Assembly (NCBI GenBank): GCA_026394055.1
Contig: JAPKYZ010000051.1
Span: 16,356-80,355 of the forward strand
Length of the DNA: 64,000 nt
From: Acidobacteriota bacterium
GTDB lineage: Bacteria; Acidobacteriota; Terriglobia; Bryobacterales; Bryobacteraceae
Direction: 5' to 3'
Positions 1 through 64,000 of this stretch are shown one piece after another. Position numbers and translations under genes: made by a program. The notes beneath the pieces are model-generated. The model did no database searches, was not told where the DNA came from, and worked only from the letters and a program-made list of their open reading frames with translations. Position 1 is the first letter of the stretch, and the number at the start of each line of letters is the position of its first letter.

Positions 1-203
1 GGGCACGATGCGGCTGTAAAAGGAAGTAGTGTCCTACGAAGAGCCGAAGCCTCACGCTGAGCCGCGACAGAATGGAGCGGAGACTCCCGGCTCCCGAACA
101 GCCGCTAGTGGGTCGAGACTCCGCTCCATTGCTGTCGCAGCTCAGCATGAGGCTTCCGGCGCGTGACGGGGGCGGTCGCGGTCCATCCGCGCCAGCGCAA
201 ATC

Positions 204-1289
204 TTAGTTCGGCTGCGCGGCAGCCCAATAGCCGCGGCGGGTGCGGACTTCCAGGCCCGGCTTCTTCACTACCACTTGAATCGTGTGCCAGCCGCCTTCG
301 GTGGCCGTGGTGGGGTTGTAGCTCAACAGGTATTGGCTGTGCAGCTCCTCGCCGATTTTGACAATCGCTTCTTCCAGGCCTTTCAAGCCTGTGAAGTTCT
401 GCTCCGTACCACCGGAGTACTTCGAGTAGACCTCTTGCGGATTGTCGACAAAGATCGCCTTGGCGGCGGTGAAGATCTCCTGGATGGCCGGCAGGACGCT
501 GCCGAAGGTGCCGCCGTAGCCCATCTGCATGGCGGAATTGGGGGTCTGGGGCATACCGGCCGGCATGGGGCGGGCGGACACCGGCACAGGTGACGGGCGG
601 GGCGCTTGCGCAGGCACGTTCAGCTTATTCAGCCAGCGCGACATATTCACCGGATAGACGATGATGTTGCCGAACTGGATGTCGAGCAATGCATCGCGCA
701 CACGGCCTTCGCTGCCGCCGTCCTTGGTTTCGCTGACCAGCAGGATCACCTTGCGCCGGTTGGCGGGCCGGTTTTTCAGCATGCGGGAGGCTTCGATGAC
801 GGCATCGGTCATGCGGGAGGTGTAGCTGCCGGGCTTGAGCTTCGCCAGGCCGTCGCGGAACTTGTTGCCGTCGTTGGTGAAGTCGGTCAACTTCTGGATG
901 CGGTGGTCAAAGGCGACGATCGCGGCCTCGCCTTGTTCACCCAGCACCAGGCCTTCCAGCATGTTGCCCATCTTCTGAATGGACGGCAGCACCTTCTCGG
1001 TCTGGGCGCTGTTCTGGATGACGACCACCAGCGAGATCGGGATGAAGCTGACATCTTCCTGGATCTGCTGCGGCTTGCCGTTGTCGAGCAACTGGAAGTC
1101 CCGCGGCTCCAGACCATTGACGTAGCTGCCGTCTTTGGTCAGCACGGTGGTGGGCGCGATGACGACGTTGACGCGCGTGCGGATGACGAGGTCTTTCTGC
1201 TCGTCCTTTTTGTCCTTGGCCGGTTCCTGACCAGCCAGATTCAGCCCTGGCAAATTCAGCACCAACAACAGGGGTAGGAGCTTGTTCAT
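204..1289 (-). CDS. VWA (von Willebrand factor A) domain-containing secreted protein
   Basis: 361-aa ORF. N-terminal signal peptide ([21 protein letters not shown]). Central VWA/MIDAS-like fold pattern (DxSxS-like region, 'KVILLVSETKDGGSEG'). Confidence 0.55.
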   Translation of the reverse strand: MNKLLPLLLVLNLPGLNLAGQEPAKDKKDEQKDLVIRTRVNVVIAPTTVLTKDGSYVNGLEPRDFQLLDNGKPQQIQEDVSFIPISLVVVIQNSAQTEKVLPSIQKMGNMLEGLVLGEQGEAAIVAFDHRIQKLTDFTNDGNKFRDGLAKLKPGSYTSRMTDAVIEASRMLKNRPANRRKVILLVSETKDGGSEGRVRDALLDIQFGNIIVYPVNMSRWLNKLNVPAQAPRPSPVPVSARPMPAGMPQTPNSAMQMGYGGTFGSVLPAIQEIFTAAKAIFVDNPQEVYSKYSGGTEQNFTGLKGLEEAIVKIGEELHSQYLLSYNPTTATEGGWHTIQVVVKKPGLEVRTRRGYWAAAQPN

Positions 1290-1789
1290 GATTTCTTCCT
1301 CGGGTCGGGTACGCGTTTGTAATCACCGCTCTTGCCGCCGGTCTTTTCAAGCAAGTAGAGGTCAGTTATCTCAATCGACTTATCGAGCGCCTTGGTCATG
1401 TCATAGACCGTTAGCGCCGCCACGCTGGCCGCCGTGAGGGCTTCCATCTCGACCCCGGTGGGTCCCGTGGTGGTGGCCGAGGCTTCAATGCGGACGCCGC
1501 CCTTTTCGATGCGGGCATTCACCTCGACGTGCGAGAGCGGCAGCGGGTGACACATCGGGATCAGCTCTGACGTGCGCTTGGCGGCCATGATGCCCGCCAG
1601 CTTCGCCGTCTCCAGCGGATCGCCTTTGGGGTTGTCCGGCAGAGCCTTCAGCACGGCTTTCGACAGCTTCACAAAGGCATGGGCCTTGGCCATTCGCTTG
1701 GTGGGCACTTTAGCCGACACATCCACCATCCGGGCTTGGCCCTGGGCGTCGTAGTGCGACAAAGCAGCAGTGTTGGCAGATTTCTTCAT
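1286..1789 (-). CDS. moaC: cyclic pyranopterin monophosphate synthase MoaC
   Basis: 167 aa with conserved MoaC motifs ('[18 protein letters not shown]', 'IPMCHPLPL', '[20 protein letters not shown]'). 4-bp overlap with the downstream VWA gene. Confidence 0.85.
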
Positions 1790-2970
1790 TTCATTAGGAC
1801 GCCGATCCGGTCGCCTTCATTCCAACTGGGCCGGTCTGAGCTGGCCACGAGAAAGCAGTTGGCCCGGGCGAGCGCGGCCACATCGCTCGACCCCTGCCAG
1901 CGTACCGGAGTGACGCGGCCTTCGGCCAGCACCGCAGGGAGAAAGCGGGTGAGGCCGGTCTTGTGGGAGAAGGGCACCGAAAGCGGCGCCTCCAGGATCG
2001 GCAGCAGCGGCGCGGCTTCGCCCGACAGGATCTCCACCGCGGCGCGAGCGAAGATCTCAAAAGTCACCATCGTCGAGGCCGGGTTGCCGGGCAGGCCGAA
2101 GAACATCTTGCCCGCCACTTGGCCAAACACCAGCGGTTGTCCGGGTTGGATCAGCACGCGGTCAAAAAAGCTTTCCGCGCCGAACTCCGCCAGCACCGTT
2201 TCGACCAGATCATACTTCCCCGCCGAGACGCCACCCGAGAGCAGCAGCAGATCGGCGGTGAGGCCATGCTCGATTGCCGCTCGCGTGCTCTCCATCGTGT
2301 CGCGAGCCACGGGCAGGATCTCCGGAATGCCGCCCGCCCGCAGCACTTGCGCCGCAATCGAGTAGCTATTGGAGTTACGCACCTGGTTATCTCGAGGCTG
2401 CGCGGCGATATCTACCACTTCATCGCCGGTAGCCAGGATGGCGATGCGCGGGCGGCGGAAGACCGCGACTTCCGTGACACCCACCGTGGCCAGCGCGGCA
2501 ATTTCCGCAAACCCAAGGCGGCGGCCAGCGGGGAGGATCGGTGCTCCAGCGCGAATCTCGGCACCGGCCGGGTTGATGAACTCTCCGGCGACGCCGGGGC
2601 GCGCGGTCTCAACAAAGTCTCCAGCGCGCGTCGTGTGTTCCACCATCACCACTTGATCCACTCCGGCCGGCACAGGAGCCCCGGTGAAGATTTCGACGGC
2701 GGAACCGAGCTCTACGTTTCCAGAGAACGTCTCCCCCGCCCGCACTTCACCGATCACCCGCAGGCGGCCCGGCAGATCGGCACTGTGCACGGCAAAGCCA
2801 TCGCGGATGCTGCGGGCCACCGGCGGGTAGTCTCGATCCGCCGGAATGGTGGTGGCCAGCACACGACCGCACGATTCGAGCAGCGGCACGTGCTCGACGG
2901 CGGGTGCGGGCGCGAGGTGAGTAGCTTGCGCCACGACGATGCGTCGGCCTTCTTCAAAAGAGACGGTCAT
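1786..2970 (-). CDS. moeA: molybdopterin molybdotransferase MoeA
   Basis: 394 aa. MoeA N/linker/C domain pattern and 'LLLSGGVSAGKYDLV' MoCF-biosynthesis motif. 4-bp overlap with moaC (operon). Confidence 0.85.
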   Translation of the reverse strand: MTVSFEEGRRIVVAQATHLAPAPAVEHVPLLESCGRVLATTIPADRDYPPVARSIRDGFAVHSADLPGRLRVIGEVRAGETFSGNVELGSAVEIFTGAPVPAGVDQVVMVEHTTRAGDFVETARPGVAGEFINPAGAEIRAGAPILPAGRRLGFAEIAALATVGVTEVAVFRRPRIAILATGDEVVDIAAQPRDNQVRNSNSYSIAAQVLRAGGIPEILPVARDTMESTRAAIEHGLTADLLLLSGGVSAGKYDLVETVLAEFGAESFFDRVLIQPGQPLVFGQVAGKMFFGLPGNPASTMVTFEIFARAAVEILSGEAAPLLPILEAPLSVPFSHKTGLTRFLPAVLAEGRVTPVRWQGSSDVAALARANCFLVASSDRPSWNEGDRIGVLMK

Positions 2971-2999
2971 GTAAGTGGGGCGCTCGCCTCCAGTTTAGC

Positions 3000-4415
3000 T
3001 TGCCGTTCAGAAGCCGTAGCGGGCGATATACCCAGGGCGGGCGATATGCTGGAGCCGTGAAGTTGAATCACCACACACTCCGCGCGCAGCTGGAGTTCCT
3101 GCGCACACGGGAGATCTCGCCGCTCGAACTGCTGGACGCGCACTTGGCCGAAATTGAAGCGCGTAACCCGGAGGTGAACGCCTTCACGCAGCTCTATGCG
3201 GACGAAGCTCGTGCAGCCGCCCGGCAGCAGACCGAGGCACCCGCGGCGGGCGCGCTGGCCGGGCTGACGTTGACCATCAAGGATTGCTTCGACATCGCCG
3301 GCAAGCCCACCTTTTGTGGCAGCAAGCTGAGGGCTGACCACCGGGCGTCACGCGATTCCGCCGCAGTGCAGCGGCTGAAGGCAGCGGGCGCGATCATTGT
3401 GGGCAAGACCAGCACGCCCGAGTTTCTGGCCAACTACGAATCAGACAGCCATCTCATTGGCCGCACCAACAATCCGCTGGATCTATCGCTGACGCCCGGC
3501 GGCTCCAGTGGTGGCGAAGCGGCGGCCATTGCGGCGTTCATGTCCGCCGGTGGGGTGGGCAGTGATGGCGGCGGCTCCGTCCGTTGGCCCGCCCACTGCT
3601 GCGGCATTGCGGGCTTGAAGCCCACGCCGGGTCGAGTCTCGGCCGCTGGACACTACCCCGCGATCGCCAACCCGGGCGGGATGATGGGCGTCGCCGGACC
3701 GATGGCCCGTACCGTGTCCGATGTCCGGATTCTGTTTGAAACACTACGGGGCTACGACAGCGACGATCCGTACTCGGTGCCGTTCGCGCCGGAACCGGTG
3801 CCATCGCTCGCAGGCCTCAAGATCGGCGTGTGGCCGCAGTTTTATCAGACGCCCGTGCAAGCCGCGTGTGCCCAGGGCGTCGCCCAGGCTGCCCAGCTGC
3901 TGACCGGATTGGACGGCCTGCAAGTGGACGAGTTCCAGCCGCGCGGCCTGGAGCGGGCGCCGAACTTGTGGTCGTTCCTGTTTACGGAATTGCCGGCCCC
4001 CTTCACACGCGAGTACATCGAAGGCCGCCGCGACCAGACTCACTGGACCGGCACCGAGTTTCTCGATCAGATCGCCAACCGCCCCGCGCCCACCGGCCGC
4101 CAAGTGGTGGAAGTGCTGGCCGCGCGCGATGCCATGCGCGCTTCCCTGCTCCGGCAAATGCAAGACACCCCGGTGATCCTGCACCCCGCCGCGGGCATGA
4201 CGGCCTTCCCGCACCGGACACGCCGCTACGATACGCCGACCAAGCAGATCGGGCTGTTTGAAGGCACCTTCCCGCTGGTCTGGGCCAATCTGCTGGGTCT
4301 GCCGTCATTGCTGGTGCCCATGGGTGGCGCGGGCGTGCAATTGATCGGGCGGCCTTACTCTGAAGAGCTCTTGCTGGCGATCGGAGAGCGGTTGGAAGAG
4401 AGGGCTGGGCTCTAG
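3000..4415 (+). CDS. amidase signature (AS) family amidase
   Basis: Amidase signature 'GGSSGGEAAAIAA...GSDGGGSVRWPA' with Ser-cisSer-Lys triad context. Start uncertain: ATG 3000 or GTG 3057 (VKLNHHTL...). Divergent from moeA. Confidence 0.8.
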   Translation: MPFRSRSGRYTQGGRYAGAVKLNHHTLRAQLEFLRTREISPLELLDAHLAEIEARNPEVNAFTQLYADEARAAARQQTEAPAAGALAGLTLTIKDCFDIAGKPTFCGSKLRADHRASRDSAAVQRLKAAGAIIVGKTSTPEFLANYESDSHLIGRTNNPLDLSLTPGGSSGGEAAAIAAFMSAGGVGSDGGGSVRWPAHCCGIAGLKPTPGRVSAAGHYPAIANPGGMMGVAGPMARTVSDVRILFETLRGYDSDDPYSVPFAPEPVPSLAGLKIGVWPQFYQTPVQAACAQGVAQAAQLLTGLDGLQVDEFQPRGLERAPNLWSFLFTELPAPFTREYIEGRRDQTHWTGTEFLDQIANRPAPTGRQVVEVLAARDAMRASLLRQMQDTPVILHPAAGMTAFPHRTRRYDTPTKQIGLFEGTFPLVWANLLGLPSLLVPMGGAGVQLIGRPYSEELLLAIGERLEERAGL

Positions 4416-4436
4416 CTGGGAGCTTGGGGCTCGCGA

Positions 4437-4856
4437 TCAAAACAATAGACGCACACCCGCAAGCTGAGCCGCTTTACGAAGTTCGTCATCCAAAGTCGCT
4501 AAGGGCAACTGCAAACGCTGGGCCAGTTCCAGATAGACAGCGTCGTACCCGGTGAGTCCGTAGGCGATGGCCAATCGGCGGGCGCCCTGGAAGACCGCAG
4601 TCTGACTAAGCTCATCAATTGAGATCTCCAAAAGACTGAGATCGTTCAAGAATTCGTCGGCCGCAGCTGCCGAGATCGACCCCATCCGCTGTGTCTTGGT
4701 GACGACCGACATCACCTCATACAGCCACAAAATCGGGACAACGGCTCGATCACTGGCCATCAAGCGGTCAAGCACTTGCTCGGCAGCCGGGTGAGGAGCT
4801 GGCTGCCGAAATGCCCACCGCATTGCGACGGAGGCATCTAGGACAAATGCGCTCAC
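4437..4856 (-). CDS. vapC: PIN-domain toxin (VapC-like) of a type II TA pair
   Basis: 139 aa. Acidic PIN residues ('LDASVAM', 'TGYDAVYLELA'). 4-bp overlap with the upstream small gene. Confidence 0.7.
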   Translation of the reverse strand: MSAFVLDASVAMRWAFRQPAPHPAAEQVLDRLMASDRAVVPILWLYEVMSVVTKTQRMGSISAAAADEFLNDLSLLEISIDELSQTAVFQGARRLAIAYGLTGYDAVYLELAQRLQLPLATLDDELRKAAQLAGVRLLF

Positions 4857-5185
4857 GCCCTGCCTTCGCGGATCATTCCTTCAATCGTCTCTCCCTCGGG
4901 TAAGGAGTGAAGCGCCCCTCGCTGGCGGATGCGCGTCACCGCCTGGGTACGGACCTGGAGGCCAGCCTCGCCGCCAACTTCGTCCCGGGTTGCGCCTGGA
5001 CGGCTCAACTGAGATGCCACGAGAAGGTCAGCAAGGCGCGTGGTAGGTAGCTGCGGCGTGACGGGCTGAAGCGTCAACAGCGCGTCGTGAATAAAGACCG
5101 CCAACCGCTTTTCTAGCGGCAACCCGTTGCCGTCCAGCTTCTGTTCAGCCAGCAGCACATCCTCGTCTGGAATCTCGATGGTCAT
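4853..5185 (-). CDS. putative antitoxin partner of VapC
   Basis: 110 aa. Start placed at 'MTIEIPDEDVL' (ATG 5185..5183). Coupled to the PIN gene by a 4-bp overlap. Family not recognisable from sequence alone. Confidence 0.5.
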   Translation of the reverse strand: MTIEIPDEDVLLAEQKLDGNGLPLEKRLAVFIHDALLTLQPVTPQLPTTRLADLLVASQLSRPGATRDEVGGEAGLQVRTQAVTRIRQRGALHSLPEGETIEGMIREGRA

Positions 5186-5277
5186 GACAGAGCGTGGGCC
5201 ACAGCCCACAACGCCCCGAGAGAGGAGCTTGGGCGATAGCCGCTCAAACCCGATTATGGCACGTGATGAACGGACGG

Positions 5278-6639
5278 TTAAGGCTGCCCGGGCGTCTGGC
5301 GGATGCGCACGTTCAGCGGGCGGGGCTTGATGTAGTGCAGTTCCAGGATGCCGCCCATGTCGGTGCGGGCTTCGTACATCTCTTCGTCGTCGGGCTCAAT
5401 GTCGAAGCGGGTGTTGGGCGGCAGACCGACCAGAAACCAGGTCTCTTCGGGACGCTTCTCACCCGGTTCCAGCGGTTGGTCGCCACGTTCGGCGACTGAA
5501 TAGCCGGTCTCGATCTGCATCTTGGGCGCACCTAGCACGATGGAGGCCCACCCGATCCGGATCGGCTTCTTCTGAGCGGCGATGTTGACGTCGGCGCGCT
5601 TGCCGGAGTCGAACACTTGGCCCTTGCCGCGGTCGTAGATGAAGAACGTCGCGTCCTCTTCCCAGGTGGACCGCAAATAAAGCCGGCCGGAGCGCGTGTC
5701 GTGAAACACGTTCGGCAAATGGTGGAACGTAATGCCGGGCTGGTAGGGATTGGCCCACAGAAACTCGTAGACGATGCCGTAGGTGCCGCGCATCAGAAAA
5801 CGGTCCAGCAGCAGCCAGCTTTGAAGGCTCTGGCTTTCCACCGCATTGTTGTCAAAAGCCACCATGGCCAGCTCCGCCGCGCGGGACCGGGCCGCCAGCT
5901 TCAGATCCGGCTCGCCGTCGTCGGTGTAGTACGGAATGCGGTATTCATTCTCCGGACCCGGATAGGCGGCGGGGTAGTAGCTGAGCAGGTGCAGAATCGG
6001 CAGATCCCGGAAATAGCCCTGCACGGGATCCCGCAGGTCCAGGTTCAGGTTGTCGCGCACGACGATCAGCAGCTCAAACAGGGCCAGCGTATCGGGCCGG
6101 GGCACGGAGCCGCCGGACTTGATGAACGGCACCATCGTGCCGCGCCACCAGCGGGTGACGATGTCCTTCATGGTGGCCTCGCTCCAGGCCGCGTCTGCCT
6201 CGGCCATCGCCGCGGCCGCCATCGTACGCGCGGCGGCGGATGGCACATCTTTGGCGGTACTCAGCCGGTCCGCTGCCTGCTTGATCCGGGCCGCCAGCGC
6301 GGGGCGGGCGCACCAGTCAAACACGATCGCCATTTGCCGCAGGTCGTTCCCAGCGGCGCGCTCGGCCTGCTCGCAGTAGGCTTTGTCGCCGGTGGTCAAG
6401 GAATAGAGTGCGAAGGCAAAGCCGGGTTCCGCCATCGGAGCCTTGCCGGAAATCAGAGTGTCAAACTGTTGCCAGCGGATCGACTGGCGCTCCCGTTCGC
6501 GCTTCAGCAGCCGCAACCGGGCCGGGCGCAGGAACAGCCGCGGAGCTTCAGTGTAGACGCGAAAGTCCTCTTCCTGTCCCAGCAGCAGAGCAGGCGTCAG
6601 CAAGAGCCAAAAGGGCCGGAGGCGACGAAGCAAAGTCAA
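5278..6639 (-). CDS. hypothetical secreted protein
   Basis: 453-aa ORF with signal peptide (MTLLRRLRPFWLLLTPALLLGQ). No family recognised with confidence. Confidence 0.5.
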   Translation of the reverse strand: MTLLRRLRPFWLLLTPALLLGQEEDFRVYTEAPRLFLRPARLRLLKRERERQSIRWQQFDTLISGKAPMAEPGFAFALYSLTTGDKAYCEQAERAAGNDLRQMAIVFDWCARPALAARIKQAADRLSTAKDVPSAAARTMAAAAMAEADAAWSEATMKDIVTRWWRGTMVPFIKSGGSVPRPDTLALFELLIVVRDNLNLDLRDPVQGYFRDLPILHLLSYYPAAYPGPENEYRIPYYTDDGEPDLKLAARSRAAELAMVAFDNNAVESQSLQSWLLLDRFLMRGTYGIVYEFLWANPYQPGITFHHLPNVFHDTRSGRLYLRSTWEEDATFFIYDRGKGQVFDSGKRADVNIAAQKKPIRIGWASIVLGAPKMQIETGYSVAERGDQPLEPGEKRPEETWFLVGLPPNTRFDIEPDDEEMYEARTDMGGILELHYIKPRPLNVRIRQTPGQP

Positions 6640-7380
6640 CCTTTTCAGTCTGTCACACTCTGCGCTAAGCTTCTGGAAATGTTCCCAGGCGGGTGGGGCC
6701 CCTTCCCGCTCTCCATTCTTCGTCAGACAGAGCGCGCCTGAACCGCAGACATCGAGCTACGTCCAGGAGCAGCCAGCCGGTTGGACCCGAAGCGTCCGCA
6801 TATGTTGGGACACTGTGTCACGATGCCACACAAGTTGGGCGGCCAGACCCAGCGTAGTTTGCTCCAAGGCGCACAAGTGCCCTGGAATGAGTGATCGACA
6901 GCCGTTTGCATGGTTGGCACGCAGCGTGCAATGCTAAGAAGCGAATTGATGGAGTCACTCTAAAACCTGCCCTCTGTTGCAACAGGCAGGCGGTGATGGG
7001 CGAACGGGGCAGTCAACGTCTCGTGCTCGTGGGAGCGGTGGCAGTTTTTAAAACCGTTCGCACCTAACCGCAGGCAAGTTGCAATAGAGGGGTTTTTTTG
7101 TCGCTCATCCGTTCCAAGGCTAGCAGGAGCAACAATGGCAAGACCTTGCATCAGCTTTGAATAGAATTCAGCTTGCCCAGGGCTGCGAGAGCGCTGGCTG
7201 ACGCGAGGGATGGTTGAAGGTAGCTTGGACGCGGGCCTTCGGTCACGATTTGCGCGCAGCGACGTCCGGTCCTAGAGCCCTTACGCGGGCGAACCGCATC
7301 GGAGCAGGTCCACAAAAACCCACCAACCCTACTCCGATGCGGTGTTTGCACCCGCCCAGTGCCACCCCAAACCGTCCTCT

Positions 7381-7713
7381 CTACCAAGCAAGTGTGCCCG
7401 TGCGAGGCCGTTCATCGGGATGCGGCAAATAAACAGTGTGACACTTTTCGCAGCGGTATAGTTCGGCACCGTGCTGGGCGATCAGCTCGGGCGAGGCGTG
7501 GAACCAGCGCTTTAGGTGTCCGGCGCAAAGCTTGCCCTTGGCATCGGTCTCCGAACAGGCCCGCATCCGGGGCGTCCGTTGCTTGATCTTGATCAACTCG
7601 TGATCGGACCGGGTAGACTCTGAAACTCCAACTTCGGCTGGCTCTGACATGGGTGTTTGGGTAAGCAACTTTTCTCCCGGGCGGCCGGTCGGCCACCCGA
7701 GAATCTCCTCCAC
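7381..7713 (-). CDS. hypothetical small protein with CxxH...CxxCH cysteine motif
   Basis: 110-aa ORF, probable start at internal 'MSEPAEV'. 'CAGH' and 'CEKCH' motifs. Sits alone in a 1.37-kb non-coding stretch. Weak call. Confidence 0.2.
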   Translation of the reverse strand: MEEILGWPTGRPGEKLLTQTPMSEPAEVGVSESTRSDHELIKIKQRTPRMRACSETDAKGKLCAGHLKRWFHASPELIAQHGAELYRCEKCHTVYLPHPDERPRTGTLAW

Positions 7714-8013
7714 GTGCCCGAACTTTTGAAAGCTTGCGGTGTCACCGCCCAGTGGTACACGTGACCGACGGAAGTTAGGCTAGCACACAGAACGGCACTC
7801 GGCAGCAGGTGAGAGTGAGCAGTTCCACTTGCTCAGCATATTGCCGGGAAGTTATCAAGCAGAGAATCGCCAAGTCAACAAATTGCGAACATTATCACGA
7901 TTGGAGCAGCGAGGGTCGCACTCGCGTTACCATTCAATGACAATTACATGAATTTCAGCCGGAATAACCGATTCGCCTAGGTTAATGGCAAAACCCGATG
8001 CTAGCCTCCAGTT

Positions 8014-11000
8014 ATGAGGAAATTAAAGCTAGCCGCGTCGCTAATAGTTGCGGCCGGCATCTTGCTGGCCCAAACAGACAAAGCAACCTTGATCGGCAAG
8101 GTTGCGGACTCCACCGGATCCGTCATCCCGGGCGTCAAAATTGTCGTCAAGAACGAAAAAACAGGTGAGACCCGTGAGGCGGAATCGAATGAATCGGGAA
8201 ACTTCTCGGTCTTCAATCTCGCCCCCGCGCCGTATTCCATCACCGCCACCTCCGCCGGAATGGCCGCGGCGGAATTTAAGGAACTGCAACTCGGCGTCGG
8301 CCAGCAGCGCTCCTTGAACATCGTCATGCAGCCGCAGTCGGTGGCCACGGAAGTGACCGTGTCCGGGGGCGATCTGGCCACCGTCGATACCAGCTCCGCC
8401 CGCGTCGGCGTCAACGTCAGCGAGCGTGAAGTGGCGCAGATGCCGTTGAACGGCCGCCAAGTGTCGCAGCTCTACCTGCTGGCGCCGGGAGCCCAAACGG
8501 CCGGCGGCGGCACCTATGACAACATCCGCTTCAGCGGACGCGCCAACCAACAGAATGCCGTCAAGTTCGACGGCGTCGAAGCCTCTTCGATCATTGATGC
8601 CTCGCCGGGCAACCTGAACGGCCAGACGTCGTCTTCTTTCCGTTTGCAGGCCAGCCTGGAGACGGTGCAGGAGTTCCGCATCGAATCCAGCAACTACCCG
8701 GCCGAGTACGGCACGGGTACCGGCGGTCAGATCAGCCTGGTCACCAAATCCGGTGGCAACGCCTTCCACGGTGGCTTGTTCGAATACATGCGCAACGATG
8801 CGATGGACGCCCGCAACTTTTTTGACGGCTTCAACAAGTCGCCCCTGCGCCTGAACCAGTTCGGTGGCTCGCTGGGCGGCCCGATCATCAAAGAGAAGCT
8901 CTTCTTCTTTGGCCACTTTGAAGGCCTGCGCCAGCGCGCCGGCTTCCCGCTGGTGGGCCAGACGCCGAGCACGACGGTCCGCAATCTGCCCACCTGCGCC
9001 ACTGGTTCGACGGGGCGCTGCATCGATGCGGCCATTAAGCCGGCCTTGGGCGCATTCCCGCTGGGCAACGCCGGCCCGACGTCCAACCCGGACTTCGACT
9101 TGGCGCGCCTGAACGGCAAGTCGGTGGTGAATGAGAACTCCGGCAGCCTGCGTCTCGACTACCGCATGTCGGACAAGGATCTGCTGTACCTGCGCTGGTT
9201 CCGCGACGACGGCACGTCCACCGCGCCATTCGACGTCTCCGGCAGCGCCTTCGTGCAGACCGCGCTGGCCCAGAACGGCGTCATCAACTGGCAGCGCATC
9301 ATCTCGCCCAACGTGATCAATGAAGTCAAGTTCGGCTATAACGGCCCCAAGACGCGCACCAACGGTGTCGCACCCAACGTACCGGGTGTCGACCTGACCG
9401 GCGTGACGCTGAATATCTCCGGCGCCAACGTGCTGGTGGGGATCGGCGGGCAAGGTGCCAGTGCGGGTGTATCCATCCCCTCTGGCCAGGTGCGCGCCAG
9501 CAGCGCCACCAACGGCCGCGGCCAGCCCTACACCAGCTATTCGCTCAGCTATGTGGACAACCTCACCTGGATCAAGGGCAATCACAACCTGAAGTTTGGC
9601 GGCGAGTTCCGCCAGGTGCGGATGTATACCGACCGGTTGGGCGGCACCACCTACGCTTTCAGCAATCTGTCGGCCTTCCTGGCGAATACCCCCACCATCA
9701 CCGTCAATGGCGACGTCAGCGCCCCCAGCCCGTTCAACAACGGAGCCACCGGCAACCGTTTCGGCAAGACCGAGATGTTCAGCGTCTACGCCCAGGATGA
9801 ATACCGGCTGCGCTCCACCCTGACGCTCAGCTATGGCCTGCGGTACGAGTACTACACGCCCTGGCGTGAGGACCGCGACCTGGTGGTGCTCTACAACACG
9901 GTGACCGGTACGCTCGACAAGCCCGGCAGCCGTCCGTTCTACCAGACCTCGAAGCTGGCCATTGGACCGCGCGTGGGCCTCAGCTGGTCTCCTGAGAAGC
10001 TGGGTGGCAAGACCACCCTGCGCATCGGGGGCGGTTACTACTATGGCCCCGGCCAGGGCGAGGATTTGATCCAGCCGATCGAAAGCGACCGCGTCAGCGG
10101 CACGGTCAACGGCGCCAAGTTCCCCTACGACCCGCTGCAGTTCGTCAAGAACTTCAACGTGGCCACCGCCACTGGCATCGGCGTCCGCGCCTATGCTCCG
10201 GGCTACCGCGTACCCGAGAAGATTCTCTCCTACACCGCTTCCTTGCAGCAGGTCCTGCCGGGCGGCGCCATCCTCCAGGTGGCGTACGTCGGCAGCCAGG
10301 GCCGCAACCTCTTCCTGCGCAGCATCGTGAACCGCGTCGTGGGCGTCACCATGAACGCGACCACGGGCGTGGGTACGGCCGTGCGCGAGTTCGGCACGCA
10401 GTTCGGTGAGATCGACTACAAGACCACGGGCGGCACCGATAGCTACAACTCGCTGCAAACGACGCTCAACCGCCGCTTCAGCAAAGGTTTGTCGCTGGGT
10501 GCGCAGTGGACCTACGGCCACTCCATCGGCAACTCCGGTGGCTCCAACGAAGCCAACACCGCCACGCAGCCCTATAACTTTAAGGCGGACCGTGGCAACA
10601 ACGCCTTCGATGTCCGCCACAGCGCCAACATCACGGCTCTGTATGAGCTGCCCTTTGGCCGCGGCAAGCGCTTTGGCCAGGATATGAGCCGCACGGCGGA
10701 TTTGCTGGTGGGTGGTTGGGAAGTGGGTGGTATCGTCAACGCCCGCACCGGCCTGCCGCTCGATATCCGCATCACGCGCCCGGACATCGTGTATCGCGAT
10801 ACCCGGAACCAGACCATCGTGAACTCGCCCATCGTGGTGAACGGTGCTCCGGTAACCGTGCCGGTGATCAACGTGATTGGTGGCGGCAACTCCCGCGACG
10901 TTCGCTTCCCGGACGTGGTGGCGGGCGTGAATCCGTTCCTGACCAACGTCACCGACAAGCGCTACTTCCTGAACCCGGCCGCCTTCGCCACTCCGGCCGC

Positions 11001-11331
11001 GGGCAGCTACGGCAACTTGGGCCGCGGCGCGCTACACGGCCCGGGCTTAAGCCAGTTGGACGTGACGCTCCACAAGCGCTTCCGCCTGACGGAACGCATC
11101 AACACGGAGTTCCGCGCCGAAGTCTACAACCTGTTCAACCGGGCCAACTTCGCCAATCCGGTCGTGCGCCTGAACAATGTGTTGGGCACGTCCGGCAACA
11201 CCCTGCAACCGGGTCAGCCCTACGGCGCCGCCACCGGCGGCACGTTTGGCCAGATTCTGCAGACGGTGGAAAGCGCGGTGGGTTTGGGTGCACAGCGCCA
11301 GATCCAGTTGTCACTCCGCGTGAACTTCTAA
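8014..11331 (+). CDS. TonB-dependent receptor with N-terminal carboxypeptidase-regulatory-like domain
   Basis: 1105 aa. Signal peptide. CarboxypepD_reg-like N-terminus ('ATLIGKVADSTGSVIPGVKIVVKNEKTGETREAESNESGNFSV'). Plug and barrel segments. C-terminal aromatic residue ('LRVNF'). Confidence 0.85.
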   Translation: MRKLKLAASLIVAAGILLAQTDKATLIGKVADSTGSVIPGVKIVVKNEKTGETREAESNESGNFSVFNLAPAPYSITATSAGMAAAEFKELQLGVGQQRSLNIVMQPQSVATEVTVSGGDLATVDTSSARVGVNVSEREVAQMPLNGRQVSQLYLLAPGAQTAGGGTYDNIRFSGRANQQNAVKFDGVEASSIIDASPGNLNGQTSSSFRLQASLETVQEFRIESSNYPAEYGTGTGGQISLVTKSGGNAFHGGLFEYMRNDAMDARNFFDGFNKSPLRLNQFGGSLGGPIIKEKLFFFGHFEGLRQRAGFPLVGQTPSTTVRNLPTCATGSTGRCIDAAIKPALGAFPLGNAGPTSNPDFDLARLNGKSVVNENSGSLRLDYRMSDKDLLYLRWFRDDGTSTAPFDVSGSAFVQTALAQNGVINWQRIISPNVINEVKFGYNGPKTRTNGVAPNVPGVDLTGVTLNISGANVLVGIGGQGASAGVSIPSGQVRASSATNGRGQPYTSYSLSYVDNLTWIKGNHNLKFGGEFRQVRMYTDRLGGTTYAFSNLSAFLANTPTITVNGDVSAPSPFNNGATGNRFGKTEMFSVYAQDEYRLRSTLTLSYGLRYEYYTPWREDRDLVVLYNTVTGTLDKPGSRPFYQTSKLAIGPRVGLSWSPEKLGGKTTLRIGGGYYYGPGQGEDLIQPIESDRVSGTVNGAKFPYDPLQFVKNFNVATATGIGVRAYAPGYRVPEKILSYTASLQQVLPGGAILQVAYVGSQGRNLFLRSIVNRVVGVTMNATTGVGTAVREFGTQFGEIDYKTTGGTDSYNSLQTTLNRRFSKGLSLGAQWTYGHSIGNSGGSNEANTATQPYNFKADRGNNAFDVRHSANITALYELPFGRGKRFGQDMSRTADLLVGGWEVGGIVNARTGLPLDIRITRPDIVYRDTRNQTIVNSPIVVNGAPVTVPVINVIGGGNSRDVRFPDVVAGVNPFLTNVTDKRYFLNPAAFATPAAGSYGNLGRGALHGPGLSQLDVTLHKRFRLTERINTEFRAEVYNLFNRANFANPVVRLNNVLGTSGNTLQPGQPYGAATGGTFGQILQTVESAVGLGAQRQIQLSLRVNF

Positions 11332-11360
11332 CCAGCCTCATCTTCGGATGATCGAACGAC

Positions 11361-11395
11361 GGACCGGGGTTAATCCTCCGGTCCGTTTTTCGTTT
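11361..11395 (+). terminator. rho-independent terminator after the TonB receptor
   Basis: GC hairpin 'ggaccgggg ttaatcc tccggtcc' followed by 'gttttt'. Confidence 0.5.
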
Positions 11396-11443
11396 GGGAG
11401 AGAAGCGCGCCTCCCGTTACCCACGTGCGCTACGCTGGTTGAT

Positions 11444-11827
11444 GGAGCCCGCCGGACGGGCAGCCGCTGAGGCGCAAGCCTTGGAGGAAAGTCCGGTCTC
11501 CATCGGGCGGCGTGCCGGCTAACGGCCGGGGGAGCGTTCTCAAAGGACGTTTTACGGACTAGTGCCACAGAAAATGTACCGCCCAGGTGCCTTCGGGTAT
11601 TTGGGTAAGGGTGAAAAGGTGCGGTAAGAGCGCACCGCGGACCCGGCAACGGGTCTGGCAGGGAAAACCCCACGCGGAGCAAGACCAAATAGGGGAGGAG
11701 CGGCGGCCCGTCGCGTTTCACTTCCGGGTAGGTTGCTAGAGCCGGACAGTAATGTCCGGTCGAGATGAATGGCTGCTGCTCGCCCGCAAGGCGAGTACAG
11801 AAACCGGCTTACAGGCCGGCGGGCTCC
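11444..11827 (+). ncRNA. rnpB: RNase P RNA (bacterial type A), rnpB
   Basis: Universally conserved RNase P blocks are present: 'GGAGGAAAGTCCGG', 'GTGCCACAGAAAA', 'GGTAAGGGTGAAAAGGTGCGGTAAGAGCGCACC', 'CAAATAGGGGAGG', 'GGGTAGGTTGCTAGAGCC', 'AGATGAATGGCTGC', 'ACAGAAACCGGCTTA'. P1 pairing: ggagcccgccggac / gg/ccggcgggctcc. Confidence 0.8.
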
Positions 11828-11909
11828 TTTTACGATCTGAGTTTTCGATGAACGTTAAGCGATCGGTGCGGCGCGCCCGGATCTCCCGGGACGCGCCACT
11901 TCCTCCGCG

Positions 11910-12308
11910 CTACTTCGAGCGCTTCGCCCAAGCAGCCTTAACTTTGGCTGCAAACTCCGCCGCCGCCTTCCGTCGGGCCGCATCATCCCCGTTCAGTGGG
12001 AATGCGTGCCACGCGATCACTTTGTTGCGTTCCACGTCCAGCAATTCCAGCCGGTGCGTCTCGTTGCGCCCGAGTTTGTGCCGGTAGATGATCTCCCCGA
12101 AAGCGGCATGCATCTTGGCCAAAGTGGCCTTCATTTCCGGCTGCTTGGCTTCTTCGACAAAATCGAAGGGTAGTTCAGCGGCCTCTAGCGCCGACTCGAC
12201 GAACGATTCGAGGCCTTCCATCCGATCGACATAGATCGTCTTGCGGGACTGTGCTTGGCTAGTAACGGCCAAGGCCAACCCCATGGTGATGACCAACATT
12301 GTCTTCAC
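11910..12308 (-). CDS. hypothetical secreted protein
   Basis: Start placed at GTG 12308, 7 nt after an AGGAGA Shine-Dalgarno. Signal peptide 'KTMLVITMGLALAVTSQAQ'. Confidence 0.45.
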   Translation of the reverse strand: MKTMLVITMGLALAVTSQAQSRKTIYVDRMEGLESFVESALEAAELPFDFVEEAKQPEMKATLAKMHAAFGEIIYRHKLGRNETHRLELLDVERNKVIAWHAFPLNGDDAARRKAAAEFAAKVKAAWAKRSK

Positions 12309-12499
12309 TGTGTATTCTCCTGAGAGTGATTTCGCTGCTTTTGTCAGGTCCCCCGTATTCAAGAGCACTCAATATTAAGCAACGTTAATATTATGAGTAT
12401 ACTGAACCTTTACGGCAAGGAAAGTTTTGGTTGATCAGCGCAGAGGAAGGCCAGAACCTGATCAACCTTCAGATTCCCGGACCGCGATACCATAAGGTT

Positions 12500-13111
12500 A
12501 TGGCGACCATGGCGCGGCCGATCGATGCGACCATCACGATGGTCCGCCCATCGCCCTACCTGTCCGACTCGGCTTTTCTCAAGCTGTGCGACCGCTGGCC
12601 GGACTACCGGCTGGAGTACGACGCTGCTGAACAGGAGGTGGTGATGGCTCCACCCACTGAGCCCGAGACCGGCGAACGCAACAGCGAGATCACCGCTCAA
12701 CTTCACTACTGGAACCGGACCCATCGCCGGGGAAGAGTGCTGGATTCCAGCTCCGGCACGCGGCTACCCAACGGCTCCATCCGCGCCGCGGACGCCTCCT
12801 GGATCGCGCGCGATCGCTTTGACCGCGCTATGGCTAAACGGGGCGATGATGCCTACCCGGTGCTCTGCCCTGATTTTGTGATTGAGCTACGTTCACCGTC
12901 TGACCGGCTGCCGCCGCTGAAGCGCAAGATGGAGGAATGGATCGACAACGGCGCTTTGCTGGCCTGGCTGGTGGACCCGATCGACCAGACCCTCACCATC
13001 TACCGGCCGGGCGCCGTGCCCGAGTGCCTTGCGGCGCCATCGTCGGTAGCGGGAGAAGGTCCGGTGGAAGGCTTTGTGCTCGACCTGACCTCGATCTGGC
13101 CTGCTAGCTGA
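12500..13111 (+). CDS. Uma2-family (DUF820) putative restriction-endonuclease-like protein
   Basis: 'PDFVIELRSPSD' PD-(D/E)xK motif typical of Uma2. Start at ATG 12500 (AAGG SD); the ORF extends to 12431. Confidence 0.6.
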   Translation: MATMARPIDATITMVRPSPYLSDSAFLKLCDRWPDYRLEYDAAEQEVVMAPPTEPETGERNSEITAQLHYWNRTHRRGRVLDSSSGTRLPNGSIRAADASWIARDRFDRAMAKRGDDAYPVLCPDFVIELRSPSDRLPPLKRKMEEWIDNGALLAWLVDPIDQTLTIYRPGAVPECLAAPSSVAGEGPVEGFVLDLTSIWPAS

Positions 13112-13345
13112 CGCGCTACGCGCAGGCTGCGGAAAAGGGTTTTACAGGGACCACTCCCTCACGGTCGTGGCTCTGTAAGTTTTTTGCAACTAATAGACCG
13201 GATCTTCTGAGCCGCGCGCGTCAGCAAGCCAAGATGTTCCTTCGGAACAACAGAAGCGATGAAAAAGCCGCTGCCGACGCCCTACGTGGAATCAAGGGGT
13301 TAGGGGTCATTTTCGAGGGAGCGGTTTCCGGCCTTTTTCCGCAGC

Positions 13346-14062
13346 CTAATAGCGCCCCGCCAGCAGAGCTCCCACCCGCGCCATCACCAGCTCGGCCGAC
13401 TGGCTGGAGCGCACCAGCTCTTGCGCTGGCACCAGTGGCCCAAAGCGCACGATCAACCGGTCCGTCTCACTGATCGCGCACGGCAGCGCGGGCAGGCCGA
13501 TCTTCCCCAGGTGAGCGATCAAACGGTCCACGCCGGGAAGAGGTTGGGTCAACTGCCCGGCCACGCCCGCCACGCCTTCCGGAAACAGGCCGATCGGCCG
13601 CGTCAACGTGGGGGCGGCTTTCAGCAGGCGGCGGATGGAGGTGGCCGTAAAGCCAGGGTTGTGTTTCGCGAAGCTCACCGGGAAGCAGTGGAGCGCGTGG
13701 GCCACCTTGGGCAGCAGGATGTCGCCGGGTGAGGGGATGGTCCAGGGTCCAAGCTTGATCGGCGGCCAGTTAGCCGTCACCACCCAATGCACGGGCGGAT
13801 TGCCGGGGCCGATCACTTCCCGGACCGCTTGCGTCACGGCGCTGGCCGAATGCAGAATCCACAGACCTTGGCGCTGGTAGTGGTTGGCCACCAGCAGAAA
13901 TCGGCCATCAACGGGAATGTGTTCCAGGCCCTGGTAGACCGGCGCCGGCACCATGCGAGCGACGGCCTGCGCCGAAAAGTCGTCCACGTCACGACGGGTC
14001 TTTTGGGCGATGTGCGGTGTCAGGCCAAACACCAGGTCCCACGGCACAGGGTATTGAATCAT
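13346..14062 (-). CDS. lysophospholipid acyltransferase (PlsC/LPLAT family)
   Basis: 'LLVANHYQRQG' (HX4D-like motif) and 'GLFPEGV' motif characteristic of 1-acyl-sn-glycerol-3-phosphate acyltransferases. Confidence 0.55.
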   Translation of the reverse strand: MIQYPVPWDLVFGLTPHIAQKTRRDVDDFSAQAVARMVPAPVYQGLEHIPVDGRFLLVANHYQRQGLWILHSASAVTQAVREVIGPGNPPVHWVVTANWPPIKLGPWTIPSPGDILLPKVAHALHCFPVSFAKHNPGFTATSIRRLLKAAPTLTRPIGLFPEGVAGVAGQLTQPLPGVDRLIAHLGKIGLPALPCAISETDRLIVRFGPLVPAQELVRSSQSAELVMARVGALLAGRY

Positions 14063-14122
14063 GCGTGCACCCGATTGGACGCCCGGAACGCGGCCGCGGA
14101 GGCAGAATCCGTCATGGCGGCC

Positions 14123-15250
14123 TTAGGCCACCTGCAGCACTTTCACCTTGCGGCCGACATGCACCGTGTGGTCACCGGGTTCGAGCGCGTGCGTCGGGTT
14201 GCGGACCACTTCCTCGCCCACCTTCACCGCCCCTTGCTTGATCAACCCATCAGCCTTTGACACGGAGGCAGCCATGCCGCCTTGGACAATGGCGCGGTTC
14301 AGACGCCGGTCCGTCACGGCGACGGTCTCCGCAAAATCAGCATCCGCATCGCCGTGGAAATCCGCGATGATGCGCTTGATCAGCTCTTCCTTCGCCGCCC
14401 GCGGGTCGGACTTGCGCGCCTCGATTTGCGGCAGCGATTCGTCGGTCAGCAGCTCCCAGTAGCGCCACATCAGGTCATCGGAGATGTTGATCAGCTTCTG
14501 CCGCATCGCGGCCGGGGCTTCCGTGATGCCGACGTAATTACCCTTGGACTTCGACATCTTCTCGACACCGTCCAGGCCTTCGAGCAGCGGCGTCGTCGCC
14601 ACGATCTGCGGCAACTGGCCGTAGTCACGCTGGATCTCGCGGCCCACCAGCAGGTTGAATTTTTGGTCAGACCCGCCCAGCTCTACATCGCACTTCAGGC
14701 AGACCGAATCGTAGGCCTGCGCCAGCGGGTACAGCAGCTCATGCACCGAAATTGGGATGCCGCCCTGGAAGCGCTTGGTGAAGTCATCGCGTTCGAGCAG
14801 CCGGGCAACCGTGTACTTGGACGCCAGACGCACCACATCGGCAAAGCCCAGCTGGTCGAACCATTCGCTGTTGAACCGGATCTCGGTCTTGGCCGGGTCG
14901 AGAATCTTGAACACCTGAGACTTGTAGGTCTCAGCGTTCTTGTCGATGTCCTCACGCGTCAGCGGCGGACGGGTGGTGTTGCGGCCGGTGGGGTCACCAA
15001 TCAGGCCGGTGACGTCGCCGATCAGGAAGATGACAGTGTGGCCCAGGTCCTGGAAGTGCTTCATCTTGCGCAGCAGGACGGTGTGGCCCAGGTGGAGGTC
15101 GGGCGCGGTCGGGTCAAAGCCGGCCTTGACGCGCAGCGGGCGGCCTTCGGCAGCCGCCGATTCCAGACGGGTGCGCAGGTCCTCTTCGCGGATGATCTCC
15201 GCAAAGCCTTTGCGCAGGTAAGCGAGTTGTTCGTCGATCGAGAGAGCCAA
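14123..15250 (-). CDS. tyrS: tyrosine--tRNA ligase
   Basis: HIGH motif 'PDLHLGHTV', 'KMSKS' motif, C-terminal S4 domain. Confidence 0.9.
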
Positions 15251-15282
15251 GCCTCTAGTTTAGCGGAGCTTGCCGGAATCGA

Positions 15283-16202
15283 CTATTCCGGCACCCACTT
15301 CTGCACGCGCCAGTTCTTCACTTCGGCGACATAGAGCGCACCGCGCGAGTCCATGGCCATGTGATGCGGGAAATCGAGGCGCCCCGGAGCCTTGCCAAAC
15401 TTGCCGATCTGGCCCAGCAACTGGCCATCGAGATTCACCTTGACGATGCGGTTGTTCTCGCCATCGCACATATAGATGCTGTTGTCTTTCTTGGAGTAGG
15501 CCAAGCCCCACGGTTGACCCAGGCCGGTCCATTTGCCCAGCCACTTGCCCTCCCGATCAAAGATCTGCACGCGGTTATTCGCGCGGTCGGCGACATAGAG
15601 CCGCTGGGCGGAATCGAACACCACGTCGTGCACCAGGTTGAACTGGCCGTCGCCCGGCCCCTTGATGCCCCACTGCTTGATGTAGTCGCCGTCTTTTGAA
15701 TACTTCACCACGCGCGAGTTTTCATAGCCGTCGGAGACGTAGAAGTTGCCCTCGGTATCGAAGGTCACCGACGTGGGCCGGTTGAAGGCATACTTCTCGT
15801 CGTTGTTCTCCGCCGGGCGGTTGCCGACACTGCCCAGCACCATCTTCACCCGGCCATCCAGCGAGAACTTGATCACCATGTGCCCGGCCACATCAATGCC
15901 CCAGACGTCGCCTTGCGGGTCCACCCGGAGGCCGTGCGCGGACTTGATGGGCACCTCCGTCCAAGCCTTCAAGAACTTCCCGTTCCGGTCCAGCTGAATC
16001 ACCGGGTGCGGGCCGCGGTTGAAGATCCAGACATTGTCGTCGCGGTCGCAGGTGACGCCCGTACATTCCCCCAGATTCCAGCCCGCCGGCAGTTGGGCCC
16101 AGTTCTCCACCAGCTTCATGGGGAGCGGCGGCCCGGACTTCAAGGGAGTTTGGGCAGCGGCCGAGGCCAGCATCAGGCACAACAAGACGAGAAGGCGCAT
16201 GG
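15283..16202 (-). CDS. NHL-repeat beta-propeller protein (secreted)
   Basis: Repeated 'Y(V)ADxxNxR(V)' NHL repeats ('LYVADRANNRVQIFD', 'IYMCDGENNRIVKV', 'LYVAEVKNWRVQKW'). Signal peptide MRLLVLLCLMLASAAAQ. Confidence 0.6.
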
Positions 16203-16283
16203 GAGAAAGCCTATGCCGGGGCGGGCGCCATGTCAACCATCCGCCGGCTCGCGTCTTTTTTCAACCTAGCTGGAGCGCAGCGA

Positions 16284-17390
16284 TTAAGGAGCGGCCGAAG
16301 GTTTAGGTTGATTCTGCGTGTCCGCCGTAGCCGGGGTGGCGGCCAGAGGGTTGGCTCGCTTGGCGGCCCGGGACTTGGGCCGTGGAGCGGCGGGGTCAGG
16401 CGTTGCCGGCGGTTTGGCGGCCGCGGGCTTGGTGGTTGCCGGAGTAGCCTCGACCGGCTGGCTCCCGGCCGGTGGAGCCGGGGCAGCCAGAGATTGCGTC
16501 TTCGGTGCCACGGGCTCGGTCTTGCCCGCCGCACCTTTGGCGGGTGTGGCTTTGTCGATCAGCGGCTCGACCTTGTGCTCGTCCGCCGGCCCCTTGCCCG
16601 CGGTGGCTTGCGGTTCTGCCCCCAGGCCGTTGCGATTCAGAATAATGATGTCCACGCGCCGGTTGCGGGCCCGGCCTTCCGCCGTATCGTTGGGTACCAG
16701 CGCGATGGTGTCCGCATATCCGGCGATCGCCACTTTGTTCTTCGGTACGTTGAACCGCGTGGTCAGCAGCTCCATCATCGCGATGGCGCGGGCGGCCGAG
16801 AGCTCCCAGTTGGACTTGAAGCGGGGCGTGCGGATGGGGGTGGAATCGGTGTGCCCTTCCAGACGCACCGGGTTGGGCAGAGCATTGATGGTGGCGGCCA
16901 ACTTTTGCACCATGGGGAAAGCCGTGTCGCTGATCGCGTCGTCTCCAGTGGCAAACAGCGCCGCTTCCCGCATGCTCACCATCAGCCCGCGAGGTGTCAG
17001 CTGCACCTGCAGTTTGCCATCTCGAATCTCGTCGTCCATCTGGCGGGTCAACGACTGCAAGGACGGCAGCAGTTCCGACAAACCATCCGCCACCCCGTTG
17101 CCCTTCACCTTCTGGTTCCCCAACCCTTTGGCGTTCACATCGCGCGAGCGGCCGAGAAAGCCTTCCAGGTAGACCGGCAGCACGCCGCCTTCCAGCGCCC
17201 CTTTCACCGACTCCGACACGCGCGACACCCGCTCCCGATCCACCTGCGAGTTGGCGAACATCACCACAAAGAAGGCGAACAGCAGCGTAATGAAGTCGGC
17301 ATAGGAGACCAGCCACCGCTCGTGGTGGGCGGCACCGTCCGGGGCGCGGCGGCGGCGGCCGGAACCGCGGCTGTCAGACGAGCGGGCCAC
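16284..17390 (-). CDS. motB: MotB-like stator protein (OmpA/MotB family) with long Pro/Ala-rich C-terminal tail
   Basis: TM helix 'WLVSYADFITLLFAFFVVMF'. OmpA-like peptidoglycan-binding motif ('NRRVDIIIL'). Start probably GTG 17390, overlapping the motA stop; the ORF extends to 17447. Confidence 0.7.
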   Translation of the reverse strand: MARSSDSRGSGRRRRAPDGAAHHERWLVSYADFITLLFAFFVVMFANSQVDRERVSRVSESVKGALEGGVLPVYLEGFLGRSRDVNAKGLGNQKVKGNGVADGLSELLPSLQSLTRQMDDEIRDGKLQVQLTPRGLMVSMREAALFATGDDAISDTAFPMVQKLAATINALPNPVRLEGHTDSTPIRTPRFKSNWELSAARAIAMMELLTTRFNVPKNKVAIAGYADTIALVPNDTAEGRARNRRVDIIILNRNGLGAEPQATAGKGPADEHKVEPLIDKATPAKGAAGKTEPVAPKTQSLAAPAPPAGSQPVEATPATTKPAAAKPPATPDPAAPRPKSRAAKRANPLAATPATADTQNQPKPSAAP

Positions 17391-17394
17391 GGCG

Positions 17395-18204
17395 TTAGGC
17401 TGCCTCGCGCCGGGCGGCTTTGGCCTCAGCTGGCCGGGAAACCGCACGGACGCTAATGAAAGCTTCCAGCTTCTGCCGGATCAGCTTGGGGTTCAGGCCT
17501 TCCACCAGGCCGCAGATGCCTTCGAGAATCAGGACGCAGCGGTCGGTCTCCTGCCGCATGCGGGCCTTGATCTTGGAAGCTGCCGGCAGCAGAACCACGT
17601 TGGCCAACGCCACACCGTACACGGTGGCCACAAACGCGGTGGCGATGCCGTGCCCCACCTGCTCCGTGTCGGCCAGCCGTTTCATTACTTGGATCAGACC
17701 CAGCACGGCCCCGATGATCCCGATGGTGGGCGAGTAGCCCCCGGCGGACTCAAACACTTGAGCATCCGCTTCCGCCCGGGCTTCCGCCATGTCAATTTCC
17801 AGCTCCATCATCTTGCGCAGTTCCTGCAGATCGCAGCCATCAACGGCCAGCGTCAGCGCCTTGCGCATAAAGGGGTCCGGAATCCGGTTGATGTCAGAAT
17901 CGAGCGAGACCAGGCCGCTGCGGCGGGCCTTGGTGGCAAACGTGATGATCTCGTCAATCGCCACCGCGGGGTTGCTGACCGGCTCCATCAGCACGTGCCA
18001 CAAACGGCGCAGGGCCGACTTGAGCGTGGCCCAGGGCGTCGCCACCATCACCGCCCCCGCCGTTCCACCCAGGACAATCAGAGCGGCCGTCTTTTGGAGG
18101 ATGTCCTGCAGGACGCCACCTTCCAGCACCAGTCCGCCCAGGATGCCTGCCGCCGCCAGCCCCAGGCCGCCCACGGTCGACAGATCAATACGCGCTTTGG
18201 CCAC
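17395..18204 (-). CDS. motA: MotA/PomA-family proton-channel stator protein
   Basis: 269 aa, four TM segments, MotA/TolQ/ExbB signature region 'AFVATVYGVALANVVLLPAASKI'. Confidence 0.75.
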   Translation of the reverse strand: MAKARIDLSTVGGLGLAAAGILGGLVLEGGVLQDILQKTAALIVLGGTAGAVMVATPWATLKSALRRLWHVLMEPVSNPAVAIDEIITFATKARRSGLVSLDSDINRIPDPFMRKALTLAVDGCDLQELRKMMELEIDMAEARAEADAQVFESAGGYSPTIGIIGAVLGLIQVMKRLADTEQVGHGIATAFVATVYGVALANVVLLPAASKIKARMRQETDRCVLILEGICGLVEGLNPKLIRQKLEAFISVRAVSRPAEAKAARREAA

Positions 18205-18476
18205 TACTCACCCCCTGGTGTGGCGGCTACGTCACGCGCGATCAGACGCGTCCCAGCCGAGGTTCCCGGATTATCGTTTACGCCCTCAGGCCAGGGCGTG
18301 GCTATACGTCGACGATAACTGACAATCTTGTCGATTATCTGGTCCGGTTGCTCTAGTACCATCACTTTTTGACCATTGGCCAGCGAGATGACGGTATCCG
18401 GAGTGGTCTCAATCAGCTCAATCAAGTCTGAGTTCAAGACGATCTCAGAATGATTGATGCGCGTGAGATGGATCAT
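18204..18476 (-). CDS. flbD: flagellar FlbD-family protein
   Basis: 'MIHLTRINHSEIVLNSDLIELIETTPDTVISLANGQKVMVLEQ' matches the FlbD fold. Abuts motA. Confidence 0.6.
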   Translation of the reverse strand: MIHLTRINHSEIVLNSDLIELIETTPDTVISLANGQKVMVLEQPDQIIDKIVSYRRRIATPWPEGVNDNPGTSAGTRLIARDVAATPGGE

Positions 18477-18576
18477 AACCGGGAGGTGAAGTATCAGCGG
18501 GGCGGCAAGACACTTCACTGAAGGTTATCGGCAGAATTCTGTCACTCCGATAGCATCCGGCACCGGGAATCCGGCG

Positions 18577-18996
18577 CTACTTTAGCGAATCCAGAATTGA
18601 TTGAAGTTCTTTCCGAATCTCGCTGATTAAAGGAGGGTTAGGAGCAGCAAACAATGCAGCCTGGGCCGGCTGTACCGGCTTGGCCTCCACCTTCACCTTC
18701 ACCTTGGATTTCTCCGCTTTGCCGCGGCTGGCTGCAAAATGCTGCCGCGCCCCTTGGATGGTGTAGCGCTTCTCATACAGCAGATGCTTGATCTCAAGGA
18801 TATGCTCGACGTCCTTGCGGCGGTACAGCCGGTGGTTGCTGCCGGACTTCTTCGGATCGATGATGGAGAACTCGTTCTCCCAGTAGCGCAGGACCGAAGG
18901 ATTCACCCCCGCCAAGCGGGCTACCTCTCCAATGCGGAAGTAGAGCTTGTCCGGAATCTCAGGCGAGGCGGACGGCACCAGTGTAGGATCAAGCAC
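18577..18996 (-). CDS. MerR-family transcriptional regulator
   Basis: HTH 'YFRIGEVARLAGVNPSVLRYWENEF' typical of MerR/CarA-like regulators. Confidence 0.7.
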   Translation of the reverse strand: MLDPTLVPSASPEIPDKLYFRIGEVARLAGVNPSVLRYWENEFSIIDPKKSGSNHRLYRRKDVEHILEIKHLLYEKRYTIQGARQHFAASRGKAEKSKVKVKVEAKPVQPAQAALFAAPNPPLISEIRKELQSILDSLK

Positions 18997-19066
18997 TAGC
19001 CTAGTTGTACTTCATGCTTCGCTTGAAGTCCAGCAGCCCCCCAGGCAACCGTAAATCAACCGTCTG

Positions 19067-21172
19067 CTATTTGGTGGCCAACCCGCTGCGTTCCAGCAGC
19101 GCTTTCGGGTCCGGGTTGCGGCCCATGAAATCGCGGAACAGCTTCCCGGCCTCCTCGGTGTTGCCCTTTTCGAGCACATTGCGGCGGAACGCGTTGCCCG
19201 CGGTGGGGCTAAACAATCCCTCCTTCTTGAACCGCGTAAACGCATCCGCATCCAGCACTTCCGCCCACTTGTAGCTGTAGTACCCGGCGGCATACCCGCC
19301 GGCGAAAACGTGCGAGAAGCTGGTGACCATGGAGAAGTTCTCAGGCAGCGGAGCGGGGGTGTAGCGTTGCATCACCTTTCGCGCGTAAGTCACTGGATCG
19401 CCTTGAGAATCATCGCCGCGGTATTCCGTGTGGAACAGAATATCCGTCATGCCCAGCCCCAGCTGCCGCATCATCGCCGAACCACCCCGGAAGGTCCGGG
19501 CCTTCTTCAAGGCGTCAAACATGGAAGCCGGAACCGGCTTGCCGTTCTCATAGTGCTTGGCAAACAGGTCCATCACCGGCCGCTCCCAGGTGAAGTTCTC
19601 CATGATCTGGCTGGGCAGCTCCACAAAGTCCCAGGCCACCGAGGTTCCTCCTAGCGACTTGATGGGGGAGCGGCTGAGCGACATGTGGAGCAGGTGGCCG
19701 AATTCGTGGAACAGCGTCTCCACTTCGTAATGGTTCAACAACGCCGGCTTACCTGGTTCGGCCGTGGCGATATTGGCGGCGATCAGGCCGATGTGCGGTT
19801 CAAACTTGCCACCCGCCAGCGGGCCCCCCATCACTAGCGGGCTCATCCAGGCCCCGGCGCGCTTGTTGTCGCGAGGGTAGAAGTCGGCGTAGAAGCTGGC
19901 GAGCAGGGTGCCGTCCTGGTCCCGGATTTCGTAGAACTTTACTTCCGGCGCCCACACGGCCGGATTTTCCACCGATTTGATCGAAATTCCGTATAAACGA
20001 TTGACCAGCTGGAACATCCCGTCCACCACTTTGTCTGCCGGGAAGTAGGGACGGAGCGCCTCCTCGTCAAAATCGTAGAGCTTCTTGCGCAGCTTCTCGG
20101 CGTAGTACGAGATATCCCAGGGTTCTAGGTCCGGGGCGTTGGGACCTTCCAGCGATTTGCGGAAGGCGGCCAGCTCAGAATTCTCTTTCTCGTATGCTGG
20201 CTTAGATTTAGCTTCAAGATCTTCAAGAAACGCTTTAACCGAGGCGCCGGACTTCGCCATACGCTCTTCGGTCTGCCGGTCAGCAAAATTGGCGTACCCG
20301 AGCAGCTGCGCTTCTTCGGAACGCAGGGCCAGCATCTTGCGAATCAGCGGGCTGTTGTCGAACTTGCCGGTGGAGGCCAAAGTGTTCGACGCCAGCCACA
20401 TCTGCTTGCGGATGGAACCGTCATCCAGGAACTGCAGCACCGGCTGGTAGCTGGGGGCGGCCAGCGTAAGCCGCCAGCCTTCCTTGCCCTTGGCCTTGGC
20501 GCTGGCTAGCGCCGCCTTGCGCGCCGATTCCGGCAGACCGGCCAACTGTTTCTCGTCGGTCACCATCAGCTCGAACGCGATGCGGGCATCAAGCGCATTC
20601 TGGCTGAACTGGTTGGCGACGGCGGACTGCTCTTCATTGATCTCCTGGAGGCGCTTGCGCTTGGCGTCATCAAGGTATGCGCCGCCGCGGCGGAAGTCGT
20701 TCAAGGTCTTGCTCAGGTATCGGGCCCGGACCCCGGTCAGCGCCTTGGCTTCAGCGGTCTCCGCGTACTCTTTCACCGCCCGCGCCAGCCGGACGTCCAG
20801 TTGGACGCTGGAGCTATACGCCGAAATCTTGGGCAGGACGGCGTTGTAGGCTTTGCGATGTTCGGGCGTAGTGGCGACGCCTTCCAGCAGCGAGATCACG
20901 GAGAAGGCGTGGGACAACCGCTCGCCCATGTTCTCCAGCCGCTGCATGGTGTTGTCCCAGGTCCGGGGGCCCGTGGAGGTGGCCAGCGTCTGGCGCTGCT
21001 GCTCTGCCTCGGCCAGCAGGGCGTCCATGGCCGGGACGATGTGCTCCGGCTTCACCTGGTCGAACGGCAGCCGGTAGGTGCTGCCGGCCGGGCGCCGCTC
21101 CGGAATCTCCAGCAACGGGTTCTCTGCCGCCATCGCAGCACATGCCGCCAAACTTAGCCAAAGAGATCGCAT
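19067..21172 (-). CDS. dcp: M3-family metallopeptidase (peptidyl-dipeptidase Dcp / oligopeptidase A-like), secreted
   Basis: 701 aa. HExxH zinc site 'HEFGHLLH'. M3 fold. Signal peptide. Confidence 0.85.
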   Translation of the reverse strand: MRSLWLSLAACAAMAAENPLLEIPERRPAGSTYRLPFDQVKPEHIVPAMDALLAEAEQQRQTLATSTGPRTWDNTMQRLENMGERLSHAFSVISLLEGVATTPEHRKAYNAVLPKISAYSSSVQLDVRLARAVKEYAETAEAKALTGVRARYLSKTLNDFRRGGAYLDDAKRKRLQEINEEQSAVANQFSQNALDARIAFELMVTDEKQLAGLPESARKAALASAKAKGKEGWRLTLAAPSYQPVLQFLDDGSIRKQMWLASNTLASTGKFDNSPLIRKMLALRSEEAQLLGYANFADRQTEERMAKSGASVKAFLEDLEAKSKPAYEKENSELAAFRKSLEGPNAPDLEPWDISYYAEKLRKKLYDFDEEALRPYFPADKVVDGMFQLVNRLYGISIKSVENPAVWAPEVKFYEIRDQDGTLLASFYADFYPRDNKRAGAWMSPLVMGGPLAGGKFEPHIGLIAANIATAEPGKPALLNHYEVETLFHEFGHLLHMSLSRSPIKSLGGTSVAWDFVELPSQIMENFTWERPVMDLFAKHYENGKPVPASMFDALKKARTFRGGSAMMRQLGLGMTDILFHTEYRGDDSQGDPVTYARKVMQRYTPAPLPENFSMVTSFSHVFAGGYAAGYYSYKWAEVLDADAFTRFKKEGLFSPTAGNAFRRNVLEKGNTEEAGKLFRDFMGRNPDPKALLERSGLATK

Positions 21173-21198
21173 TCCCCATTGGATACCATGACTAGACG

Positions 21199-21909
21199 AT
21201 GACCGTCATCGCTGGAATTCATTCTGTCCGCGAAGCGCTGAAAAACCGCCGCGAGTTGGAGCGCGTCGTCGTGGCGCGCGGCATGGGCGGCCAAAAGGTC
21301 CAGGAGATCGTCGACCTGGCGCGGGAGGCTCGCGTCCAACTGCGGTTTGAAAGCCGGGAGCAGCTGGACCGTCTGGCGCAAGGCTCCGCCCACCAGGGCG
21401 TGGTGGCCATCGCCGGCGCGTTCCGCTACTGGTCACTCAACGAACTGCCAGAGGACGCCCGGCTGGTGGTGGTGCTCGATGGCGTCGAAGACCCGCACAA
21501 CCTAGGCGCCATCGCTCGAACGGCCGAATGCGCCGGTGCGTCCGCCATCATCATCCCGGAACGCCGCTCCGCCGGAGTCACCGACACCGTCATGAAGGCC
21601 GCGGCCGGTGCCCTGGAGCATCTGCCGGTGGTCCGGGTCGTGAACATCAACCGGGCGCTGGAAGAGTTAAGGGAGCGCAATTTCTGGCGCTACGGCCTGG
21701 ACGAGCGCGGCACCGACACCTACGACACCGTCCAGTTTGCGACCCCCACCGCCATCGTGATGGGCGGCGAGGGCCACGGACTGCACGAACAAGTCAAGAA
21801 ACACTGCGACGTCCTGGTCAGCATCCCCATGGCGGGACACATCCCATCGCTGAATGTCAGCGTGGCGGCGGGGGTGGTGCTGTTTGAATGGAAGCGAAGG
21901 ATACACTAA
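21199..21909 (+). CDS. rlmB: 23S rRNA (guanosine-2'-O)-methyltransferase RlmB (SpoU/TrmH family)
   Basis: SpoU motifs 'LDGVEDPHNLGAIARTAECAGA', 'IVMGGEGHGL', 'SIPMAGHIPSLNVSVAAGVVLFE'. Confidence 0.8.
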   Translation: MTVIAGIHSVREALKNRRELERVVVARGMGGQKVQEIVDLAREARVQLRFESREQLDRLAQGSAHQGVVAIAGAFRYWSLNELPEDARLVVVLDGVEDPHNLGAIARTAECAGASAIIIPERRSAGVTDTVMKAAAGALEHLPVVRVVNINRALEELRERNFWRYGLDERGTDTYDTVQFATPTAIVMGGEGHGLHEQVKKHCDVLVSIPMAGHIPSLNVSVAAGVVLFEWKRRIH

Positions 21910-23539
21910 AGCCGATGGCCAGAAATCTCCTCTTGGATACGAGCACGGTCAATATTGGTTCGGTTTTTGCCAATGGCAACTTGTACCGGGTTCCGGAATT
22001 CCAACGAGACTATTCCTGGCAGGAAGAGAACTGGGAAGATCTTTGGAATGATTTGACTGAAGTGCACGAGTCCGGCAGCACGCACTATTTTGGCGCGATT
22101 GTGCTCCAGTCGACAGCGGCTGACCGGTTCACCGTGATCGATGGACAACAGCGGTTGGCGACCGTCAGTCTGCTTGCGCTTGCGGTACTAGATCGCATTC
22201 GCACATTGGTAGATCGAGGCGTCAATGCGGATGAGAATAAGTTGCGGTATGAACTTCTGTTCAGCCAGTTCATCGGTTCAAGAGATCCGGCGTCGTTGCG
22301 AGCCTCGAGTAAGTTAACGCTCAACAAGACGGACGACGGGTTTTACCAGCACTTTATGGTGCAGTTCCGCCAGCCGATCAATCCGCGCCGGCTCGAGCCA
22401 TCTGAGCGGCGCATGTGGGAGGCGTTCAAGTATTTCCAGCAAAAGCTGGTAGCCCAGTTCGGGGAGCAACCGGATGGGGAGCATCTGGCCGACTTCCTGG
22501 CCACGACAGTTGCACGCCGGCTGATGTTCATTCAGATTCTGGTCGAAGACGAGCTAAGCGCCTACACGGTCTTTGAGACCTTGAATGCCCGTGGTACCGC
22601 GCTTACGGCCTCAGACCTGCTGAAGAACTACCTATTTTCACTGGCCGCGGAGAGCCGCTTGGACCTGGAACACGTCCAACATGAATGGAGACAGATTGCG
22701 GAGCTGGTGCCCGCAACCGATTTGAGCGGCTTCCTTCGGCATTTCCTCAACTCCTCGCAGAGCTATGTCCGGAGCGAGCGTCTTTTTAAGGAGATCAAAG
22801 CCTCGGTCAGCAACCGCCAACAGGTGTTCGCCTTCCTGGAACGGCTGCATAAGGCGGCTGATCTTTACGCCGCCTTGGATGATCCGGAGGATCAGTTCTG
22901 GCTGGACCGTCCGGACGCTGTGCCTCACATTCGCGCGCTGAAGCTTTTTGGGGTGACACAGTATCGCCCTTTGGCGCTGGCATGGAATGAGCGGCATGCG
23001 GCGCAGGATCTCGAGCGCATCCTAAGGATCTGTGAGATCGTTTCTTTCCGATTCAACGTGATTGCCCGGCGCAACACCCAGGAACTCGAGCGGGCTTATA
23101 ACCAAGCGGCGATTGAAGTCTCAGCGGGCCGTGCTACCCGCCCCCGAGATGTCTTCGAACTGCTCAAACCGGTCTACGTCTCCGATGAAGAGTTCAGCCG
23201 ATCTTTCGGCTTCTACCCATTGGGCCTGCGTCCGAAGAAGATCCAGAGCTATACCCTATCTCGTCTGGAAGCCCACCTTCGAGGGGACAAATTTGACGCT
23301 GATTTGATTGGGGCAACCATTGAACACATTCTGCCCGAGAACCCCTCCCAGGAATGGCTAAGAATCGCTTGGCGGGAGGCAAAGGACCGGCCATCAAGCA
23401 AGAGATCTATGCCAGTAGTGCGTTTGAGATGACCAAACGGCTGGACGTTATGGAGTGGAGTGTGGAGGCTATCCACGAACGCGAAGAGCGCATGGCGGAG
23501 TGGGCCGTCGCCGTATGGCGCCTCGATTTCGGCCGGTAG
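21888..23539 (+). pseudogene. GmrSD-like type IV restriction endonuclease (DUF262 + DUF1524), disrupted by frameshift/deletion
   Basis: N-terminal DUF262 motifs ('RVPEFQRDYSWQ', 'IDGQQRL'). C-terminal DUF1524 His-Me finger start 'TIEHILPENPSQEW'. The reading frame then terminates at 23432 after an out-of-family stretch. The remainder of the DUF1524 domain ('...KQEIYASSAFEMTK...EW') continues in the +2 frame (23354..23539). The expected 'GNLTLL' segment between them is missing. Confidence 0.6.
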
Positions 23540-23542
23540 ACA

Positions 23543-24289
23543 TTAATCCAACAGCGCGGAGGTGTGCTTGACCAACCGCTCCAGAGCCGCGGCCGCCGCC
23601 CGAACGCTGGCGGTCTTCTTCGACGTCCCTTCGCCGGTGGCGGCGACGGTCTTGCCAACCCGCACTTCTACGGTAAAGAGCTTTTCGTGGTCTGGCCCGG
23701 TTTCCTGCAGCACTTGATAGCGGGGCAGTGGGAGCTTCAGCGACATGGCGGCTTGCTGGAGGGCGCTCTTGGGGTTGGAGGCGCTGGGGTCTTCGCCGGG
23801 TTCTAGGGCGTCGGCGGAGAGAATGCGTTGGAGGACGAAGCTGCGGGCGGCGTCGATGCCTCCATCCAGAAAGACGGCGGCGATCACGGCTTCCAGGGCG
23901 TCGGCGAGGACGGTCTTTTTCTCGCGGCCACCGGCCCGGTCCTCACCCCGGCCCAGGATTAGATAACCACCCAAGTTTAGAGCGCGGGCGGCGCGGTAGA
24001 GGAACGCGGAATTGACCACGCGCGACTTGATCACCGTCAGCTGGCCTTCCGGTTGATCGGGGTGGCGGCGGAATAGTTCTTCCGCCACCAGAAATCCCAA
24101 AACCGAATCGCCCAGAAACTCCAGCTTCTCGTTGTCCGGCCGGACCGAGATCAGCTCCTGGCCATCCGGCCCCACTGACCGGGTAGGCTCCGACGCCACG
24201 GAGCTATGGGTCAGCGCGCGCCGGAGCAGATCCAGGTCGCGAAAGCGGTAGCCGATCGACGCTTCGAGCGCGCTCAGCTGGTCATCCAT
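23543..24289 (-). CDS. rnc: ribonuclease III
   Basis: RNase III signature 'NEKLEFLGDSVLG', C-terminal dsRBD. Confidence 0.9.
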   Translation of the reverse strand: MDDQLSALEASIGYRFRDLDLLRRALTHSSVASEPTRSVGPDGQELISVRPDNEKLEFLGDSVLGFLVAEELFRRHPDQPEGQLTVIKSRVVNSAFLYRAARALNLGGYLILGRGEDRAGGREKKTVLADALEAVIAAVFLDGGIDAARSFVLQRILSADALEPGEDPSASNPKSALQQAAMSLKLPLPRYQVLQETGPDHEKLFTVEVRVGKTVAATGEGTSKKTASVRAAAAALERLVKHTSALLD

Positions 24290-24318
24290 CGGCTACTCAA
24301 ACACTACTTCTTCGGCCA

Positions 24319-25089
24319 CTACTTCTTCTGCGATTTCAGCTGCGCGGCCTTCAGCTTCTGCTGGGCCGCCACCTGCTTGATCGACGGCGGCAGATCCGGC
24401 ATGGCGTTCAGCTGGTCCACCATCGCAATGGCGTTGTCGGGCTGGCCGGCATCGTTGTAGGTGACCGCCAGGCGAACCATGGTGGAAGGATCCTTCTGGG
24501 GCTGCGCTTCAATGGCCGCCTTCAGTTCCGGAATAGCCACGTCGTACTTCTTGCGGACCATCGCCGACAGACCCAGCACTTCGTGACCCTGGGATTCGAA
24601 ATCCTTCTTCGCCATCGCCCACTGCTCGTCGGTCATGGCGGGGTTGGGCTTGGCCGCGGTCGCCACCAGGGCCAACGCATCCTTGGCCAGCTTTTCCGCC
24701 TTGCCCAGTTTTTCTTCCTTGTCGAAATCGAACTCGCGGGTGCGAGCGGCCAAGGCCTGGCCCATGATCAGCATCGCGCCGTAGCCCTTGGGGTCGGCCT
24801 CAAGAGCGCGTTCTCCGTAAAGAATGATCTTCTCCGTGTCATTTTTCTGCTGCGCCGAGACGGTGGCGACGTAGAGCGCGATGCCCTTGAACTGGGTATC
24901 CGCAAATTTGGTCAACAGCGCTTCAACGGCAGCAATACGGGCATCCGGGTCCTGCGCGCTGAACACGGCGTTGATCGCTTCGGCTTCCTTTTGCGACTTC
25001 GGCTTGGCTTGCTTGGTGTCCGCCGTCTGGGCGAAGGCAGCCGTCATCAGGGTGACGGTCAGAGCCAGAAAAATGGCCAACTTTCTCAT
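24319..25089 (-). CDS. TPR-repeat secreted protein
   Basis: Signal peptide. Tetratricopeptide-like helical repeats. 4-bp overlap with the upstream gene. Confidence 0.5.
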   Translation of the reverse strand: MRKLAIFLALTVTLMTAAFAQTADTKQAKPKSQKEAEAINAVFSAQDPDARIAAVEALLTKFADTQFKGIALYVATVSAQQKNDTEKIILYGERALEADPKGYGAMLIMGQALAARTREFDFDKEEKLGKAEKLAKDALALVATAAKPNPAMTDEQWAMAKKDFESQGHEVLGLSAMVRKKYDVAIPELKAAIEAQPQKDPSTMVRLAVTYNDAGQPDNAIAMVDQLNAMPDLPPSIKQVAAQQKLKAAQLKSQKK

Positions 25090-26552
25090 GGATTCATCCT
25101 CTTCTTCAAATCTTGGGCCGCTTTGGTGGCGGAGTCCCGTGCCGCGCGTGTCGCGCCTTCCACTTTCAACGCATCGTCGAAATGACGGGCGGCTTCCGCG
25201 GGTTCACCACCCAACTCGAGCAGCCGGCCAAGATAAACGTGCGCCCACGCCCGGATCGCTGCCTCGGGTTCCAGGTCCAGCGTCTGTTGAAACAGCTTCA
25301 CCGCCAGTTCCGGGTTCTTTTCGAGCGCCGCAATCCGCGCTAATCCATAATACGCTCTCGACTGCAGCACTCTCTCTTTGGTCTGTTCGGCGGCCTCCAA
25401 GAACTTCGCCCGTGCGTCAGCCAACTTGCGCGCCGCATAGAGATCTTCCGCATCTTCGAGCAGCTTCGGCACACCGGTCAGCTCCGGCTTCTTCTCCGGT
25501 TGCGCCACCTTGACGGTCTTCACCACGGCCTGCGTGGCGAACTGCACGTTGGCGAGCCGCTTGTCTTCCTTCCTCAGATCGATGTTGTTGATCATGTCGG
25601 GATAGTGGAAGCGCATCGCCTGCTCCTGCTTTTCATAGAGCACCAGCGCTTCGGCAAAGTAGGGCGCCAGAATGTAGCCTTCGGCCAGCGCCTGCGCCAC
25701 CATCGCGTCACGCTTAGCGGCCGGTGCCAGGCGAACTTCGACGGCGCGCGTGATGCACTTGGTGGTGAGCAGCAGAAAGTCGTTCTTGTAGGCATCCGGC
25801 AGCAGCGGCGCGGCTTGGGCCAAGTCGATCAGCGGGCGCTTTTTCTCGATCTTGTCGGCATGCAAGGTGGCCAGCGGGTCCACCAGAAAGCCGATGTAGG
25901 AGTGGCGGACTTCTTCGGCGTGCGTGTCTTGAGAAGACGTCAGGATGACGTAGAAATCGTCGCCATAGCTGCGCGCCTGGATGTTGTTGGGCGCGGCCAT
26001 CAGGTCGACGTAGACGAAAAACTTACGCGGACCGGAGCCGGTGCCAGGCACACGCAAATAGCCGGTCGCTTGCTGCAGCGCGTTGGTGATCGGGTCATGG
26101 AAACGTTCCAGCGCCTGCTCATGCATGGGCTTCACCTGTTTCCACAATTCATCCAGCTGCGCCTGCTGGTGGAAGCGCGTCATCAGCGCGCCAAAACCTT
26201 CTAGCGACAACGCATCCGGCGGAATCTCTTCCAGCTTGAAGCGCCACTTGTACTGGTCCGTGCCGTCAACGGCCAGGGCGAAGGAGATGTACTGGCTCAA
26301 GTCGCCGGTCCAGTCCTTTTTCCGATGGGCGGCGAAGAACTTCTTCAGCTCGGCGACCGTGGACAGGTTCTGCTTCGCCACCGCCTCCCGCACCGCTTTG
26401 CGCAACGGGTGGTTGTTGGGCGAATCGGCATCCGCGTCATATCCGGCGGCGTTGATCGCCACCATGACGTTGAAAAGAGTCTGATTAGCGTCCAGTTGGG
26501 CCTGTTGGGCCGCTAAAGGCAGGACGGCGAGTAACGCGAGGGCATACTTCAC
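25086..26552 (-). CDS. hypothetical secreted protein with C-terminal TPR-like region
   Basis: 488-aa ORF with signal peptide MKYALALLAVLPLAAQQ. No confident family assignment. Confidence 0.5.
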   Translation of the reverse strand: MKYALALLAVLPLAAQQAQLDANQTLFNVMVAINAAGYDADADSPNNHPLRKAVREAVAKQNLSTVAELKKFFAAHRKKDWTGDLSQYISFALAVDGTDQYKWRFKLEEIPPDALSLEGFGALMTRFHQQAQLDELWKQVKPMHEQALERFHDPITNALQQATGYLRVPGTGSGPRKFFVYVDLMAAPNNIQARSYGDDFYVILTSSQDTHAEEVRHSYIGFLVDPLATLHADKIEKKRPLIDLAQAAPLLPDAYKNDFLLLTTKCITRAVEVRLAPAAKRDAMVAQALAEGYILAPYFAEALVLYEKQEQAMRFHYPDMINNIDLRKEDKRLANVQFATQAVVKTVKVAQPEKKPELTGVPKLLEDAEDLYAARKLADARAKFLEAAEQTKERVLQSRAYYGLARIAALEKNPELAVKLFQQTLDLEPEAAIRAWAHVYLGRLLELGGEPAEAARHFDDALKVEGATRAARDSATKAAQDLKKRMNP

Positions 26553-26600
26553 TCGCCTACAGTGTATCGAACGCTTTTGCTAGTCTGAAAATTCCCTTCC

Positions 26601-29600
26601 ATGTGGATAGTTAAGCTCGCACTCAACCGGCCCTACAGTTTCGTCGTCATGGCGATCCTGATCGTCGTGCTGGGCGGTGTGGCCATCTTCTCGATGCCCA
26701 CCGACATCTTCCCCAACATCGACATCCCGGTGGCCAGCGTGATCTGGTCCTATAACGGCATGCCGCCCGATGAAATGGCCAAGCGCGTGGTCACCAGTAC
26801 CGAGCGGGCCATGACCACCACGGTGAACGACATTGAACGCATCGAAAGCGAGTCGTTACCGGGCTACGGCATCATCCGCGTCTACTTCCACCCCACCGTG
26901 AAGATCGACCTGGCCATCGCCCAGATCACGGCGATCGCGGCCTCTATTACGCGAATCCTGCCGCCCGGCATCACACCGCCCTTTGTGTTGCGCTACAACG
27001 CCGCCACGGTGCCGATTCTGCAGCTGGCCTTGGGTTCAAACACGCTCAGCGAGCAGCAGATCTTCGACCTGGGCCAAAACTTTCTCCGCACCGGCCTGGC
27101 CACCGTCCAGGGAGCCTCCATTCCCCTGCCCTATGGCGGCCGCAGCCGCACCGTGATGGTGGACCTGGACCCCAAGGCGATGTTCGCCCGCCGCCTGTCG
27201 GCCATTGATGTCTCGAACGCGGTGAATGCCCAAAACCTGATCATCCCGGCCGGTACCATCAAAGCGGGTCCGACGGAGTTCAACGTCAAGCTGAACGCCA
27301 GCCCGGAAACAGTCGCGGAGCTGAACAATCTGCCGGTGAAGGTGGTGAACGGCCAGATGGTCTACATCCGCGACGTCGCCAACGTGCGCGACGGCTACGC
27401 GGTGCAGCAGAACATCGTGCGCCAGGATGGCGTTCGCGGAGCGCTGCTGACGGTACTGAAGAACGGCAGCGAATCGACGCTCGACATCATCAACCGCGTG
27501 CAGCAGCAGATTACGAAGATCCAGACGACGCTGCCGCCGGAGCTGAAGATCAAGCGCCTCTTTGACCAGTCTCTGTTCGTGCGCGCCGCCATCGACAACG
27601 TGCTGCATGAAGGCTTGATCGCCGCGGCATTGACGGCACTGATGATCCTGCTGTTCCTGGGCAGTTGGCGGTCGACCGTGATCGTCTGCATCTCGATCCC
27701 GCTGTCGATCCTGACGTCGCTGTCGATCCTCAACCTGATGGGCATGACCATCAACGTCATGACGCTGGGCGGCCTGGCGCTCGCGGTCGGCATTCTGGTG
27801 GACGACGCGACCGTCGAAATCGAGAACATCCACCGCAACCTGCATGAAGGCAAGCAACTCTGGCGAGCCATCCTCGACGGCGCGCAGCAGATCGCCGTGC
27901 CGACCTTCGTTTCGACGCTTTCGATCTGCATCGTGTTCGTGCCCGTCGTCTTCCTGACCGGCACCGCCAAGTACCTGTTTACGCCGCTGGCGCTGGCGGT
28001 GGTCTTCGCGATGATGGCTTCCTACCTGCTATCCCGCACCATCGTGCCGACGATGGCGAATTTCCTGCTGGGCAAGGATCTTAAGCTCTACCAGGAAGAT
28101 GAATACGGCCCCACCACCAGCCGCAACCCGATGTGGCGGATGCACAAGGCCTTCAACCGTGGCTTCTACCGCGTGCGCTGCACGTATCAGACGATGCTGA
28201 ACTGGTGCCTCTACCATCCGGTGGTGGTGATCCTGGCCTTTACCGTGCTGGTCGCGGGCACCGGCTTCCTGGTGCCGCTGGTGGGTGAGGACTTCTTCCC
28301 CAAGATCGATGGCGGCCAGTTCCGCGTCCACGTCCGCGCCCCGGCGGGCACGCGCATCGAGGAGACGGAGCGCTACTTTGCGTTGGTCGAAAAGAAGATC
28401 CGCGAGGTGGTGCCGAAGGAAGAGCTCGACACCATCATTGACAACATCGGCCTGCCTCCGGTGGGCATCAATCTCGCTTATTCCGATGCCGGGATCATCA
28501 GCAAATCCGATGGCGAAATTCTGGTATCGCTCAACCGCGAGAAGCACGGGCCCACCGAGAACTATGTGCGCCGGCTGCGGCGGGAGTTGCGCAAGGAGTT
28601 TCCGGAGCTGACCGTCTACTTCCAGGCCGCTGACATGACCAGCCAGATCCTCAACTTCGGCCTGCCCGCGCCCATCGACATCCAGATCTCGTCGCGTAAC
28701 GACAAGGCGGCGTATCAGATCGCCAAGCAGATTGAGAAGCGCCTGGATGCGGTGCCGGGTGCGGCCGACGTCCACCTTCACCAAGTGGTGGACGTGCCGG
28801 AAGTGCGCGTCAATGTCGACCGTACGTTGGCCGACCAGATGGGCGTCACCCAGCGCGAAGTGGCTAGCTCACTGCTGATCTCGCTGAGCTCCAGCACGCA
28901 GACCGCCCCCAACTATTGGCTCGACCCGCGCAACGGTGTCAGCTATCAGGTGAACGCCCAAACGCCGCCCATCCGCATGGATTCGTTGGACGACCTCACA
29001 TCCACCCCGGTGACCTCCGCCAACGGCACCAGCACCCAACTGCTGCAAAGCATGGCGACGCTGGAGCGTGGCACCTCGATGGCCGTGGTCAGCCACTACA
29101 ACGTCCAGCCGGTCTATGACGTCTACGCGGGCGTTGAGGATCGTGACCTGGGTGGCGTGGCACGCGATGCCCGGGCCATCATTGCCGACATCCAGGCCAA
29201 GGCCCCCAAGGGCCTCACCATTGAGATGCGCGGACAGGTAGCGACGATGGATGCATCCTTTACGCGCCTGGGCCTGGGCATGATCTTTTCGATCCTGCTG
29301 GTCTACCTGCTGATGGTGGTGAACTTCCAAAGCTGGCTGGACCCCTTCATCATTCTGATGGCGCTGCCCGCCGCCTTGGCCGGGATCGTCTGGATCCTGT
29401 TTGCCACGCAGACCACCTTTAGCGTGCCCAGCCTGATGGGAGCCATCATGTCGATCGGCGTCGCGACGGCGAACTCGATTCTGCTGGTGACCTTTGCCAA
29501 TGACCGCCGCCAGTTTGTGGCGGACCAGCGGCAGGCCGCGCTGGAAGCTGGAGTGACCCGCCTGCGCCCTGTGATCATGACCGCACTGGCGATGATGATC

Positions 29601-29801
29601 GGCATGCTGCCGATGTCGCTGGGTGTGGGTGAAGGCGGCGAGCAGAACGCCCCGCTGGGCCGCGCCGTGATCGGTGGCCTGCTGTTCGCCACCGTAGCCA
29701 CCCTGTTTTTGGTGCCGGTGGTGTACCGGCTGTTGCGTCGGCAGCCGCCGCGTTGGACTGATGTTGTGCCGGAGCAAGTTACATTGGAGCCGCAACCGTG
29801 A
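26601..29801 (+). CDS. RND efflux transporter permease (AcrB/CzcA HAE family)
   Basis: 1066 aa, 12-TM RND architecture. Conserved N-terminal 'NRPYSFVVMAILIVVLGGVAIFSMPTDIFP'. Confidence 0.9.
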   Translation: MWIVKLALNRPYSFVVMAILIVVLGGVAIFSMPTDIFPNIDIPVASVIWSYNGMPPDEMAKRVVTSTERAMTTTVNDIERIESESLPGYGIIRVYFHPTVKIDLAIAQITAIAASITRILPPGITPPFVLRYNAATVPILQLALGSNTLSEQQIFDLGQNFLRTGLATVQGASIPLPYGGRSRTVMVDLDPKAMFARRLSAIDVSNAVNAQNLIIPAGTIKAGPTEFNVKLNASPETVAELNNLPVKVVNGQMVYIRDVANVRDGYAVQQNIVRQDGVRGALLTVLKNGSESTLDIINRVQQQITKIQTTLPPELKIKRLFDQSLFVRAAIDNVLHEGLIAAALTALMILLFLGSWRSTVIVCISIPLSILTSLSILNLMGMTINVMTLGGLALAVGILVDDATVEIENIHRNLHEGKQLWRAILDGAQQIAVPTFVSTLSICIVFVPVVFLTGTAKYLFTPLALAVVFAMMASYLLSRTIVPTMANFLLGKDLKLYQEDEYGPTTSRNPMWRMHKAFNRGFYRVRCTYQTMLNWCLYHPVVVILAFTVLVAGTGFLVPLVGEDFFPKIDGGQFRVHVRAPAGTRIEETERYFALVEKKIREVVPKEELDTIIDNIGLPPVGINLAYSDAGIISKSDGEILVSLNREKHGPTENYVRRLRRELRKEFPELTVYFQAADMTSQILNFGLPAPIDIQISSRNDKAAYQIAKQIEKRLDAVPGAADVHLHQVVDVPEVRVNVDRTLADQMGVTQREVASSLLISLSSSTQTAPNYWLDPRNGVSYQVNAQTPPIRMDSLDDLTSTPVTSANGTSTQLLQSMATLERGTSMAVVSHYNVQPVYDVYAGVEDRDLGGVARDARAIIADIQAKAPKGLTIEMRGQVATMDASFTRLGLGMIFSILLVYLLMVVNFQSWLDPFIILMALPAALAGIVWILFATQTTFSVPSLMGAIMSIGVATANSILLVTFANDRRQFVADQRQAALEAGVTRLRPVIMTALAMMIGMLPMSLGVGEGGEQNAPLGRAVIGGLLFATVATLFLVPVVYRLLRRQPPRWTDVVPEQVTLEPQP

Positions 29802-31066
29802 GTGAGAACCCAAGCGTGAACGAGAGAAAACCCGAAGTCCGTCCGCCCTTGTTTTCGGGCAAACTGCTCGCCCTCGTAACCCTGATCGCCATCGTCTTCG
29901 CCGGACTGTTGTTCAGTGGCCTCTGGCCCCGGCGGGAGCGGGTGGCGGCCATCACCAAGGAAGCCTCGGACGACGCCTCAGAAGTGCCGACGGTGACGGT
30001 GGCGAAGGCGTCGGTCGCGCCGCCCACCAAAGAGATCGTGCTGCCAGGGACCGTGTCAGCCCTGCTCGAAACGCCCATCTACGCCCGCGCGGAAGGCTAT
30101 CTCCGGTCGCTCAAAGCGGACATTGGCGACGTCGTGAAGAAAGACCAGATTCTGGTGGAGCTCGACACGCCGGAACTCGACCAATCGCTGCGTATCGCCC
30201 GTGCGCGCTTGCAGCAACTGAAGGCTTCGGTGGACCAAGCCAAAGCCGCTGAGCAGAAGTCCCGCGCCGATGTGAAGCTGGCCGACATCAACCGCCAGCG
30301 CATCACCCAACTGGTGAAAGAAGGCGTCTTCGCGCGGCAGCAGGGTGACGATGTGCAAGCCCAGGTGGAGGTCCGGACCGCGGAACTGCAATCCGCCCTG
30401 GCGGCCATCAATGTCGCCGAGCAGAACATCAAAGCGCAAGAGGCCGAGATCGGCCGCCTGGAAGAACTCTCTTCGTTTAAGCATGTCCGCGCACCCTATG
30501 ACGGCATCATCACGGTGCGCAACTGCGCCACCGGCAACCTGATCACGCCCAGCTCCGCCAACGGCGGCCGCGAGCTGTTCCGCATCTCGAACTTTGATGT
30601 CCTCCGCGTGTTCGCCGCTGTGCCGCAATCGGTGATCTCGAGCATCCTGCCGGGCCAGCCCGCTGAGGTCTTCACAGCGGACATGAACGGCCGCAAGTTC
30701 CTGGGCAAGGTGCAGCGGGCCGCGAACTCGCTCGATGACCAGACGCGCACCCAGCGCACCGAAGTCCGGGTGCTCAATCCGGACCACGGCCTGCTGCCGG
30801 GCATGTATGTGCAGGTGAAGTTCATCACGCCCAAAGGCCGGTCCATGGTGATGATCCCCGGCGATACGCTGCTGACGCCCGCTGGTGGCACGATGGTGGC
30901 CGTGGTCGATGCCGGCAAGGTCCGCATGCAAAAGGTGGATGTCGGCCGCGATTTGGGCACTCAGGTGGAAGTGATGGCCGGCTTGCAGGGCGATGAGATG
31001 CTGATCATCAACCCCTCGGACGCCGTGCGCCCGGGCGCTCGCGTGCGGGCTGTGCCGCGTAAGTAG
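29798..31066 (+). CDS. RND efflux periplasmic adaptor (membrane fusion protein, HlyD family)
   Basis: N-terminal TM. Coiled-coil hairpin. Lipoyl/beta-barrel motifs ('HVRAPYDGIITVRN'). 4-bp overlap with the permease. Confidence 0.8.
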   Translation: MSENPSVNERKPEVRPPLFSGKLLALVTLIAIVFAGLLFSGLWPRRERVAAITKEASDDASEVPTVTVAKASVAPPTKEIVLPGTVSALLETPIYARAEGYLRSLKADIGDVVKKDQILVELDTPELDQSLRIARARLQQLKASVDQAKAAEQKSRADVKLADINRQRITQLVKEGVFARQQGDDVQAQVEVRTAELQSALAAINVAEQNIKAQEAEIGRLEELSSFKHVRAPYDGIITVRNCATGNLITPSSANGGRELFRISNFDVLRVFAAVPQSVISSILPGQPAEVFTADMNGRKFLGKVQRAANSLDDQTRTQRTEVRVLNPDHGLLPGMYVQVKFITPKGRSMVMIPGDTLLTPAGGTMVAVVDAGKVRMQKVDVGRDLGTQVEVMAGLQGDEMLIINPSDAVRPGARVRAVPRK

Positions 31067-31100
31067 CCCCTCGCATTCGGGGTAGCGCGCGAGTACACTC

Positions 31101-32900
31101 TTGGGTGTGGCCTCCTTTCTGCTGGTCTTGGCGGCGGGCACGCTCGCCTTTTTCTTCCTCCTCATCTTCCTGTTCGGACTGGTGATCATCCGGGAAAACC
31201 AAGTGGGAGTGGTAATTAAACGCTTCTCCTGGAGCGGCAAGAAGCTTCCCGAAGGCCGGGTAATCGCGCTTGAAGAAGAGCCGGGCTATCAGGCCCGCAC
31301 GCTGGGCCCGGGCTTTCATCTTTGGTACTTCCCGGTGATGTACAAGATCGAGAAGTACCCGATCACCGTCATCGCGCCCGGCAAGATCGGCCTGGTGATC
31401 GCCAACGACGGCAATCCCCCGCCCGTCAACCGCGTCCTGTGCGAAGCGGTGGAGTGCGACAACTTCCAGAACGCCGAAAAGTTCTTGCGCCACGGGGGAC
31501 AAAAAGGCCGCCAGAGCGCGGTGTTGACCGCCGGCTACTACCGCATCAACCCGGTGCTGTTCAAAGTGGTTCCGGATGTCCCCATCACCAAGATTGATTC
31601 GAACAAGATCGGCATCATCACCGTGCTGGACGGTGCGCCGATGCCGGTGGGACAGATGGCCGCCCAAGTGATCGCGGGTGGTGAGAGCTTCCAGAACCCC
31701 GATGCCTTCATCCGCAACGGCGGCTGCCGCGGCCTGCAGGAGCAGATCATGCTGGCCGGCAGCTACAACATCAACCCCTGGTTTTCCGAGATCGAAGAGG
31801 CCGACCTGGTGGAAGTGCCGATCGGCTATGTCGGCGTCGTGGTGAGCTTTGTCGGCGAAGACTTCAAGGACATCTCGGGCGAACAGTTCACGCACGGCAA
31901 CATCGTCCGCAAGGGCGGCAAAGGCGTCTGGGATGAACCGCTCTACCCCGGCAAGCACGCGCTGAACACCCGGATCATGAAAGTGGAGCTCGTGCCCACC
32001 ACCAACATCGTCCTCAACTGGGCTTCCACGCGCACCGAGTCACACAAGCTGGACGAGAAGCTGTCGACAATCTCCGTGCGCTCGAAAGACGGCTTCACCT
32101 TCAACCTGGACGTCTCCCAGATCATCAACATCGGTGCCACCAAGGCACCTTGGGTGATCTCCCGCGTGGGCAGCGTGCGCAATCTGGTGAACCAGGTGCT
32201 GGAGCCGATCATCGGCAACTATTTCCGCAACGGTGCCCAGAACTACACCGTGCTCGACTTCCTATCGAACCGCAGCGAGCGGCAGACCGAGGCCCGCACC
32301 CACATCACCGATGCCATCCGTGAATACGACGTCCAGAGCGTCGACACGCTGATCGGTGACATCGTGCCGCCGGAGCAGTTGATGCTGACGCTCACCACGC
32401 GCAAGATCGCCGAGGAGCAGCAAAAGACGTTCCAGACCGAAGAGCAGACCCAGCGCACGCGCCAGGAACTGGAGCGGCAGAAAGCGCTGGCGGACAAACA
32501 GAAAGAGATCGTCAACTCCGAACAAGACGTCCGCATCGCCGAAATGCGCGCCAAGTCCGCCGTCGAGCAAGCCCAGGGCGAATCGTTGGTGACGTCCCGG
32601 CGGGCCGAAGGCGAAGCCATCGCCAAACGCCGCGTCGGTGAGGCGGAGGCCGAAGTGGTCTCGATCAAGGGCCGCAACGAAGCCGAAGCGATCCGGGCGA
32701 TCGGGCAAGCCAAGGCCGATGCCTACAAGCTAGGCGTGGAAGCAATGGGCGGCAACTTCTCCCTGCTCCAGATCTTCACCATCCTGGCCGAAAAAGGCAT
32801 CCGGCTCACTCCCGACGTCATGGTCTCCGGCGGCAGCAACGGAGGCAATGCCTCCGAGGCGATGCTGGCCATGTTGTTGCGTGAGGCGATGAAGAAGTAG
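31101..32900 (+). CDS. SPFH/band-7 (flotillin-like) membrane protein
   Basis: N-terminal TM. SPFH domain. Long Glu/Ala/Gln-rich coiled coil ('EAEAEVVSIKGRNEAEAIRAIGQAKADA'). Confidence 0.75.
   Translation: MGVASFLLVLAAGTLAFFFLLIFLFGLVIIRENQVGVVIKRFSWSGKKLPEGRVIALEEEPGYQARTLGPGFHLWYFPVMYKIEKYPITVIAPGKIGLVIANDGNPPPVNRVLCEAVECDNFQNAEKFLRHGGQKGRQSAVLTAGYYRINPVLFKVVPDVPITKIDSNKIGIITVLDGAPMPVGQMAAQVIAGGESFQNPDAFIRNGGCRGLQEQIMLAGSYNINPWFSEIEEADLVEVPIGYVGVVVSFVGEDFKDISGEQFTHGNIVRKGGKGVWDEPLYPGKHALNTRIMKVELVPTTNIVLNWASTRTESHKLDEKLSTISVRSKDGFTFNLDVSQIINIGATKAPWVISRVGSVRNLVNQVLEPIIGNYFRNGAQNYTVLDFLSNRSERQTEARTHITDAIREYDVQSVDTLIGDIVPPEQLMLTLTTRKIAEEQQKTFQTEEQTQRTRQELERQKALADKQKEIVNSEQDVRIAEMRAKSAVEQAQGESLVTSRRAEGEAIAKRRVGEAEAEVVSIKGRNEAEAIRAIGQAKADAYKLGVEAMGGNFSLLQIFTILAEKGIRLTPDVMVSGGSNGGNASEAMLAMLLREAMKK
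32877..32900 (+). repeat. 24-bp direct repeat copy 1 (3' end of flotillin gene, 'ttgcgtgaggcgatgaagaagtag')
   Basis: Identical to 34023..34046 on direct reading of the sequence. Confidence 0.9.
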
Positions 32901-32920
32901 GGCCTTGCTATGCTCGATCC

Positions 32921-33196
32921 ATGGCCTCTCACGACCAGCGGTCAAGCGGGCAGACCAACCCGGGTTCACTATCTTTGACGCCTGAGCCGGCTGTCGTTGC
33001 GACTGCGCCGGAACTGGTTGACCTCTACCGGACCGCTTTTCGGCTTTACGGGACTTCCGCCCTCTGGAATCGGCGTGAGTTTACCGACCCCGCTCCGCAA
33101 GATGTCCTGGCCATCACCCAAGCGCTCAGGACGCACGGCGGGATGGACGGCCGGCGGCTAGCTGAAAAGATTGAACGCATCTGCCGTGCCACTTAG
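32921..33196 (+). CDS. hypothetical small protein, putative partner of the downstream nucleotidyltransferase
   Basis: 91-aa ORF overlapping the next gene by 26 bp. No recognisable family. Start uncertain. Confidence 0.35.
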   Translation: MASHDQRSSGQTNPGSLSLTPEPAVVATAPELVDLYRTAFRLYGTSALWNRREFTDPAPQDVLAITQALRTHGGMDGRRLAEKIERICRAT

Positions 33197-34001
33197 TCAG
33201 TTTCAGTCGCGAGTGCTGGGGATATTGGCGGCGGGCCGGACGCCGGAAAGCTTCATCGCCGGCGGTATCGCCATCAACCGTGAGGGACCGCGCTATTCGC
33301 GGGCTATCGATATCTTCCAGGATTCCGAGGAGGTCTTGGCGGCGGCAGCGGAAGCTGACCAGCGCCTGCTGACAGATGCCGGAATGCGCGTCAACTGGCG
33401 AAGCAACCGCACGGGCCACCGGTCGGCGATCGTTTCAGCGGATACAGACTCGATGCGCCTCGAGTGGGTGCATGATAGCGCCTTCCGATTCTTTCCCGCC
33501 CAGCCTGATGCGCAGTTCGGCTATGTGCTCCACCCTGTCGATTTGGCGGCCAACAAGGTCTCGGCAGCGGCCGACCGGCGTGAGGCTCGGGACATTGTTG
33601 ACCTAGTGACCATTCACGAAAACATCCTGCCTCTTGGGGCGGCGATCTGCGCCGCGGTTGGCCGGTTTCCTGGTCAATCGCCCGAGGAGATGTTGGCCGA
33701 GATCCGCCGCCACGCGCGCCTGTCGGCCGAAGAGATCGAGAGCCTGGCCATGGATGGCCCCCTGGACGTGAAGGCCTTCACGGCGCGGGTCCGCGCGATG
33801 CTCGACCACGCGGATGTGTTCATCCGTCATCTACCGAGCGAAGCGGTTGGGGTGGTCTTCTTAAGGGCCGGGAGGTGGGAGCAACCGGATCTCGACCGGC
33901 TGGACGAGTATGATCGCCGCCCCGGAAGCCGGGGTGGTATCTGGCCTTCATCGAGCGAAATCAACCGCGCCATGCTCGGCCGGTATTCCAGCGAACCCTA
34001 A
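33171..34001 (+). CDS. nucleotidyltransferase, AbiEii/DUF1814-like (putative type IV TA / abortive-infection toxin)
   Basis: Pol-beta-type NTase motif 'FIAGGIAINREGPRYSRAIDIF' (GG...RxSxDID), as in AbiEii-family proteins. About 276 aa. Confidence 0.5.
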   Translation: MNASAVPLSQFQSRVLGILAAGRTPESFIAGGIAINREGPRYSRAIDIFQDSEEVLAAAAEADQRLLTDAGMRVNWRSNRTGHRSAIVSADTDSMRLEWVHDSAFRFFPAQPDAQFGYVLHPVDLAANKVSAAADRREARDIVDLVTIHENILPLGAAICAAVGRFPGQSPEEMLAEIRRHARLSAEEIESLAMDGPLDVKAFTARVRAMLDHADVFIRHLPSEAVGVVFLRAGRWEQPDLDRLDEYDRRPGSRGGIWPSSSEINRAMLGRYSSEP

Positions 34002-34022
34002 GCGGCAACGCCTGAGGGCGAT

Positions 34023-34046
34023 TTGCGTGAGGCGATGAAGAAGTAG
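34023..34046 (+). repeat. 24-bp direct repeat copy 2
   Basis: Perfect copy of 32877..32900, including an in-frame 'REAMKK*' remnant and a TAG stop. Confidence 0.9.
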
Positions 34047-34076
34047 ACCACTGGTTCGAGTTACCATCATCCCCAT

Positions 34077-36689
34077 ATGCGGCTGATGCTTGGATTAGCG
34101 TTGCTGCTGCCCGCGATGGCGCAGCAGACGATGGATGCGGACTTTGCGAAGTCGGTGAAAGAGTTCACCACCAAACCGGAATTTATGAGTCCGCTGGTGG
34201 ACCATCTGCCCAAGGTCCCCGGCATTCCGACACCCAAAGACTTTCTGGGCTATCACGTCGGCACGCCGAAGAAGCTGACGCGCTATGCGGACATTGTGAA
34301 GTACCTCCGGGCGCTCGAAAAAGCGTCGAAGCGCATCAAGGTGTTTAGCGCCGGGCAGACCGACGAAGGCCGCGAGATGATTGCCGGCATGGTGGGTGAT
34401 GAGGCCACTATCGCGAGTCTTGAAACCTACCGCGGCTATCTGGCCCAACTGGCGGACCCGCGCAAGACCACCGACGCGGCGGCCGTCATCGCCAAAGCCA
34501 AGCCGATCTATCAGCTGACCGGCGGCCTCCACGCCAGCGAAACGGGCTCGCCCGAAATGCTGATGGAGCTGGCCTATCGCCTGGTGGCGGAAGAAGGCGC
34601 GCTCTACAGCCAGATCCGGCAGAACCTGATTGTGTCCATCGTCCCGGCGCTCGAACCCGATGGGCAGGAGCGTTACACCGACTGGTATTACCGCCACAAG
34701 ATCAACGACACCTCCGAAGATGACGCCCTGCCCGGACCACCCTATTGGGGCAAGTACGTCCTGCACGACAACAACCGCGACATGCACTATTCGCAGATCG
34801 TGATGCGCAACTGGCTGAAGTTCTACTTGCAGTGGAAAGCGCCCATCGTGCATGACCTGCATGAAAGCGTGCCGGTCCTCTACACCTTCTCCGGCCAGCC
34901 GCCGCACAACCCCAACCTGGACCCGATCCTCTACGCTGAGCTCCCCTGGTTCGCCAACTATGAGATGACCAAGATGATCGGCTACGGCATGCCCGGCGTC
35001 TGGACACACGCTTTTGTCGACATGTGGAGCGTGGGCTATCTGGGCTTTATGGCCTCCAACCACAACGGCATGCTCCGCATGTATGAGACCTACGGCAACG
35101 GCGGCGCCAACACCATGAAGCGCAAAGTCCAGTCGAGCGAGAATGACCGCTTCGGCGCGGCCAACCGCCAGTGGTACCGCCCCTTCCCGGCCTACAAGGA
35201 CGTTGAATGGTCCCTGCGCAACAACACGAATTACATGCAGACCGGCGTGCTGTCGGCGCTGGAACTGGCTTCGGCCAACTCGAAGACGATCCTCGACAAC
35301 TTCTACCGCAAGTCCTTCAACGCCGTCGAAGCCGGTAAGAAGGAAGCGCCCTATGGCTGGAGCATCCCGGCCGGACAGCGCGACCAGACGCGCGTCGCAC
35401 TGTTGATCAACACACTGCGCCTGCAAGGCATTGAGGTCAGCACCAAGGCCGACGGCACCTTCCTCATCCGCCGCGATCAGCCCTATGGACGCCTGGCGAA
35501 GAGCCTGCTCGAAAAGCAGGTCTACCCGGACCCCAGCCTCCGCACCTACGACGACACCGGCTGGACCATGGGCACACAGTTCCAGGTGGACGTGAAGGAA
35601 GTGAACGAGAAGGGCCAACTGGACGTGCCGACGCAGCCCGTCAACACCTACGACCCGCGCGGCTCCGTCACGGGCCAGGGGCAGCATCTGGTGGTGCTGC
35701 ACAATGGCGCGCATTCGATGATCACGCTGCGCGCGCGGTTGAAGTCCGCCAAGTTTGAAGCGCTCGAAAAGACGTGGGGCGACCTGCCCGCGGGCAGCCT
35801 CATCACGGCCAACACGGCGGCGGCGCGCGAACAGGTCGAGAAGTTAGGCTTGGTGGCGAAGGTGATGCCGGAGCTGCCAGACGTGCCGCGCCATGCGGTC
35901 GACCTGCCGCGGCTGGCTGTTTATTCCACCTGGGGCTCAACGCAGGAAGTGGGTTGGGTGCGCCATGCGCTCGACAGCTTTGAAGTGCCCTACGACCTGA
36001 TTTTCAAGGAGCGCGTGAAGAAGGGCAATCTGCGCGGCGACTACGACGTCGTGCTGATCCCCAACCAACGCGGCGGCTCGGCGAAAGGCATCGTGTTCGA
36101 CATCGATTGCAAGGGCCGCTCCATGGCCTACACCAAGACGGCCGACTTCAAGAGCCTGGGCATGTACGGCGAAACCGAAGAGATGTGCGGCGGCATGGGC
36201 CTGGAAGGCGTGGTCGAATTCGAGAAGTTCGTCACCGGCGGCGGCGTCATGATCACGCTCGCTGGAGCCAGCACGCTGCCCGCTGAGTTCGGCCTCGTGC
36301 GCCGTGTCGAAGCCAGTCGTCCGGTGGGGACTTTCTACGCCCCGGGTCCGATTCTCGATGCCGAAATCGAAAAGCCTTCGCACCCCATGTTCTACGGCTA
36401 CACGGCCAAAACGGTGGCCATCCGCTACGCCAACGGGCCGCTGCTCTACGCCTCCGAGCAGGATCGCCAAAAGTGGTCCCTGCTGAAGTACCCCTTCACC
36501 GAAAAGGGAATCCTCAGCGGCCACATCCAAGGCATTGGTCAATTGAAAGACCACCCCGCCGTAATGGACGTCCCTTCCGGTAAGGGCCGGGTGGTCATGT
36601 TCGCCACGAACCCCTGCTATCGCTGGCAGACCCATAGTGAGTTCGCGATGCTGTTCAACTCACTGCTACATTTTGATGATGTGAAGTAG
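34077..36689 (+). CDS. M14-family zinc carboxypeptidase-like secreted protein
   Basis: 870 aa. Signal peptide. M14-like zinc-binding region '[21 protein letters not shown]'. Confidence 0.65.
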
Positions 36690-36693
36690 GATT

Positions 36694-37926
36694 ATGGAAC
36701 GGAAAAAGAAGGTTGGCCCACCCCGCATTGAGACGCTACGCGTCAAAAACTATCGCTCATTAAAGGACATCGAATTCAGGGACCTCACGCCCTTCACTGT
36801 GCTGCTTGGCCCGAATGGCAGTGGGAAGTCGACGACTTTCGATGTGTTGAATTTTCTGTCCGAGTGCTTTCGCTTCGGGCTTCGTCATGCCTGGGATCGC
36901 CGGGGACGCTCTAGAGAGTTAAAGACGAGAGGTCAATCTGGCCCGATTCTCATCGAACTTAAGTACCGCGAGCGCCCGGAAGCACCAATCATCACATACC
37001 ACCTAGCGATTGATGAGGGCGAACGGGGCGGACCAGTAGTCGCCGAAGAATGGCTGCAATGGCGGCGAGGCAGTAAGGGGCAACCATTCCGGTTCTTGGA
37101 TTATCGCGCCGGCAAAGGACGAGCCGTCAGCGGTGAGATGCCCGATGACCAGGATCAACGGGACGACGTACCGCTGAAGTCAGCGGACTTGATCGCGGTC
37201 AACGCCCTCGGCCAGTTTGAGAATCATCCGCGCGTTGCTGCTTTGAGAGAATTCATCACCGATTGGTACGTATCGTATCTATCGATAGAAGATACACGCG
37301 GGCAGCCCGAGGCGGGTCCACAGGACCGCCTGAGCAAGAGCGGCGATAACCTCGCAAACGTAATTCAGTACCTTAGGGAACGCTATCCGAAAGAGTTGGA
37401 GGCTATTTTTGAGATCCTCCGACGCCGTATCCCGAGGCTCGAAAGCGTTATTGCAGTACCTACTGACGATGGACGGCTGCTGTTGCAGATCAAGGACGCT
37501 CCCTTTGATCGGCCGATCCTCTCTCGTTTTGCATCTGACGGGACGTTGAAAATGTTGGCCTACCTAGTTGTTTTGCATGATCCTGAACCACCGCAATTCG
37601 TTGGGATCGAGGAACCGGAGAACTTTCTTCATCCGCGACTCCTACCGGGGCTGAGCGAAGAATGTAGGAGCGCGACCGAGCATTCACAATTATTGGTCAC
37701 GACACATTCACCATTTTTCTTGAATAGCGCCAAGCCTAACGAGGTTCGAATTCTCTATCGAAACGAACATGGTTTCACCGAAACGAGACGCGCGGACGAG
37801 GTTCCGGGTATCACTCAGTTTGTGGATGCGGGAGCCACTATGGGCCACCTTTGGCTGGAAGGCAGATTGGGAGCCGGGGATCCGCTGGTGAACTCGGGGG
37901 TTCCGTTGGAGGGACGCCGCCGATGA
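36694..37926 (+). CDS. ABC-type (AAA_21/OLD-like) ATPase, putative anti-phage AbiLi-like component
   Basis: Walker A 'GPNGSGKST'. Walker B/D-loop '[13 protein letters not shown]'. H-loop '[10 protein letters not shown]'. N-terminal '[12 protein letters not shown]' typical of OLD/Gabija-class ABC ATPases. Confidence 0.75.
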
Positions 37927-38534
37927 AGGCCAGCCATCTGCATGTCATTGTTGAGGACCAGTCCACGGAAGCCGCGCTCCGTGTATTGCTGCCCAAGATT
38001 CTTCGACAAGACCTTACGTTTGAGATATTTCCGCACCAATGTAAGCAAGATCTGTTGAAACATCTCCCGAACCGCTTTCGGGGCTACAAGCAATGGCTGC
38101 CGGACGACTGGCGGATTATTGTGCTCTGCGATCTTGACAATGACGACTGCAAACAACTCAAGGATCGGCTCGAATCGTTTGCCATGCAGGCGAGGTTAAT
38201 GACCAAGCGATCTAGCAGTCGCGGGAGCTATCAAGTTGTCACGCGGCTTGCTATCGAAGAATTGGAAGCCTGGTTTTTTGGCGATTGGAATGCGGTTTGT
38301 GCCGCATACCCCAAAGTGGATCCCAACCTTGGAGCAAAACAGGGTTACCGCGATTCCGATTCCATTGCCGGCGGTACTTGGGAAGCGCTTGAGAGAGCGC
38401 TAAAGAATGGAGGATACTTCCGAACGGGACTTAGAAAGATCGAAGCCGCGCGGGCCATCTCTGACCAAATGGATCCATTGCGCAATAAGTCCCAGAGCTT
38501 CGATGCCTTTCGGAAGGCCGTCGGGGATCTATAG
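37923..38534 (+). CDS. DUF4276-like Toprim-domain protein (putative nuclease partner of the ATPase)
   Basis: ATGA overlap with the ATPase stop. Toprim catalytic Glu '[10 protein letters not shown]' and DxD motif '[12 protein letters not shown]'. Confidence 0.65.
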
Positions 38535-38536
38535 AA

Positions 38537-38899
38537 CTATTGCGGGACGGGACGCCCCATCGACTTGTAGATGCTCTCGATCGTGTCGATGTTGGCCTTG
38601 GCCTTTTTGTTCTCGCCGTCGTACTTCAGCGCGGCGCGGAATTCGCGGAGGGCGGCCGGGTATTTGCGCATGGGGGGCAACGCGTCGTTGTACATCAGGC
38701 TGTTGCCGTTGGCGACGTGGGCGTCCGCGAGCACCGTCTTCACGGCGGCGGATTTCGATTTGGCGTAATCCTCTTCCAGCAGTTTGATCGCTTCGTCGAA
38801 CTTCTTTTCCTTCATCAGCGCCTTGGCTTTGGCGGTGACGTCTTCGGCCAGCAGAGAAACGGCCAGGCAGATTGTCGAGATCAGTCGGGTGACACGCAT
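38537..38899 (-). CDS. hypothetical small secreted TPR-like protein
   Basis: 120-aa ORF with signal peptide. Convergent with the DUF4276 gene (2-bp gap). Confidence 0.45.
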   Translation of the reverse strand: MRVTRLISTICLAVSLLAEDVTAKAKALMKEKKFDEAIKLLEEDYAKSKSAAVKTVLADAHVANGNSLMYNDALPPMRKYPAALREFRAALKYDGENKKAKANIDTIESIYKSMGRPVPQ

Positions 38900-38912
38900 A
38901 ATAAAAGATTAC

Positions 38913-39581
38913 ATGTCTAAACGAATCGTCGTCGCCATTGATGGACCGGCTGGTGCGGGCAAGTCCACCATTGCGCGGCGCATTGCGGAAAAACTGGGTT
39001 TTCTCTACATCGACACCGGCGCCATGTACCGCGCCGTCGCCCTCTGGGCGCTCCGAAACGAGATGAGCATGGAGGACACCGCCCAACTGGAGCAGTTGGC
39101 CATCGCGGCGGAGATCTCGCTCGCCGCGGGTGTGGTGACGCTGAATGGAGAAGATGTCTCAGCCGCCATCCGGACCCCGGAAGTCTCGGCCCTCGCTTCC
39201 AAAGTGGCAGCGATCAGTGGCGTGCGGCGGGCGCTGGTGGAAAAGCAGCGCGCCTACAGCGAAGCGACTTCGGTGGTGATGGAAGGCCGCGATATCGGCA
39301 CGGTGGTCTTCCCGAACGCGCTGGTGAAGGTGTTTCTGGACGCCTCCTCCACCGAACGCGCTCGCCGCCGGGGGGCGGAGACGGGTGAAGAGACCGCCAC
39401 TGTGGCCCGCCAGATTGAAGAGCGGGATGCCCGCGACATGACCCGCGCCGCCTCTCCGCTGATGCAGGCGCCGGACGCTGTCTATGTCGATTCCAGCGGC
39501 AAGACGGTGGACGATGTGGAAGAAGTGATCTTGAAGCTGGTCCGCAGCCGGGCCAGCAACGGCAAGGAAGTGACCCGCTAG
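38913..39581 (+). CDS. cmk: cytidylate kinase
   Basis: 'IVVAIDGPAGAGKSTIARRIAEKLGFLYIDTGAMYRAV' P-loop and CMP-binding motifs. ATG at 38913. Confidence 0.85.
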   Translation: MSKRIVVAIDGPAGAGKSTIARRIAEKLGFLYIDTGAMYRAVALWALRNEMSMEDTAQLEQLAIAAEISLAAGVVTLNGEDVSAAIRTPEVSALASKVAAISGVRRALVEKQRAYSEATSVVMEGRDIGTVVFPNALVKVFLDASSTERARRRGAETGEETATVARQIEERDARDMTRAASPLMQAPDAVYVDSSGKTVDDVEEVILKLVRSRASNGKEVTR

Positions 39582-39625
39582 CGCCGGCAAACGGCCTCGG
39601 AGCTGGGTCTAAAAATCGAAAGGGT

Positions 39626-41044
39626 ATGGCATTGGATCGTTTGTTGTTGATGAAGTTTGGCGGCACCAGCATGGGCTCCGCCGACCGGATGCGGGTGGCG
39701 GGCGAGATCATCGCGCGCGAGGCGAAAGTGCGGCCGGTGGCCGTGGTGGTTTCGGCGATGTCGAAGGTGACCGACACGTTGCTCGAAACTCTGCGCCACG
39801 CCGAAGGGGGAGACCGGGCGGGCGTCGAGGTCAACCTGAAGAAGCTGGAAGACCGCCACATCGAGACGGCGCGCGCCCTGCTGACCGAAGCCTCCGCCGC
39901 GGCAGCTACATCCGAGATCACCACCATGATTGGCGAAGTGGACCGGATCGCCAAGGGCGTCGAGATGCTGGGCATCCGTCCGCCGCGTTCGGTGGATGAG
40001 GCAGTGGCCGTGGGTGAGCGGCTGTCCGCCCTGCTAATCGCGGCCCACTTGAATGACACGGGCGTTGCCGCCACGGCGGTGAATGCGCGGGAAGTGATTG
40101 TGACGGACGCGGTGTTCGGCAATGCGACGCCTCTGCTCGATGCCACGCGGGTGAAGGCGGCGGCGCGACTGAAGCCGGCGCTGGAGGCCGGAATGGTGCC
40201 CATTGTCACCGGCTTCAACGGCGCCACCGCTGACGGGCGGCCGACCACGCTGGGGCGCGGCGGATCGGACTTTTCGGCCTCCATTCTGGCCGGAGCCCTG
40301 GATGCGGCGGAGCTCTGGATCTGGACCGATGTCGATGGCATCATGTCCGCCGACCCGCGCCTGGTGAAGGACGCCCGCGTGCTGGACGTCATCACCTATC
40401 GCGAGGCGGCGGAGCTGGCCTACAACGGTGCCAAGGTGCTGCATCCGCGCACGCTGGCCCCGCTGATGGAGCGCGGCATCCCGGTCTGGAGCAAGAACAG
40501 CTTCAACGTGGCGGCTCCGGGCACGCGCATCGTGCCGCACATCGAGGGGGCTCTGGGCGCGAAAGCCGTCACCTCAATGGCGAACGTCGCCCTGGTTTCG
40601 ATTGAACCGGCCAGTGCCGAGATCAACGGCACGCTGATCATCGGCCGGGCGATGGCGGCGATTGCGCAGGCCAACGTCGAGGTGCTGACATTCTTGAGTT
40701 CCAGCTACCAGCAGAACTTCTGCTTCCTGGTCCGCAAGGACGAACTGGCGACCGCGCTGACGGCGCTCGAGTCAGCCTTATCGCTCGAGTTTGCGCACGG
40801 CTATCTCGGTGCCCCCGAAGTGGACGAGCAGGTGGGCCTGCTGGCGGTGGTGGGCGAAGGCATGAAGGGCCAGACCGGCTTGGCCGGGCGGGTGTTCACG
40901 GCCATCTCCCGCGCGCAGGTAAACATCATCGCCATCGCCCAGGGCGCTAGCGAACTCACCATCGGCATCGTGGTGCGCCTTGAGGGCCTGGAGCTGGCGG
41001 TTCAGGCGGTCCACGCCGAATGCGGCATGGGGACGGCCCGCTAA
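39626..41044 (+). CDS. lysC: aspartate kinase
   Basis: 'KFGGTSMG' aspartokinase N-terminus, AAK domain, two C-terminal ACT domains. Start 39626 or 39650. Confidence 0.9.
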
Positions 41045-41721
41045 ATCTCCGCCCACATGCGGATCAGGTTGTGATAGACGCCCGTGAGTTGCACGGCGGA
41101 GGGATGATCCGGCAGCTCCGCGCCCAGCCGCTGAATGGCCATGTCGAGGTCGAACAGTAATGTGCGCTGCGCGTCGCCGCGCACCATGCTCTGAATCCAG
41201 AAAAACGACGAGATACGGGCGCCCCGCGTTACCGGCCGTACATGGTGCAGGCTGGTGCCGGGATAGAGCACCATGTGTCCCGCCGGCAACTTGACGGACT
41301 GCGTGCCGTAGGTGTCCTCAATGATCAGTTCACCGCCATCGTAGTCCGCCGGATCGGTCAGAAACAGCGTGGCGGATAGGTCGGTGCGAATGCGATCGCC
41401 GCTCCCGCGTGCCTGCCGGATGGCATTGTCGACGTGAGTGCCGAACGACTGGCCGCCGTCGTAGCGGTTAAACAGCGGCGGAAAGACACGGCAGGGCAGC
41501 GCCGCTCCCATAAAGAGCGCGTTGCGTTCCAGCGCAGCGAGAATGTTTTGGCCCAGCTCGGCCGCCAGCGGATGATCTTCCGGGAGTTGTTGATTGTGCT
41601 TGGCCCGGGCGGACTGGTATCCGGCGGTCAGCCGGCCATCCACCCAAGCCGCGCGCTCCAAGGCCTCGCGGTAGTGGGCGGCCAGCTCTGGGCTGAGTAC
41701 GTTTTCAATGTGAAGTAGCAT
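41041..41721 (-). CDS. piuC: Fe(II)/2-oxoglutarate-dependent PKHD-type hydroxylase (PiuC/YbiX-like)
   Basis: 226 aa. 'HVDNAIR...D' iron-binding HxD and distal His. PKHD family layout. Confidence 0.7.
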
Positions 41722-41736
41722 GATGCGGGTCCAGCG

Positions 41737-44145
41737 CTAAAAGTGGAAGTTGGTGGTGATCATCGCGAAGCGCGATGCGCCGGGGATCAGGTGGCCGCCG
41801 CCCAACCGCTCAAAGTAGTAAGCGTTGTTCATATTGGAGATGTTCAGCCGCAAGTCCAGGTGCTGGTTTACGCGATAGGACACCATGCCGTCCACAGTCG
41901 CGTAACTGTCGACTACGCGGGTGTTGACGTTGTTACCGAACCGCTTCCCCATGAAGCGGGGGCCGAGACCGGCGGAGAACCTCCGCGCCGTGTAGGTGAT
42001 CCAGATGCTGGCCGCGTTGCGCGGTGTGTTCTGGAAGGTGCGGCCCACCTCGGCCGGTGTATTCGAGCTACGGATGCGGGCATCGATCAGCGTGTACGAA
42101 CCCAAGACCCGCAGCGAGCGCGTGATGGCGCCCGAGGCAGACAGTTCCAGCCCTTGCGATACCTGGCGGCCGGCCAGGACTTGCGGCGGATCTGTGGGTA
42201 GCAAGCCGGGTGTACGGGCGTTGTCCTTCTTCACCTGGAACAGCGCGCCGGTCAGCAGCAGCTTGTTTCGGGCCACGTCCCACTTGGTGCCTATCTCGGA
42301 GGTGTAAGTCTTTTCCGGGGGAATGGCCGTGTTGGAGGTGCTGTAGGACAGGCCTTCCAGCGATGGGCTAACCGAAGTGCCATAGGAGCCATAGATCGTG
42401 CCACTCTGGACCGGCTTGTAGATCAGCCCGGCGCGCAGGCTGGCAAACTTCACGTCCTGCGCCACCGGGGCAGGCGTCGTGCTGACGCCCTGAACGTCAA
42501 AATGTTCCCAGCGGAGGCCGCCAGTGGCTTCCCAGTGTTTGCCGAATTTGGCGGTGTCGAAGGCCCACAGGGATTGCGTGTGGCCGTCAATTTTGCCGAT
42601 GAACGGGCTGGTGGTGATGACTCCGGCATAGACGTCGGCGGGATTGGGGTCCAGCAGGGTGGTGGGTGAAACGGCCGCGGTGCGGTTGATCCGCGTATTG
42701 CGTTCGGAAGTGAAAGCTGCGCCGGTAACGACGTTGTGTTCAACGCCCGCGGTTTTGAACGATGCCCGCAAGTCCGTCTGGTTGTCGATGATGCGGTCCT
42801 GCGCCACCCAGGAGCGGAGTTCGCGATTGATCACCGTGGAATCATTGCTGGCAAAGCGGGGCGGCGACGCAATCGAATTGCGGCCCGCTTCGCCGATCCG
42901 AAGCTGGGACCGCAGCTGGAGCCGGTCGCTAAAGTCGTGCTCAAACTTCACCGTACCGGTGTCCTGGTTCAATACCTCGCGGTCGCGGTCGCGGAAACCA
43001 TAGAAGGTTTCGCGAGGCACGGGCGCCGGCATGTTGCGATAGTCGGCCAACGCATTGTTGGTGGCGGGCACCCAGGGAATTCCGTAGTCGGAGATGTTGT
43101 CCTGCTTCAGCTTGTAGTAACCGAAGGTTAGGCGGGTGGGCGACCCAAGCCCCAGCGCGAGCGAAGGAGACAGGCCCCACCGGTTGTTGTGGACGACATT
43201 GCGCCCCGGCACGCCCGCGTCATGAATGACACCATTCAGGCGTAGCGCCGTACGTTCGCCCAAACCCAACCGGGCCAGCGGAGCATTCAAGTCGATGGTG
43301 GCGCGGCGGTTGTCAGCGTTACCGAAAGCGACGGACCCGCCCAGGATCCGGCTCAACGACGGGCCCTTGCTGATCAGGTTGATGGCGCCACCAGCGGAGC
43401 CGCGTCCGGTAATCGCCGAAGTGGGGCCCTTGGTGACTTCCACTTGCTCCAGATTGAAGGGATCGCGCGATTGGGGGCTGAGGTCGCGCACACCGTCGAC
43501 AAAGATGTCGTTGCGGGCACTGTTGCCGCGCAGGGTCAAGTTGTCGCCCGCCGGAGTGCCGCCTTCGCCGGCGGTGATGGTGAGTCCGGGGACGTTGCGC
43601 AGCACATCGGTGAGGCTGGTGGCGCCCTGCTGCTCAATGATGGCCCGGGGGATGACGGTGATGGTTTGGGGCAGGTCGCGCAACTGCTCCGTGTAACGGG
43701 GCGAGGCCAGCGGCGCGCGCTCCGATACTTCGACGGAGAACTTCGTTTCGCTCACCGACAACGCCGCGTGCATGGGGCTGGTTACGCGGAACTGCAGGCC
43801 CGTGCCTTGAAGAAGCTGCCGCAGCGCCTGAGCCGCCGGCATGACACCGGAGACGGCAGCAGCTGGTAGATTCTTCATCGGTTCCGCCACGTCCACCTTC
43901 CAGCCCGACGCCCGCTCGAATTGGGCCAAGGCGTCACCCAAGGCACCGGCCGCAATATCAAAACGGACAACGGGCAAGCTGGCGGCCGCCGTGGAAGCTG
44001 CACTGGAGTTGGCCGATTGGGCCGCCAGCGCCGGCTCACTACCGGTTATCGAGAGTGCGGCGAGAGTGCCAACCGCAATCCATTTGCGTGACGGCCCAGT
44101 CCGGATGAATCGTTTACCGCTTTTCAGTTTAATCTTGACACGCAT
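41737..44145 (-). CDS. TonB-dependent siderophore receptor with N-terminal STN (secretin/TonB N-terminal) signalling domain
   Basis: Start at ATG 44145 (GGAG SD), 'MRVKIKLKSGKRF...' signal peptide. STN domain ('VRFDIAAGALGDALAQFERASGWKV'). Plug and barrel. C-terminal 'TTNFHF'. Confidence 0.8.
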   Translation of the reverse strand: MRVKIKLKSGKRFIRTGPSRKWIAVGTLAALSITGSEPALAAQSANSSAASTAAASLPVVRFDIAAGALGDALAQFERASGWKVDVAEPMKNLPAAAVSGVMPAAQALRQLLQGTGLQFRVTSPMHAALSVSETKFSVEVSERAPLASPRYTEQLRDLPQTITVIPRAIIEQQGATSLTDVLRNVPGLTITAGEGGTPAGDNLTLRGNSARNDIFVDGVRDLSPQSRDPFNLEQVEVTKGPTSAITGRGSAGGAINLISKGPSLSRILGGSVAFGNADNRRATIDLNAPLARLGLGERTALRLNGVIHDAGVPGRNVVHNNRWGLSPSLALGLGSPTRLTFGYYKLKQDNISDYGIPWVPATNNALADYRNMPAPVPRETFYGFRDRDREVLNQDTGTVKFEHDFSDRLQLRSQLRIGEAGRNSIASPPRFASNDSTVINRELRSWVAQDRIIDNQTDLRASFKTAGVEHNVVTGAAFTSERNTRINRTAAVSPTTLLDPNPADVYAGVITTSPFIGKIDGHTQSLWAFDTAKFGKHWEATGGLRWEHFDVQGVSTTPAPVAQDVKFASLRAGLIYKPVQSGTIYGSYGTSVSPSLEGLSYSTSNTAIPPEKTYTSEIGTKWDVARNKLLLTGALFQVKKDNARTPGLLPTDPPQVLAGRQVSQGLELSASGAITRSLRVLGSYTLIDARIRSSNTPAEVGRTFQNTPRNAASIWITYTARRFSAGLGPRFMGKRFGNNVNTRVVDSYATVDGMVSYRVNQHLDLRLNISNMNNAYYFERLGGGHLIPGASRFAMITTNFHF

Positions 44146-44162
44146 AGAATGGCTCCAAGTTG

Positions 44163-44181
44163 CTAATAGTAATGATGATCG
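44163..44181 (-). promoter_or_regulatory. Fur-box-like element upstream of the siderophore receptor
   Basis: 'taatagtaatgatgatc' resembles the Fur consensus GATAATGATAATCATTATC. Lies ~20-40 nt upstream of the receptor start. Confidence 0.35.
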
Positions 44182-44578
44182 GTCAGTGGAACGTCCAGCC
44201 CGCGGGACTACTTGGCCATCGTAGTCTAGATGCAACTGAGTGTCAAGTAGAACTTCTAGTAACGTGGCCTTCTCGTGCGTTGAGGGGCGCTTGGGAGTCC
44301 GGGATGGGCGGATGCGCTGGACTGTGTACCGGAGTGGGCACCGCGTGTGGCGGCAGGGGGCAACCCGCCAACGGCACGCACGGGCGCCATCGCCGGGGTC
44401 CGCAACAGTGGCGGCCAACGGGCCGAGCGGGTGCGCCCGGACCCGGGACGAATCGCCGGACGGGGGAGCTTGACTGGACGTACACAAACGTCTGGCGGTT
44501 GCGGTATCTCCGTTGGTTTGGTAGTTTAGAATTTAAGCGGTTACCGTGCCGTCCGGCCGGTTTTCCCCACCGAACTGA

Positions 44579-45031
44579 ATGGACCAAAAGACGCTCCAGG
44601 TCGTAGCTGATCTTCTGCTCGCGGCCGTCCCCACCACGCTTCTGGTGGTGATCCTCCACTTTTATTTGAAAGCGGTGCTCTTCCGGCCGCTGGAAAAGAC
44701 GCTGGCTGACCGGCATGCCGCCACGCAAGGCGCGGTGGATGCGGCCAATCAAGCGTTAAAGCGGGCCGACCAGAAGGCAGCCGAATATGATGCCGCTTTG
44801 CGCCAAGCGCGAGGCGAGATTCTGCGTGAGCAGGACGCCCAGCGGCGACGGCTGGCTGACGATCAAGCGGCCGCACTGACGGCGGCGAAGGATCAGGCCG
44901 GTAAGTTGATTGCGGAAGCTCGCTTGCAGCTGGACGCCGAACTGGCGGCAGCCAAAGAGAACTTGACCGCTGAAGCCGAGCGTTTGGCCGACGTCGTGAC
45001 GGCTTCGGTTCTGCATGGGAGCCGCAATTGA
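44579..45031 (+). CDS. atpF2: F-type ATP synthase subunit b'
   Basis: Single N-terminal TM plus long charged coiled coil. Precedes and overlaps (4 bp) the second b-type gene. Confidence 0.6.
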   Translation: MDQKTLQVVADLLLAAVPTTLLVVILHFYLKAVLFRPLEKTLADRHAATQGAVDAANQALKRADQKAAEYDAALRQARGEILREQDAQRRRLADDQAAALTAAKDQAGKLIAEARLQLDAELAAAKENLTAEAERLADVVTASVLHGSRN

Positions 45032-45663
45032 AACTTCTCTCTTCTCCCCTTGCCCGCTTGTCCTTGCTGGGGCTGCTGGCTTTCGCCATCGCCAGCACTC
45101 CGCTGCGCGCCCAGGAAGCCCATGCACCGGCTGCGGAGGCGCACAGCGCGCCGGCTGGTGAAAATGGCCACGGCGAAGCGGGCCACAGTGATCTGACCAC
45201 TTGGAAGTGGATCGACTTCGTGGTCCTGGCAGCTGGTTTGGCTTTTCTGGTCGTCAAGACTGCCGGACCGTACTTCCGCTCGCAGAATGAGGCCATCCGG
45301 ACCGGTATTGAAGATGCCCGCCGGGTGAAGGCCGAATCGGACGCCAAGGTTGCCCAGATTGAGCAGCGGCTGAAGAATCTCGATCAAGAAATCCAGGCCT
45401 TCCGCAGCGAATCGACGCAGTTGGTCACGCGGGAAGCGGACCGGTTGCAGCAAGAGACGGCGCAGACCATGGCTCGCCTGGAGGCGCAGACGGCTTCCGA
45501 GATCGCGTCGCTGGGCAAAGCGGCCCGGGCGCAGCTGAAGGCTGAAGTCGCGGGTCTGGCGATTGCGATTGCCCGCCAGCGCTTGGCGGCGGGGATTCCG
45601 GCTGAAACGCAGTCCGGCTTGATTAACCGCTTTGTGGGCCACTTGAAGAAGGTGGCGGCTTAA
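45028..45663 (+). CDS. atpF: F-type ATP synthase subunit b
   Basis: TM helix 'WKWIDFVVLAAGLAFLVV' followed by coiled coil. Confidence 0.7.
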   Translation: MKLLSSPLARLSLLGLLAFAIASTPLRAQEAHAPAAEAHSAPAGENGHGEAGHSDLTTWKWIDFVVLAAGLAFLVVKTAGPYFRSQNEAIRTGIEDARRVKAESDAKVAQIEQRLKNLDQEIQAFRSESTQLVTREADRLQQETAQTMARLEAQTASEIASLGKAARAQLKAEVAGLAIAIARQRLAAGIPAETQSGLINRFVGHLKKVAA

Positions 45664-45664
45664 T

Positions 45665-46216
45665 ATGTCACTGGCAATTGCCTCTCGATACGCCCGGGCG
45701 CTGGCCGACTTGGCGTTTGACCCCAAAAATCAGGTTGATCCGGACGTCCTGGCCCACGAAGTAACGTCGTTTGTGGCCGAGTATGAAGGTTCCGCGGCGC
45801 TGCGTGAGATCATGGCCACGCCGGCCGTGGCTCTCGCAAAAAAGCGGGCGGTGGCGGCCAAGATTGCGGACGTGCTGAAGCTGTCCGACGTCACCAAGCG
45901 GTTCCTCTATGTCGTGATCGAACATGGCCGGATGCGCAACTTGAAGTTGATTCACGCGGCTTTTCTCGATCAGGTGGATGCGCGGCGCGGTGTCGTGAAG
46001 GCGGAAGTTTTTTCGGCGGCGGAGTTGGGTGAGGCGGAGCGGGCGCTGCTTGAAAGCGGCCTGGCGTCACGCACACCGCTCAAGATCCGGCCGGAATACA
46101 AGATTGACCCCACCTTGTTGGGTGGCGTACTGGTGCGGATGGGATCGACGGTGTACGACGGCTCAGTGCGGGGCATGTTGGCGGGGTTGGCGGCTCAGTC
46201 AGGGTTAGTGTCTTAG
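45665..46216 (+). CDS. atpH: F-type ATP synthase subunit delta
   Basis: 'MSLAIASRYARALADLAF' OSCP/delta N-terminus. Confidence 0.75.
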   Translation: MSLAIASRYARALADLAFDPKNQVDPDVLAHEVTSFVAEYEGSAALREIMATPAVALAKKRAVAAKIADVLKLSDVTKRFLYVVIEHGRMRNLKLIHAAFLDQVDARRGVVKAEVFSAAELGEAERALLESGLASRTPLKIRPEYKIDPTLLGGVLVRMGSTVYDGSVRGMLAGLAAQSGLVS

Positions 46217-46292
46217 GCTGGCGCGCCGGTTTAGGCGCTGTTTGCGCCAAGTAAAGATTTTCGGATTTAGGCTTCTAGAAGGTTAACGGGGC

Positions 46293-47822
<1,530 letters not shown>

Positions 47823-47846
47823 GCAAGGAACAACCGGCTTCAGCTC

Positions 47847-48704
47847 ATGCCTTCCCTTATTGATATCCGCCGCCGCATCCGCTCCGTGAAGAACACGCAG
47901 CAGATCACCAAGGCCATGAAGATGGTGGCCGCGGCGAAGCTGCGCCGGGCGCAGGACCGGGTGATCAACGCCCGGCCTTACTCCAAGATGTTGTTTGCAA
48001 CCTTGGCGGAAGTTGTCTCGGCGGTGAAGTCCCTTGATGAGGCGGCCCAGAATCCGTTGCTCGAAGTGCGGGAAGAAAAGCGCATCGCGCTGATCGTCCT
48101 CACCTCTGACCGCGGTTTGGCCGGTGCCTTTAACTCGAACGTCCTCAAGGCGGCCATGCAGTTCATGATGGAGCGGCCTGGATGTCAGTTTGTGATTGAA
48201 GCCGTGGGCCGCAAGGCGCGCGATTTCTTCACCCGCCGCGAAATGCGCCTGTCGGGCGAGCATGTCGGCATCATCGAAAAGGCCCGCTACGCCGATGCCG
48301 CCCGCATTGCGGCGCCCATTGTGGAGCGGTTCGCCCAGGCCGAAGTGGATGCCGTCTACATCATCGGCAATGAATTCAAGTCGGTGATCTCGCAAAAGCT
48401 CACCACCGTGAAGTTGTTGCCCGTCGAAGTGCCGGCAGAAGGCGAAACCGCCAGCTTTATCTTTGAGCAGCCGCCCGCTGAACTGCTGGCCGGCCTGCTG
48501 CCGCGCTATGTCGGCACCATTTTGAACCAGGCCATGCTGGAATCCGCCGCCAGTGAACATGCCGCCCGTATGACGGCCATGGAAGCGGCCTCCACCAATG
48601 CCTTGGACGTGATCGAGAAACTGACGTTGAACATGAACCGTGTCCGTCAGGCGTCCATCACCCGTGAAATTATCGAAGTTGTTAGCGGGGCAGAAGCCCA
48701 GTAG
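47847..48704 (+). CDS. atpG: F-type ATP synthase subunit gamma
   Basis: '[26 protein letters not shown]' gamma N-terminus. Confidence 0.9.
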   Translation: [285 protein letters not shown]

Positions 48705-50165
<1,461 letters not shown>

Positions 50166-50170
50166 GCATC

Positions 50171-50572
50171 ATGGCGACCTTCCGCCTCGAAATCGCCACG
50201 CCGGAGCGCCCGATCCTGGACGAGCAGGTCTCGGATGCCCAGATTCCCGCCTCTAACGGCTATCTGGGCATCCTGCCTCAGCACGCTCCGCTGATCGCGG
50301 ATCTGTCGGCTGGCCTGCTCTCCTACACCGCCTCCGGCAAGCCGGAATCGCTGTTCATCACCGACGGCTGGGTGGAAATTCTCAACGACCGGGTTCGCGT
50401 ATTGGCGGATGCGGTGGAGAATCCCACCGAGATCGACGTGATCCGCGCCCAGAAGGCTCTGGATCGTGCCCTGGAGCGCCTGCGGATCGATGTCAGTGAC
50501 GTAGACAAGGCGCGTGCCCTCAAGGCTCAGAAGCGCGCGGAAGCTCGCCTGAACGCCGCCAAAGGCCGCTAG
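50171..50572 (+). CDS. atpC: F-type ATP synthase subunit epsilon
   Basis: 133 aa. Beta-sandwich plus helical hairpin pattern. Immediately follows atpD. Confidence 0.85.
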   Translation: MATFRLEIATPERPILDEQVSDAQIPASNGYLGILPQHAPLIADLSAGLLSYTASGKPESLFITDGWVEILNDRVRVLADAVENPTEIDVIRAQKALDRALERLRIDVSDVDKARALKAQKRAEARLNAAKGR

Positions 50573-50680
50573 TTCCCTTCCCTGTCCGCACCGCGTGGCT
50601 ACTCCGAAAGGAATCCGGGCCCCGAAGAAATCCGGGCAGTCACCGACGGCGGTGCGGTACAATTAAGTCTTACGGTTGAT

Positions 50681-50757
50681 CGGGCCGTAGCGCAGCCTGG
50701 CTAGCGCGCTTGCTTGGGGTGCAAGAGGTCGCGAGTTCAAATCTCGCCGGCCCGACC
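50681..50757 (+). tRNA. tRNA-Pro (anticodon GGG)
   Basis: Cloverleaf: acceptor CGGGCCG/CGGCCCG, D stem GCGC/GCGC, anticodon stem CTTGC/GCAAG with loop TTGGGGT, T stem GCGAG/CTCGC with TTCAAAT loop. 3' CCA encoded. Confidence 0.85.
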
Positions 50758-51094
50758 ATTTTCCTTCCTTCGTTTCCTGCTCTCGTTCTTCCCTTCTCTC
50801 CCCGTCGGCTGTGATTTTCCGGCGATTGGCCGGTCACAGGGCTTGGTTCAAATTTCTCTCGGCGTTCGGCCAACACTCGCACGGACGTCCAAACCCTTTC
50901 CCTATTGCCTTTCCCGCAATTTCAAACGCCACGGCACTGACCTGCGGAGCCGTGGAGGCGTCTCCGCTCCAGGCAGCGGCGGTACAACAATTTGAAACGC
51001 GCGGGCAGTCGCGGGCACTACTATCCGGCCCGCGGCCAAACTCCGGTTGACCGGTCAGCGTCGCGCCGCAAAAAGTGAGGGAAGGGGACAAAGT

Positions 51095-52411
51095 ATGGCG
51101 GAATCGAACATTGGCGCCACCATGGACGAGCTGTTGTTGGCGGCGCTGGAGCGCGGCGGGGACACGTCGCAAACCGGCCGCTACATCATCACCTTTAAGG
51201 AGGGCGGCCTGGAGACCGGCGTCCGGAATCTGCAGTCCAAGCACAGCTTCCAGATGGCCGACGCTCGCGACTTTGCCGAACAGGCGGTGAGCCTGCAGGA
51301 TGCCGCGCAGGTGGACGTGCTGAGCTTCCCCGAGATCGGCGTGGCGCTGATGAGCGGCGAGGCGGCGGCGACCCGCAATCTGATGACCACCGAAGCCGCG
51401 GATGATGAGTCCGTGCAGTCGATCGATCCGGAGTACTTTGTCTTCTCCTCGGGTGTCAATCCGCGTGACTATCTGCGTGGTGCGATGCGGGCGCTGGAGA
51501 TGGTGCAAGCCGACTTGGCGGAAGACGAGGAGCAGCAGGAACCGGGCACGGGCGCAGGGTCAGGCGCCCCGGCGCCGCAGCCGCTGGTGGCGGGGGTTAC
51601 CTGGGGACTGACGGCAGTGAAGGTGCCCCCCAGCCGGTTTGACGGCAGCGGCATCAGAGTCGCCATCCTCGACACCGGCTTCGACCTCGGCCATCCTGAC
51701 TTTGCCGGCCGGCCGATCGTCTCCGCCACCTTTGCCGGACAGCCCGTGATGGATCTGCATGGTCACGGCACGCACACCGCCGGAACGGCTTGCGGACCGC
51801 TGGCGCCTTCCGGGGCGATCCCGCGCTACGGCGTCGCGCACCGGGCCTTGATGTACATCGGCAAGGTGTTGAACAACTCCGGCGGCGGCACGCAGGCGCA
51901 GAGCCTGGCCGGGATCAACTGGGCGATCGCCAATCGTTGCGCCGTGATCTCGATGTCGCTGGGCGCGGCCGGGTCTCCCGTGCAGCCCTCCTACACCAAT
52001 GCCGGAGCGGCGGCGATGGCCAATGGCTGCTTGATCATTGCGGCAGCCGGCAACTCCAGCAACCGCCCGGCGGTGATCAACGGGGCCGGGGCTCCGGCCA
52101 ATTCGCCCACGGTCCTTTCGGTGGCTTCGATCACCAGCGCCATGCAGGTGTCGTCGTTCTCCGATGGCCAGAAGGTGGACATCGCCGGGCCGGGCTCGGG
52201 TATCTATTCCTCCTACAAGCGCCCCGCGGCGCACACCACGCTGAGCGGCACCAGCATGGCCACGCCGCACGTCTCCGGCTGCGCGGCGTTGTGGGCCCAG
52301 AGCAGCCCCGCACTTCGCGGTGCGGCCTTGCGCGCCCGCCTGCTGGCCACCGCTCGAGCACTGCCCTTCCCGGCCTCCGATGTTGGTTCGGGCTTGGTCC
52401 AGGCGCCGTAG
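51095..52411 (+). CDS. S8-family subtilisin-like serine peptidase with N-terminal I9-like propeptide
   Basis: Catalytic triad contexts 'DTGFDLGHPDF', 'HGTHTAGTA', 'GTSMATPHVSGCAALW'. Start at ATG 51095 with GAGGGAAGGGGA SD. Confidence 0.8.
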   Translation: MAESNIGATMDELLLAALERGGDTSQTGRYIITFKEGGLETGVRNLQSKHSFQMADARDFAEQAVSLQDAAQVDVLSFPEIGVALMSGEAAATRNLMTTEAADDESVQSIDPEYFVFSSGVNPRDYLRGAMRALEMVQADLAEDEEQQEPGTGAGSGAPAPQPLVAGVTWGLTAVKVPPSRFDGSGIRVAILDTGFDLGHPDFAGRPIVSATFAGQPVMDLHGHGTHTAGTACGPLAPSGAIPRYGVAHRALMYIGKVLNNSGGGTQAQSLAGINWAIANRCAVISMSLGAAGSPVQPSYTNAGAAAMANGCLIIAAAGNSSNRPAVINGAGAPANSPTVLSVASITSAMQVSSFSDGQKVDIAGPGSGIYSSYKRPAAHTTLSGTSMATPHVSGCAALWAQSSPALRGAALRARLLATARALPFPASDVGSGLVQAP

Positions 52412-52425
52412 AGCCAGTCCACCCG

Positions 52426-52462
52426 CGCCGGTGTCGCCATGGCACCGGCGCGATCTTTGTTT
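52426..52462 (+). terminator. putative rho-independent terminator after the S8 peptidase gene
   Basis: Hairpin 'gcgccggtg tcgccatg gcaccggcgc' followed by 'gatctttgttt'. Confidence 0.4.
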
Positions 52463-52566
52463 CCACGTGCGAATAGGCCAGAGGGCCGGACGAACTCGCA
52501 TTGCCAACCACCGGGCGCGGTGCAAGAGTTGTAGGAGACAGAGAGAGAAAGACAGAGAGGCCAGTT

Positions 52567-52809
52567 ATGTCCGATCAATCGATACAGGCGCTGGTGGTCA
52601 CCACCGTGGGTGATCGTCCCATTGAGAGTGTCGCCCAGGATCTGCGTGCCGCGGGGTTCGATGTCCAGCAGGTGCTGGAGTTTGTCGAGTCGATCACGGG
52701 GATGGCGCCCGCATCGAAAGTGGAGGAGTTCCGCCGCATTGCCGGAGTGGCCGATGTGACGGTGGATCACCCCATCGATATTGGTCCTCCGGGCGCAGCC
52801 ATTTCGTAG
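52567..52809 (+). CDS. stand-alone peptidase-inhibitor-I9 (subtilisin propeptide)-like small protein
   Basis: 80 aa, 'ALVVTTVGDRPIESVAQDLRAAGFDVQQVLEFVESITGMAPASKVEEFRRIAGVADVTVDHPI'. Resembles the propeptide/I9 fold pattern ending in 'V.yVe.D'. Confidence 0.45.
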   Translation: MSDQSIQALVVTTVGDRPIESVAQDLRAAGFDVQQVLEFVESITGMAPASKVEEFRRIAGVADVTVDHPIDIGPPGAAIS

Positions 52810-52834
52810 AGTGCGCTACTAGCCCGCAGCCGGA

Positions 52835-53350
52835 CTATTCAAGCGCGGTCTGGTCATTCACCCGGAGCCGCGCGGCTGGCGCGGGCACCATCACCTCCAC
52901 GGCAAACGGCTGCAGCACCTGAGCACACATCACACCGGGATCGGAAACGGACCACGCCTCAACCACCCACACCCCATCGGCCGCAGCGCGAGCTGGAATG
53001 CGCAGCCGCAGTTGGTGGCAGGGGTTGGGGAGAGACCCCGTGATCAGGACCGGGCGAGCCGTTCCGGACGGCCCGCCCAACTTCACCGATTCGAGGAACA
53101 CGGGTCCGCTGACCCGGCGCGCGTCACCCGGCTGCTCAGCATAAGGATTCGTCAACTTTGCCTCCACCGGGATTGAGCGACTGGGCTGCGCCAACCTGGG
53201 CGCGGAGCTCCGGACGCCGCCGCAGCACGCCAGAATCAGCCCCGCCGCCGCCAGTCCTACCGGCCTGCGACGCCTTTTCGAATCGCTCACCCTGTATTGG
53301 GTCACACCGCTCACCAGATATCTGAATCGACTTCTGTCCGACTCTATCAT
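52835..53350 (-). CDS. hypothetical lipoprotein
   Basis: Lipobox-like 'AAAGLILACCGG' after an Arg-rich n-region. Start uncertain; the ORF extends to 53452, overlapping the formyltransferase gene. Confidence 0.35.
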   Translation of the reverse strand: MIESDRSRFRYLVSGVTQYRVSDSKRRRRPVGLAAAGLILACCGGVRSSAPRLAQPSRSIPVEAKLTNPYAEQPGDARRVSGPVFLESVKLGGPSGTARPVLITGSLPNPCHQLRLRIPARAAADGVWVVEAWSVSDPGVMCAQVLQPFAVEVMVPAPAARLRVNDQTALE

Positions 53351-53382
53351 TTGAGCCAACGCGAGCAACCGCGCAGCCAAGC

Positions 53383-54273
53383 CTAGAGCGGTGCGGCGCT
53401 TTGCTTCAAGTGCTGGCTCAGCAGCGCTTCCACCTTGGTGGGGCCGGTGCAATGCCTGGTTTCACTCGCGGCATCGGCGGGGAGAAACTGCCGTAGCACT
53501 TTTGAGTAATCAACGAGGTCGTACAAGGGGAACTTCTTCGCGCGGCTCGCGCGGTACTCCTCGATGGTGGGTTGGCGGAAATAGCGGAAGGCGGCGCGGT
53601 CTTGCGGTACGACCGCGGGACAATCGCCACGCTCAATGGACTGGACCAACGCAAGCAGACTATCGATGCCCAGCCGGTACAGGTCGGGGATGTACGATTG
53701 CACCGCCCGGCCCGGTATTGCCGAAAGATGGGAGATCGAATAGACCGGGCCCGTGTCGATTCCCTGGTCAAGGAGGTGTACCGTGCAGCCCAAACGCGGC
53801 TCCTCATTCCAGACCGCCCGTAGCGGAGCCATCACGCCCGCGTAGCCCGGCAGGACGCCCGGATGGACGTTATAGGCGCCGCGCCGGGCGAGAGCCAGGA
53901 TGTGCGGCTTGAAGATCAAACTGAAGCGCGCACTGAGGATCAGGTCCGGTGCCCATATGGTCAGCCGCCGCGTGCTCTCGGTGCCGTTGATGTCATACTC
54001 ACGCTCGATCGAGATGCCGAAGGTGGCGGCCAGGGCGTTGAAGGTGAGCCATGCGCCGGTCGTGCGTTCGCCGTCGAGCGATGGAAAAAAGTGATCGAGC
54101 GGATACTCGCGCTCAAGAAACTTTTCGGCGCGCAATTCGGGGATGGTGCCTTCACCGCTACGTGCTTTGTCCGAGAGCAGGACCCTGATTTCGTGGTGCC
54201 GGAGCTCGGGCAACAGGTAGTTCAGGATGACGGCGCCAAACAGATCGTTCTTCGTGCACAGCAGCAGCTTCAT
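53383..54273 (-). CDS. formyltransferase-family protein (Fmt/ArnA N-terminal-like)
   Basis: Formyl-transferase fold with 'SARFSLIFKPHILALARRGAYNVHPGVLPGYAG' (the conserved His-containing N10-formyl-THF site). Confidence 0.6.
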   Translation of the reverse strand: MKLLLCTKNDLFGAVILNYLLPELRHHEIRVLLSDKARSGEGTIPELRAEKFLEREYPLDHFFPSLDGERTTGAWLTFNALAATFGISIEREYDINGTESTRRLTIWAPDLILSARFSLIFKPHILALARRGAYNVHPGVLPGYAGVMAPLRAVWNEEPRLGCTVHLLDQGIDTGPVYSISHLSAIPGRAVQSYIPDLYRLGIDSLLALVQSIERGDCPAVVPQDRAAFRYFRQPTIEEYRASRAKKFPLYDLVDYSKVLRQFLPADAASETRHCTGPTKVEALLSQHLKQSAAPL

Positions 54274-54457
54274 TAGTTAGTTGGCGGGAACCGGATCGAT
54301 TGGGCGAGCCCCGATCACTGGCTTTCAAGATATCCAACCAACGTGTTCGAGGCAATTTGCTGACGAGGGATGGCCGGGCACGGCAGCGGCGGGCAGGCTG
54401 GCGCGGATCGCGGCCACGCAAGCACGGGCGCAGCGCGATAAACTCTGCATAAGGCTC

Positions 54458-56413
54458 ATGAGACTGCGCTGCGCTCTTCCGCTTGCTGTTGTGCTGGGAT
54501 CGATCGCGCCGATCCACGCGCAGGACCAGGGGTTCGCCCAATCCCAAAGCTTCTTGAAGACGTACTGCCAAGCCTGCCATATCGGGAAAACTCCGGCGGG
54601 AGGCTTCCATCTGGAACGTGTCGACAAGCCGTCCAGCCTGGCCGCGGAGGCGGTGAAGTGGGCCTCCATGGCGCGCCGCGTCCACAACGGTGAGATGCCG
54701 CCCAAAGGTGCTCCCAAGCCCACCGTGGACGAACTGGAGCAGTTCTCCCAGTGGACCACCCAGGCGCTCCGCACGGAAGCCTGCGCCGGGGGCATCAAGC
54801 CCGGACCCGCGCCGATCCGCCGCTTGAACCGCGACGAGTACTCCGCCACCATCCGCGACCTGCTGGATATCCATTTGGACATTGGCTCCGCGCTACCGGC
54901 TGACGGCGGCGGCGGTGAGGGCTTTGACAATGCGGCGGAGACGCTGTTCCTGTCGCCCATCCATTCCGAAAAATACATGGAGGCGGCCAAGTTTGCCACC
55001 GACTTTGCGGCCAAGGAATTCAAGTCCCGGCAAAAGCTGCTGATCGCGAAGCCCGGGCCGGGCGTGACGGAGCAGCAAGCGGCGCGCAAGATTTTGGAAA
55101 GCTTTCTACCGCGTGCCTTCCGGCAGCCGGTGACGGCGGGCGATGTGTCGCTCTACCTCAGCCTGTTTGAGGCCGCCCGCAAGCAAGGCCGCGACTACGA
55201 GGAGGCGGTCTTCTTTGCCGTGCGTGGTGCACTGGTCTCGCCCAAGTTTCTCTTCCGGGTGGAGCAACCCAATCGCACGGCGGTGGTGCAGCCGGTCAGC
55301 GACTATCAGCTGGCCTCGCGGCTGTCTTACTTTTTGTGGGGCAGCATGCCGGATGAGTTGTTGCTCGACGCTGCCGCCGCCGGCAAGTTGCGTGAGCCTG
55401 CCGTGTTGAAGGCACTGGTGGCGCGCATGCTCCGCAACGACCGTTCGCTGGGCTTTGCGCAGCGCTTCATTGAGCAATGGCTGGGCACGCGGGATCTGAT
55501 GGGCACCAAGAAGCCCGATACCAAGCTCTACCCGATGTTCGACAACGATGAGGAGTTGCGCAGCGACATCCGGTTGCAGCCCGTGCTGTTCTTCCGCGAA
55601 CTGCTGATGCAAAACCTGCCAGTGCTGGACCTGATCGATTCCACCCACACCATCGGCACCCGCAACCTGGCCAAGCTCTATGAAGTAAAGCTGCCCGTGC
55701 CGCGTGATTCCGCCAACCAGCCGCACTGGATGGAACTTCCGCCCAACAGCAACCGCGGCGGCATCCTGGGCATGCCGGCGATCATGGCCGTCTCGTCGTA
55801 CCCCTACCGCACCAGCCCGGTGCTGCGCGGCGCCTGGATCCTTGATGCCATGCTGGGCACTCCGCCGCCACCACCGCCGCCCAATGTTCCGGCGCTCGAA
55901 GAAGCGAAGGCCGGAGCGCCGAACCGCACGATGCGGGAGCGGCTGGCTGAACATCGCGCGAATGCGGTCTGCGCCAGTTGCCACAGCCGGATGGATGGCC
56001 TGGGCTTTGCGCTCGAGAACTACGACGTCATCGGCCGCTGGCGGACCGAGGATGCCGGCAAGCTGATCGACAATTCGGGCGACCTAGGCCCGGTGCACTT
56101 CAAAGGCTCCGGCGAGCTGCGCAAAGTGCTGCTCGATCGCAAGGACCTGTTCGTGCGCAACCTGACGAACAAGATGCTCGGCTATGCGCTGGGCCGCGGG
56201 TTGACCTTGCAGGACTCCTGCACCGTCGACGCCATTGTCGACCAAGTGCGAAATAATGGTTACCGGGCGCAGGCGCTGGTGGAAGCCATTGTGCTGAGCG
56301 TTCCGTTCCGGTATCAGGCGCCGTTGCCCGTGGCCAAGCCGCCCGCAGCGCCGGCGGTCCCCTCAAAGCTGGTGGCGGTGAATCGGCCACCGAAGCAAAT
56401 CGAGAAGGAGTAA
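54458..56413 (+). CDS. DUF1592/DUF1595/DUF1587/DUF1588/DUF1585-type protein (PSD1/PSCyt family) with two CxxCH motifs
   Basis: Signal peptide. 'CQACH' near the N-terminus and 'CASCH' near the C-terminus. Architecture typical of Planctomycetota/Acidobacteriota proteins paired with DUF1552. Confidence 0.65.
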   Translation: MRLRCALPLAVVLGSIAPIHAQDQGFAQSQSFLKTYCQACHIGKTPAGGFHLERVDKPSSLAAEAVKWASMARRVHNGEMPPKGAPKPTVDELEQFSQWTTQALRTEACAGGIKPGPAPIRRLNRDEYSATIRDLLDIHLDIGSALPADGGGGEGFDNAAETLFLSPIHSEKYMEAAKFATDFAAKEFKSRQKLLIAKPGPGVTEQQAARKILESFLPRAFRQPVTAGDVSLYLSLFEAARKQGRDYEEAVFFAVRGALVSPKFLFRVEQPNRTAVVQPVSDYQLASRLSYFLWGSMPDELLLDAAAAGKLREPAVLKALVARMLRNDRSLGFAQRFIEQWLGTRDLMGTKKPDTKLYPMFDNDEELRSDIRLQPVLFFRELLMQNLPVLDLIDSTHTIGTRNLAKLYEVKLPVPRDSANQPHWMELPPNSNRGGILGMPAIMAVSSYPYRTSPVLRGAWILDAMLGTPPPPPPPNVPALEEAKAGAPNRTMRERLAEHRANAVCASCHSRMDGLGFALENYDVIGRWRTEDAGKLIDNSGDLGPVHFKGSGELRKVLLDRKDLFVRNLTNKMLGYALGRGLTLQDSCTVDAIVDQVRNNGYRAQALVEAIVLSVPFRYQAPLPVAKPPAAPAVPSKLVAVNRPPKQIEKE

Positions 56414-56420
56414 GGCAGGC

Positions 56421-57764
56421 ATGAAGAACCGTCTCAATCTATCGCGCCGATCCGTGCTGCGGGGCGCGGGCGTCGCGCTCGGCTTGCCGTGGCTGGAAGC
56501 GATGCATGCCACGCCCGTCAACGCCGCGACGGGCGCGAGCATCAACCCGGTTCGCATGGCGATGCTCTACATGCCCAATGGCGTGAACGTGCCCGCCTGG
56601 ACGCCCAAGGGCAAAGGGCGCGATTTTGAGCTGTCGCCGACGCTGGAACCGTTGGCCGCTTTGAAGGACCGCGTGACGCTGTTCTCCAACCTGTGGAACG
56701 AAGGGGCGAAAAGCGGCGACGGTCACTATGTTAAGGAAGCGGCCATCCTCACCTGCACCACTATCAAAAAGACGCAGGGCGCGGACTTGGCCAACGGCAT
56801 CTCCGTGGACCAGCTGGCGGCCCAACGCATCGCCGGACAGACGCCGCTGCCGTCGCTCGAATTGGGCGTCACGCCCGTGGCCATTGGCGTCGATGCGGTG
56901 GTGGGCTACACGCGGGTCTATGGGTCACACATTGCGTGGGCCAATCCGCAAACGCCCTTGGCGCGTGAGATCAACCCGCGTTCGGTGTATGAGCGGCTGT
57001 TCCGCGCCGCCTCCGGCACGCCGGTCGATGCCGCCCGCATGGATGCGTTATTGCTGGACCGCGTGTTGGGCGATGCCAAGCAACTCCGCGGACAAGTCGG
57101 CACCGCGGACCGGATTCGCATTGACGAGTATCTCTCCGTGATGCGTGGCCTCGAAGAACGCGTGCAGCGCGCCGGTAGCGGACAAAAGAGCACCTGGAAA
57201 CCGAAGGCCACGCTCGACCCCAAAGGCGCGCCAGTCGAGAAGCCCAAAGATCACGCCGAGCATGTCCGCCTGATGATGGACATGATCGCCGTCGCCTTCC
57301 AGACCGACACGACGCGCGTCGCCACCTTCATGTTCGGCAACTCGGTCAGCAACATCAGCTTCCGGTGGCTGGAAGGCGTCAGCGCGGGCCACCACGACGT
57401 CTCGCACCACCAGAAGGAAGAAGACAAGCTGCGGCAGTATCACTTGATCAACCGCTGGCATGTGGCGCAGTACGCCTATCTGCTGGGCCGCCTGGCGGAG
57501 ATGAAGGAAGGCGAATCGACAGTGCTCGACAACTCGATGGTGATGTTCGCCTCGGCATTGAGCGATGGCAATAGCCACAACCCGCACAACCTGCCGATCA
57601 TCCTGGGCGGTCGCGCTGGCGGACGCATCCAGAGCGGTCAACACATTGTCTCGGCGGAGGACAGCCCGCTGGCCAACCTTTACGTGTCGATGCTCGATGC
57701 ATTCGGGACACCAGTGGAGCGGTTCGCCGACAGCACCGGACCATTGGCGGGCTTGCTCGCGTAA
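56421..57764 (+). CDS. DUF1552-domain protein (Tat-signal, partner of DUF1592 proteins)
   Basis: Twin-arginine signal 'SRRSVLRGAGVALGLPWLEA'. Starts 7 bp after the upstream gene. Confidence 0.65.
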   Translation: MKNRLNLSRRSVLRGAGVALGLPWLEAMHATPVNAATGASINPVRMAMLYMPNGVNVPAWTPKGKGRDFELSPTLEPLAALKDRVTLFSNLWNEGAKSGDGHYVKEAAILTCTTIKKTQGADLANGISVDQLAAQRIAGQTPLPSLELGVTPVAIGVDAVVGYTRVYGSHIAWANPQTPLAREINPRSVYERLFRAASGTPVDAARMDALLLDRVLGDAKQLRGQVGTADRIRIDEYLSVMRGLEERVQRAGSGQKSTWKPKATLDPKGAPVEKPKDHAEHVRLMMDMIAVAFQTDTTRVATFMFGNSVSNISFRWLEGVSAGHHDVSHHQKEEDKLRQYHLINRWHVAQYAYLLGRLAEMKEGESTVLDNSMVMFASALSDGNSHNPHNLPIILGGRAGGRIQSGQHIVSAEDSPLANLYVSMLDAFGTPVERFADSTGPLAGLLA

Positions 57765-57771
57765 GGCGACT

Positions 57772-58179
57772 ATGCGCAGCCTGCTCCTGTTTCTGGTTGC
57801 TTGCGCGTCGCTGGCGGCGGAGGACCTCACCGGCATCTGGATCGGCCGCATCCCGGCGCGCAATGGTGAGCTGCAGGAGATCGCCTTCCAGATCACCCAG
57901 ACCGGCACCAAGATCAGCGGCAAGCTCTACGGCGATTACCAGAGCAGCCCCATCATCCAAGGCCTGGTTTCCGACGGCCTGCTGACCTTCGTCGTCGCCA
58001 GCGCCGAACAGGCTGGTAATCAGATCAACACCGCCCGCATCCGCTTCACCGGCAAAGTGAAGGACGGCGTGATGGACCTGATGCGGGAGCGGGAAGCCGC
58101 CATCGACGCCATCAACGGCGCCAACGCCGACAATCGGCCCACGCCCAAGGTGTCATTTCAGTTGAAGCGGCTGCTGTAG
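57772..58179 (+). CDS. hypothetical small secreted protein
   Basis: 135 aa. Signal peptide 'MRSLLLFLVACASLAAE'. Starts 7 bp after the DUF1552 gene. Confidence 0.45.
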   Translation: MRSLLLFLVACASLAAEDLTGIWIGRIPARNGELQEIAFQITQTGTKISGKLYGDYQSSPIIQGLVSDGLLTFVVASAEQAGNQINTARIRFTGKVKDGVMDLMREREAAIDAINGANADNRPTPKVSFQLKRLL

Positions 58180-58222
58180 GCTCGCGGCAACGGGCGGCTT
58201 GAATCACGGCCGCCCAATTGAG

Positions 58223-58350
58223 TTCCCGCAAAGGCGCTAAGACGCAAAGAGAATTCTTTGAAGCATGAGGGGCTCGAAGGGAGTCGCCGCTAATTTGGGC
58301 TCTCCCAAGACTACCCATCCATTCTTTGCGCCTTTGCGTCTTTGCGGGAA
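58223..58350. repeat. imperfect inverted repeat built from CGCAAAG-type heptamer/octamer arrays
   Basis: Arm 1 'ttcccgcaaaggcgctaagacgcaaagagaat' (58223-58254). Reverse complement of arm 2 (58321-58350) = 'ttcccgcaaagacgcaaaggcgcaaagaat'. Arms ~66 bp apart, between convergent genes. Confidence 0.6.
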
Positions 58351-58363
58351 AAACCAGCGACGC

Positions 58364-58603
58364 TTAGTACGCCAGCTGCAACACGCTGTACTCGAACAGT
58401 GCCGGGTCCAGGCCGCGGGAGCGCAGTGCTAACGCGCACTCTTCCGGGCTCGAGCCGATGGCTTGGATCAAGCGCAGCGGCAACGTGTGCGGATCATACA
58501 CGGGTAGAGCAATCCAGCGTCCGGCGAGGGCACGGCGTTGGGCAATGGAGAGGACGTCGGGCGACAGGCCAAGGGCGGCCTCGCCCGCGGACGAGGCGGT
58601 CAT
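58364..58603 (-). CDS. hypothetical small protein, translationally coupled to the upstream gene
   Basis: 80 aa from ATG 58603. Overlaps the stop of the 350-aa gene (CAATGA). Confidence 0.4.
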   Translation of the reverse strand: MTASSAGEAALGLSPDVLSIAQRRALAGRWIALPVYDPHTLPLRLIQAIGSSPEECALALRSRGLDPALFEYSVLQLAY

Positions 58604-59652
58604 TGGAACTTCTTCAACTCCACGATCAACGCGTCCAGCCCTTTGCGGCGGTAGATCTCGGCCAATCGCTGTTCCTCGGGCGACGCACCGCGCACCCGGC
58701 GAGCCGGCACCCACACTGTGCCGTCCTCGTACTCCACCGTCGAGACGTAGCTCGATACACCACCCAGGTCCACCGGGAAGCGCATGCTCAGCAGCTCTTC
58801 GACCGCGCGCCGCTCGCCCGGCGGGAGAGCGACAGTGGCCGGAGTGGCACCGCCGCGATACTCCTTGCCAGCAGCGTCCCGCACCACCCAGGCAATGTCG
58901 AGGTGACGAATTGATTTTTGCGAGCGGTTGGCGATTTCCAGACGCGGGTGCCGCAGTTCACGGTCGCCCACTTCCGCCGAGCCCGTCAAAATCTCGACCG
59001 GTGAATCCGGTACTCGCAACGCCGCTACTTGCATGGTCTGGCCACCGGCCACTGCCGGACGGCCGCGCGAGAGCTGAACATCCAGGCGCGGATCGGTATC
59101 CTGCCGCGTCAACGAGGCCACCATCTCCTGCCGCAACGCATCGGAGCTGCGGCGGAGAGCGTCGAGGAAGTACTTCCGGTCCCGCCGGGCTTCCAGCTCC
59201 CAGGCCAGCATCGCACGCCGCGAGTTCAGCTTGTTGGGGCCATAAAATGCCAGCGAGTCAAACAACACACCATCGAGCAGCACCCGCACCGGAGCATTCA
59301 TCCCAGCGCGCGGCCGCAACAGGCGCAGATCGATCCGGAGCGGAAATGTCTCGCCCGGGCCGACGTCCAAGCTCGGCACCGTCACCGACGCCTTGCCCCC
59401 CGCCGTCAGCTCTTCCGCCGCCACCAGCAACGCCACCGCGCGCAACCGCTGCGTCGACGTGTTCTTGAGCACTAGTGCCGCCTTGACGTCCAGCACCAGC
59501 GCGCCGCCCATCGACGACACACGTGACCCTGAAGCATCCACCGACACCGGCGACAACGGACCGTCGGGCGGGAACTGCACCTGCAAATCCGCCCACGCCG
59601 TCACCGCGGCCAGCGTGCCCAAAATCCCGAATTGGAGCAGTTGGCGCATCAA
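58600..59652 (-). CDS. hypothetical secreted protein (downstream of anti-sigma factor)
   Basis: 350 aa. Signal peptide 'MMRQLLQFGILGTLAAVTAWA'. 4-bp overlap with the anti-sigma gene. Confidence 0.5.
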   Translation of the reverse strand: MMRQLLQFGILGTLAAVTAWADLQVQFPPDGPLSPVSVDASGSRVSSMGGALVLDVKAALVLKNTSTQRLRAVALLVAAEELTAGGKASVTVPSLDVGPGETFPLRIDLRLLRPRAGMNAPVRVLLDGVLFDSLAFYGPNKLNSRRAMLAWELEARRDRKYFLDALRRSSDALRQEMVASLTRQDTDPRLDVQLSRGRPAVAGGQTMQVAALRVPDSPVEILTGSAEVGDRELRHPRLEIANRSQKSIRHLDIAWVVRDAAGKEYRGGATPATVALPPGERRAVEELLSMRFPVDLGGVSSYVSTVEYEDGTVWVPARRVRGASPEEQRLAEIYRRKGLDALIVELKKFQ

Positions 59653-60230
59653 TCCATCTCACTCGACAAGCTGACCTGCGTGATGGTCACCTGTCCGGTT
59701 TCTACATCCACGGCCTGCATCTTGGCGCCGCGGGTATCGATCGAAAACTGCACGTGGTTGGCGCGCGGGCTCATCAGGGAGATCCCGTGCCCGTCATGCT
59801 GCAACAGCACGCCCGACGGCGTCGCCTCGATCACCGTGCCTTGCGAAGAGAGCGAGGCAAAGGCGGGCGAAGCGAACTTCGGAGCGCTCAAGTACCACCC
59901 CGTCAGCACCACCGCCATCGCGGAACTCACGGCCACCGCCATCCGCCAGCCCATCGGCTCCGGCCGGGCGATCGCCTGGGCGACGCACTCGCCGGCTTCG
60001 AGACCGACGCGGATGTTGCCCCGCATTTCGCGCGACAAACGGTCCCAGTTGACGCCCTCCGGCATCTGGTCGGCGGCATCTTTCAGCACATCCCGATCCA
60101 CCCGGTACTGCGTCCGCAGCGACTTGCAGCGCCCGCAGACCGACAGGTGGTGCCGCACCCGCCAGTACTCCACAAAGCCCAGGTCACCGGTCGCCAGCAG
60201 AGCGATTTGCGTATCGGTGAGGTGCTTCAT
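59649..60230 (-). CDS. anti-sigma factor (zinc-finger, single TM)
   Basis: 'HLSVCGRC' zf-HC2-type motif. Central TM 'MAVAVSSAMAVVLTGWYL'. 4-bp overlap with the ECF sigma gene. Confidence 0.65.
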   Translation of the reverse strand: MKHLTDTQIALLATGDLGFVEYWRVRHHLSVCGRCKSLRTQYRVDRDVLKDAADQMPEGVNWDRLSREMRGNIRVGLEAGECVAQAIARPEPMGWRMAVAVSSAMAVVLTGWYLSAPKFASPAFASLSSQGTVIEATPSGVLLQHDGHGISLMSPRANHVQFSIDTRGAKMQAVDVETGQVTITQVSLSSEMD

Positions 60231-60790
60231 CGGGGGGACCTTTCTAGAAACTTGCGGAACTTCGTGCGGGCATTGGCGATGTGGGAGCGGACCGTGGCCT
60301 TGGAGCAGTTCAACCGTTGCGCCACTTCTTCAGCCGGGAGATCTTCGACGTCGCGCATCAGCAGCGCCACGCGCTCCCGCCCGGTGAGTGTGTCGAGGCC
60401 GCGGTCCAGGAACGCCCGCTTCTCGGCGCGCAGAACCCGCGCTTCGGGGTTCTCGTACGCGGCGTCCACCAGCGGCTCCACCACATCGTCAATGTTCGAA
60501 AACGAGACGCGTCCGTGGCGGCGCAGGAAATCGATGGCGGTATTGGAGGCGATCCGGCTCAGCCAGTGCGCCGATTTCTCCATGTCCTTCAGTTGGTCCT
60601 TGCGTTGCAAGGCTTTAATGAAGGTTTCCTGCGTCAGGTCCTGGGCATCGGAGACGTTGCCCACCAGACGGTAAATCAACAGGAAGACGCGTCTCAGATT
60701 TTCTTGGACGAATCGGTCTTGCTGTTCGCGGAGTTCGGATGCTGGAGCTGTTTCGCCCATCGCCTCGATTTTCGTCCGCTGCACTTGCAT
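60227..60790 (-). CDS. ECF (sigma-70 family, group 4) RNA polymerase sigma factor
   Basis: Region 2 'LTQETFIKALQR' and region 4 'ERVALLMRDVEDLPAEEVAQRLNCSKATVRSHIANAR'. Confidence 0.85.
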   Translation of the reverse strand: MQVQRTKIEAMGETAPASELREQQDRFVQENLRRVFLLIYRLVGNVSDAQDLTQETFIKALQRKDQLKDMEKSAHWLSRIASNTAIDFLRRHGRVSFSNIDDVVEPLVDAAYENPEARVLRAEKRAFLDRGLDTLTGRERVALLMRDVEDLPAEEVAQRLNCSKATVRSHIANARTKFRKFLERSPR

Positions 60791-60842
60791 CTCATAACGG
60801 TTGACGCAGACACCCCGCTAAACGTGCAGCTATCCTGATTAT

Positions 60843-61997
60843 ATGAGACCTGTGGCCGTTGCCGGAATAGGAAAAACAGCTTTTGGAGCCTTTCCGGACA
60901 AAGACTTGCGCCTTCTGTCCGTCGAAGCGATCAACTTGGCGCTAAAAGACGCCGAAATCGGGCCCGATCAGGTGGAAGCGTTCTATCTGGGCAACTTCGC
61001 CGGTCCGTCATTTGTCGGACAAAACCACCTGGCGCCCTACGTCGCCTCCGCCGCCGGCATCCATGGCGTGCCTTGCACCCGGTTTGAAGCCGCCTGCGCC
61101 TCCAGCGGCTCCGCGTTCTTCCACGCCGTGACGGCTGTTGCCGCGGGCGTCTATGACGTCGTGATCGCCGCCGGGGTGGAGGTGATGACCAAGCAGCCCA
61201 CGCCGCGGGTGACCGAGATTCTGGCCGCTGCCGGCGATGTCGGTGGTGAAGTGGCCGCCGGTGCCACCTTCCCCGCCCTGTTCGCCATGATCGCCCGGCG
61301 CCATATGTACCAATACGGCACCACCCGGGAGCATCTGGCCTCCGTCGCCGTGAAGAATCACCTGAACGGCTCCAAGAACCCGCAAGCGCATCTGCGCAAA
61401 GTGATCACGCTGGAGCAGGCGCTGAGCGGCAAACCGATCGCCGAGCCGCTGACGGTCTACGACTGCTCCCTGATCTCCGATGGCGCGGCCGCGGTGGTGA
61501 TCATGGCCGCGGATCGCGCCCCGGCGGGCCGCTCCGTCCGGGTGAAAGGCATCGCCCAATCGTCGGACCATTTTGCGCTCGACCAAAAGGAAGACATCAC
61601 CACCTTCAGCGCCAACCGCCGCGCCGCCGCGCATGCGTACCAGATGGCCGGCGTCACCGCTGATGACATCGAGATCGCCGAAGTGCACGACTGCTTCACC
61701 ATCGCCGAAATCGTCGCCATGGAGGACCTGGGCTTCTGCGCCAAAGGCCACGGCGGCCACTACGTCGCCTCCGGCGCGACGGGCTTGACCGGCCTGCGCC
61801 CCGTAAACACCAGCGGCGGCCTGAAATCAAAAGGCCACCCCGTGGGCGCCACCGGCGTGGGCCAAATCTGCGATCTGACGATCCAACTCCGCGGCGAAGC
61901 GGGAGAGCGGCAAGTGAAGAGCGCGCAACTCGCGCTCGCCCAAAACCTGGGCGGCAGCGGAGCCACCGCCGTCGTCACCATCTTGGAGGCCATCTAA
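60843..61997 (+). CDS. thiolase-family protein (SCP-x/archaeal-type acetyl-CoA C-acyltransferase-like)
   Basis: Thiolase active-site Cys context 'CTRFEAACASSGSA'. C-terminal 'NTSGGLKSKGHPVGATG'. Confidence 0.8.
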   Translation: MRPVAVAGIGKTAFGAFPDKDLRLLSVEAINLALKDAEIGPDQVEAFYLGNFAGPSFVGQNHLAPYVASAAGIHGVPCTRFEAACASSGSAFFHAVTAVAAGVYDVVIAAGVEVMTKQPTPRVTEILAAAGDVGGEVAAGATFPALFAMIARRHMYQYGTTREHLASVAVKNHLNGSKNPQAHLRKVITLEQALSGKPIAEPLTVYDCSLISDGAAAVVIMAADRAPAGRSVRVKGIAQSSDHFALDQKEDITTFSANRRAAAHAYQMAGVTADDIEIAEVHDCFTIAEIVAMEDLGFCAKGHGGHYVASGATGLTGLRPVNTSGGLKSKGHPVGATGVGQICDLTIQLRGEAGERQVKSAQLALAQNLGGSGATAVVTILEAI

Positions 61998-62200
61998 TGA
62001 CCGGAGTTGTCTACACCGAATCCGTCGTCCACGCCGCCCCCGCGCAGCTGGTGACCGAAGCCCCCTACCAGATCGCCATCATCACCCTCGACTCCGGCGG
62101 CCGCCTCACCGCCCGCATTACAGGCGACCGGGTCACCATCGGCGACGCCGTGCAGTTGGTGCGGGAAGAAGCGGGCGTGAAGTTTTTCAGCAAGGTGTAA
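61997..62200 (+). CDS. small OB-fold protein (DUF35 C-terminal-like thiolase partner, lacks zinc ribbon)
   Basis: 67 aa overlapping the thiolase stop (ATGA-like). 'EAPYQIAIITLDSGGRLTARITG' OB-fold pattern. Confidence 0.45.
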   Translation: MTGVVYTESVVHAAPAQLVTEAPYQIAIITLDSGGRLTARITGDRVTIGDAVQLVREEAGVKFFSKV

Positions 62201-62242
62201 TCCGCATCCCCCAATTGATCGGCCCGCAGCGAGATCAGCCGA

Positions 62243-62488
62243 TTACCGGTAGGCTTCGCGGCGGTTACGCACGCGGAGAACAGTTAGGGTCACGCCGTCG
62301 CTGTAGAAGCGGACGCGGTAATCGCCCGACCGGAGGCGGTACTCAGGCGGGTCAATGCCTTGCAACCGCTTTACATCGCCCACGCCTGTCTCGGCGAATC
62401 GCTCGACCGACTGATTGACGCGGCGGGCGATCGCCCTATCGAGAGAAGCCATGTCGGCCAAGGCCGGCCCGGACCACGCAATCTTCAC
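62243..62488 (-). CDS. RelE/ParE-family type II toxin
   Basis: 'YRLRSGDYRVRFYSDGVTLTVLRVRNRREAY' RelE/ParE C-terminal signature. Start placed at GTG 62488, overlapping the antitoxin stop (TAGTG). Confidence 0.7.
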   Translation of the reverse strand: MKIAWSGPALADMASLDRAIARRVNQSVERFAETGVGDVKRLQGIDPPEYRLRSGDYRVRFYSDGVTLTVLRVRNRREAYR

Positions 62489-62739
62489 TAGCCCAGTCCA
62501 AGCCGCCGGATCGCCTCGGCGTGAGAAATCCCCGCGCCGCTGTTCGACTGAAGCCAAGTCTTGGCTTCAGCGACAGCAACTCTTTCGTCATCCGTCTCGG
62601 GCTCATCATCAAGCGGTGCGTTGCGTAAGGCAGCAGCTACCGGATCGACCAACTCTTCCAAGAGCTGAACAACGCCGGACAGCCGCGTCTCGGGCATGAG
62701 GTCGATCAGTTGGTGTGCCTGCTGCCGGGTGTCACTCAT
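62488..62739 (-). CDS. type II antitoxin (partner of RelE/ParE)
   Basis: 83-aa acidic protein immediately upstream and overlapping the toxin. Family not assigned. Confidence 0.55.
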   Translation of the reverse strand: MSDTRQQAHQLIDLMPETRLSGVVQLLEELVDPVAAALRNAPLDDEPETDDERVAVAEAKTWLQSNSGAGISHAEAIRRLGLG

Positions 62740-62823
62740 GGATGGCTCCTATTTCCCATGCTACTGCGCCGAGAACACCGGTGTCTCTCGAATCGGCCCA
62801 CCAGCCGTCCGCCAGGACAACGG

Positions 62824-63360
62824 CTAACTCATCACCGAAAGATACCGCGCCCACGGCCCCACTTCTTCGCGGTAGCGCTTGGCCATCACGCGGCTCACTT
62901 GGACCAGATGCGCGAGATCATGCGCCGTCCACGTGGCCAGCAACTGCCGGGCCGTGACTGGGCCGAAGGCGGGGTGGGTGCCGGTCAAGTCTAGTTGATC
63001 CGGCTGCAGGTCGAGCTCCTTTAGTCGCGCCAAGCCGTGTTGCCGCAATGAACTGAACTCATCGAGCAGTTGCGGCAGTGTCTTGCCTTGGCCATCCGCA
63101 AACTGCGCCTCCCGGTCAAACGGATCGAACGCGCGCGACGGGCCGTGCTGCAGGATGATCTCCAGGCGCGGCATCCAGTCCGCCCGCTCGCCGTGGATCA
63201 GGTGGCCCACCACCACATACGGGCTCCAGGTCCCCGGCCCTTCGGTGGCATGGGTCCAGACCTCCGGCAGATCCCGCAGCAACGCATCGAGAACGGCCGG
63301 CGTTCGGGTGAGTATGGCGATGGAGTCGGCAAGGAATGTGTCAGCCATAAACCCCATCAT
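62824..63360 (-). CDS. DinB/YfiT-like (DinB_2) family protein
   Basis: 'VVGHLIHGE...H..H' metal-binding His pattern of the DinB superfamily. Start among ATGs at 63360/63357/63348. Confidence 0.55.
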   Translation of the reverse strand: MMGFMADTFLADSIAILTRTPAVLDALLRDLPEVWTHATEGPGTWSPYVVVGHLIHGERADWMPRLEIILQHGPSRAFDPFDREAQFADGQGKTLPQLLDEFSSLRQHGLARLKELDLQPDQLDLTGTHPAFGPVTARQLLATWTAHDLAHLVQVSRVMAKRYREEVGPWARYLSVMS

Positions 63361-63379
63361 AGGCTCGCGGCAGCAGCTT

Positions 63380-63604
63380 TTACAGGCGGGCGCGAAAAGT
63401 GTCAGCGGTCCATTCGATGTCGCGAAGGATCTTGGACAAGAGTCCGGGACCGAGGACTTCCCCCGAGTGGACGGGAACCACCGTCTTGCGACCATCGGGA
63501 TGGGCCATGAAATGGTGACTGCCACGAACCCGGAGCACCGAAAATCCAGCCTGCTCCAGAGCGCTGACCAGCTTCTTCCCGGTCAGAGCGGGCAATTTGC
63601 TCAT
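63380..63604 (-). CDS. hicA: HicA-family type II toxin (mRNA interferase)
   Basis: 'LTGKKLVSALEQAGFSVLRVRGSHHFMAHPDGRKTVVPVHSGEVLGPGLLSKILRDI' is the canonical HicA dsRBD-like fold with catalytic His. Confidence 0.8.
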   Translation of the reverse strand: MSKLPALTGKKLVSALEQAGFSVLRVRGSHHFMAHPDGRKTVVPVHSGEVLGPGLLSKILRDIEWTADTFRARL

Positions 63605-63819
63605 GCCGCAATCGTCACCCGTTGCACGCCGACAAACTGGAGCCGGGGCAGTTCGCCAGACTCGACTTCCAGATACAATTCGATCGCCTCACGAATGCGG
63701 TCGTTCAAATCGTCCAATGATCGGGCCTGCGTATGGCAACCCGGCAACTGGGGTACAGAGGCGACATAGAAGCCTGCTTCGTCCCGCTCGATGATGACGT
63801 CAAACGCTCGGTCAGCCAT
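63601..63819 (-). CDS. hicB: HicB-family antitoxin
   Basis: 'DVIIERDEAGFYVASVPQLPGCHTQARSLDDLNDRIREAIELYLE' HicB/UPF0150 fold. 4-bp overlap with hicA. Confidence 0.75.
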   Translation of the reverse strand: MADRAFDVIIERDEAGFYVASVPQLPGCHTQARSLDDLNDRIREAIELYLEVESGELPRLQFVGVQRVTIAA

Positions 63820-63879
63820 ATCTGTTCCAGTGTAGCGCCGCCACCGCCCGCCGCCCGCTACAATACGGGCTTAAGACCC

Positions 63880-64000
63880 ATGAAGCTCGCTGATCGTATT
63901 GCCCGTCTGGACCAGGAGACCGCCTTTGAGGTCCTGGTGAAAGCCCGCGCGCTGGAAGCGCAAGGCAAGCATGTCATTCATTGTGAAATCGGCCAGCCCG
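63880..64000 (+). CDS. pyridoxal-phosphate-dependent aminotransferase (5' fragment, runs off window)
   Basis: 'MKLADRIARLDQETAFEVLVKARALEAQGKHVIHCEIGQP' is typical of class I aminotransferases (AspC-like). Confidence 0.55.
   Translation, partial: MKLADRIARLDQETAFEVLVKARALEAQGKHVIHCEIGQP

What the first reader, a model, noticed from the sequence alone, without database searches (positions are those of the whole stretch)
21888..23539. Frameshifted GmrSD-like (DUF262 + DUF1524) type IV restriction gene inserted between rlmB and rnc
Seen directly:
- The N-terminal half has the DUF262/ParB-like motifs (FQRDYSW, DGQQR).
- The C-terminal half begins the DUF1524 His-Me finger (EHILPENPSQEW) but stops 30 codons later.
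- The conserved continuation (...KQEIYASSAFEMTK...) is encoded in another frame (23354-23539), and the expected GNLTLL stretch is absent.
- The gene overlaps the rlmB 3' end by ~20 bp and ends 3 bp from the rnc stop. It looks AT-richer than the neighbours.

Inference: a horizontally acquired modification-dependent restriction enzyme that has been inactivated by a small deletion/frameshift. Alternatively a sequencing error, or a programmed frameshift.
Basis: partly seen in the sequence, partly recalled or inferred. Interest (0 to 1): 0.6.

Follow-up and report, generated by a model that had tools for sequence, protein, structure and literature searches.

The report
Broken copy of GmrSD-like defence gene
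This is an ordinary anti-phage nuclease gene of a known family (GmrSD-like, HEC-06 type) whose copy in this assembly lacks 73 bases that encode the core of its DNA-cutting site, while an intact copy with otherwise identical flanks exists in another dataset.

Summary
A DUF262 + DUF1524 (GmrSD-like) gene lies between rlmB and rnc and is split over two frames (21915-23357, then 23360-23539). The lesion is one 73-nt deletion. It removes 25 codons (GSLFS...RAGNLTLLER[A/G]) and shifts the frame. In a model of the intact sister protein these codons hold the second beta strand and the invariant Gly-Asn of the His-Me nuclease finger.

Nothing else is decayed: outside the deletion, 93 of the other 95 near-invariant family positions are kept.

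- The real start is ATG 21915, 5 nt after the rlmB stop, so there is no overlap.
- The gene is not a fresh insertion. A 91%-identical intact orthologue (565 aa, Lake Mendota) has the same rlmB > gene >< rnc layout. More distant relatives keep it directly after rlmB. Its low GC is a family trait.
- An independent assembly (SRR20698650) is 100% identical over 7.3 kb of flanks but carries the missing ...GNLTLLERA segment.

So the lesion is either a very recent deletion that coexists with an intact copy (favoured) or an error in this MAG. The family (PADLOC HEC-06) is a validated single-gene defence. Interest is low.

The parts
21915..23357 (+). Frame-A part of the GmrSD-like (HEC-06-type) gene, codons 1-481. 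It holds the DUF262/ParB-like NTPase domain (FQRDYSW 21999-22019; DGQQR 22140-22154), the helical linker, and the first strand of the DUF1524 His-Me finger (E470-H471 in EHILPENPSQEW, 23322-23357).
   Evidence: Pfam GmrSD_N 6e-37 and GmrSD_C profile 3-71. PADLOC HEC-06 profile 1-493 of 569, E 9e-173. tblastn of eight homologues aligns their residue 1 at 21915 (or 21930) and runs to 23357 in most. 91.1% identical, without gaps, to P0121 residues 1-481.
23356..23359 (+). Deletion junction, ...GAATGG|CTAAG... 73 nt (25 codons minus 2 retained nt, 'CT') are missing here. The GG is a 2-nt microhomology shared with the end of the deleted segment (...GAGCGGG|CTAAG in the intact allele).
   Evidence: Homologues stop in frame A at 23357 and resume in frame B at 23360, skipping 23-25 residues. 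P0121 has 25 extra residues, GSLFSPEQHRASVFRAGNLTLLERG. Logan contig L093 is identical down to 23356 and then reads ...FSTDDHRASIFRAGNLTLLERA.
23358..23432 (+). Out-of-frame read-through tail of the truncated product (LRIAWREAKDRPSSKRSMPVVRLR plus TGA). It is not homologous to the family.
   Evidence: Translations. The same bases read in frame B match the family strongly.
23360..23539 (+). Frame-B remnant: the last 59 codons plus stop of the ancestral gene. It holds KNR (second Asn of the E/D-H-N-N motif, 23360-23368), KQEIYASSAFEMTK and the W...R...W helix. It is not translated from the upstream start as the gene is encoded here.
   Evidence: Pfam GmrSD_C profile 90-138. PADLOC HEC-06 profile 511-567, E 7e-10. 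tblastn E down to 2e-17. 86.4% identical to the last 59 residues of P0121.
21199..21909 (+). rlmB-like SpoU rRNA 2'-O-methyltransferase, directly upstream (5-nt spacer AGCCG). No promoter-like site lies between the two genes, so co-transcription is likely (inference).
   Evidence: Pfam SpoU_methylase 2e-46 and SpoU_sub_bind. Promoter scan. The same adjacency occurs in L085, L087/L088 and the P0121 contig.
23543..24289 (-). rnc (RNase III), convergent with the gene, 3-nt spacer (ACA). Collinearity with the more distant relatives (L085, L087/88) ends here, but the close relative P0121 has the same neighbour.
   Evidence: Pfam Ribonuclease_3 and dsrm..
16561..21172 (-). MotB-MotA-FlbD-MerR-M3 peptidase block. 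Together with rlmB and the GmrSD-like gene it is collinear with relatives L085, L087 and L088.
   Evidence: tblastx/tblastn identities: M3 peptidase 66%, MotA 69-71%, MerR 73-80%, RlmB 71-81%. Gene tables.

Best explanation
The locus is a single-gene anti-phage defence gene of the GmrSD-like DUF262-DUF1524 family, PADLOC subtype HEC-06.

How the intact protein works (inferred from family experiments): a ParB-like NTPase domain (DGQQR) controls a C-terminal His-Me (HNH-type) nuclease that nicks or cuts invading DNA.

History of the gene (shown): it has sat directly downstream of rlmB since before this lineage split from relatives whose housekeeping proteins are 66-81% identical. A close relative (91% identical protein) has the same rlmB > gene >< rnc layout with an intact 565-aa gene.

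The window's copy (shown): it carries one 73-nt deletion with 2-nt (GG) microhomology. The deletion removes 25 codons and shifts the frame. In the model of the intact sister protein, those codons form a short helix, the invariant Gly-Asn and the whole second beta strand of the beta-beta-alpha-metal finger.

Consequence: translation from ATG 21915 gives a 505-aa product that has the NTPase domain and linker but no foldable nuclease core. It cannot cleave DNA (inferred).

Age of the lesion: very recent. Nothing else in the gene has decayed, and an assembly from another read set is 100% identical over 7.3 kb of flanks yet still carries the deleted segment.

Most likely reading: a loss-of-function allele that coexists with an intact allele in one population.
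For: Family and domains:
- Pfam GmrSD_N 6e-37, with split GmrSD_C.
- PADLOC HEC-06 E 9e-173 for ORF1 and 7e-10 for ORF2. Profile positions 494-510 are unmatched.
- 5036 homologues. The top 119 are 539-581 aa and carry both domains.

The lesion:
- tblastn maps the break to 23357/23360. The alignment shows loss of ...GNLTLLE....
- P0121 aligns without gaps except for 25 residues.
- AlphaFold2 model of sister P0002 (pLDDT 91): beta1 461-465 (E464, H465), helix 479-485, G490-N491, beta2 492-496, alpha 497-503 (N500). The deletion covers about residues 476-498.

Functional importance of the motifs:
- Machnicka 2015 (PMC4619093) defines (E/D)HxxP, L(G/A)NLxLLxxxN and the catalytic E/D-H-N-N motif.
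- HEC-06 mutants E471A, H472A, Q79A and R80A lose defence (bioRxiv 10.1101/2024.01.29.577857).
- DndI N541A loses nicking and defence (PMC11662687).

Recency:
- Of 99 columns that are at least 95% conserved, 93 are kept, 2 substituted and 4 deleted. Intact homologues average 1.04 mismatches, maximum 8.
- The window's branch is not longer than that of P0002.

Intact allele: L093 is 100% identical over 4934 nt, then reads FSTDDHRASIFRAGNLTLLERA|KNR. L092 is 100% identical over 2402 nt.

Vertical history.
Against: - The deleted allele is seen only in this one MAG contig. Neither the 505-aa nor the 514-aa product is on record in any other assembly. No reads could be inspected, so an assembly error cannot be excluded.
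- The intact allele is documented for only 62 of the 73 nt. The Logan contig ends inside the segment, so the left junction of the intact allele was never seen.
- P0005, also rlmB-adjacent, joins the window+P0002 clade in only 17/100 bootstraps. Allele replacement at this site, rather than pure vertical descent, is therefore possible.
- The target specificity of this subfamily is unknown.
Confidence: 0.65

Rival explanations
1. Assembly or consensus artefact. The organism has only the intact 565-codon gene, and the 73-nt gap arose during assembly, merging or polishing of the MAG contig.
For: - An independent assembly of SRR20698650, 100% identical over 7.3 kb of flanks, carries the missing segment.
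- The deleted allele is found in no other assembly.
- Both Logan contigs break inside this gene (at window 22005, and 62 nt into the missing segment). The region is therefore hard to assemble.
- Nothing else in the gene is decayed.
Against: - De Bruijn assemblers only emit paths whose k-mers occur in reads. The junction shares just 2 nt of homology, so no repeat could cause a collapse.
- 73 nt is unlike typical homopolymer or indel errors.
- The Logan contig end lies 11 nt from the expected left junction, so it is not explained by the junction itself (inference).
Confidence: 0.27
2. The truncated 505-aa protein (DUF262 NTPase plus helical linker, no nuclease) is kept for a function of its own. 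It could be a nuclease-dead DNA or modification sensor, or a dominant-negative partner of intact dimers.
For: - The N-terminal 481 codons are fully intact, with all near-invariant motifs.
- BrxU, SspE and DndI act as dimers (papers read), so a truncated subunit could interact with intact ones.
Against: - None of the 119 best homologues is a natural truncated form. All are 539-581 aa with both domains.
- The downstream frame-B remnant is equally undecayed, which fits recency rather than selection for truncation.
- There is no evidence of spread of this allele.
Confidence: 0.05
3. A programmed -1 ribosomal frameshift or transcriptional slippage joins the two frames into one functional protein.
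For: The two frames overlap (frame B is open from about 23320, and frame A stops at 23432), and the shift needed is -1.
Against: - There is no X_XXY_YYZ heptamer or homopolymer run in 23300-23432.
- Any fused product would still lack the 25 residues holding the invariant G-N and the beta2 strand.
- All homologues, including the 91% orthologue, are single-frame.
Confidence: 0.01
4. Recent horizontal insertion of a foreign defence gene between adjacent rlmB and rnc.
For: - The gene has lower GC and GC3 than its flanks.
- None of 80 GTDB-representative relatives (RlmB 56-69% identical) has the gene next to rlmB.
- Five of seven near homologues sit in unrelated contexts as solitary genes, so the family does move on long time scales.
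Against: - The layout is the same in a 91% orthologue.
- The gene lies in a collinear block directly after rlmB in lineages with 66-81% identical housekeeping proteins, and the sister gene P0002 is at that same site.
- Low GC3 is shared by all family members regardless of context.
- No repeats, tRNA or mobility genes lie at the borders.
- In the 17 of those 80 relatives that have rnc within 7 kb of rlmB, rnc lies upstream on the same strand and is never convergent. So 'rlmB-rnc adjacent' is not the ancestral empty site.
Confidence: 0.03

Closest known systems
HEC-06 (Hma-embedded candidate 06), a GmrSD-like single-gene anti-phage defence (Payne et al., bioRxiv 10.1101/2024.01.29.577857; PADLOC-DB models PDLC04154-04157)
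   Same: - Near full-length match to the PDLC04154 profile (1-493 and 511-567 of 569; E 9e-173 and 7e-10).
- The same motifs at almost the same residue numbers: DGQQR with Q79/R80, and EH at 470/471 against E471/H472 in the tested protein.
- A solitary gene of about 565 aa.
   Different: - The window copy lacks 25 residues of the His-Me finger and is frameshifted.
- It is not embedded in an Hma, BREX or RM system. It lies between housekeeping genes.
- The host is an acidobacterial (Bryobacterales-like) lineage.
- Activity was not tested.
DndI (PDB 9JFL) and SspE (6JIV/7DRS): phosphorothioate-sensing DUF262-DUF1524 NTPase/nickases
   Same: - Best structural matches of the intact sister model: DndI TM 0.74/0.70, E 2e-19 over the full length; SspE E 3e-15.
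- Sequence hit to DndI 2e-19.
- The same DGQQR NTPase and HNH nickase logic.
   Different: - Only 15-18% identity.
- No dnd or ssp modification genes in seven homologue contexts, nor within about 15 kb either side in the window.
- The residue aligned to the PT-sensing Tyr25 of DndI is Phe in the window protein and in P0002.
GmrSD / BrxU type IV (modification-dependent) restriction enzymes
   Same: - Pfam GmrSD_N and GmrSD_C architecture.
- The motif set of Machnicka 2015: DGQQR, (E/D)HxxP, LGNLxLL...N, W..R..W.
   Different: - HEC-06 shares only 23.7% identity over 11% alignment coverage with BrxU and lacks BrxU's RLFDS motif.
- Dependence on modified DNA is not shown for this subfamily.
- The window copy has lost the LGNLxLL motif.

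Membership tests
GmrSD-like DUF262-DUF1524 family (Pfam PF03235 + PF07510) | N-terminal DUF262/ParB-like domain with QR and (I/V)DGQQR motifs | tested here: met
   PF03235 E 6e-37, 128 bits against a cutoff of 33.2. FQRDYSW at 21999-22019 and VIDGQQR with DGQQR at 22140-22154.
GmrSD-like DUF262-DUF1524 family (Pfam PF03235 + PF07510) | Complete C-terminal DUF1524 His-Me finger: (E/D)HxxP, L(G/A)NLxLL...N, catalytic E/D-H-N-N in one reading frame | tested here: not met
   - EH is present (E470, H471), as is the second Asn (KNR, other frame).
- The LGNLxLL strand with the first Asn is deleted, and the frame is shifted.
- Each PF07510 half scores below the cutoff: 21.9 and 19.7 bits against 23.
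- The feature is met in the intact orthologue P0121 and, in part, in the Logan allele.
GmrSD-like DUF262-DUF1524 family (Pfam PF03235 + PF07510) | Large alpha-helical linker between the two domains | tested here: met
   The AlphaFold2 model of sister P0002 (pLDDT 91) is helical from about 206 to 450. The window is collinear over this region.
Type IV restriction (modification-dependent cleavage) | Cleaves only modified (for example glc-hmC or hmC) DNA | not testable with these tools
   No biochemical data. The text read for HEC-06 does not state a modification dependence.
HEC-06 (PADLOC) | Significant full-length match to a HEC-06 profile | tested here: met
   PDLC04154: E 9e-173 (profile 1-493) plus E 7e-10 (profile 511-567). 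Positions 494-510 are missing.
HEC-06 (PADLOC) | Confers phage resistance that needs DGQQR and EH residues | not testable with these tools
   Shown for the tested homologue only. With its nuclease core deleted, the window allele is predicted to be inactive.
DndI / SspE phosphorothioate-coupled defence | Genetic linkage to dndBCDE or sspABCD modification genes | tested here: not met
   - No such genes in the contexts of P0002, P0003, P0004, P0005, P0007, P0008, P0016 or P0121.
- None among the window genes from 8 to 50 kb that were scanned with Pfam.
DndI / SspE phosphorothioate-coupled defence | Overall fold similarity | tested here: met
   Foldseek: 9jfl_A TM 0.74/0.70, E 2e-19; 7drs_A E 3e-15. 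This is for the intact sister model, not the window allele.

The most novel reading that the evidence does not exclude
The intact and 73-nt-deleted alleles coexist in one natural acidobacterial population with otherwise identical flanks. That would be a snapshot of ongoing loss of a chromosomal, rlmB-co-transcribed defence nuclease. The cause could be autoimmunity cost or relaxed phage pressure. The nuclease-dead DUF262 protein might persist as a dominant-negative or sensor subunit. More broadly, this HEC-06 clade would be a long-term vertically inherited 'core' defence gene in a Bryobacterales-like lineage, not an island-borne mobile gene.
Probability: 0.12. Interest if true: 0.4.

Novelty: new member of a known kind. 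Interest (0 to 1): 0.17.

Why it matters
Mainly as a correction. The locus is a defective, or mis-assembled, allele of a known and validated single-gene defence family, not a new system and not a fresh insertion.

Two points have modest value.
- A defence nuclease can stay at one chromosomal position, tightly coupled to a housekeeping gene (rlmB), across lineages whose housekeeping proteins have diverged to 66-81% identity. Throughout it keeps an atypically low GC3, so low GC alone is a poor sign of recent transfer.
- Intact and deleted alleles occur on identical backgrounds. This gives a concrete, read-checkable case of defence-gene loss in an uncultured soil or freshwater acidobacterium.

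For annotation, the deposited 505-aa protein (MCX6592166.1) should be treated as a truncated product or pseudogene.

Tried and rejected
- Border repeats or target-site duplications around 21910-23542: only chance-level short matches. No tRNA or mobility gene nearby.
- Promoter and terminator scan: nothing above shuffled expectation.
- Metagenome scan with the protein: 4 loci, none closer than 45-61% and partial.
- Scan of 80 GTDB relatives for an empty rlmB><rnc site: no such arrangement exists. rnc lies upstream of rlmB on the same strand in 17 of them.
- Exact look-ups of the 505-aa and 514-aa products: not on record.
- Protein search with a reconstructed 150-aa C-terminal query, meant to find fragments spanning the junction: nothing returned, not even the window's own protein. 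It is uninformative.
- Off-frame 'GTNLTLI' at 23284-23304, considered as the displaced GNLTLL strand: rejected. It lies upstream of the EH motif and overlaps frame-A codons that align with the family.
- Weak frame-A similarity after W481 (some tblastn extensions reach 23384/23390): rejected. The same bases in frame B match KNR..AGGK..KQEIY far better.
- Programmed frameshift: no slippery site.
- DndI-like dependence on phosphorothioation: no dnd or ssp genes near any homologue.
- The first NJ bootstrap script timed out. It was redone.
Full report
**1. What is in the sequence**

The two ORFs exist as described: 21888..23432 (+, 514 aa) and 23354..23539 (+, 61 aa, -1 frame).

- Pfam finds GmrSD_N (PF03235, 6e-37) in ORF1.
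- GmrSD_C (PF07510) is split. Profile positions 3-71 fall in ORF1 and 90-138 in ORF2, and each half scores just below the cutoff.
- PADLOC places the protein in HEC-06. Profile 1-493 of 569 matches ORF1 (E 9e-173) and profile 511-567 matches ORF2 (E 7e-10).
- The flanks are an rlmB-like SpoU methyltransferase (21199..21909, +) and rnc (23543..24289, -).
- Motif coordinates were verified: FQRDYSW 21999-22019, DGQQR 22140-22154, EHILPENPSQEW 23322-23357, and KNR 23360-23368 in the other frame.
- The gene's GC is 0.557 and GC3 0.667. Neighbours have GC3 of about 0.80 and the window mean GC is 0.624.

One correction concerns the start. The deposited protein P0001 (505 aa) starts at ATG 21915, and most of the homologues tested by tblastn align their residue 1 there. 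That is 5 nt after the rlmB stop, so the supposed 22-nt overlap with rlmB comes from choosing the first ATG.

**2. The lesion**

A database search gave 5036 homologues. The 119 best are 539-581 aa and all carry both Pfam domains. Only the window's own protein is short.

- tblastn of eight homologues aligns them in frame A up to 23357 (their residues about 475-482). They resume in frame B at 23360 (their residues about 499-508).
- A multiple alignment shows that the skipped block is ...F.....e..vyRLGNltLLE..., which contains the second conserved motif of the nuclease domain.
- The 90%-identity cluster of P0001 has a second member, P0121 (565 aa).
- P0121 aligns to the window without gaps. It is 91.1% identical over the first 481 residues and 86.4% over the last 59.
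- The one exception is a block of 25 residues, GSLFSPEQHRASVFRAGNLTLLERG, absent from the window.
- Two nucleotides (CT) of the last deleted codon remain, so the lesion is a 73-nt deletion (3n+1). This explains both the missing motif and the frame change.

To see what the deletion removes, I modelled the intact sister protein P0002 with AlphaFold2 (pLDDT 91). Its nuclease core reads:
- beta1 at 461-465, carrying E464 and H465
- a short helix at 479-485
- the invariant G490-N491
- beta2 at 492-496
- an alpha helix at 497-503, carrying N500

The deletion corresponds to about residues 476-498. It removes the helix, the Gly-Asn, the whole second strand and the start of the helix of the beta-beta-alpha-metal finger.

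Published work shows that these elements matter:
- Machnicka et al. 2015 define the motifs (E/D)HxxP and L(G/A)NLxLLxxxN and the catalytic E/D-H-N-N set.
- HEC-06 loses defence when E471, H472, Q79 or R80 is mutated.
- DndI N541A loses nicking and defence.

As encoded, translation from 21915 therefore gives a 505-aa product ending in 24 unrelated residues. It has no foldable nuclease core (inference).

**3. How old is the lesion**

Of the 99 alignment columns conserved in at least 95% of 119 homologues, the window keeps 93. Two are substituted and four lie in the deletion. Intact homologues average 1.04 mismatches, with a maximum of 8.

The window's branch is not longer than that of its sister P0002. 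There are no other stops or frameshifts in either part. The gene was under normal constraint until very recently.

**4. An intact allele exists**

Exact look-ups of the window's RlmB and Rnc proteins found two contigs from the Logan assembly of run SRR20698650.

- L092 equals window 19604-22005 at 100%.
- L093 equals window 28289-23356 at 100% (4934 nt, no mismatch) and then diverges.
- The last 62 nt of L093 read, in frame B, FSTDDHRASIFRAGNLTLLERA, followed by KNRLAGGK... That is the missing segment.
- The junction shares only GG between the two breakpoints.
- The contig ends inside the segment, so the left junction of the intact allele was not seen.
- The deleted allele was found in no other assembly.

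Two readings remain.

The first, which I favour (about 0.65), is a real deletion that coexists with an intact allele in one population. Graph assemblers need the junction k-mers to be present in reads, and a 2-nt homology cannot cause a repeat collapse.

The second (about 0.27) is an artefact of the MAG assembly. Only read mapping can decide between them.

**5. Is it a recent insertion between rlmB and rnc? No**

- The contig of P0121, from the Lake Mendota time-series coassembly JGI 3300059473, has this order: rlmB 3' end, 4 nt, the intact gene, 3 nt, convergent rnc, then the next gene. That is the window's layout.
- The next nearest homologues, P0002 (58%) and P0005 (54%), lie directly after rlmB in a block MotB-MotA-FlbD-MerR-M3 peptidase-rlmB. 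This block is collinear with window 16.5-21.9 kb.
- Identities across that block are M3 peptidase 66%, RlmB 71-81% and MerR 73-80%. In those two lineages collinearity ends at the gene's 3' end.
- The window and P0002 are sisters in 100/100 NJ bootstraps. P0005 joins them in only 17/100, so some allele turnover at this site is possible.
- Five other near homologues (P0003, P0004, P0007, P0008, P0016) are solitary genes wedged tightly between unrelated housekeeping genes. The family therefore does relocate over long times.
- In all these loci the gene's GC3 (0.65-0.74) is below that of its neighbours (0.71-0.86). Low GC is a family trait, not a sign of recent arrival.
- Among 80 GTDB-representative relatives (RlmB 56-69% identical), none has the gene or the M3 peptidase beside rlmB. 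In 17 of them rnc lies upstream of rlmB on the same strand and is never convergent.
- No border repeats, tRNA or mobility genes were found.

**6. What it works like, and membership**

Sequence and profile place the gene in the GmrSD-like DUF262-DUF1524 family, HEC-06 subtype.

The intact sister's model is closest to DndI (9JFL, TM 0.74/0.70, E 2e-19) and then to SspE. However, no dnd or ssp genes occur near any homologue, or in the window genes scanned from 8 to 50 kb. It is therefore not a phosphorothioate-coupled system by the linkage criterion.

Whether the subfamily needs modified DNA as a target, which is the sense of 'type IV restriction', is not established in the text I read.

The window allele fails the family's defining complete His-Me finger. 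It is a disabled member.

**7. Rejected alternatives**

- Programmed -1 frameshift. There is no slippery heptamer in 23300-23432, and any fused product would still lack 25 essential residues.
- A retained function for the truncated protein. This is possible but unsupported, because no natural truncated forms occur among the best homologues.

**8. Verdict**

This is a known kind of gene carrying an ordinary loss-of-function lesion, or possibly an assembly error. The claims of insertion and of overlap with rlmB were not. Interest is low (0.17).

Noticed in passing
window 36694-38534 (+): An apparently intact two-gene HEC-01-type pair. One gene is an AAA_21/AAA_15 ABC ATPase (36694-37926; PADLOC HEC-01A, E 1e-157). 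The other is a DUF4276 protein (ORF 37851-38534; HEC-01B, E 2e-84). The pair sits in the lowest-GC stretch of the window (GC 0.54-0.56), between an M14 carboxypeptidase-like gene and cytidylate kinase. HEC-01 gave no protection against the phages tested in the paper that named it.
   Followed up: partly
L085, L086, L087, L089, L090, L091 and window 21915-23539: In every context examined, this HEC-06-clade gene is a solitary gene packed within a few to about 40 nt of housekeeping neighbours, with no mobility genes. Its GC3 is lower than that of its neighbours even where its position is conserved. How such genes relocate is unexplained.
   Followed up: partly
L001-L080 versus window 21199-26552: In 17 of 80 Bryobacterales-type relatives the order is 488-aa TPR gene, TPR gene, rnc, then rlmB 1.5-4.9 kb further on, all on one strand. 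In the window the rnc-TPR-TPR block is inverted and lies downstream of rlmB. The locus therefore sits at a rearrangement boundary relative to those genomes.
   Followed up: partly
L092 and L093 (Logan SRR20698650) versus window 22005 and 23294: Both independent contigs break inside the GmrSD-like gene, although they are 100% identical to the window elsewhere. This suggests low coverage or strain-level variation concentrated in this gene.
   Followed up: no
window 12431-13111 (+) and 33171-34001 (+): A Uma2-family 'putative restriction endonuclease' gene (Pfam E 1e-30) and an AbiEii-like nucleotidyltransferase toxin gene (E 4e-6). These are further small defence or toxin-type genes scattered among housekeeping genes.
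   Followed up: no
window 46275-48560 (-) and 44893-45726 (-): A 761-aa ORF with low GC3 (0.64) and a 277-aa ORF (GC3 0.68), both without any Pfam match at E <= 1e-5. They may be further foreign or lineage-specific genes.
   Followed up: no
window 11448-11827 (+) and 50681-50758 (+): RNase P RNA (bacterial class A, 273 bits) and a single tRNA-Pro (GGG).
   Followed up: no
window 23284-23304 (+, frame +1 relative to the gene): The off-frame peptide GTNLTLI resembles the missing GNLTLL motif. It lies upstream of the EH motif and overlaps conserved in-frame codons, so I judged it a coincidence.
   Followed up: yes

Follow-up and report, generated by a model that had tools for sequence, protein, structure and literature searches.

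Insertion of a two-gene nucleotidyltransferase cassette at the end of a flotillin gene with duplication of its target in an Acidobacteriota lineage

In an ancestor of the Acidobacteriota lineage studied here, a foreign segment of about 1103 nt (32901-34003) entered the genome directly after the stop codon of a flotillin-like gene. The insert consisted of a two-gene module only, a partner gene of about 73 aa and a nucleotidyltransferase (NTase) of the MenT/AbiEii type, and was flanked by direct repeats of the flotillin 3′ end. The locus is part of a 64-kb stretch of DNA, termed the window, and comprised the following features.

31101..32900, + strand: target gene, 599-aa SPFH/Band_7 (flotillin-like) protein, intact after the insertion (ORF; PF01145 7.8e-24; orthologues in L001, L067 and L078)
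32844..32900, + strand: left copy of the duplicated target, functional and coding, about 57 nt, the last 24 nt being the perfect repeat (exact 24-nt match; extent reconstructed)
32901..32974, + strand: 5′ leader of the insert, approximately 74 nt with a partner start at TTG 32975, presumed promoter/operator (missing from L001)
32975..33196, + strand: small partner gene, 73 aa from TTG (91 aa from ATG 32921 possible), presumed antitoxin (conserved; core dN/dS)
33186..34001, + strand: DUF1814/AbiEii-MenT-type nucleotidyltransferase, 271 aa from GTG (PF08843; predicted fold; dN/dS)
34004..34022, + strand: decayed 5′ part of the right target copy, beginning 2 nt after the NTase stop (local alignment to flotillin, about 14 nt missing)
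34023..34046, + strand: right perfect 24-mer, non-coding and contiguous with the M14 upstream region (exact match)
34077..36689, + strand: 870-aa M14 zinc carboxypeptidase, downstream neighbour (ORF; directly after flotillin in the empty-site genome)

The preliminary description of the locus had reported a perfect 24-mer, TTGCGTGAGGCGATGAAGAAGTAG, at 32877-32900 and 34023-34046. Exactly these two copies were found in the window, both on the + strand, the second 1146 nt downstream of the first with the two-gene cassette in between. The first copy comprised the final 7 codons and the stop codon of the flotillin gene, as had been stated. No further match was found in the 64-kb window with up to 3 mismatches allowed, and none of 100 dinucleotide shuffles yielded any 24-mer match. 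A common genomic repeat, named earlier as an observation that would speak against an insertion, was thus not encountered: two copies were present in the window and one in the related contig L001. The flotillin 3′ end is mildly repetitive, with the internal repeat GAGGCGATG occurring twice, which is the one point in favour of a chance match. The architecture of repeats and cassette was present in three independent assemblies (window, L078 and L067), which excludes an assembly artefact, and the 24-mer copies had diverged independently in L067. The shuffles, the empty site and the independent assemblies refuted chance, a common repeat and an artefact alike, and their residual probability is negligible.

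The empty site was found in L001, whose DNA was 89-94% identical to the window. It carried a single 24-mer at position 9644, with the flotillin gene directly abutting the M14 gene. L001 348-9668 aligned to window 23580-32901, and L001 9643-11196 aligned to window 34022-35575. The earlier proposal of an insertion at the flotillin stop with target duplication was thereby borne out, as was the expectation that a related flotillin-M14 junction would show one 24-mer and no cassette. The orthologous sites in L078 and L067 were occupied by cassette and repeats; relatives holding the cassette without repeats, which would have contradicted the proposal, were not among them. In L002, a gene for a 1108-aa outer-membrane-receptor-like protein was located between flotillin and M14, without repeats.

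Synonymous divergence between the window and L067 was 0.25 for the cassette and 0.256 for the flanks, which argues for a single old insertion at the flotillin end followed by vertical descent. The suggestion that a defence-type module had used the flotillin end as its integration site therefore holds for one insertion, not for recurrent use. In a phylogeny with L002 as outgroup, window plus L078, L067 and L001 formed a trichotomy (156/153/136 informative sites), so that L001 could represent a precise secondary loss instead of the ancestral state. The stop codon TAG was followed by GCC both in the insert of L078 and L067 and in the target of L001, which is uninformative on microhomology, and no junction examined was young enough for microhomology to be read. 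The NTase tail was 3-8 aa shorter than in homologues, placing the right breakpoint at the stop codon. The absence of an integrase noted earlier was confirmed: no integrase or transposase was found within ±10 kb of the orthologous loci or among 20 further window ORFs scanned. No flanking repeats were present at other islets of the window (GmrSD gene, HEC-01 ATPase pair, PIN pair). The locus represents a single old insertion event that left both neighbours intact and is probably decaying now.

The 24-mer had been regarded as the duplicated unit. Instead, reconstruction of the right-hand copy suggests that it is the preserved end of a duplication that originally spanned about 57 nt at the 3′ end of the flotillin gene. 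The spacer preceding the right 24-mer was collinear with flotillin GGCAAYGC..GGCGATGC in gapped alignment, with p values of about 0.001-0.02 in each of three genomes. L067 showed an ungapped 38-nt repeat with 84% identity. Upstream of the 24-mer, comparison in register had given 19/45 (p 0.024), a result superseded by the gapped collinear alignment. The left target copy still codes for the flotillin C-terminus. In the right copy, the last 24 nt were intact and the first approximately 33 nt had decayed, being neither coding nor conserved. Over the 54 nt formed by the right 24-mer and the 30 nt separating it from the M14 ATG, 1 change was seen compared to L067, where about 11 were expected at the synonymous rate. 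Judged by conservation alone, this 24-mer might be part of the M14 promoter or leader. Searches of 32600-34300 returned no sigma-70 promoter or intrinsic terminator consensus and no Rfam match at E<=1.

The two ORFs of the cassette, given before as 91 and 276 aa, were present (32921-33196 and, overlapping it, 33171-34001), but probable starts shorten both. Public annotation places the NTase start at GTG 33186, giving 271 aa (P0121 = MCX6592173.1). For the small gene, TTG 32975 is the more probable start, with a product of 73 aa, since homologues comprise 69-77 aa and dN/dS was about 1 in the extension from ATG to TTG versus 0.26 in the core. Core dN/dS ranged from 0.26 to 0.28. The leader 32901-32974, read as coding, also had a dN/dS of about 1 and is presumed to be the promoter/operator of the cassette. 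A conserved, overlapping upstream partner was present in 56 of the 62 homologous cassettes. Profile searches, proposed earlier for both proteins, were successful for the NTase only; the small partner had no Pfam, NCBIfam, PADLOC or PDB match apart from weak HTH_32 hints (E 0.019) and is presumed to be an antitoxin of no known family.

The NTase matched PF08843 AbiEii with 27.5 bits (gathering score 22.5), had 1902 homologues and showed a dN/dS of 0.10-0.16. Its relatives were found through a cluster list, exact look-ups of the 276-aa and 271-aa versions having returned no contig. Sequence and profile searches of solved structures gave no match for the NTase and none to any solved MenT/AbiEii chain. 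Foldseek with a predicted model of moderate confidence (pLDDT 67) retrieved 4ok0, a Helicobacter DUF1814 NTase (E 5.7e-6), and MenT4 6y56 (E 2.4e-5, TM 0.53). The pol-beta motif hG[GS]x9-13Dh[DE]h, described earlier as GG...RYSRAIDIF, reads GG..(x12)..A-I-D-I in the window, with an Ala codon (33303-33305) replacing the first Asp of the relatives. The reading D-I-D-I was shared by L078 and L067 and by 90% or more of 27 homologues. In MenT3, the D80A change in this motif abolishes toxicity (PMC7450476). The toxin of the window genome, having lost the first catalytic Asp, may be inactive. The cassette resembles MenAT and AbiE systems (PMC7450476, PMC10435456) in its PF08843 score above threshold, its nearest predicted folds and a partner gene that lies upstream and overlaps the toxin start; MenA1 is likewise encoded by an ORF upstream of MenT1 and neutralises it (PMC7450476, PMC10435456). 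It differs in a partner that is not of the AbiEi type (wHTH) or MenA, in lacking sequence matches to the solved chains and in the altered motif, and its toxin and antitoxin roles are predicted from the genes.

Homologous cassettes with flanking repeats were found in at least seven contexts besides the flotillin locus. Their hosts were uncultured Acidobacteriota from lakes, peat and soil. The direct repeats flanking these cassettes measured 68-270 nt, with traces up to about 800 nt, and were unrelated between contexts. They consisted of sequence of the neighbouring gene, originating from its 3′ end, its 5′ end or its interior, such as a response-regulator 3′ end, a HypF 3′ end, the interior of an ABC ATPase gene and the queA 5′ region. 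An all-against-all comparison of the flanking repeats of the eight contexts detected no shared sequence, and the 24-mer was not found at any other cassette. Flanking repeats scoring at least 40 were detected at 15 of the 62 cassette loci and in 6 of 35 cassette clusters, representing at least 8 target contexts with L142 included, compared to 3 of 259 displaced control windows (Fisher p about 1e-4 to 1e-5). Around 80% of the cassette contexts had no detectable repeats; there, the repeats may have decayed or the cassettes may have arrived another way. Cassette lineages with 81-88% identity occupied different targets. The repeats enclosed only 1.1-1.7 kb, leaving no room for a recombinase, and non-coding DNA between cassette and repeats amounted to 0 to about 390 nt. 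The 5′ ends of the inserts lay 20-110 nt ahead of the first gene, and in many cases the 3′ ends were within 0-60 nt of the toxin stop. These 3′ ends are tidier than random fragment capture predicts.

A second insertion event with duplication, carrying cargo unrelated to the NTase cassette, was proven by sequence comparison at the queA locus of L112. Here, a RelB-YafQ pair was located between two copies of a segment of about 90 nt, and the same segment was single in the sister contigs L123 and L149, which provide the empty-site control. The L112 locus showed serial insertions at one target, queA, resulting in an array of TA cassettes separated by repeats. The YafQ-family toxin is an mRNA interferase.

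The favoured explanation, with a probability of roughly 0.6, is recombinase-independent illegitimate joining with offset joints and retention through addiction. Illegitimate recombination of the host, either end joining or microhomology-primed template switching, would attach a fragment or single strand of DNA with the module to the chromosome. The two joints would lie tens to hundreds of bases apart, and the intervening stretch would thereby be copied on both sides. Most such insertions would be lost again via recombination between the repeats. Insertions with a putative addiction module would resist this loss, and those whose duplication leaves both neighbours functional would be tolerated; together, these two filters would account for the observed cargo and positions. 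The addiction argument is weakened by the missing catalytic Asp of the window toxin.

Site-specific recombination would explain the repeats as the identity segment shared by attB and attP, with an integrase acting in trans or with a CIME-like stump that kept only the addiction module. Direct repeats with a gene 3′ end and a restored reading frame are typical of integrase-mediated insertion, the site in L001 was cleanly empty, and, as also noted in PMC2853133, an identity segment of 57 nt is of ordinary length. However, the integrase searches of insert, orthologous surroundings and window ORFs were negative, and target-derived sequence begins 2 nt past the toxin stop and lies at most 74 nt before the first gene, leaving no room for arm sites or element remnants. 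The 24-mer had no dyad symmetry when read from the sequence, and no pair in the inverted-repeat list for the locus involved it. The related cassettes, whose flanking repeats are unrelated, differ widely in length and in some cases lie inside genes, and which lack the 24-mer, likewise argue against a common attachment site. The att-like site considered in the preliminary description was abandoned on these grounds, the same cassette family being flanked elsewhere by unrelated and much longer duplications of adjacent DNA, and a site-specific origin is unlikely. Campbell-type homologous integration is doubtful but deserves somewhat more weight. A circle holding the cassette and one repeat, released in a relative through recombination between the two repeats there, would enter this lineage; one RecA-mediated crossover at the 3′ end of flotillin would integrate it and regenerate the repeats. 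Homology-insert-homology is the exact product of such a crossover, the trichotomy with its locally conflicting signal is compatible with recombination among lineages, and Furuta et al. propose a cycle of release and re-invasion for repeat-flanked restriction-modification (RM) units (PMC2853133). Equal synonymous divergence of cassette and flanks points to vertical descent from one event instead, and 57 nt is a poor RecA substrate. Such integration could account for the spread of the cassette between relatives, but the initial event would still require a joining of the offset type.

Retro-insertion, in which target-primed synthesis at staggered nicks would place a cDNA of the operon transcript in the chromosome, as in LINE-mediated processed copies, is very improbable. 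The process gives variable target duplications and inserts ending near the 3′ end of the message. The varying duplication lengths and the positions of the insert ends relative to the module fit it, whereas duplications of hundreds of bases are atypical, no reverse transcriptase was present among the window ORFs examined, and no poly-A-like or other 3′ signature was seen. No process of the LINE-mediated kind is known in bacteria. Transposons, IS elements and MITEs were rejected as candidates: no inverted repeat paired the two cassette ends, and the duplications, from 24-57 nt to more than 200 nt, had no fixed length. An attC was rejected as well, no such structure fitting into the 2 nt between the NTase stop and the target-derived sequence and no inverted repeat being present at the cassette end.

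The signature of these insertions agrees with a known type of event. Insertion with long target duplication has been described for RM complexes (Nobusato et al. 2000, Gene 259:99; Furuta, Abe & Kobayashi 2010, PMC2853133), with a repeat signature that includes repeats overlapping gene 3′ ends (PMC2853133; PMC3874152). The mechanism, called unexplained in the preliminary description, thus belongs to a class that already has a name (PMC2853133), although the class itself is mechanistically unresolved. Furuta et al. (2010) required an empty site in a relative, a duplication above 30 bp, an insert below 20 kb without mobility gene and a unique repeat. The flotillin locus has an empty site, an insert of about 1.1 kb without mobility gene and a repeat that is unique within the 64-kb window and L001. 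Its perfect identity of 24 nt falls below the 30-bp threshold, whereas the reconstructed extent of about 57 nt exceeds it, and it carries an AbiEii-family NTase and the small partner gene instead of an RM system. Both kinds of insertion are small selfish modules without mobility gene, with a clean empty site and repeats copied from a unique target, in some cases from a neighbouring gene 3′ end. Repeat length is variable in both, from 45 to about 420 bp for RM and from about 57 to more than 200 nt for the NTase and TA cassettes. The differences lie in the TA-type cargo (DUF1814 NTase plus partner; RelB-YafQ in L112), the uncultured Acidobacteriota hosts, the short perfect repeat in the window and the serial insertions at queA. 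DNA breakage by the restriction enzyme, which the RM authors suggested as cause, is inapplicable to these toxins. Integrase islands and CIMEs share the direct repeats with a gene 3′ end, the restored frame and the empty site in relatives, but here a recombinase was not found, the repeats enclose no surplus DNA, and independent insertions have no core in common. Integron TA cassettes are similarly small (about 1 kb), have almost no non-coding DNA and form TA arrays split by repeats, as in L112. In contrast to these, the present cassettes have no attC (57-141 nt imperfect palindrome) and no intI nearby, and their repeats were copied from the local target (queA 5′ region, flotillin 3′ end) and are not element-borne. 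In the literature searched, which lay outside subscription sources, insertion with long target duplication was not found for toxin-antitoxin modules.

The practical message of the flotillin locus itself is modest. An old loose end is how chromosomal TA and small defence modules arrive between housekeeping genes without a visible mobile element. The only named recombinase-free mode has so far been tied to RM systems, and tentatively to their DNA-cutting activity. The RM-type signature is now present at toxins without DNA-cutting activity, namely a nucleotidyltransferase of the tRNA type and a YafQ-family toxin; several independent genomes show it, two empty sites serve as controls, and one locus holds a serial array. 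The likely common cause accordingly becomes a general joining pathway of the host, combined with selection by addiction. The footprint, in which a small module is bracketed by a duplication of unique sequence and a relative has the site empty, is searchable and allows a census of complete genomes as well as laboratory reconstruction. Tentatively, and with more doubt than confidence, TA modules may be recombinase-free mobile units like RM modules, inserted by the host with long, variable duplications whose repeats would permit excision as circles, homologous re-entry and the formation of arrays as at queA in L112, addiction enabling the cycle. If so, the common factor would be post-segregational killing and not DNA cleavage by the restriction enzyme, and a considerable fraction of the 'orphan' TA loci on chromosomes would owe their presence to such insertion.

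The 24-mer TTGCGTGAGGCGATGAAGAAGTAG was present in exactly two copies in the window, flanking two ORFs, as the preliminary description had reported. Exact and mismatch searches established these positions; allowing up to three mismatches revealed no further copy in the 64-kb window, and a match was absent from all of 100 shuffles of the sequence. The locus was arranged as follows:

Flotillin (SPFH/Band_7) gene, 599 aa, whose 3' end is the first 24-mer copy
32877-32900, first (left) 24-mer copy
Small partner gene of the cassette
33186-34001, nucleotidyltransferase (NTase) gene of the cassette
34023-34046, second (right) 24-mer copy
M14 carboxypeptidase gene, 870 aa, downstream of the second copy
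AAA_21/HEC-01-type ATPase gene, next after the M14 gene

By its flotillin relatives, the window belongs to the Bryobacteraceae (Acidobacteriota). Orthologous flotillin-M14 loci showed both states of this junction. The Lac Pavin MAG (L001; DNA 89-94% identical to the window) showed a single 24-mer and no cassette, with the M14 leader directly after the flotillin stop. This is the clean empty site expected for a related genome. The cassette was present in L078, a 6.06-Mb contig with 95% DNA identity, together with two perfect 24-mers, and in L067 (ERZ1079238 contig, 89% DNA identity), where each copy of the 24-mer pair carried one private substitution. The comparison of the empty site with the two occupied loci upheld the claim that the cassette is an insertion, and insertion with target duplication is in itself nearly certain. 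Synonymous divergence between the window and L067 was 0.25 for the cassette and 0.256 for the adjacent M14 gene, which argues for one old, vertically inherited insertion. The flotillin end is thus no recurrent target. Informative sites for the three topologies of window plus L078, L067 and L001 numbered 156, 153 and 136, which favours no one branching order. The state of L001 may be ancestral or may reflect a precise secondary loss of the cassette.

The flotillin-M14 junction varies beyond the cassette. A more distant Bryobacteraceae locus (L002, flotillin 84% identical) had a gene for a 1108-aa outer-membrane-receptor-like protein between the two genes (11819-15145) and no repeats. On the other side of the M14 gene, an islet at 36694-38534 began 4 nt past the M14 stop and comprised two overlapping genes, for a HEC-01A-type AAA_21 ATPase of 410 aa and a 227-aa protein, with GC3 of 0.58-0.59 and no flanking repeats. 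At this position, L078 and L067 carried genes for a 295-aa protein and a GNAT acetyltransferase, joined in L078 by a HicB-like gene, so the M14 3' side is also a variable islet. Two further islets were located elsewhere in the window. A GmrSD-type (DUF262, PF03235) restriction gene of low GC3 (0.66) lay at 21888-23540 between a SpoU-type methyltransferase gene and an RNase III gene. It was missing in L001 and L067, took the place of the last codons of the methyltransferase and lacked repeats at its flanks; a frameshift may lie close to its 3' end. A VapBC-like pair on the minus strand (4437-5209), consisting of a PIN-domain gene (139 aa) and an upstream 118-aa partner, showed a lower GC3 of 0.63-0.70. 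Its neighbours are an amidase gene and a gene of 453 aa, and no direct repeat flanking the pair was found.

The 24-mer is the relic of a larger duplication and not a site. In L067, the repeat ran ungapped to 38 nt with 84% identity. The NTase stop was separated from the right 24-mer by 21-27 nt in the three occupied genomes, and these spacers were collinear with the flotillin segment GGCAAYGC...GGCGATGC located 5' of the left 24-mer, with 9-14 nt missing from the right copy (p = 0.001-0.02 per genome against random segments). This alignment points to an original duplication of about 57 nt, with the left copy at 32844-32900, and to about 1103 nt of foreign DNA (32901-34003). The 9-mer GAGGCGATG occurred twice in the flotillin 3' end (32855-32890), at 32857-32865 and 32882-32890, so the decayed right-hand copy could be aligned only to within a few bases. 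The NTase C-terminus was 3-8 residues shorter than those of its homologues, consistent with a putative right breakpoint at the NTase stop codon. The left copy of the duplication is coding. From the right 24-mer to the M14 start, 30 nt further on, the window and L067 differed by one change in 54 nt, with about 11 expected from the synonymous rate; this stretch probably belongs to the control region of M14. Scans around it and the spacer yielded no promoter, terminator or Rfam family, so it is conservation that suggests the control role. The spacer before the right 24-mer differed strongly among lineages and is free of constraint.

The NTase scored above the Pfam gathering threshold of AbiEii (PF08843), in line with its earlier annotation. 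Read from a GTG start, it was identical to MCX6592173.1, a protein from a MAG labelled 'Acidobacteria bacterium'. Among about 1900 homologues, the closest outside the flotillin-M14 locus were just 66% identical. Solved structures gave no sequence-level match; the structural model (pLDDT 67, moderate confidence) was nearest to the Helicobacter DUF1814 NTase 4ok0 and Mycobacterium tuberculosis MenT4 6y56. MenT toxins add nucleotides to tRNA acceptor ends and thereby block translation (PMC7450476, PMC10435456). The small upstream partner was conserved in 56/62 homologous cassettes with the core motif LYRxAF..ALWN..ALAITxALRTHGGMxGRRLAExIE..C and matched no described family. Its 18 codons from ATG 32921 to TTG 32975 had a dN/dS of about 1.0, indicating no purifying selection, which makes the 73-aa form the likelier one. 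Both cassette genes were under purifying selection (dN/dS 0.10-0.16 for the NTase, 0.26-0.28 for the partner). The window encodes Ala (GCT, 33303-33305) where the pol-beta motif Dh[DE]h has its first Asp. The codon is GAC in L078 and GAT in L067, and Asp stands there in at least 90% of homologues. In MenT3, a change of this kind (D80A) abolishes toxicity (PMC7450476). By this precedent, the toxin of the window genome may be catalytically dead, and the Asp-to-Ala change is a possible first step of cassette decay.

A further 80 metagenome loci with NTase homologues were examined by aligning the upstream to the downstream flank in each, and a local score of at least 40 was taken as a long flanking direct repeat. 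Such repeats were detected in 15/62 usable loci, or 6/35 when counted by cassette cluster, in at least eight distinct target contexts including L142. They were made of adjacent-gene sequence, and those of different contexts had no sequence in common.

Long direct repeats flanking homologous cassettes in metagenome loci
L111: 127 nt; 3' end of the response-regulator gene on the upstream side
L073, L074, L079, L080, L081: 113 nt; 3' end of convergent hypF
L083: about 200 nt; 3' end of a gene on the minus strand
L127/L129: 180-220 nt, with traces to ~800 nt; internal part of a gene for an ABC ATPase
L112/L113/L123/L149: 120-180 nt; queA 5' region
L094: 74 nt
L142: 68 nt

Control windows with identical geometry, shifted to other positions in these loci, yielded repeats in 3/259 cases, all from one locus (Fisher p about 1e-4 to 1e-5 for the enrichment at cassettes). 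Cassette lineages 81-88% identical occupied different targets, and their homology extended from 18-66 nt 5' of the small gene to 0-6 nt past the NTase stop; between cassette and repeats lay 0 to about 390 nt of non-coding DNA. A fixed att core, integron attC and transposon ends were each excluded by test, given the unrelated target-derived repeats, the tight cassette borders and the variable gaps. The att-like site considered in the preliminary description was ruled out, as related cassettes carry unrelated repeats of neighbour-gene sequence. The repeats bounded 1.1-1.7 kb of DNA, into which a recombinase would not fit. Integrase-mediated insertion, or the stump of a larger element, is accordingly improbable.

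Other repeats were observed among the recovered contigs. L073 (566-1877; also L080, 709-2020) contained a FitA-like RHH and PIN pair at 879-1531, flanked by a 132-nt repeat of 81% identity (641-772 / 1546-1677); a 72-nt repeat of 96% identity (566-637 / 1806-1877) took in the upstream GNAT gene's 3' end, and the order of the two repeats was permuted on the right side. In L023, a Bacteroidota contig from the flotillin search, a 494-nt direct repeat with 97% identity surrounded a 346-aa ORF (1859-4527), which is another small repeat-bounded islet. Partial second cassette copies of 84-351 nt, 88-96% identical, were located 1.4-2.5 kb from the intact cassette in L122 / L126 (3882-4145 vs 5292-5836) and L132 (4709-5059 vs 7251-7601, with an MNT-like nucleotidyltransferase ORF in between). 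They could be remnants of amplification or nested insertions.

At queA, L112 (Ga0210410_10005047, 1456-3800) carried two unrelated toxin-antitoxin (TA) cassettes in tandem, AbiE-like and then RelB-YafQ, interspersed with three copies of the 5' region of queA. The order was [a b c'] - AbiE-like cassette - [a b] - RelB and YafQ - [b c -> queA], where b is a segment of ~90 nt covering the queA start and the bases directly before it. L123 and L149 had the AbiE-like cassette, a single b and no RelB-YafQ, and therefore represent the empty site of another insertion, which duplicated ~90 nt of its target and gives a second proof independent of the flotillin locus. RelB-YafQ belongs to a TA family unrelated to the AbiE-like cassette, and its target overlaps that of the first insertion. 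The locus looks like serial insertion with target duplication at a single hot spot, with L123 and L149 as the intermediate state.

As the likeliest mechanism, illegitimate joining is put forward tentatively. A fragment or strand bearing the module would be joined to the chromosome by host illegitimate recombination at two points. These points would be tens to hundreds of bases apart, and the DNA in between would be copied to both sides of the insert. Repeat-flanked inserts would be readily deleted unless deletion kills the cell (addiction), and inserts at gene borders would survive if the duplication preserves the coding end of the upstream gene and the control region of the downstream one. 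The flotillin-M14 insertion fits this filter exactly, with the needed parts of both neighbours kept. Re-integration of an excised circle by homologous recombination is an unlikely secondary route of spread, retro-insertion is very improbable, and chance or artefact is a negligible explanation. Illegitimate joining, addiction and survival at gene borders, taken with the class assignment as a whole package, form the best explanation, with a probability of about 60%.

The phenomenon has a name. Insertion with long target duplication was described by Kobayashi and colleagues for units without mobility genes whose empty site is found in a relative; it is recognised by long, variable duplications of unique target sequence, some overlapping a gene 3' end, and was reported in several phyla for type I-IV restriction-modification (RM) systems (PMC2853133). 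A shared RM-system property such as double-strand breakage was suggested as the cause, and insertion, amplification via the repeats and release were proposed as the life cycle (PMC2853133). A 2013 review by the same group assigns the class to RM systems only (PMC3874152), and no reports of this insertion mode for TA modules were found in the open literature. The cassette probably belongs to this class. Of the initial reading, the insertion stands; the 24-mer is to be seen as a relic and the flotillin end as a target used once. The AbiE-like and RelB-YafQ cassettes bear the same signature as the RM insertions, but their cargo consists of toxins that do not cut DNA, which argues for a shared property other than DNA cleavage. 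What is new is the cargo class, together with a footprint that recurs among cassettes of this family and also in another TA family.

Follow-up and report, generated by a model that had tools for sequence, protein, structure and literature searches.

The closest described relatives of the gene pair analysed here couple an ABC ATPase to a Toprim module. In the OLD nucleases (P2 Old, BpOLD, TsOLD) and in GajA of the Gabija system, both modules are fused in one polypeptide, whereas other systems encode them in two genes. PARIS comprises an ABC ATPase as its sensor and, encoded separately, a Toprim nuclease as its effector and senses the anti-restriction protein Ocr, and Mad3 and Mad4 of the methylation-associated defence system MADS pair an ATPase of the AAA_15/21 lineage with a DUF4276 protein; DUF4276 itself has been placed in the Toprim superfamily as a homologue of Mad4. 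AbiL, which the literature counts among the ATPase-TOPRIM systems, and Rlo likewise consist of a split ABC ATPase and a small Toprim-superfamily protein, the Rlo (R-linked ORF) genes residing inside type I restriction-modification (R-M) operons. HEC-01 (Hma-embedded candidate 01; Payne et al., bioRxiv 10.1101/2024.01.29.577857) is defined by an ATPase and a TOPRIM protein, with a metal site conserved on alignment to BpOLD, and was derived from embedding in Hma systems, not in R-M systems alone. This abundant candidate defence type, among the twelve most common in one survey, comes with conflicting activity data: one representative protected E. coli from none of the phages tried (a BASEL subset and classic coliphages), whereas with a cold-seep representative E. 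coli B was protected from at least one of the phages T4, T5 and T7. The protection was seen in a single spot assay of that one representative, cloned by itself, with a fold change that the text does not state.

We found a two-gene cassette of this already catalogued PADLOC candidate anti-phage type in a 64,000-nt stretch of DNA from a Bryobacteraceae (Acidobacteriota) genome, hereafter the window. The ATPase matched the PADLOC model HEC-01A (PDLC04182) with an E-value of 1.1e-157 and 523 bits (protein residues 10-396, profile positions 2-404 of 406), its partner matched HEC-01B (PDLC04202) with 1.1e-84 and 282 bits (residues 5-201, profile 2-198 of 204), and both genes lie on the same strand. 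Pfam matches far beyond chance (AAA_21, 1.6e-29, and AAA_15, 5e-17, for the ATPase; DUF4276, PF14103, 1.1e-26, for the 203-aa protein) agree with this placement. An earlier sequence-only reading had proposed an OLD-like split module and candidate anti-phage system, and had recommended the profile searches reported here; profiles and motifs alike support that proposal. As in HEC-01 generally, an ABC ATPase adjoins a small TOPRIM-like protein that carries the conserved metal-binding acidic residues, but the window copy lies outside any Hma, R-M or other defence locus, solitary and promoter-less behind a peptidase gene. The locus is a real but ordinary HEC-01 example, which will not surprise a specialist.

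The same reading had named AbiL as the class of the pair, an assignment that did not survive comparison with the models. The ATPase matched AbiLi (PDLC02335) weakly and partially (E 5.8e-25, profile 52-283 of 326), far below its HEC-01A match, and the DUF4276 protein matched neither RloB (Pfam) nor AbiLii (PADLOC) at E <= 10; nor, at the same threshold, did it match the AriB/DUF4435, Mad4 or Toprim_Old models. AbiLii presumably belongs to the RloB family (PF13707), whereas the window protein is a DUF4276 protein. MADS was rejected as well. NCBIfam MADS3 is the best named match of the ATPase, but the score against NF047739 was 125.6 bits with a curated cut-off of 420, and the protein is thus not a Mad3 equivalog; no mad4 model matched, and the neighbours are an M14 peptidase gene, a TPR gene and cmk, with the methyltransferase and the remaining MADS genes not near the pair. 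PARIS was excluded on its effector: AriB, which belongs to DUF4435, has about 35 kDa, the second protein of the window has 23 kDa and no match to AriB at the sequence level, and the AriA matches of the ATPase are generic AAA_21/AAA_15 profiles only. Sequence identity of the window proteins to OLD and GajA is only 11-14%, and in contrast to Gabija there is no GajB-like helicase partner at the pair. Searches of the PDB with the single DUF4276 sequence and with a profile returned no sequence relatives. Counted as clusters at 50% identity, the relatives of the protein number 1284.

The layout of the locus (Table 1) bore out the reading forms, lengths, ATGA overlap and distances of 4 and 2 nt to the flanking genes that had been read from the letters. 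Between the M14 stop codon TAG (36687-36689) and the ATPase ATG stand the letters GATT, and the DUF4276 stop codon TAG (38532-38534) is separated by AA from CTA, the stop of a convergent 120-aa ORF, so that the segment is bounded by the stop codons of the M14 gene and of this TPR gene. Two details had to be revised. The 'TAGGA' proposed as Shine-Dalgarno sequence places AGGA only 2 nt before the ATG, too near for a typical site, and what had been described as an M14-cmk junction has the small TPR gene as convergent neighbour, cmk starting only at 38913. The second frame is listed mechanically in its longest form from TTG 37851; ATG 37923 is supported as the true start by the homologues, which are 201-209 aa long and for which the 4-nt overlap is modal. 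The overlap implies that translation of the two genes is probably coupled.

Table 1. Positions of genes, junctions and conserved motifs of the cassette in the window
Feature	Position	Strand	Basis or remark
ABC ATPase gene, 410 aa, HEC-01A-type	36694..37926	+	ORF
DUF4276 protein gene, 203 aa, HEC-01B-type	37923..38534	+	ORF
ATGA start/stop overlap of both genes	37923..37926	+	sequence; 4-nt overlap modal in homologous loci
Inserted segment, 1847 nt	36690..38536	+	4 nt + two overlapping ORFs + 2 nt
Convergent neighbour, small TPR signal-peptide protein	38537..38899	-	
Walker A, GPNGSGKST, residues 39-47	36808..36834	+	translation
Probable Q-loop, RGQPEAGP (Gln204)	37297..37320	+	invariant columns R202, Q204-P209 (42 homologues)
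ABC signature-like motif, SDGTLK, residues 281-286	37534..37551	+	invariant in 42 homologues
Walker B + D-loop, FVGIEEPEN, residues 301-309	37597..37623	+	translation
H-loop, TTHSP, residues 336-340	37699..37713	+	invariant in 42 homologues
First Toprim motif, IVEDQSTE, Glu11 + Glu16	37947..37970	+	V10, E11, S14, E16 invariant (42 homologues)
Toprim DxD motif, DLDNDDC (Asp70, Asp72, Asp74, Cys76)	38130..38150	+	translation
Family-specific invariant block in helical region after Toprim core	38256..38285	+	alignment

Both proteins retain the residues expected of the broad OLD-like ATPase-Toprim class. The Walker A, Walker B/D-loop and H-loop motifs named in the sequence-only reading are present in the translation and invariant or nearly so across 42 aligned sequences: eight of the nine Walker A residues are invariant and Pro40 is nearly so, and E306, E307, P308, E309 and N310 of the Walker B/D-loop are all invariant. 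Together with a signature motif and an SMC/Rad50-type head fold, they place the ATPase in this class; the structure model predicts a head like those of SMC, Rad50, PtuA and AriA, lacking the SMC/Rad50 coiled coil (410 aa with short inserts only). The segment RGQPEAGP, which is probably the Q-loop, sits in a strictly conserved stretch (residues 195-218) modelled in the monomer with pLDDT below 50. In the DUF4276 protein the Toprim fold comes with the conserved glutamate and the DxD acidic residues, both of which had been pointed out before and were recovered in the translation and in the 42-sequence alignment (D70, D72 and C76 invariant, D74 conserved in at least 90%); E113, L114, E115, W117, F119, G120 and D121 form the invariant block. 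We presume that the ATPase is the sensor and regulator, and that the DUF4276 protein with its OLD-type Toprim fold is the nuclease effector. A degenerating copy was considered and rejected: the ratio of ATPase to DUF4276 identity is not outside the range spanned by the family, in which it takes rank 12 of 65, and no catalytic residue has been lost.

Composition and one empty site indicate that the cassette was acquired horizontally, as the earlier reading had suspected. The GC drop on which it relied proved real on computation (0.541 in the cassette, the window averaging 0.624 with an sd of 0.022; no other 1.85-kb stretch of the 64 kb is as low), but milder than the approximately 50% counted by hand. 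Its GC3 is 0.58-0.59, compared with 0.78-0.85 in neighbouring genes, and in three other hosts the cassette GC likewise lies below that of the flanks. In L004, a member of the Solibacteraceae, the proposed comparison with related neighbourhoods revealed an uninterrupted junction: the TAG of the orthologous M14 gene abuts TTA, the stop of the TPR gene, and because these stops stand back to back, we conclude that 1847 nt were inserted in the window. This empty-site evidence comes from one genome, the sole relative that retains the M14-TPR-cmk-aspartokinase synteny. The pair is also absent from the fetched loci of L001 and L003, relatives of the window organism with M14 genes 93% identical to that of the window at the nucleotide level. 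In L003 (contig CANGYQ010000006.1) the breakpoint of an inversion falls on the M14 stop. A defence hotspot at the 3' end of M14 was rejected, as L002 and L003 carry ordinary genes next to M14 (those for an outer-membrane barrel, an AMP-binding enzyme, a PrmA-like methyltransferase, a secreted ORF and tyrS). There were no tRNA genes as integration sites between 28 and 44 kb of the window. A search for conserved non-coding ends of a mobile unit in the flanks of 87 cassettes recovered Shine-Dalgarno sites and, where the context is R-M, the 3' end of hsdS, but nothing else in common.

A housekeeping function, in which a Rad50/RecF-like ATPase and a Toprim nuclease would repair DNA or process DNA ends with the cell's own DNA as substrate, could account for the strong conservation of the ATPase, with 73-81% identity among the matches listed from Acidobacteriota, Myxococcota and Planctomycetota, and for neighbours that are mostly housekeeping genes. 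Such a role is nevertheless very improbable: the pair is patchily distributed, missing from the fetched loci of three relatives, its GC3 is foreign in this host and its GC lies below that of the flanks in three others, the genes flanking the cassette vary across every lineage examined, some copies are embedded in R-M operons, and the coiled coil of SMC/Rad50 is missing.

We see almost no likelihood that the pair is the operon partner of the secreted M14 peptidase and functionally linked to it, although the gap from the M14 stop to the ATPase start is only 4 nt and no promoter-like site lies upstream. M14, TPR or cmk genes occurred near none of 87 homologous cassettes, which sustains the earlier judgement that a link is unlikely, and the possibility that the pair is a conserved housekeeping neighbour of M14 found no counterpart in 80 M14 orthologue loci, none of which had an adjoining pair. 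The sole ATPase match in these loci, found in L036, has an identity of 25% and is some 4 kb away from M14 on the upstream side. Moreover, the M14 gene has native composition, in contrast to the foreign pair. The tight coupling that had appeared striking is a habit of the family with unrelated upstream genes: an upstream ORF that runs in the same direction, in many cases hsdS, ends 10 nt or less from the ATPase start in 15 of 72 homologous loci. To the extent that genome comparison can decide, a link is refuted, and the M14 gene is the landing site only, and not a functional partner.

The ATPase has at least 8000 close matches, and DUF4276 follows it directly in 73 of 74 homologous loci with downstream room, mostly with an ATGA overlap; judged from these loci, the close homologues form an obligate pair. 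Carriage by phages and viruses is rare (two IMG/VR contigs, and four phage records that are all below 33% identity), as is carriage by plasmids (10 of 72,556 records). Most homologous cassettes, the window copy included, sit among ordinary housekeeping genes, but the order hsdM-hsdS-[pair]-hsdR was present in 7 of 24 loci flanked by 3 kb or more on both sides and in 13 of 56 whose upstream flank measured 1.5 kb or more. Examples embedded in type I R-M operons include the locus L096, the P0021 contig and the Meiothermus plasmid pMtWR-220, where the pair comes after DUF262 and DarT/DarG-like genes; a similar position is known from the Rlo genes. In these relatives the ATPase starts 3-4 nt past the hsdS stop or overlaps it.

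This embedding invites the explanation that the pair is a PrrC-like accessory of type I R-M systems, held latent by the R-M complex and fired by phage anti-restriction proteins, which would make the window copy an orphan, either inactive or served by an R-M system encoded elsewhere. About a quarter of the close homologues are placed after hsdS and before hsdR, with the tight junctions just described, high ATPase conservation would suit a conserved cellular partner, the related PARIS responds to an anti-restriction protein, and the solitary copy L088 may keep a 3' remnant of hsdS, the resemblance being weak (LRLPAAERIVNE vs LRIRDAERIVQR). However, hsd genes are missing in 17 of the 24 homologous loci with enough flank, the 64-kb window holds no restriction-modification genes and no hsd gene, HEC-01 was defined from Hma embedding and not from R-M alone, and the positive assay used the candidate system by itself. 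We therefore regard an obligatory R-M accessory as quite unlikely. The position of roughly a quarter of the close relatives nonetheless makes restriction failure or anti-restriction proteins candidate triggers.

We consider it likely that this horizontally acquired HEC-01 cassette, composed of an SMC/Rad50-like ABC ATPase and a coupled OLD-type Toprim DUF4276 protein, is a candidate anti-phage system, and by analogy it would act through nuclease release. PARIS, with its sequestration, release and subsequent tRNA cleavage, is the best mechanistic template, and our model follows PARIS AriA/AriB and P2 OLD. The ATPase would oligomerise and keep the Toprim nuclease inactive, until a signal of phage infection, which might be aberrant DNA or some protein of the phage, for instance an anti-restriction factor, alters its ATP-dependent state. 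The nuclease, freed or activated, could then cleave tRNA or DNA, and phage growth would be halted at the expense of the infected cell.

Restraint of a toxic Toprim nuclease by the ATPase would also characterise a selfish, toxin-antitoxin-like addiction module, harmful to lose and without meaningful phage protection. Solitary cassettes of foreign composition that several phyla carry between housekeeping genes, with no other defence genes nearby, a stoichiometry that obligate pairing and translational coupling would fix, and the HEC-01 representative that failed to protect are all compatible with such a module. On the other hand, repeated embedding in type I R-M operons beside DarTG and DUF262 is a pattern of defence genes, another representative did protect, and the family is rare on plasmids, where addiction modules thrive. 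Addiction and abortive defence are not mutually exclusive, but as the explanation of the pair we find addiction unlikely.

A scan of 900 nt upstream for sigma-70-like promoters found none, though acidobacterial promoters may escape such a scan. Since the cassette is too tightly packed to hold a separate promoter, its transcription is probably read-through that begins with M14, a position that mirrors the one of relatives behind hsdS in type I R-M operons. Across the family, pairwise conservation is about 78% for the ATPase and about 61% for the nuclease, an unusual order if the ATPase tracks fast-evolving phage proteins.

A more speculative and, in our view, doubtful idea is that the cassette is a naked, promoter-less mobile unit native to the interiors of other operons, with an unusually conserved ATPase that perhaps senses a conserved cellular state. 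If true, this would imply an unrecognised, boundary-precise transfer of defence gene pairs between operons, and what the ATPase senses might be a cellular state such as restriction failure and not a protein of the phage; a sensor of this kind could still act as a solitary sentinel on a housekeeping transcript. The segment in the window holds six non-coding nucleotides in all, set between two abutting convergent stop codons.

For annotation, our results mean that the pair should be labelled HEC-01 (ABC ATPase + DUF4276/Toprim) rather than AbiL, and that no link to the M14 peptidase should be annotated. The locus offers a clean natural case of a solitary HEC-01 copy whose point of insertion is defined. 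A separate Logan assembly of the run SRR20698650, which may share its source reads with the window, has the same gene layout.

The gene pair inserted between the M14 carboxypeptidase gene and a TPR gene is, on its profile matches, a member of the PADLOC type HEC-01, a candidate anti-phage type that is already catalogued and abundant. The ATPase matches the HEC-01A model (PDLC04182) over its full length (1.1e-157) and the second protein matches HEC-01B (PDLC04202; 1.1e-84), and Pfam assigns the former to AAA_21 (1.6e-29) and AAA_15 (5e-17) and the latter to DUF4276 (1.1e-26). The motifs named in the sequence-only reading were all found in the translations (TTHSP and the other ATPase motifs, and IVEDQSTE and DLDNDDC for its partner), the catalytic motifs are intact, and its idea of an OLD-like split ATPase-Toprim defence candidate was right in substance. 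What remains of interest is how HEC-01 works, how cleanly the cassette was inserted where two stop codons abut, and the embedding of relatives between hsdS and hsdR.

AbiL, the class proposed earlier, was the wrong catalogue entry, the correct one being HEC-01: the AbiLi match of the ATPase is partial (5.8e-25, versus 1.1e-157 for HEC-01A; mad3 6e-21), and the second protein gave no match even at E <= 10 to the RloB, AbiLii, DUF4435/AriB, mad4 or Toprim_Old models. DUF4276 has been assigned to the Toprim superfamily as a homologue of Mad4 (PMC12065111), but the second protein here lacks a mad4 match and the ATPase, at 125.6 bits, stays under the NCBIfam MADS3 cut-off of 420, which separates the pair from MADS. 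HEC-01B has been described as TOPRIM-like with a conserved BpOLD metal site (bioRxiv 10.1101/2024.01.29.577857). Positions that do not vary across 42 homologues include Glu11, Glu16, Asp70, Asp72 and Cys76, with Asp74 almost as constant; GGTWE and one further block are likewise invariant. Neither single-sequence nor profile searches found a sequence relative of this protein in the PDB. ATPase residues 195-218 (37276-37347) are almost invariant in 42 ATPase homologues and yet have a pLDDT below 50 in the monomer model; they are a candidate loop for partner binding or a dimer interface, and Gln204 within them is the probable Q-loop.

The layout is as first noted: four bases (GATT) separate the M14 TAG from the ATPase ATG, the two genes are translationally coupled through an ATGA overlap, and two bases lie between the TAG of the second gene and the CTA that is the stop of a convergent gene. 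The same layout occurs in the Logan assembly of run SRR20698650, whose reads are possibly shared with the window's assembly. Two details had to be corrected. With only 2 nt between it and the ATPase ATG, AGGA lacks the spacing of a normal Shine-Dalgarno site (GGAG or AAGGA, 6-10 nt upstream, is what most homologues carry), and the convergent neighbour is the TPR gene and not cmk. The start of the TPR gene (CAT, 38897-38899) and the ATG of cmk diverge across only 13 nt (38900-38912), a gap into which two ordinary promoters do not fit; the single promoter-like match of cmk sits within the TPR coding region.

Coordinates of the cassette, its neighbours and related features (window positions unless a relative is named)
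Feature	Position	Strand	Remarks
SPFH/Band_7 (flotillin-like) membrane protein, 599 aa	31101-32900		Pfam 7.8e-24
ORF, 91 aa	32921-33196		overlaps next gene
AbiEii-like nucleotidyltransferase, 276 aa	33171-34001		Pfam AbiEii 3.7e-6; PADLOC AbiEii 4.8e-5
M14 carboxypeptidase, 870 aa	34077..36689		Pfam Peptidase_M14 8e-14; stop TAG
ATPase, 410 aa	36694..37926	+	sequence
DUF4276 protein, 203 aa	37923..38534	+	sequence; ATGA overlap with ATPase
TPR protein with signal peptide, 120 aa	38537..38899	-	convergent
cmk	start 38913		
tyrS	14123-15250		
Breakpoint region, relative L003	12613-13473		
Breakpoint region, relative L001	2866-3785		

Comparison with relatives argues that the cassette is an insertion and M14 a bystander. 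The window itself belongs to a Bryobacteraceae MAG. A Solibacteraceae MAG (L004), whose M14 is 67% identical, has M14, TPR (-), cmk and aspartokinase in this order, with TTA, the TPR stop, coming immediately after the M14 TAG; the window thus has 1847 extra bases, 1841 of them coding. As this is the only relative with the M14-TPR-cmk-aspartokinase synteny, the empty site is a single case (n=1). The pair is also missing from L001 and L003, the two closest relatives, whose M14 is 97-98% identical at the protein level and 93% at the DNA level; there, homology to the window breaks off at, or at most 2 bases from, the M14 stop codon (36689), and resumes inverted from window position ~15276 downward with a 234-aa secreted ORF without Pfam match, then tyrS. 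A rearrangement breakpoint therefore coincides, to the base, with the cassette insertion point, which may reflect an inversion or a translocation.

Composition agrees with the foreign origin already suspected: GC is 0.541 in the cassette, versus 0.624 on average (sd 0.022) over equally long windows, and the cassette itself is the lowest-GC stretch of its size in the 64 kb. The earlier estimate of about 50% versus more than 60% had the direction right and overstated the gap. GC3 is 0.589 and 0.583 in the two genes and 0.83, 0.84, 0.78 and 0.85 in M14, TPR, cmk and aspartokinase, and homologous cassettes in three other hosts likewise lie 6-12 GC points under their flanks. Nor is there a sign of the functional link to M14 that had been thought unlikely, since none of 80 M14 orthologue loci has the pair beside M14, and M14, TPR and cmk are absent from the surroundings of all 87 homologous cassettes. 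In 15 of 72 homologous loci the distance from the end of a co-directional upstream ORF to the ATPase start is 10 nt or less, so the close coupling to M14 is a family habit and not a partnership.

The family is large, with at least 8000 ATPase matches at E <= 1e-10 and, at the 50%-cluster level, 1284 (E <= 1e-3) or 172 (E <= 1e-30) DUF4276 relatives. The best ATPase matches listed, from Acidobacteriota, Myxococcota (Cystobacter, Myxococcus) and Planctomycetota, are 73-81% identical and their DUF4276 partners 54-65%. Pairing is obligate: DUF4276 lies directly downstream in 73 of 74 loci with room, mostly with a 4-nt overlap. In two of the closest metagenomic relatives (L100 and L102; ATPase 80% identical), DUF4276 is inferred to start 57 nt past the ATPase stop, and in L102 the open frame is cut to 141 aa (7050-7475). 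The 4-nt overlap is intact in the sister contig L101, and the departure from it could be nuclease pseudogenisation or an assembly error. Mean pairwise identity over the homologous cassettes (L081-L177) is about 78% for the ATPase and about 61% for DUF4276, with the window's copy within range; the presumed sensor ATPase is thus markedly more conserved than the presumed nuclease effector, the reverse of a frequent assumption for sensor-effector defence pairs.

Neighbours are varied and chiefly housekeeping genes, and embedding in defence operons recurs. Of 24 loci with 3 kb or more of sequence on either side, 7 have the order hsdM-hsdS-[pair]-hsdR, as do 13 of the 56 with 1.5 kb or more upstream. 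Clear examples of this type of arrangement are an IMG/VR contig (L096) on which a large serine recombinase is also encoded, contig P0021, with Fic, HipA_C and HIRAN in the same operon, and plasmid pMtWR-220 of Meiothermus taiwanensis, which carries hsdM, DUF262, hsdS, DUF4433, a macro domain, the ATPase (68.6% identical), DUF4276 and hsdR. A Cas1 gene adjoins another copy. Plasmids and phages seldom carry the family: it occurs in 10 of 72,556 plasmid records and in 4 of 50,697 phage records, the latter all below 33% identity; close relatives lie on two IMG/VR contigs. At L088 (6736-7000), a solitary cassette among housekeeping genes, a frame reading LRLPAAERIVNE immediately upstream of the ATPase start resembles the HsdS C-terminus LRIRDAERIVQR of L096, a match without statistical support; the frame is possibly what is left of an hsdS 3' end, which would hint at an R-M-embedded origin of solitary copies.

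By analogy, the ATPase would keep the nuclease inactive until an infection cue makes it release or activate its partner, whose cleavage of nucleic acid would abort the infection. One template is PARIS, in which the AriA hexamer senses Ocr and frees AriB, which cuts tRNA-Lys (PMC11464382); P2 OLD offers a second one. As to the trigger, anti-restriction proteins or restriction failure are a reasonable first guess in view of the R-M embedding and of how conserved the ATPase is; R-M genes are not found beside most copies, the window's included. A scan upstream of the cassette revealed no promoter-like site, and transcription is thus likely by read-through from M14. One HEC-01 representative, challenged with a BASEL subset and classic coliphages, protected against none of them (bioRxiv 10.1101/2024.01.29.577857), and for another, protection was seen with one or more of the phages T4, T5 and T7 (PMC12881386).

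Close upstream of M14, the 91-aa ORF and the AbiEii-like nucleotidyltransferase form a foreign-looking pair (GC3 0.67-0.74, versus about 0.83 in native genes) that is absent from the relatives L002, L003 and L004, so that candidate defence or toxin-antitoxin islets lie on both sides of M14. The SPFH/Band_7 gene before them has native GC3 and is found in L002 but not in L003 or L004, so that this stretch is variable among relatives.
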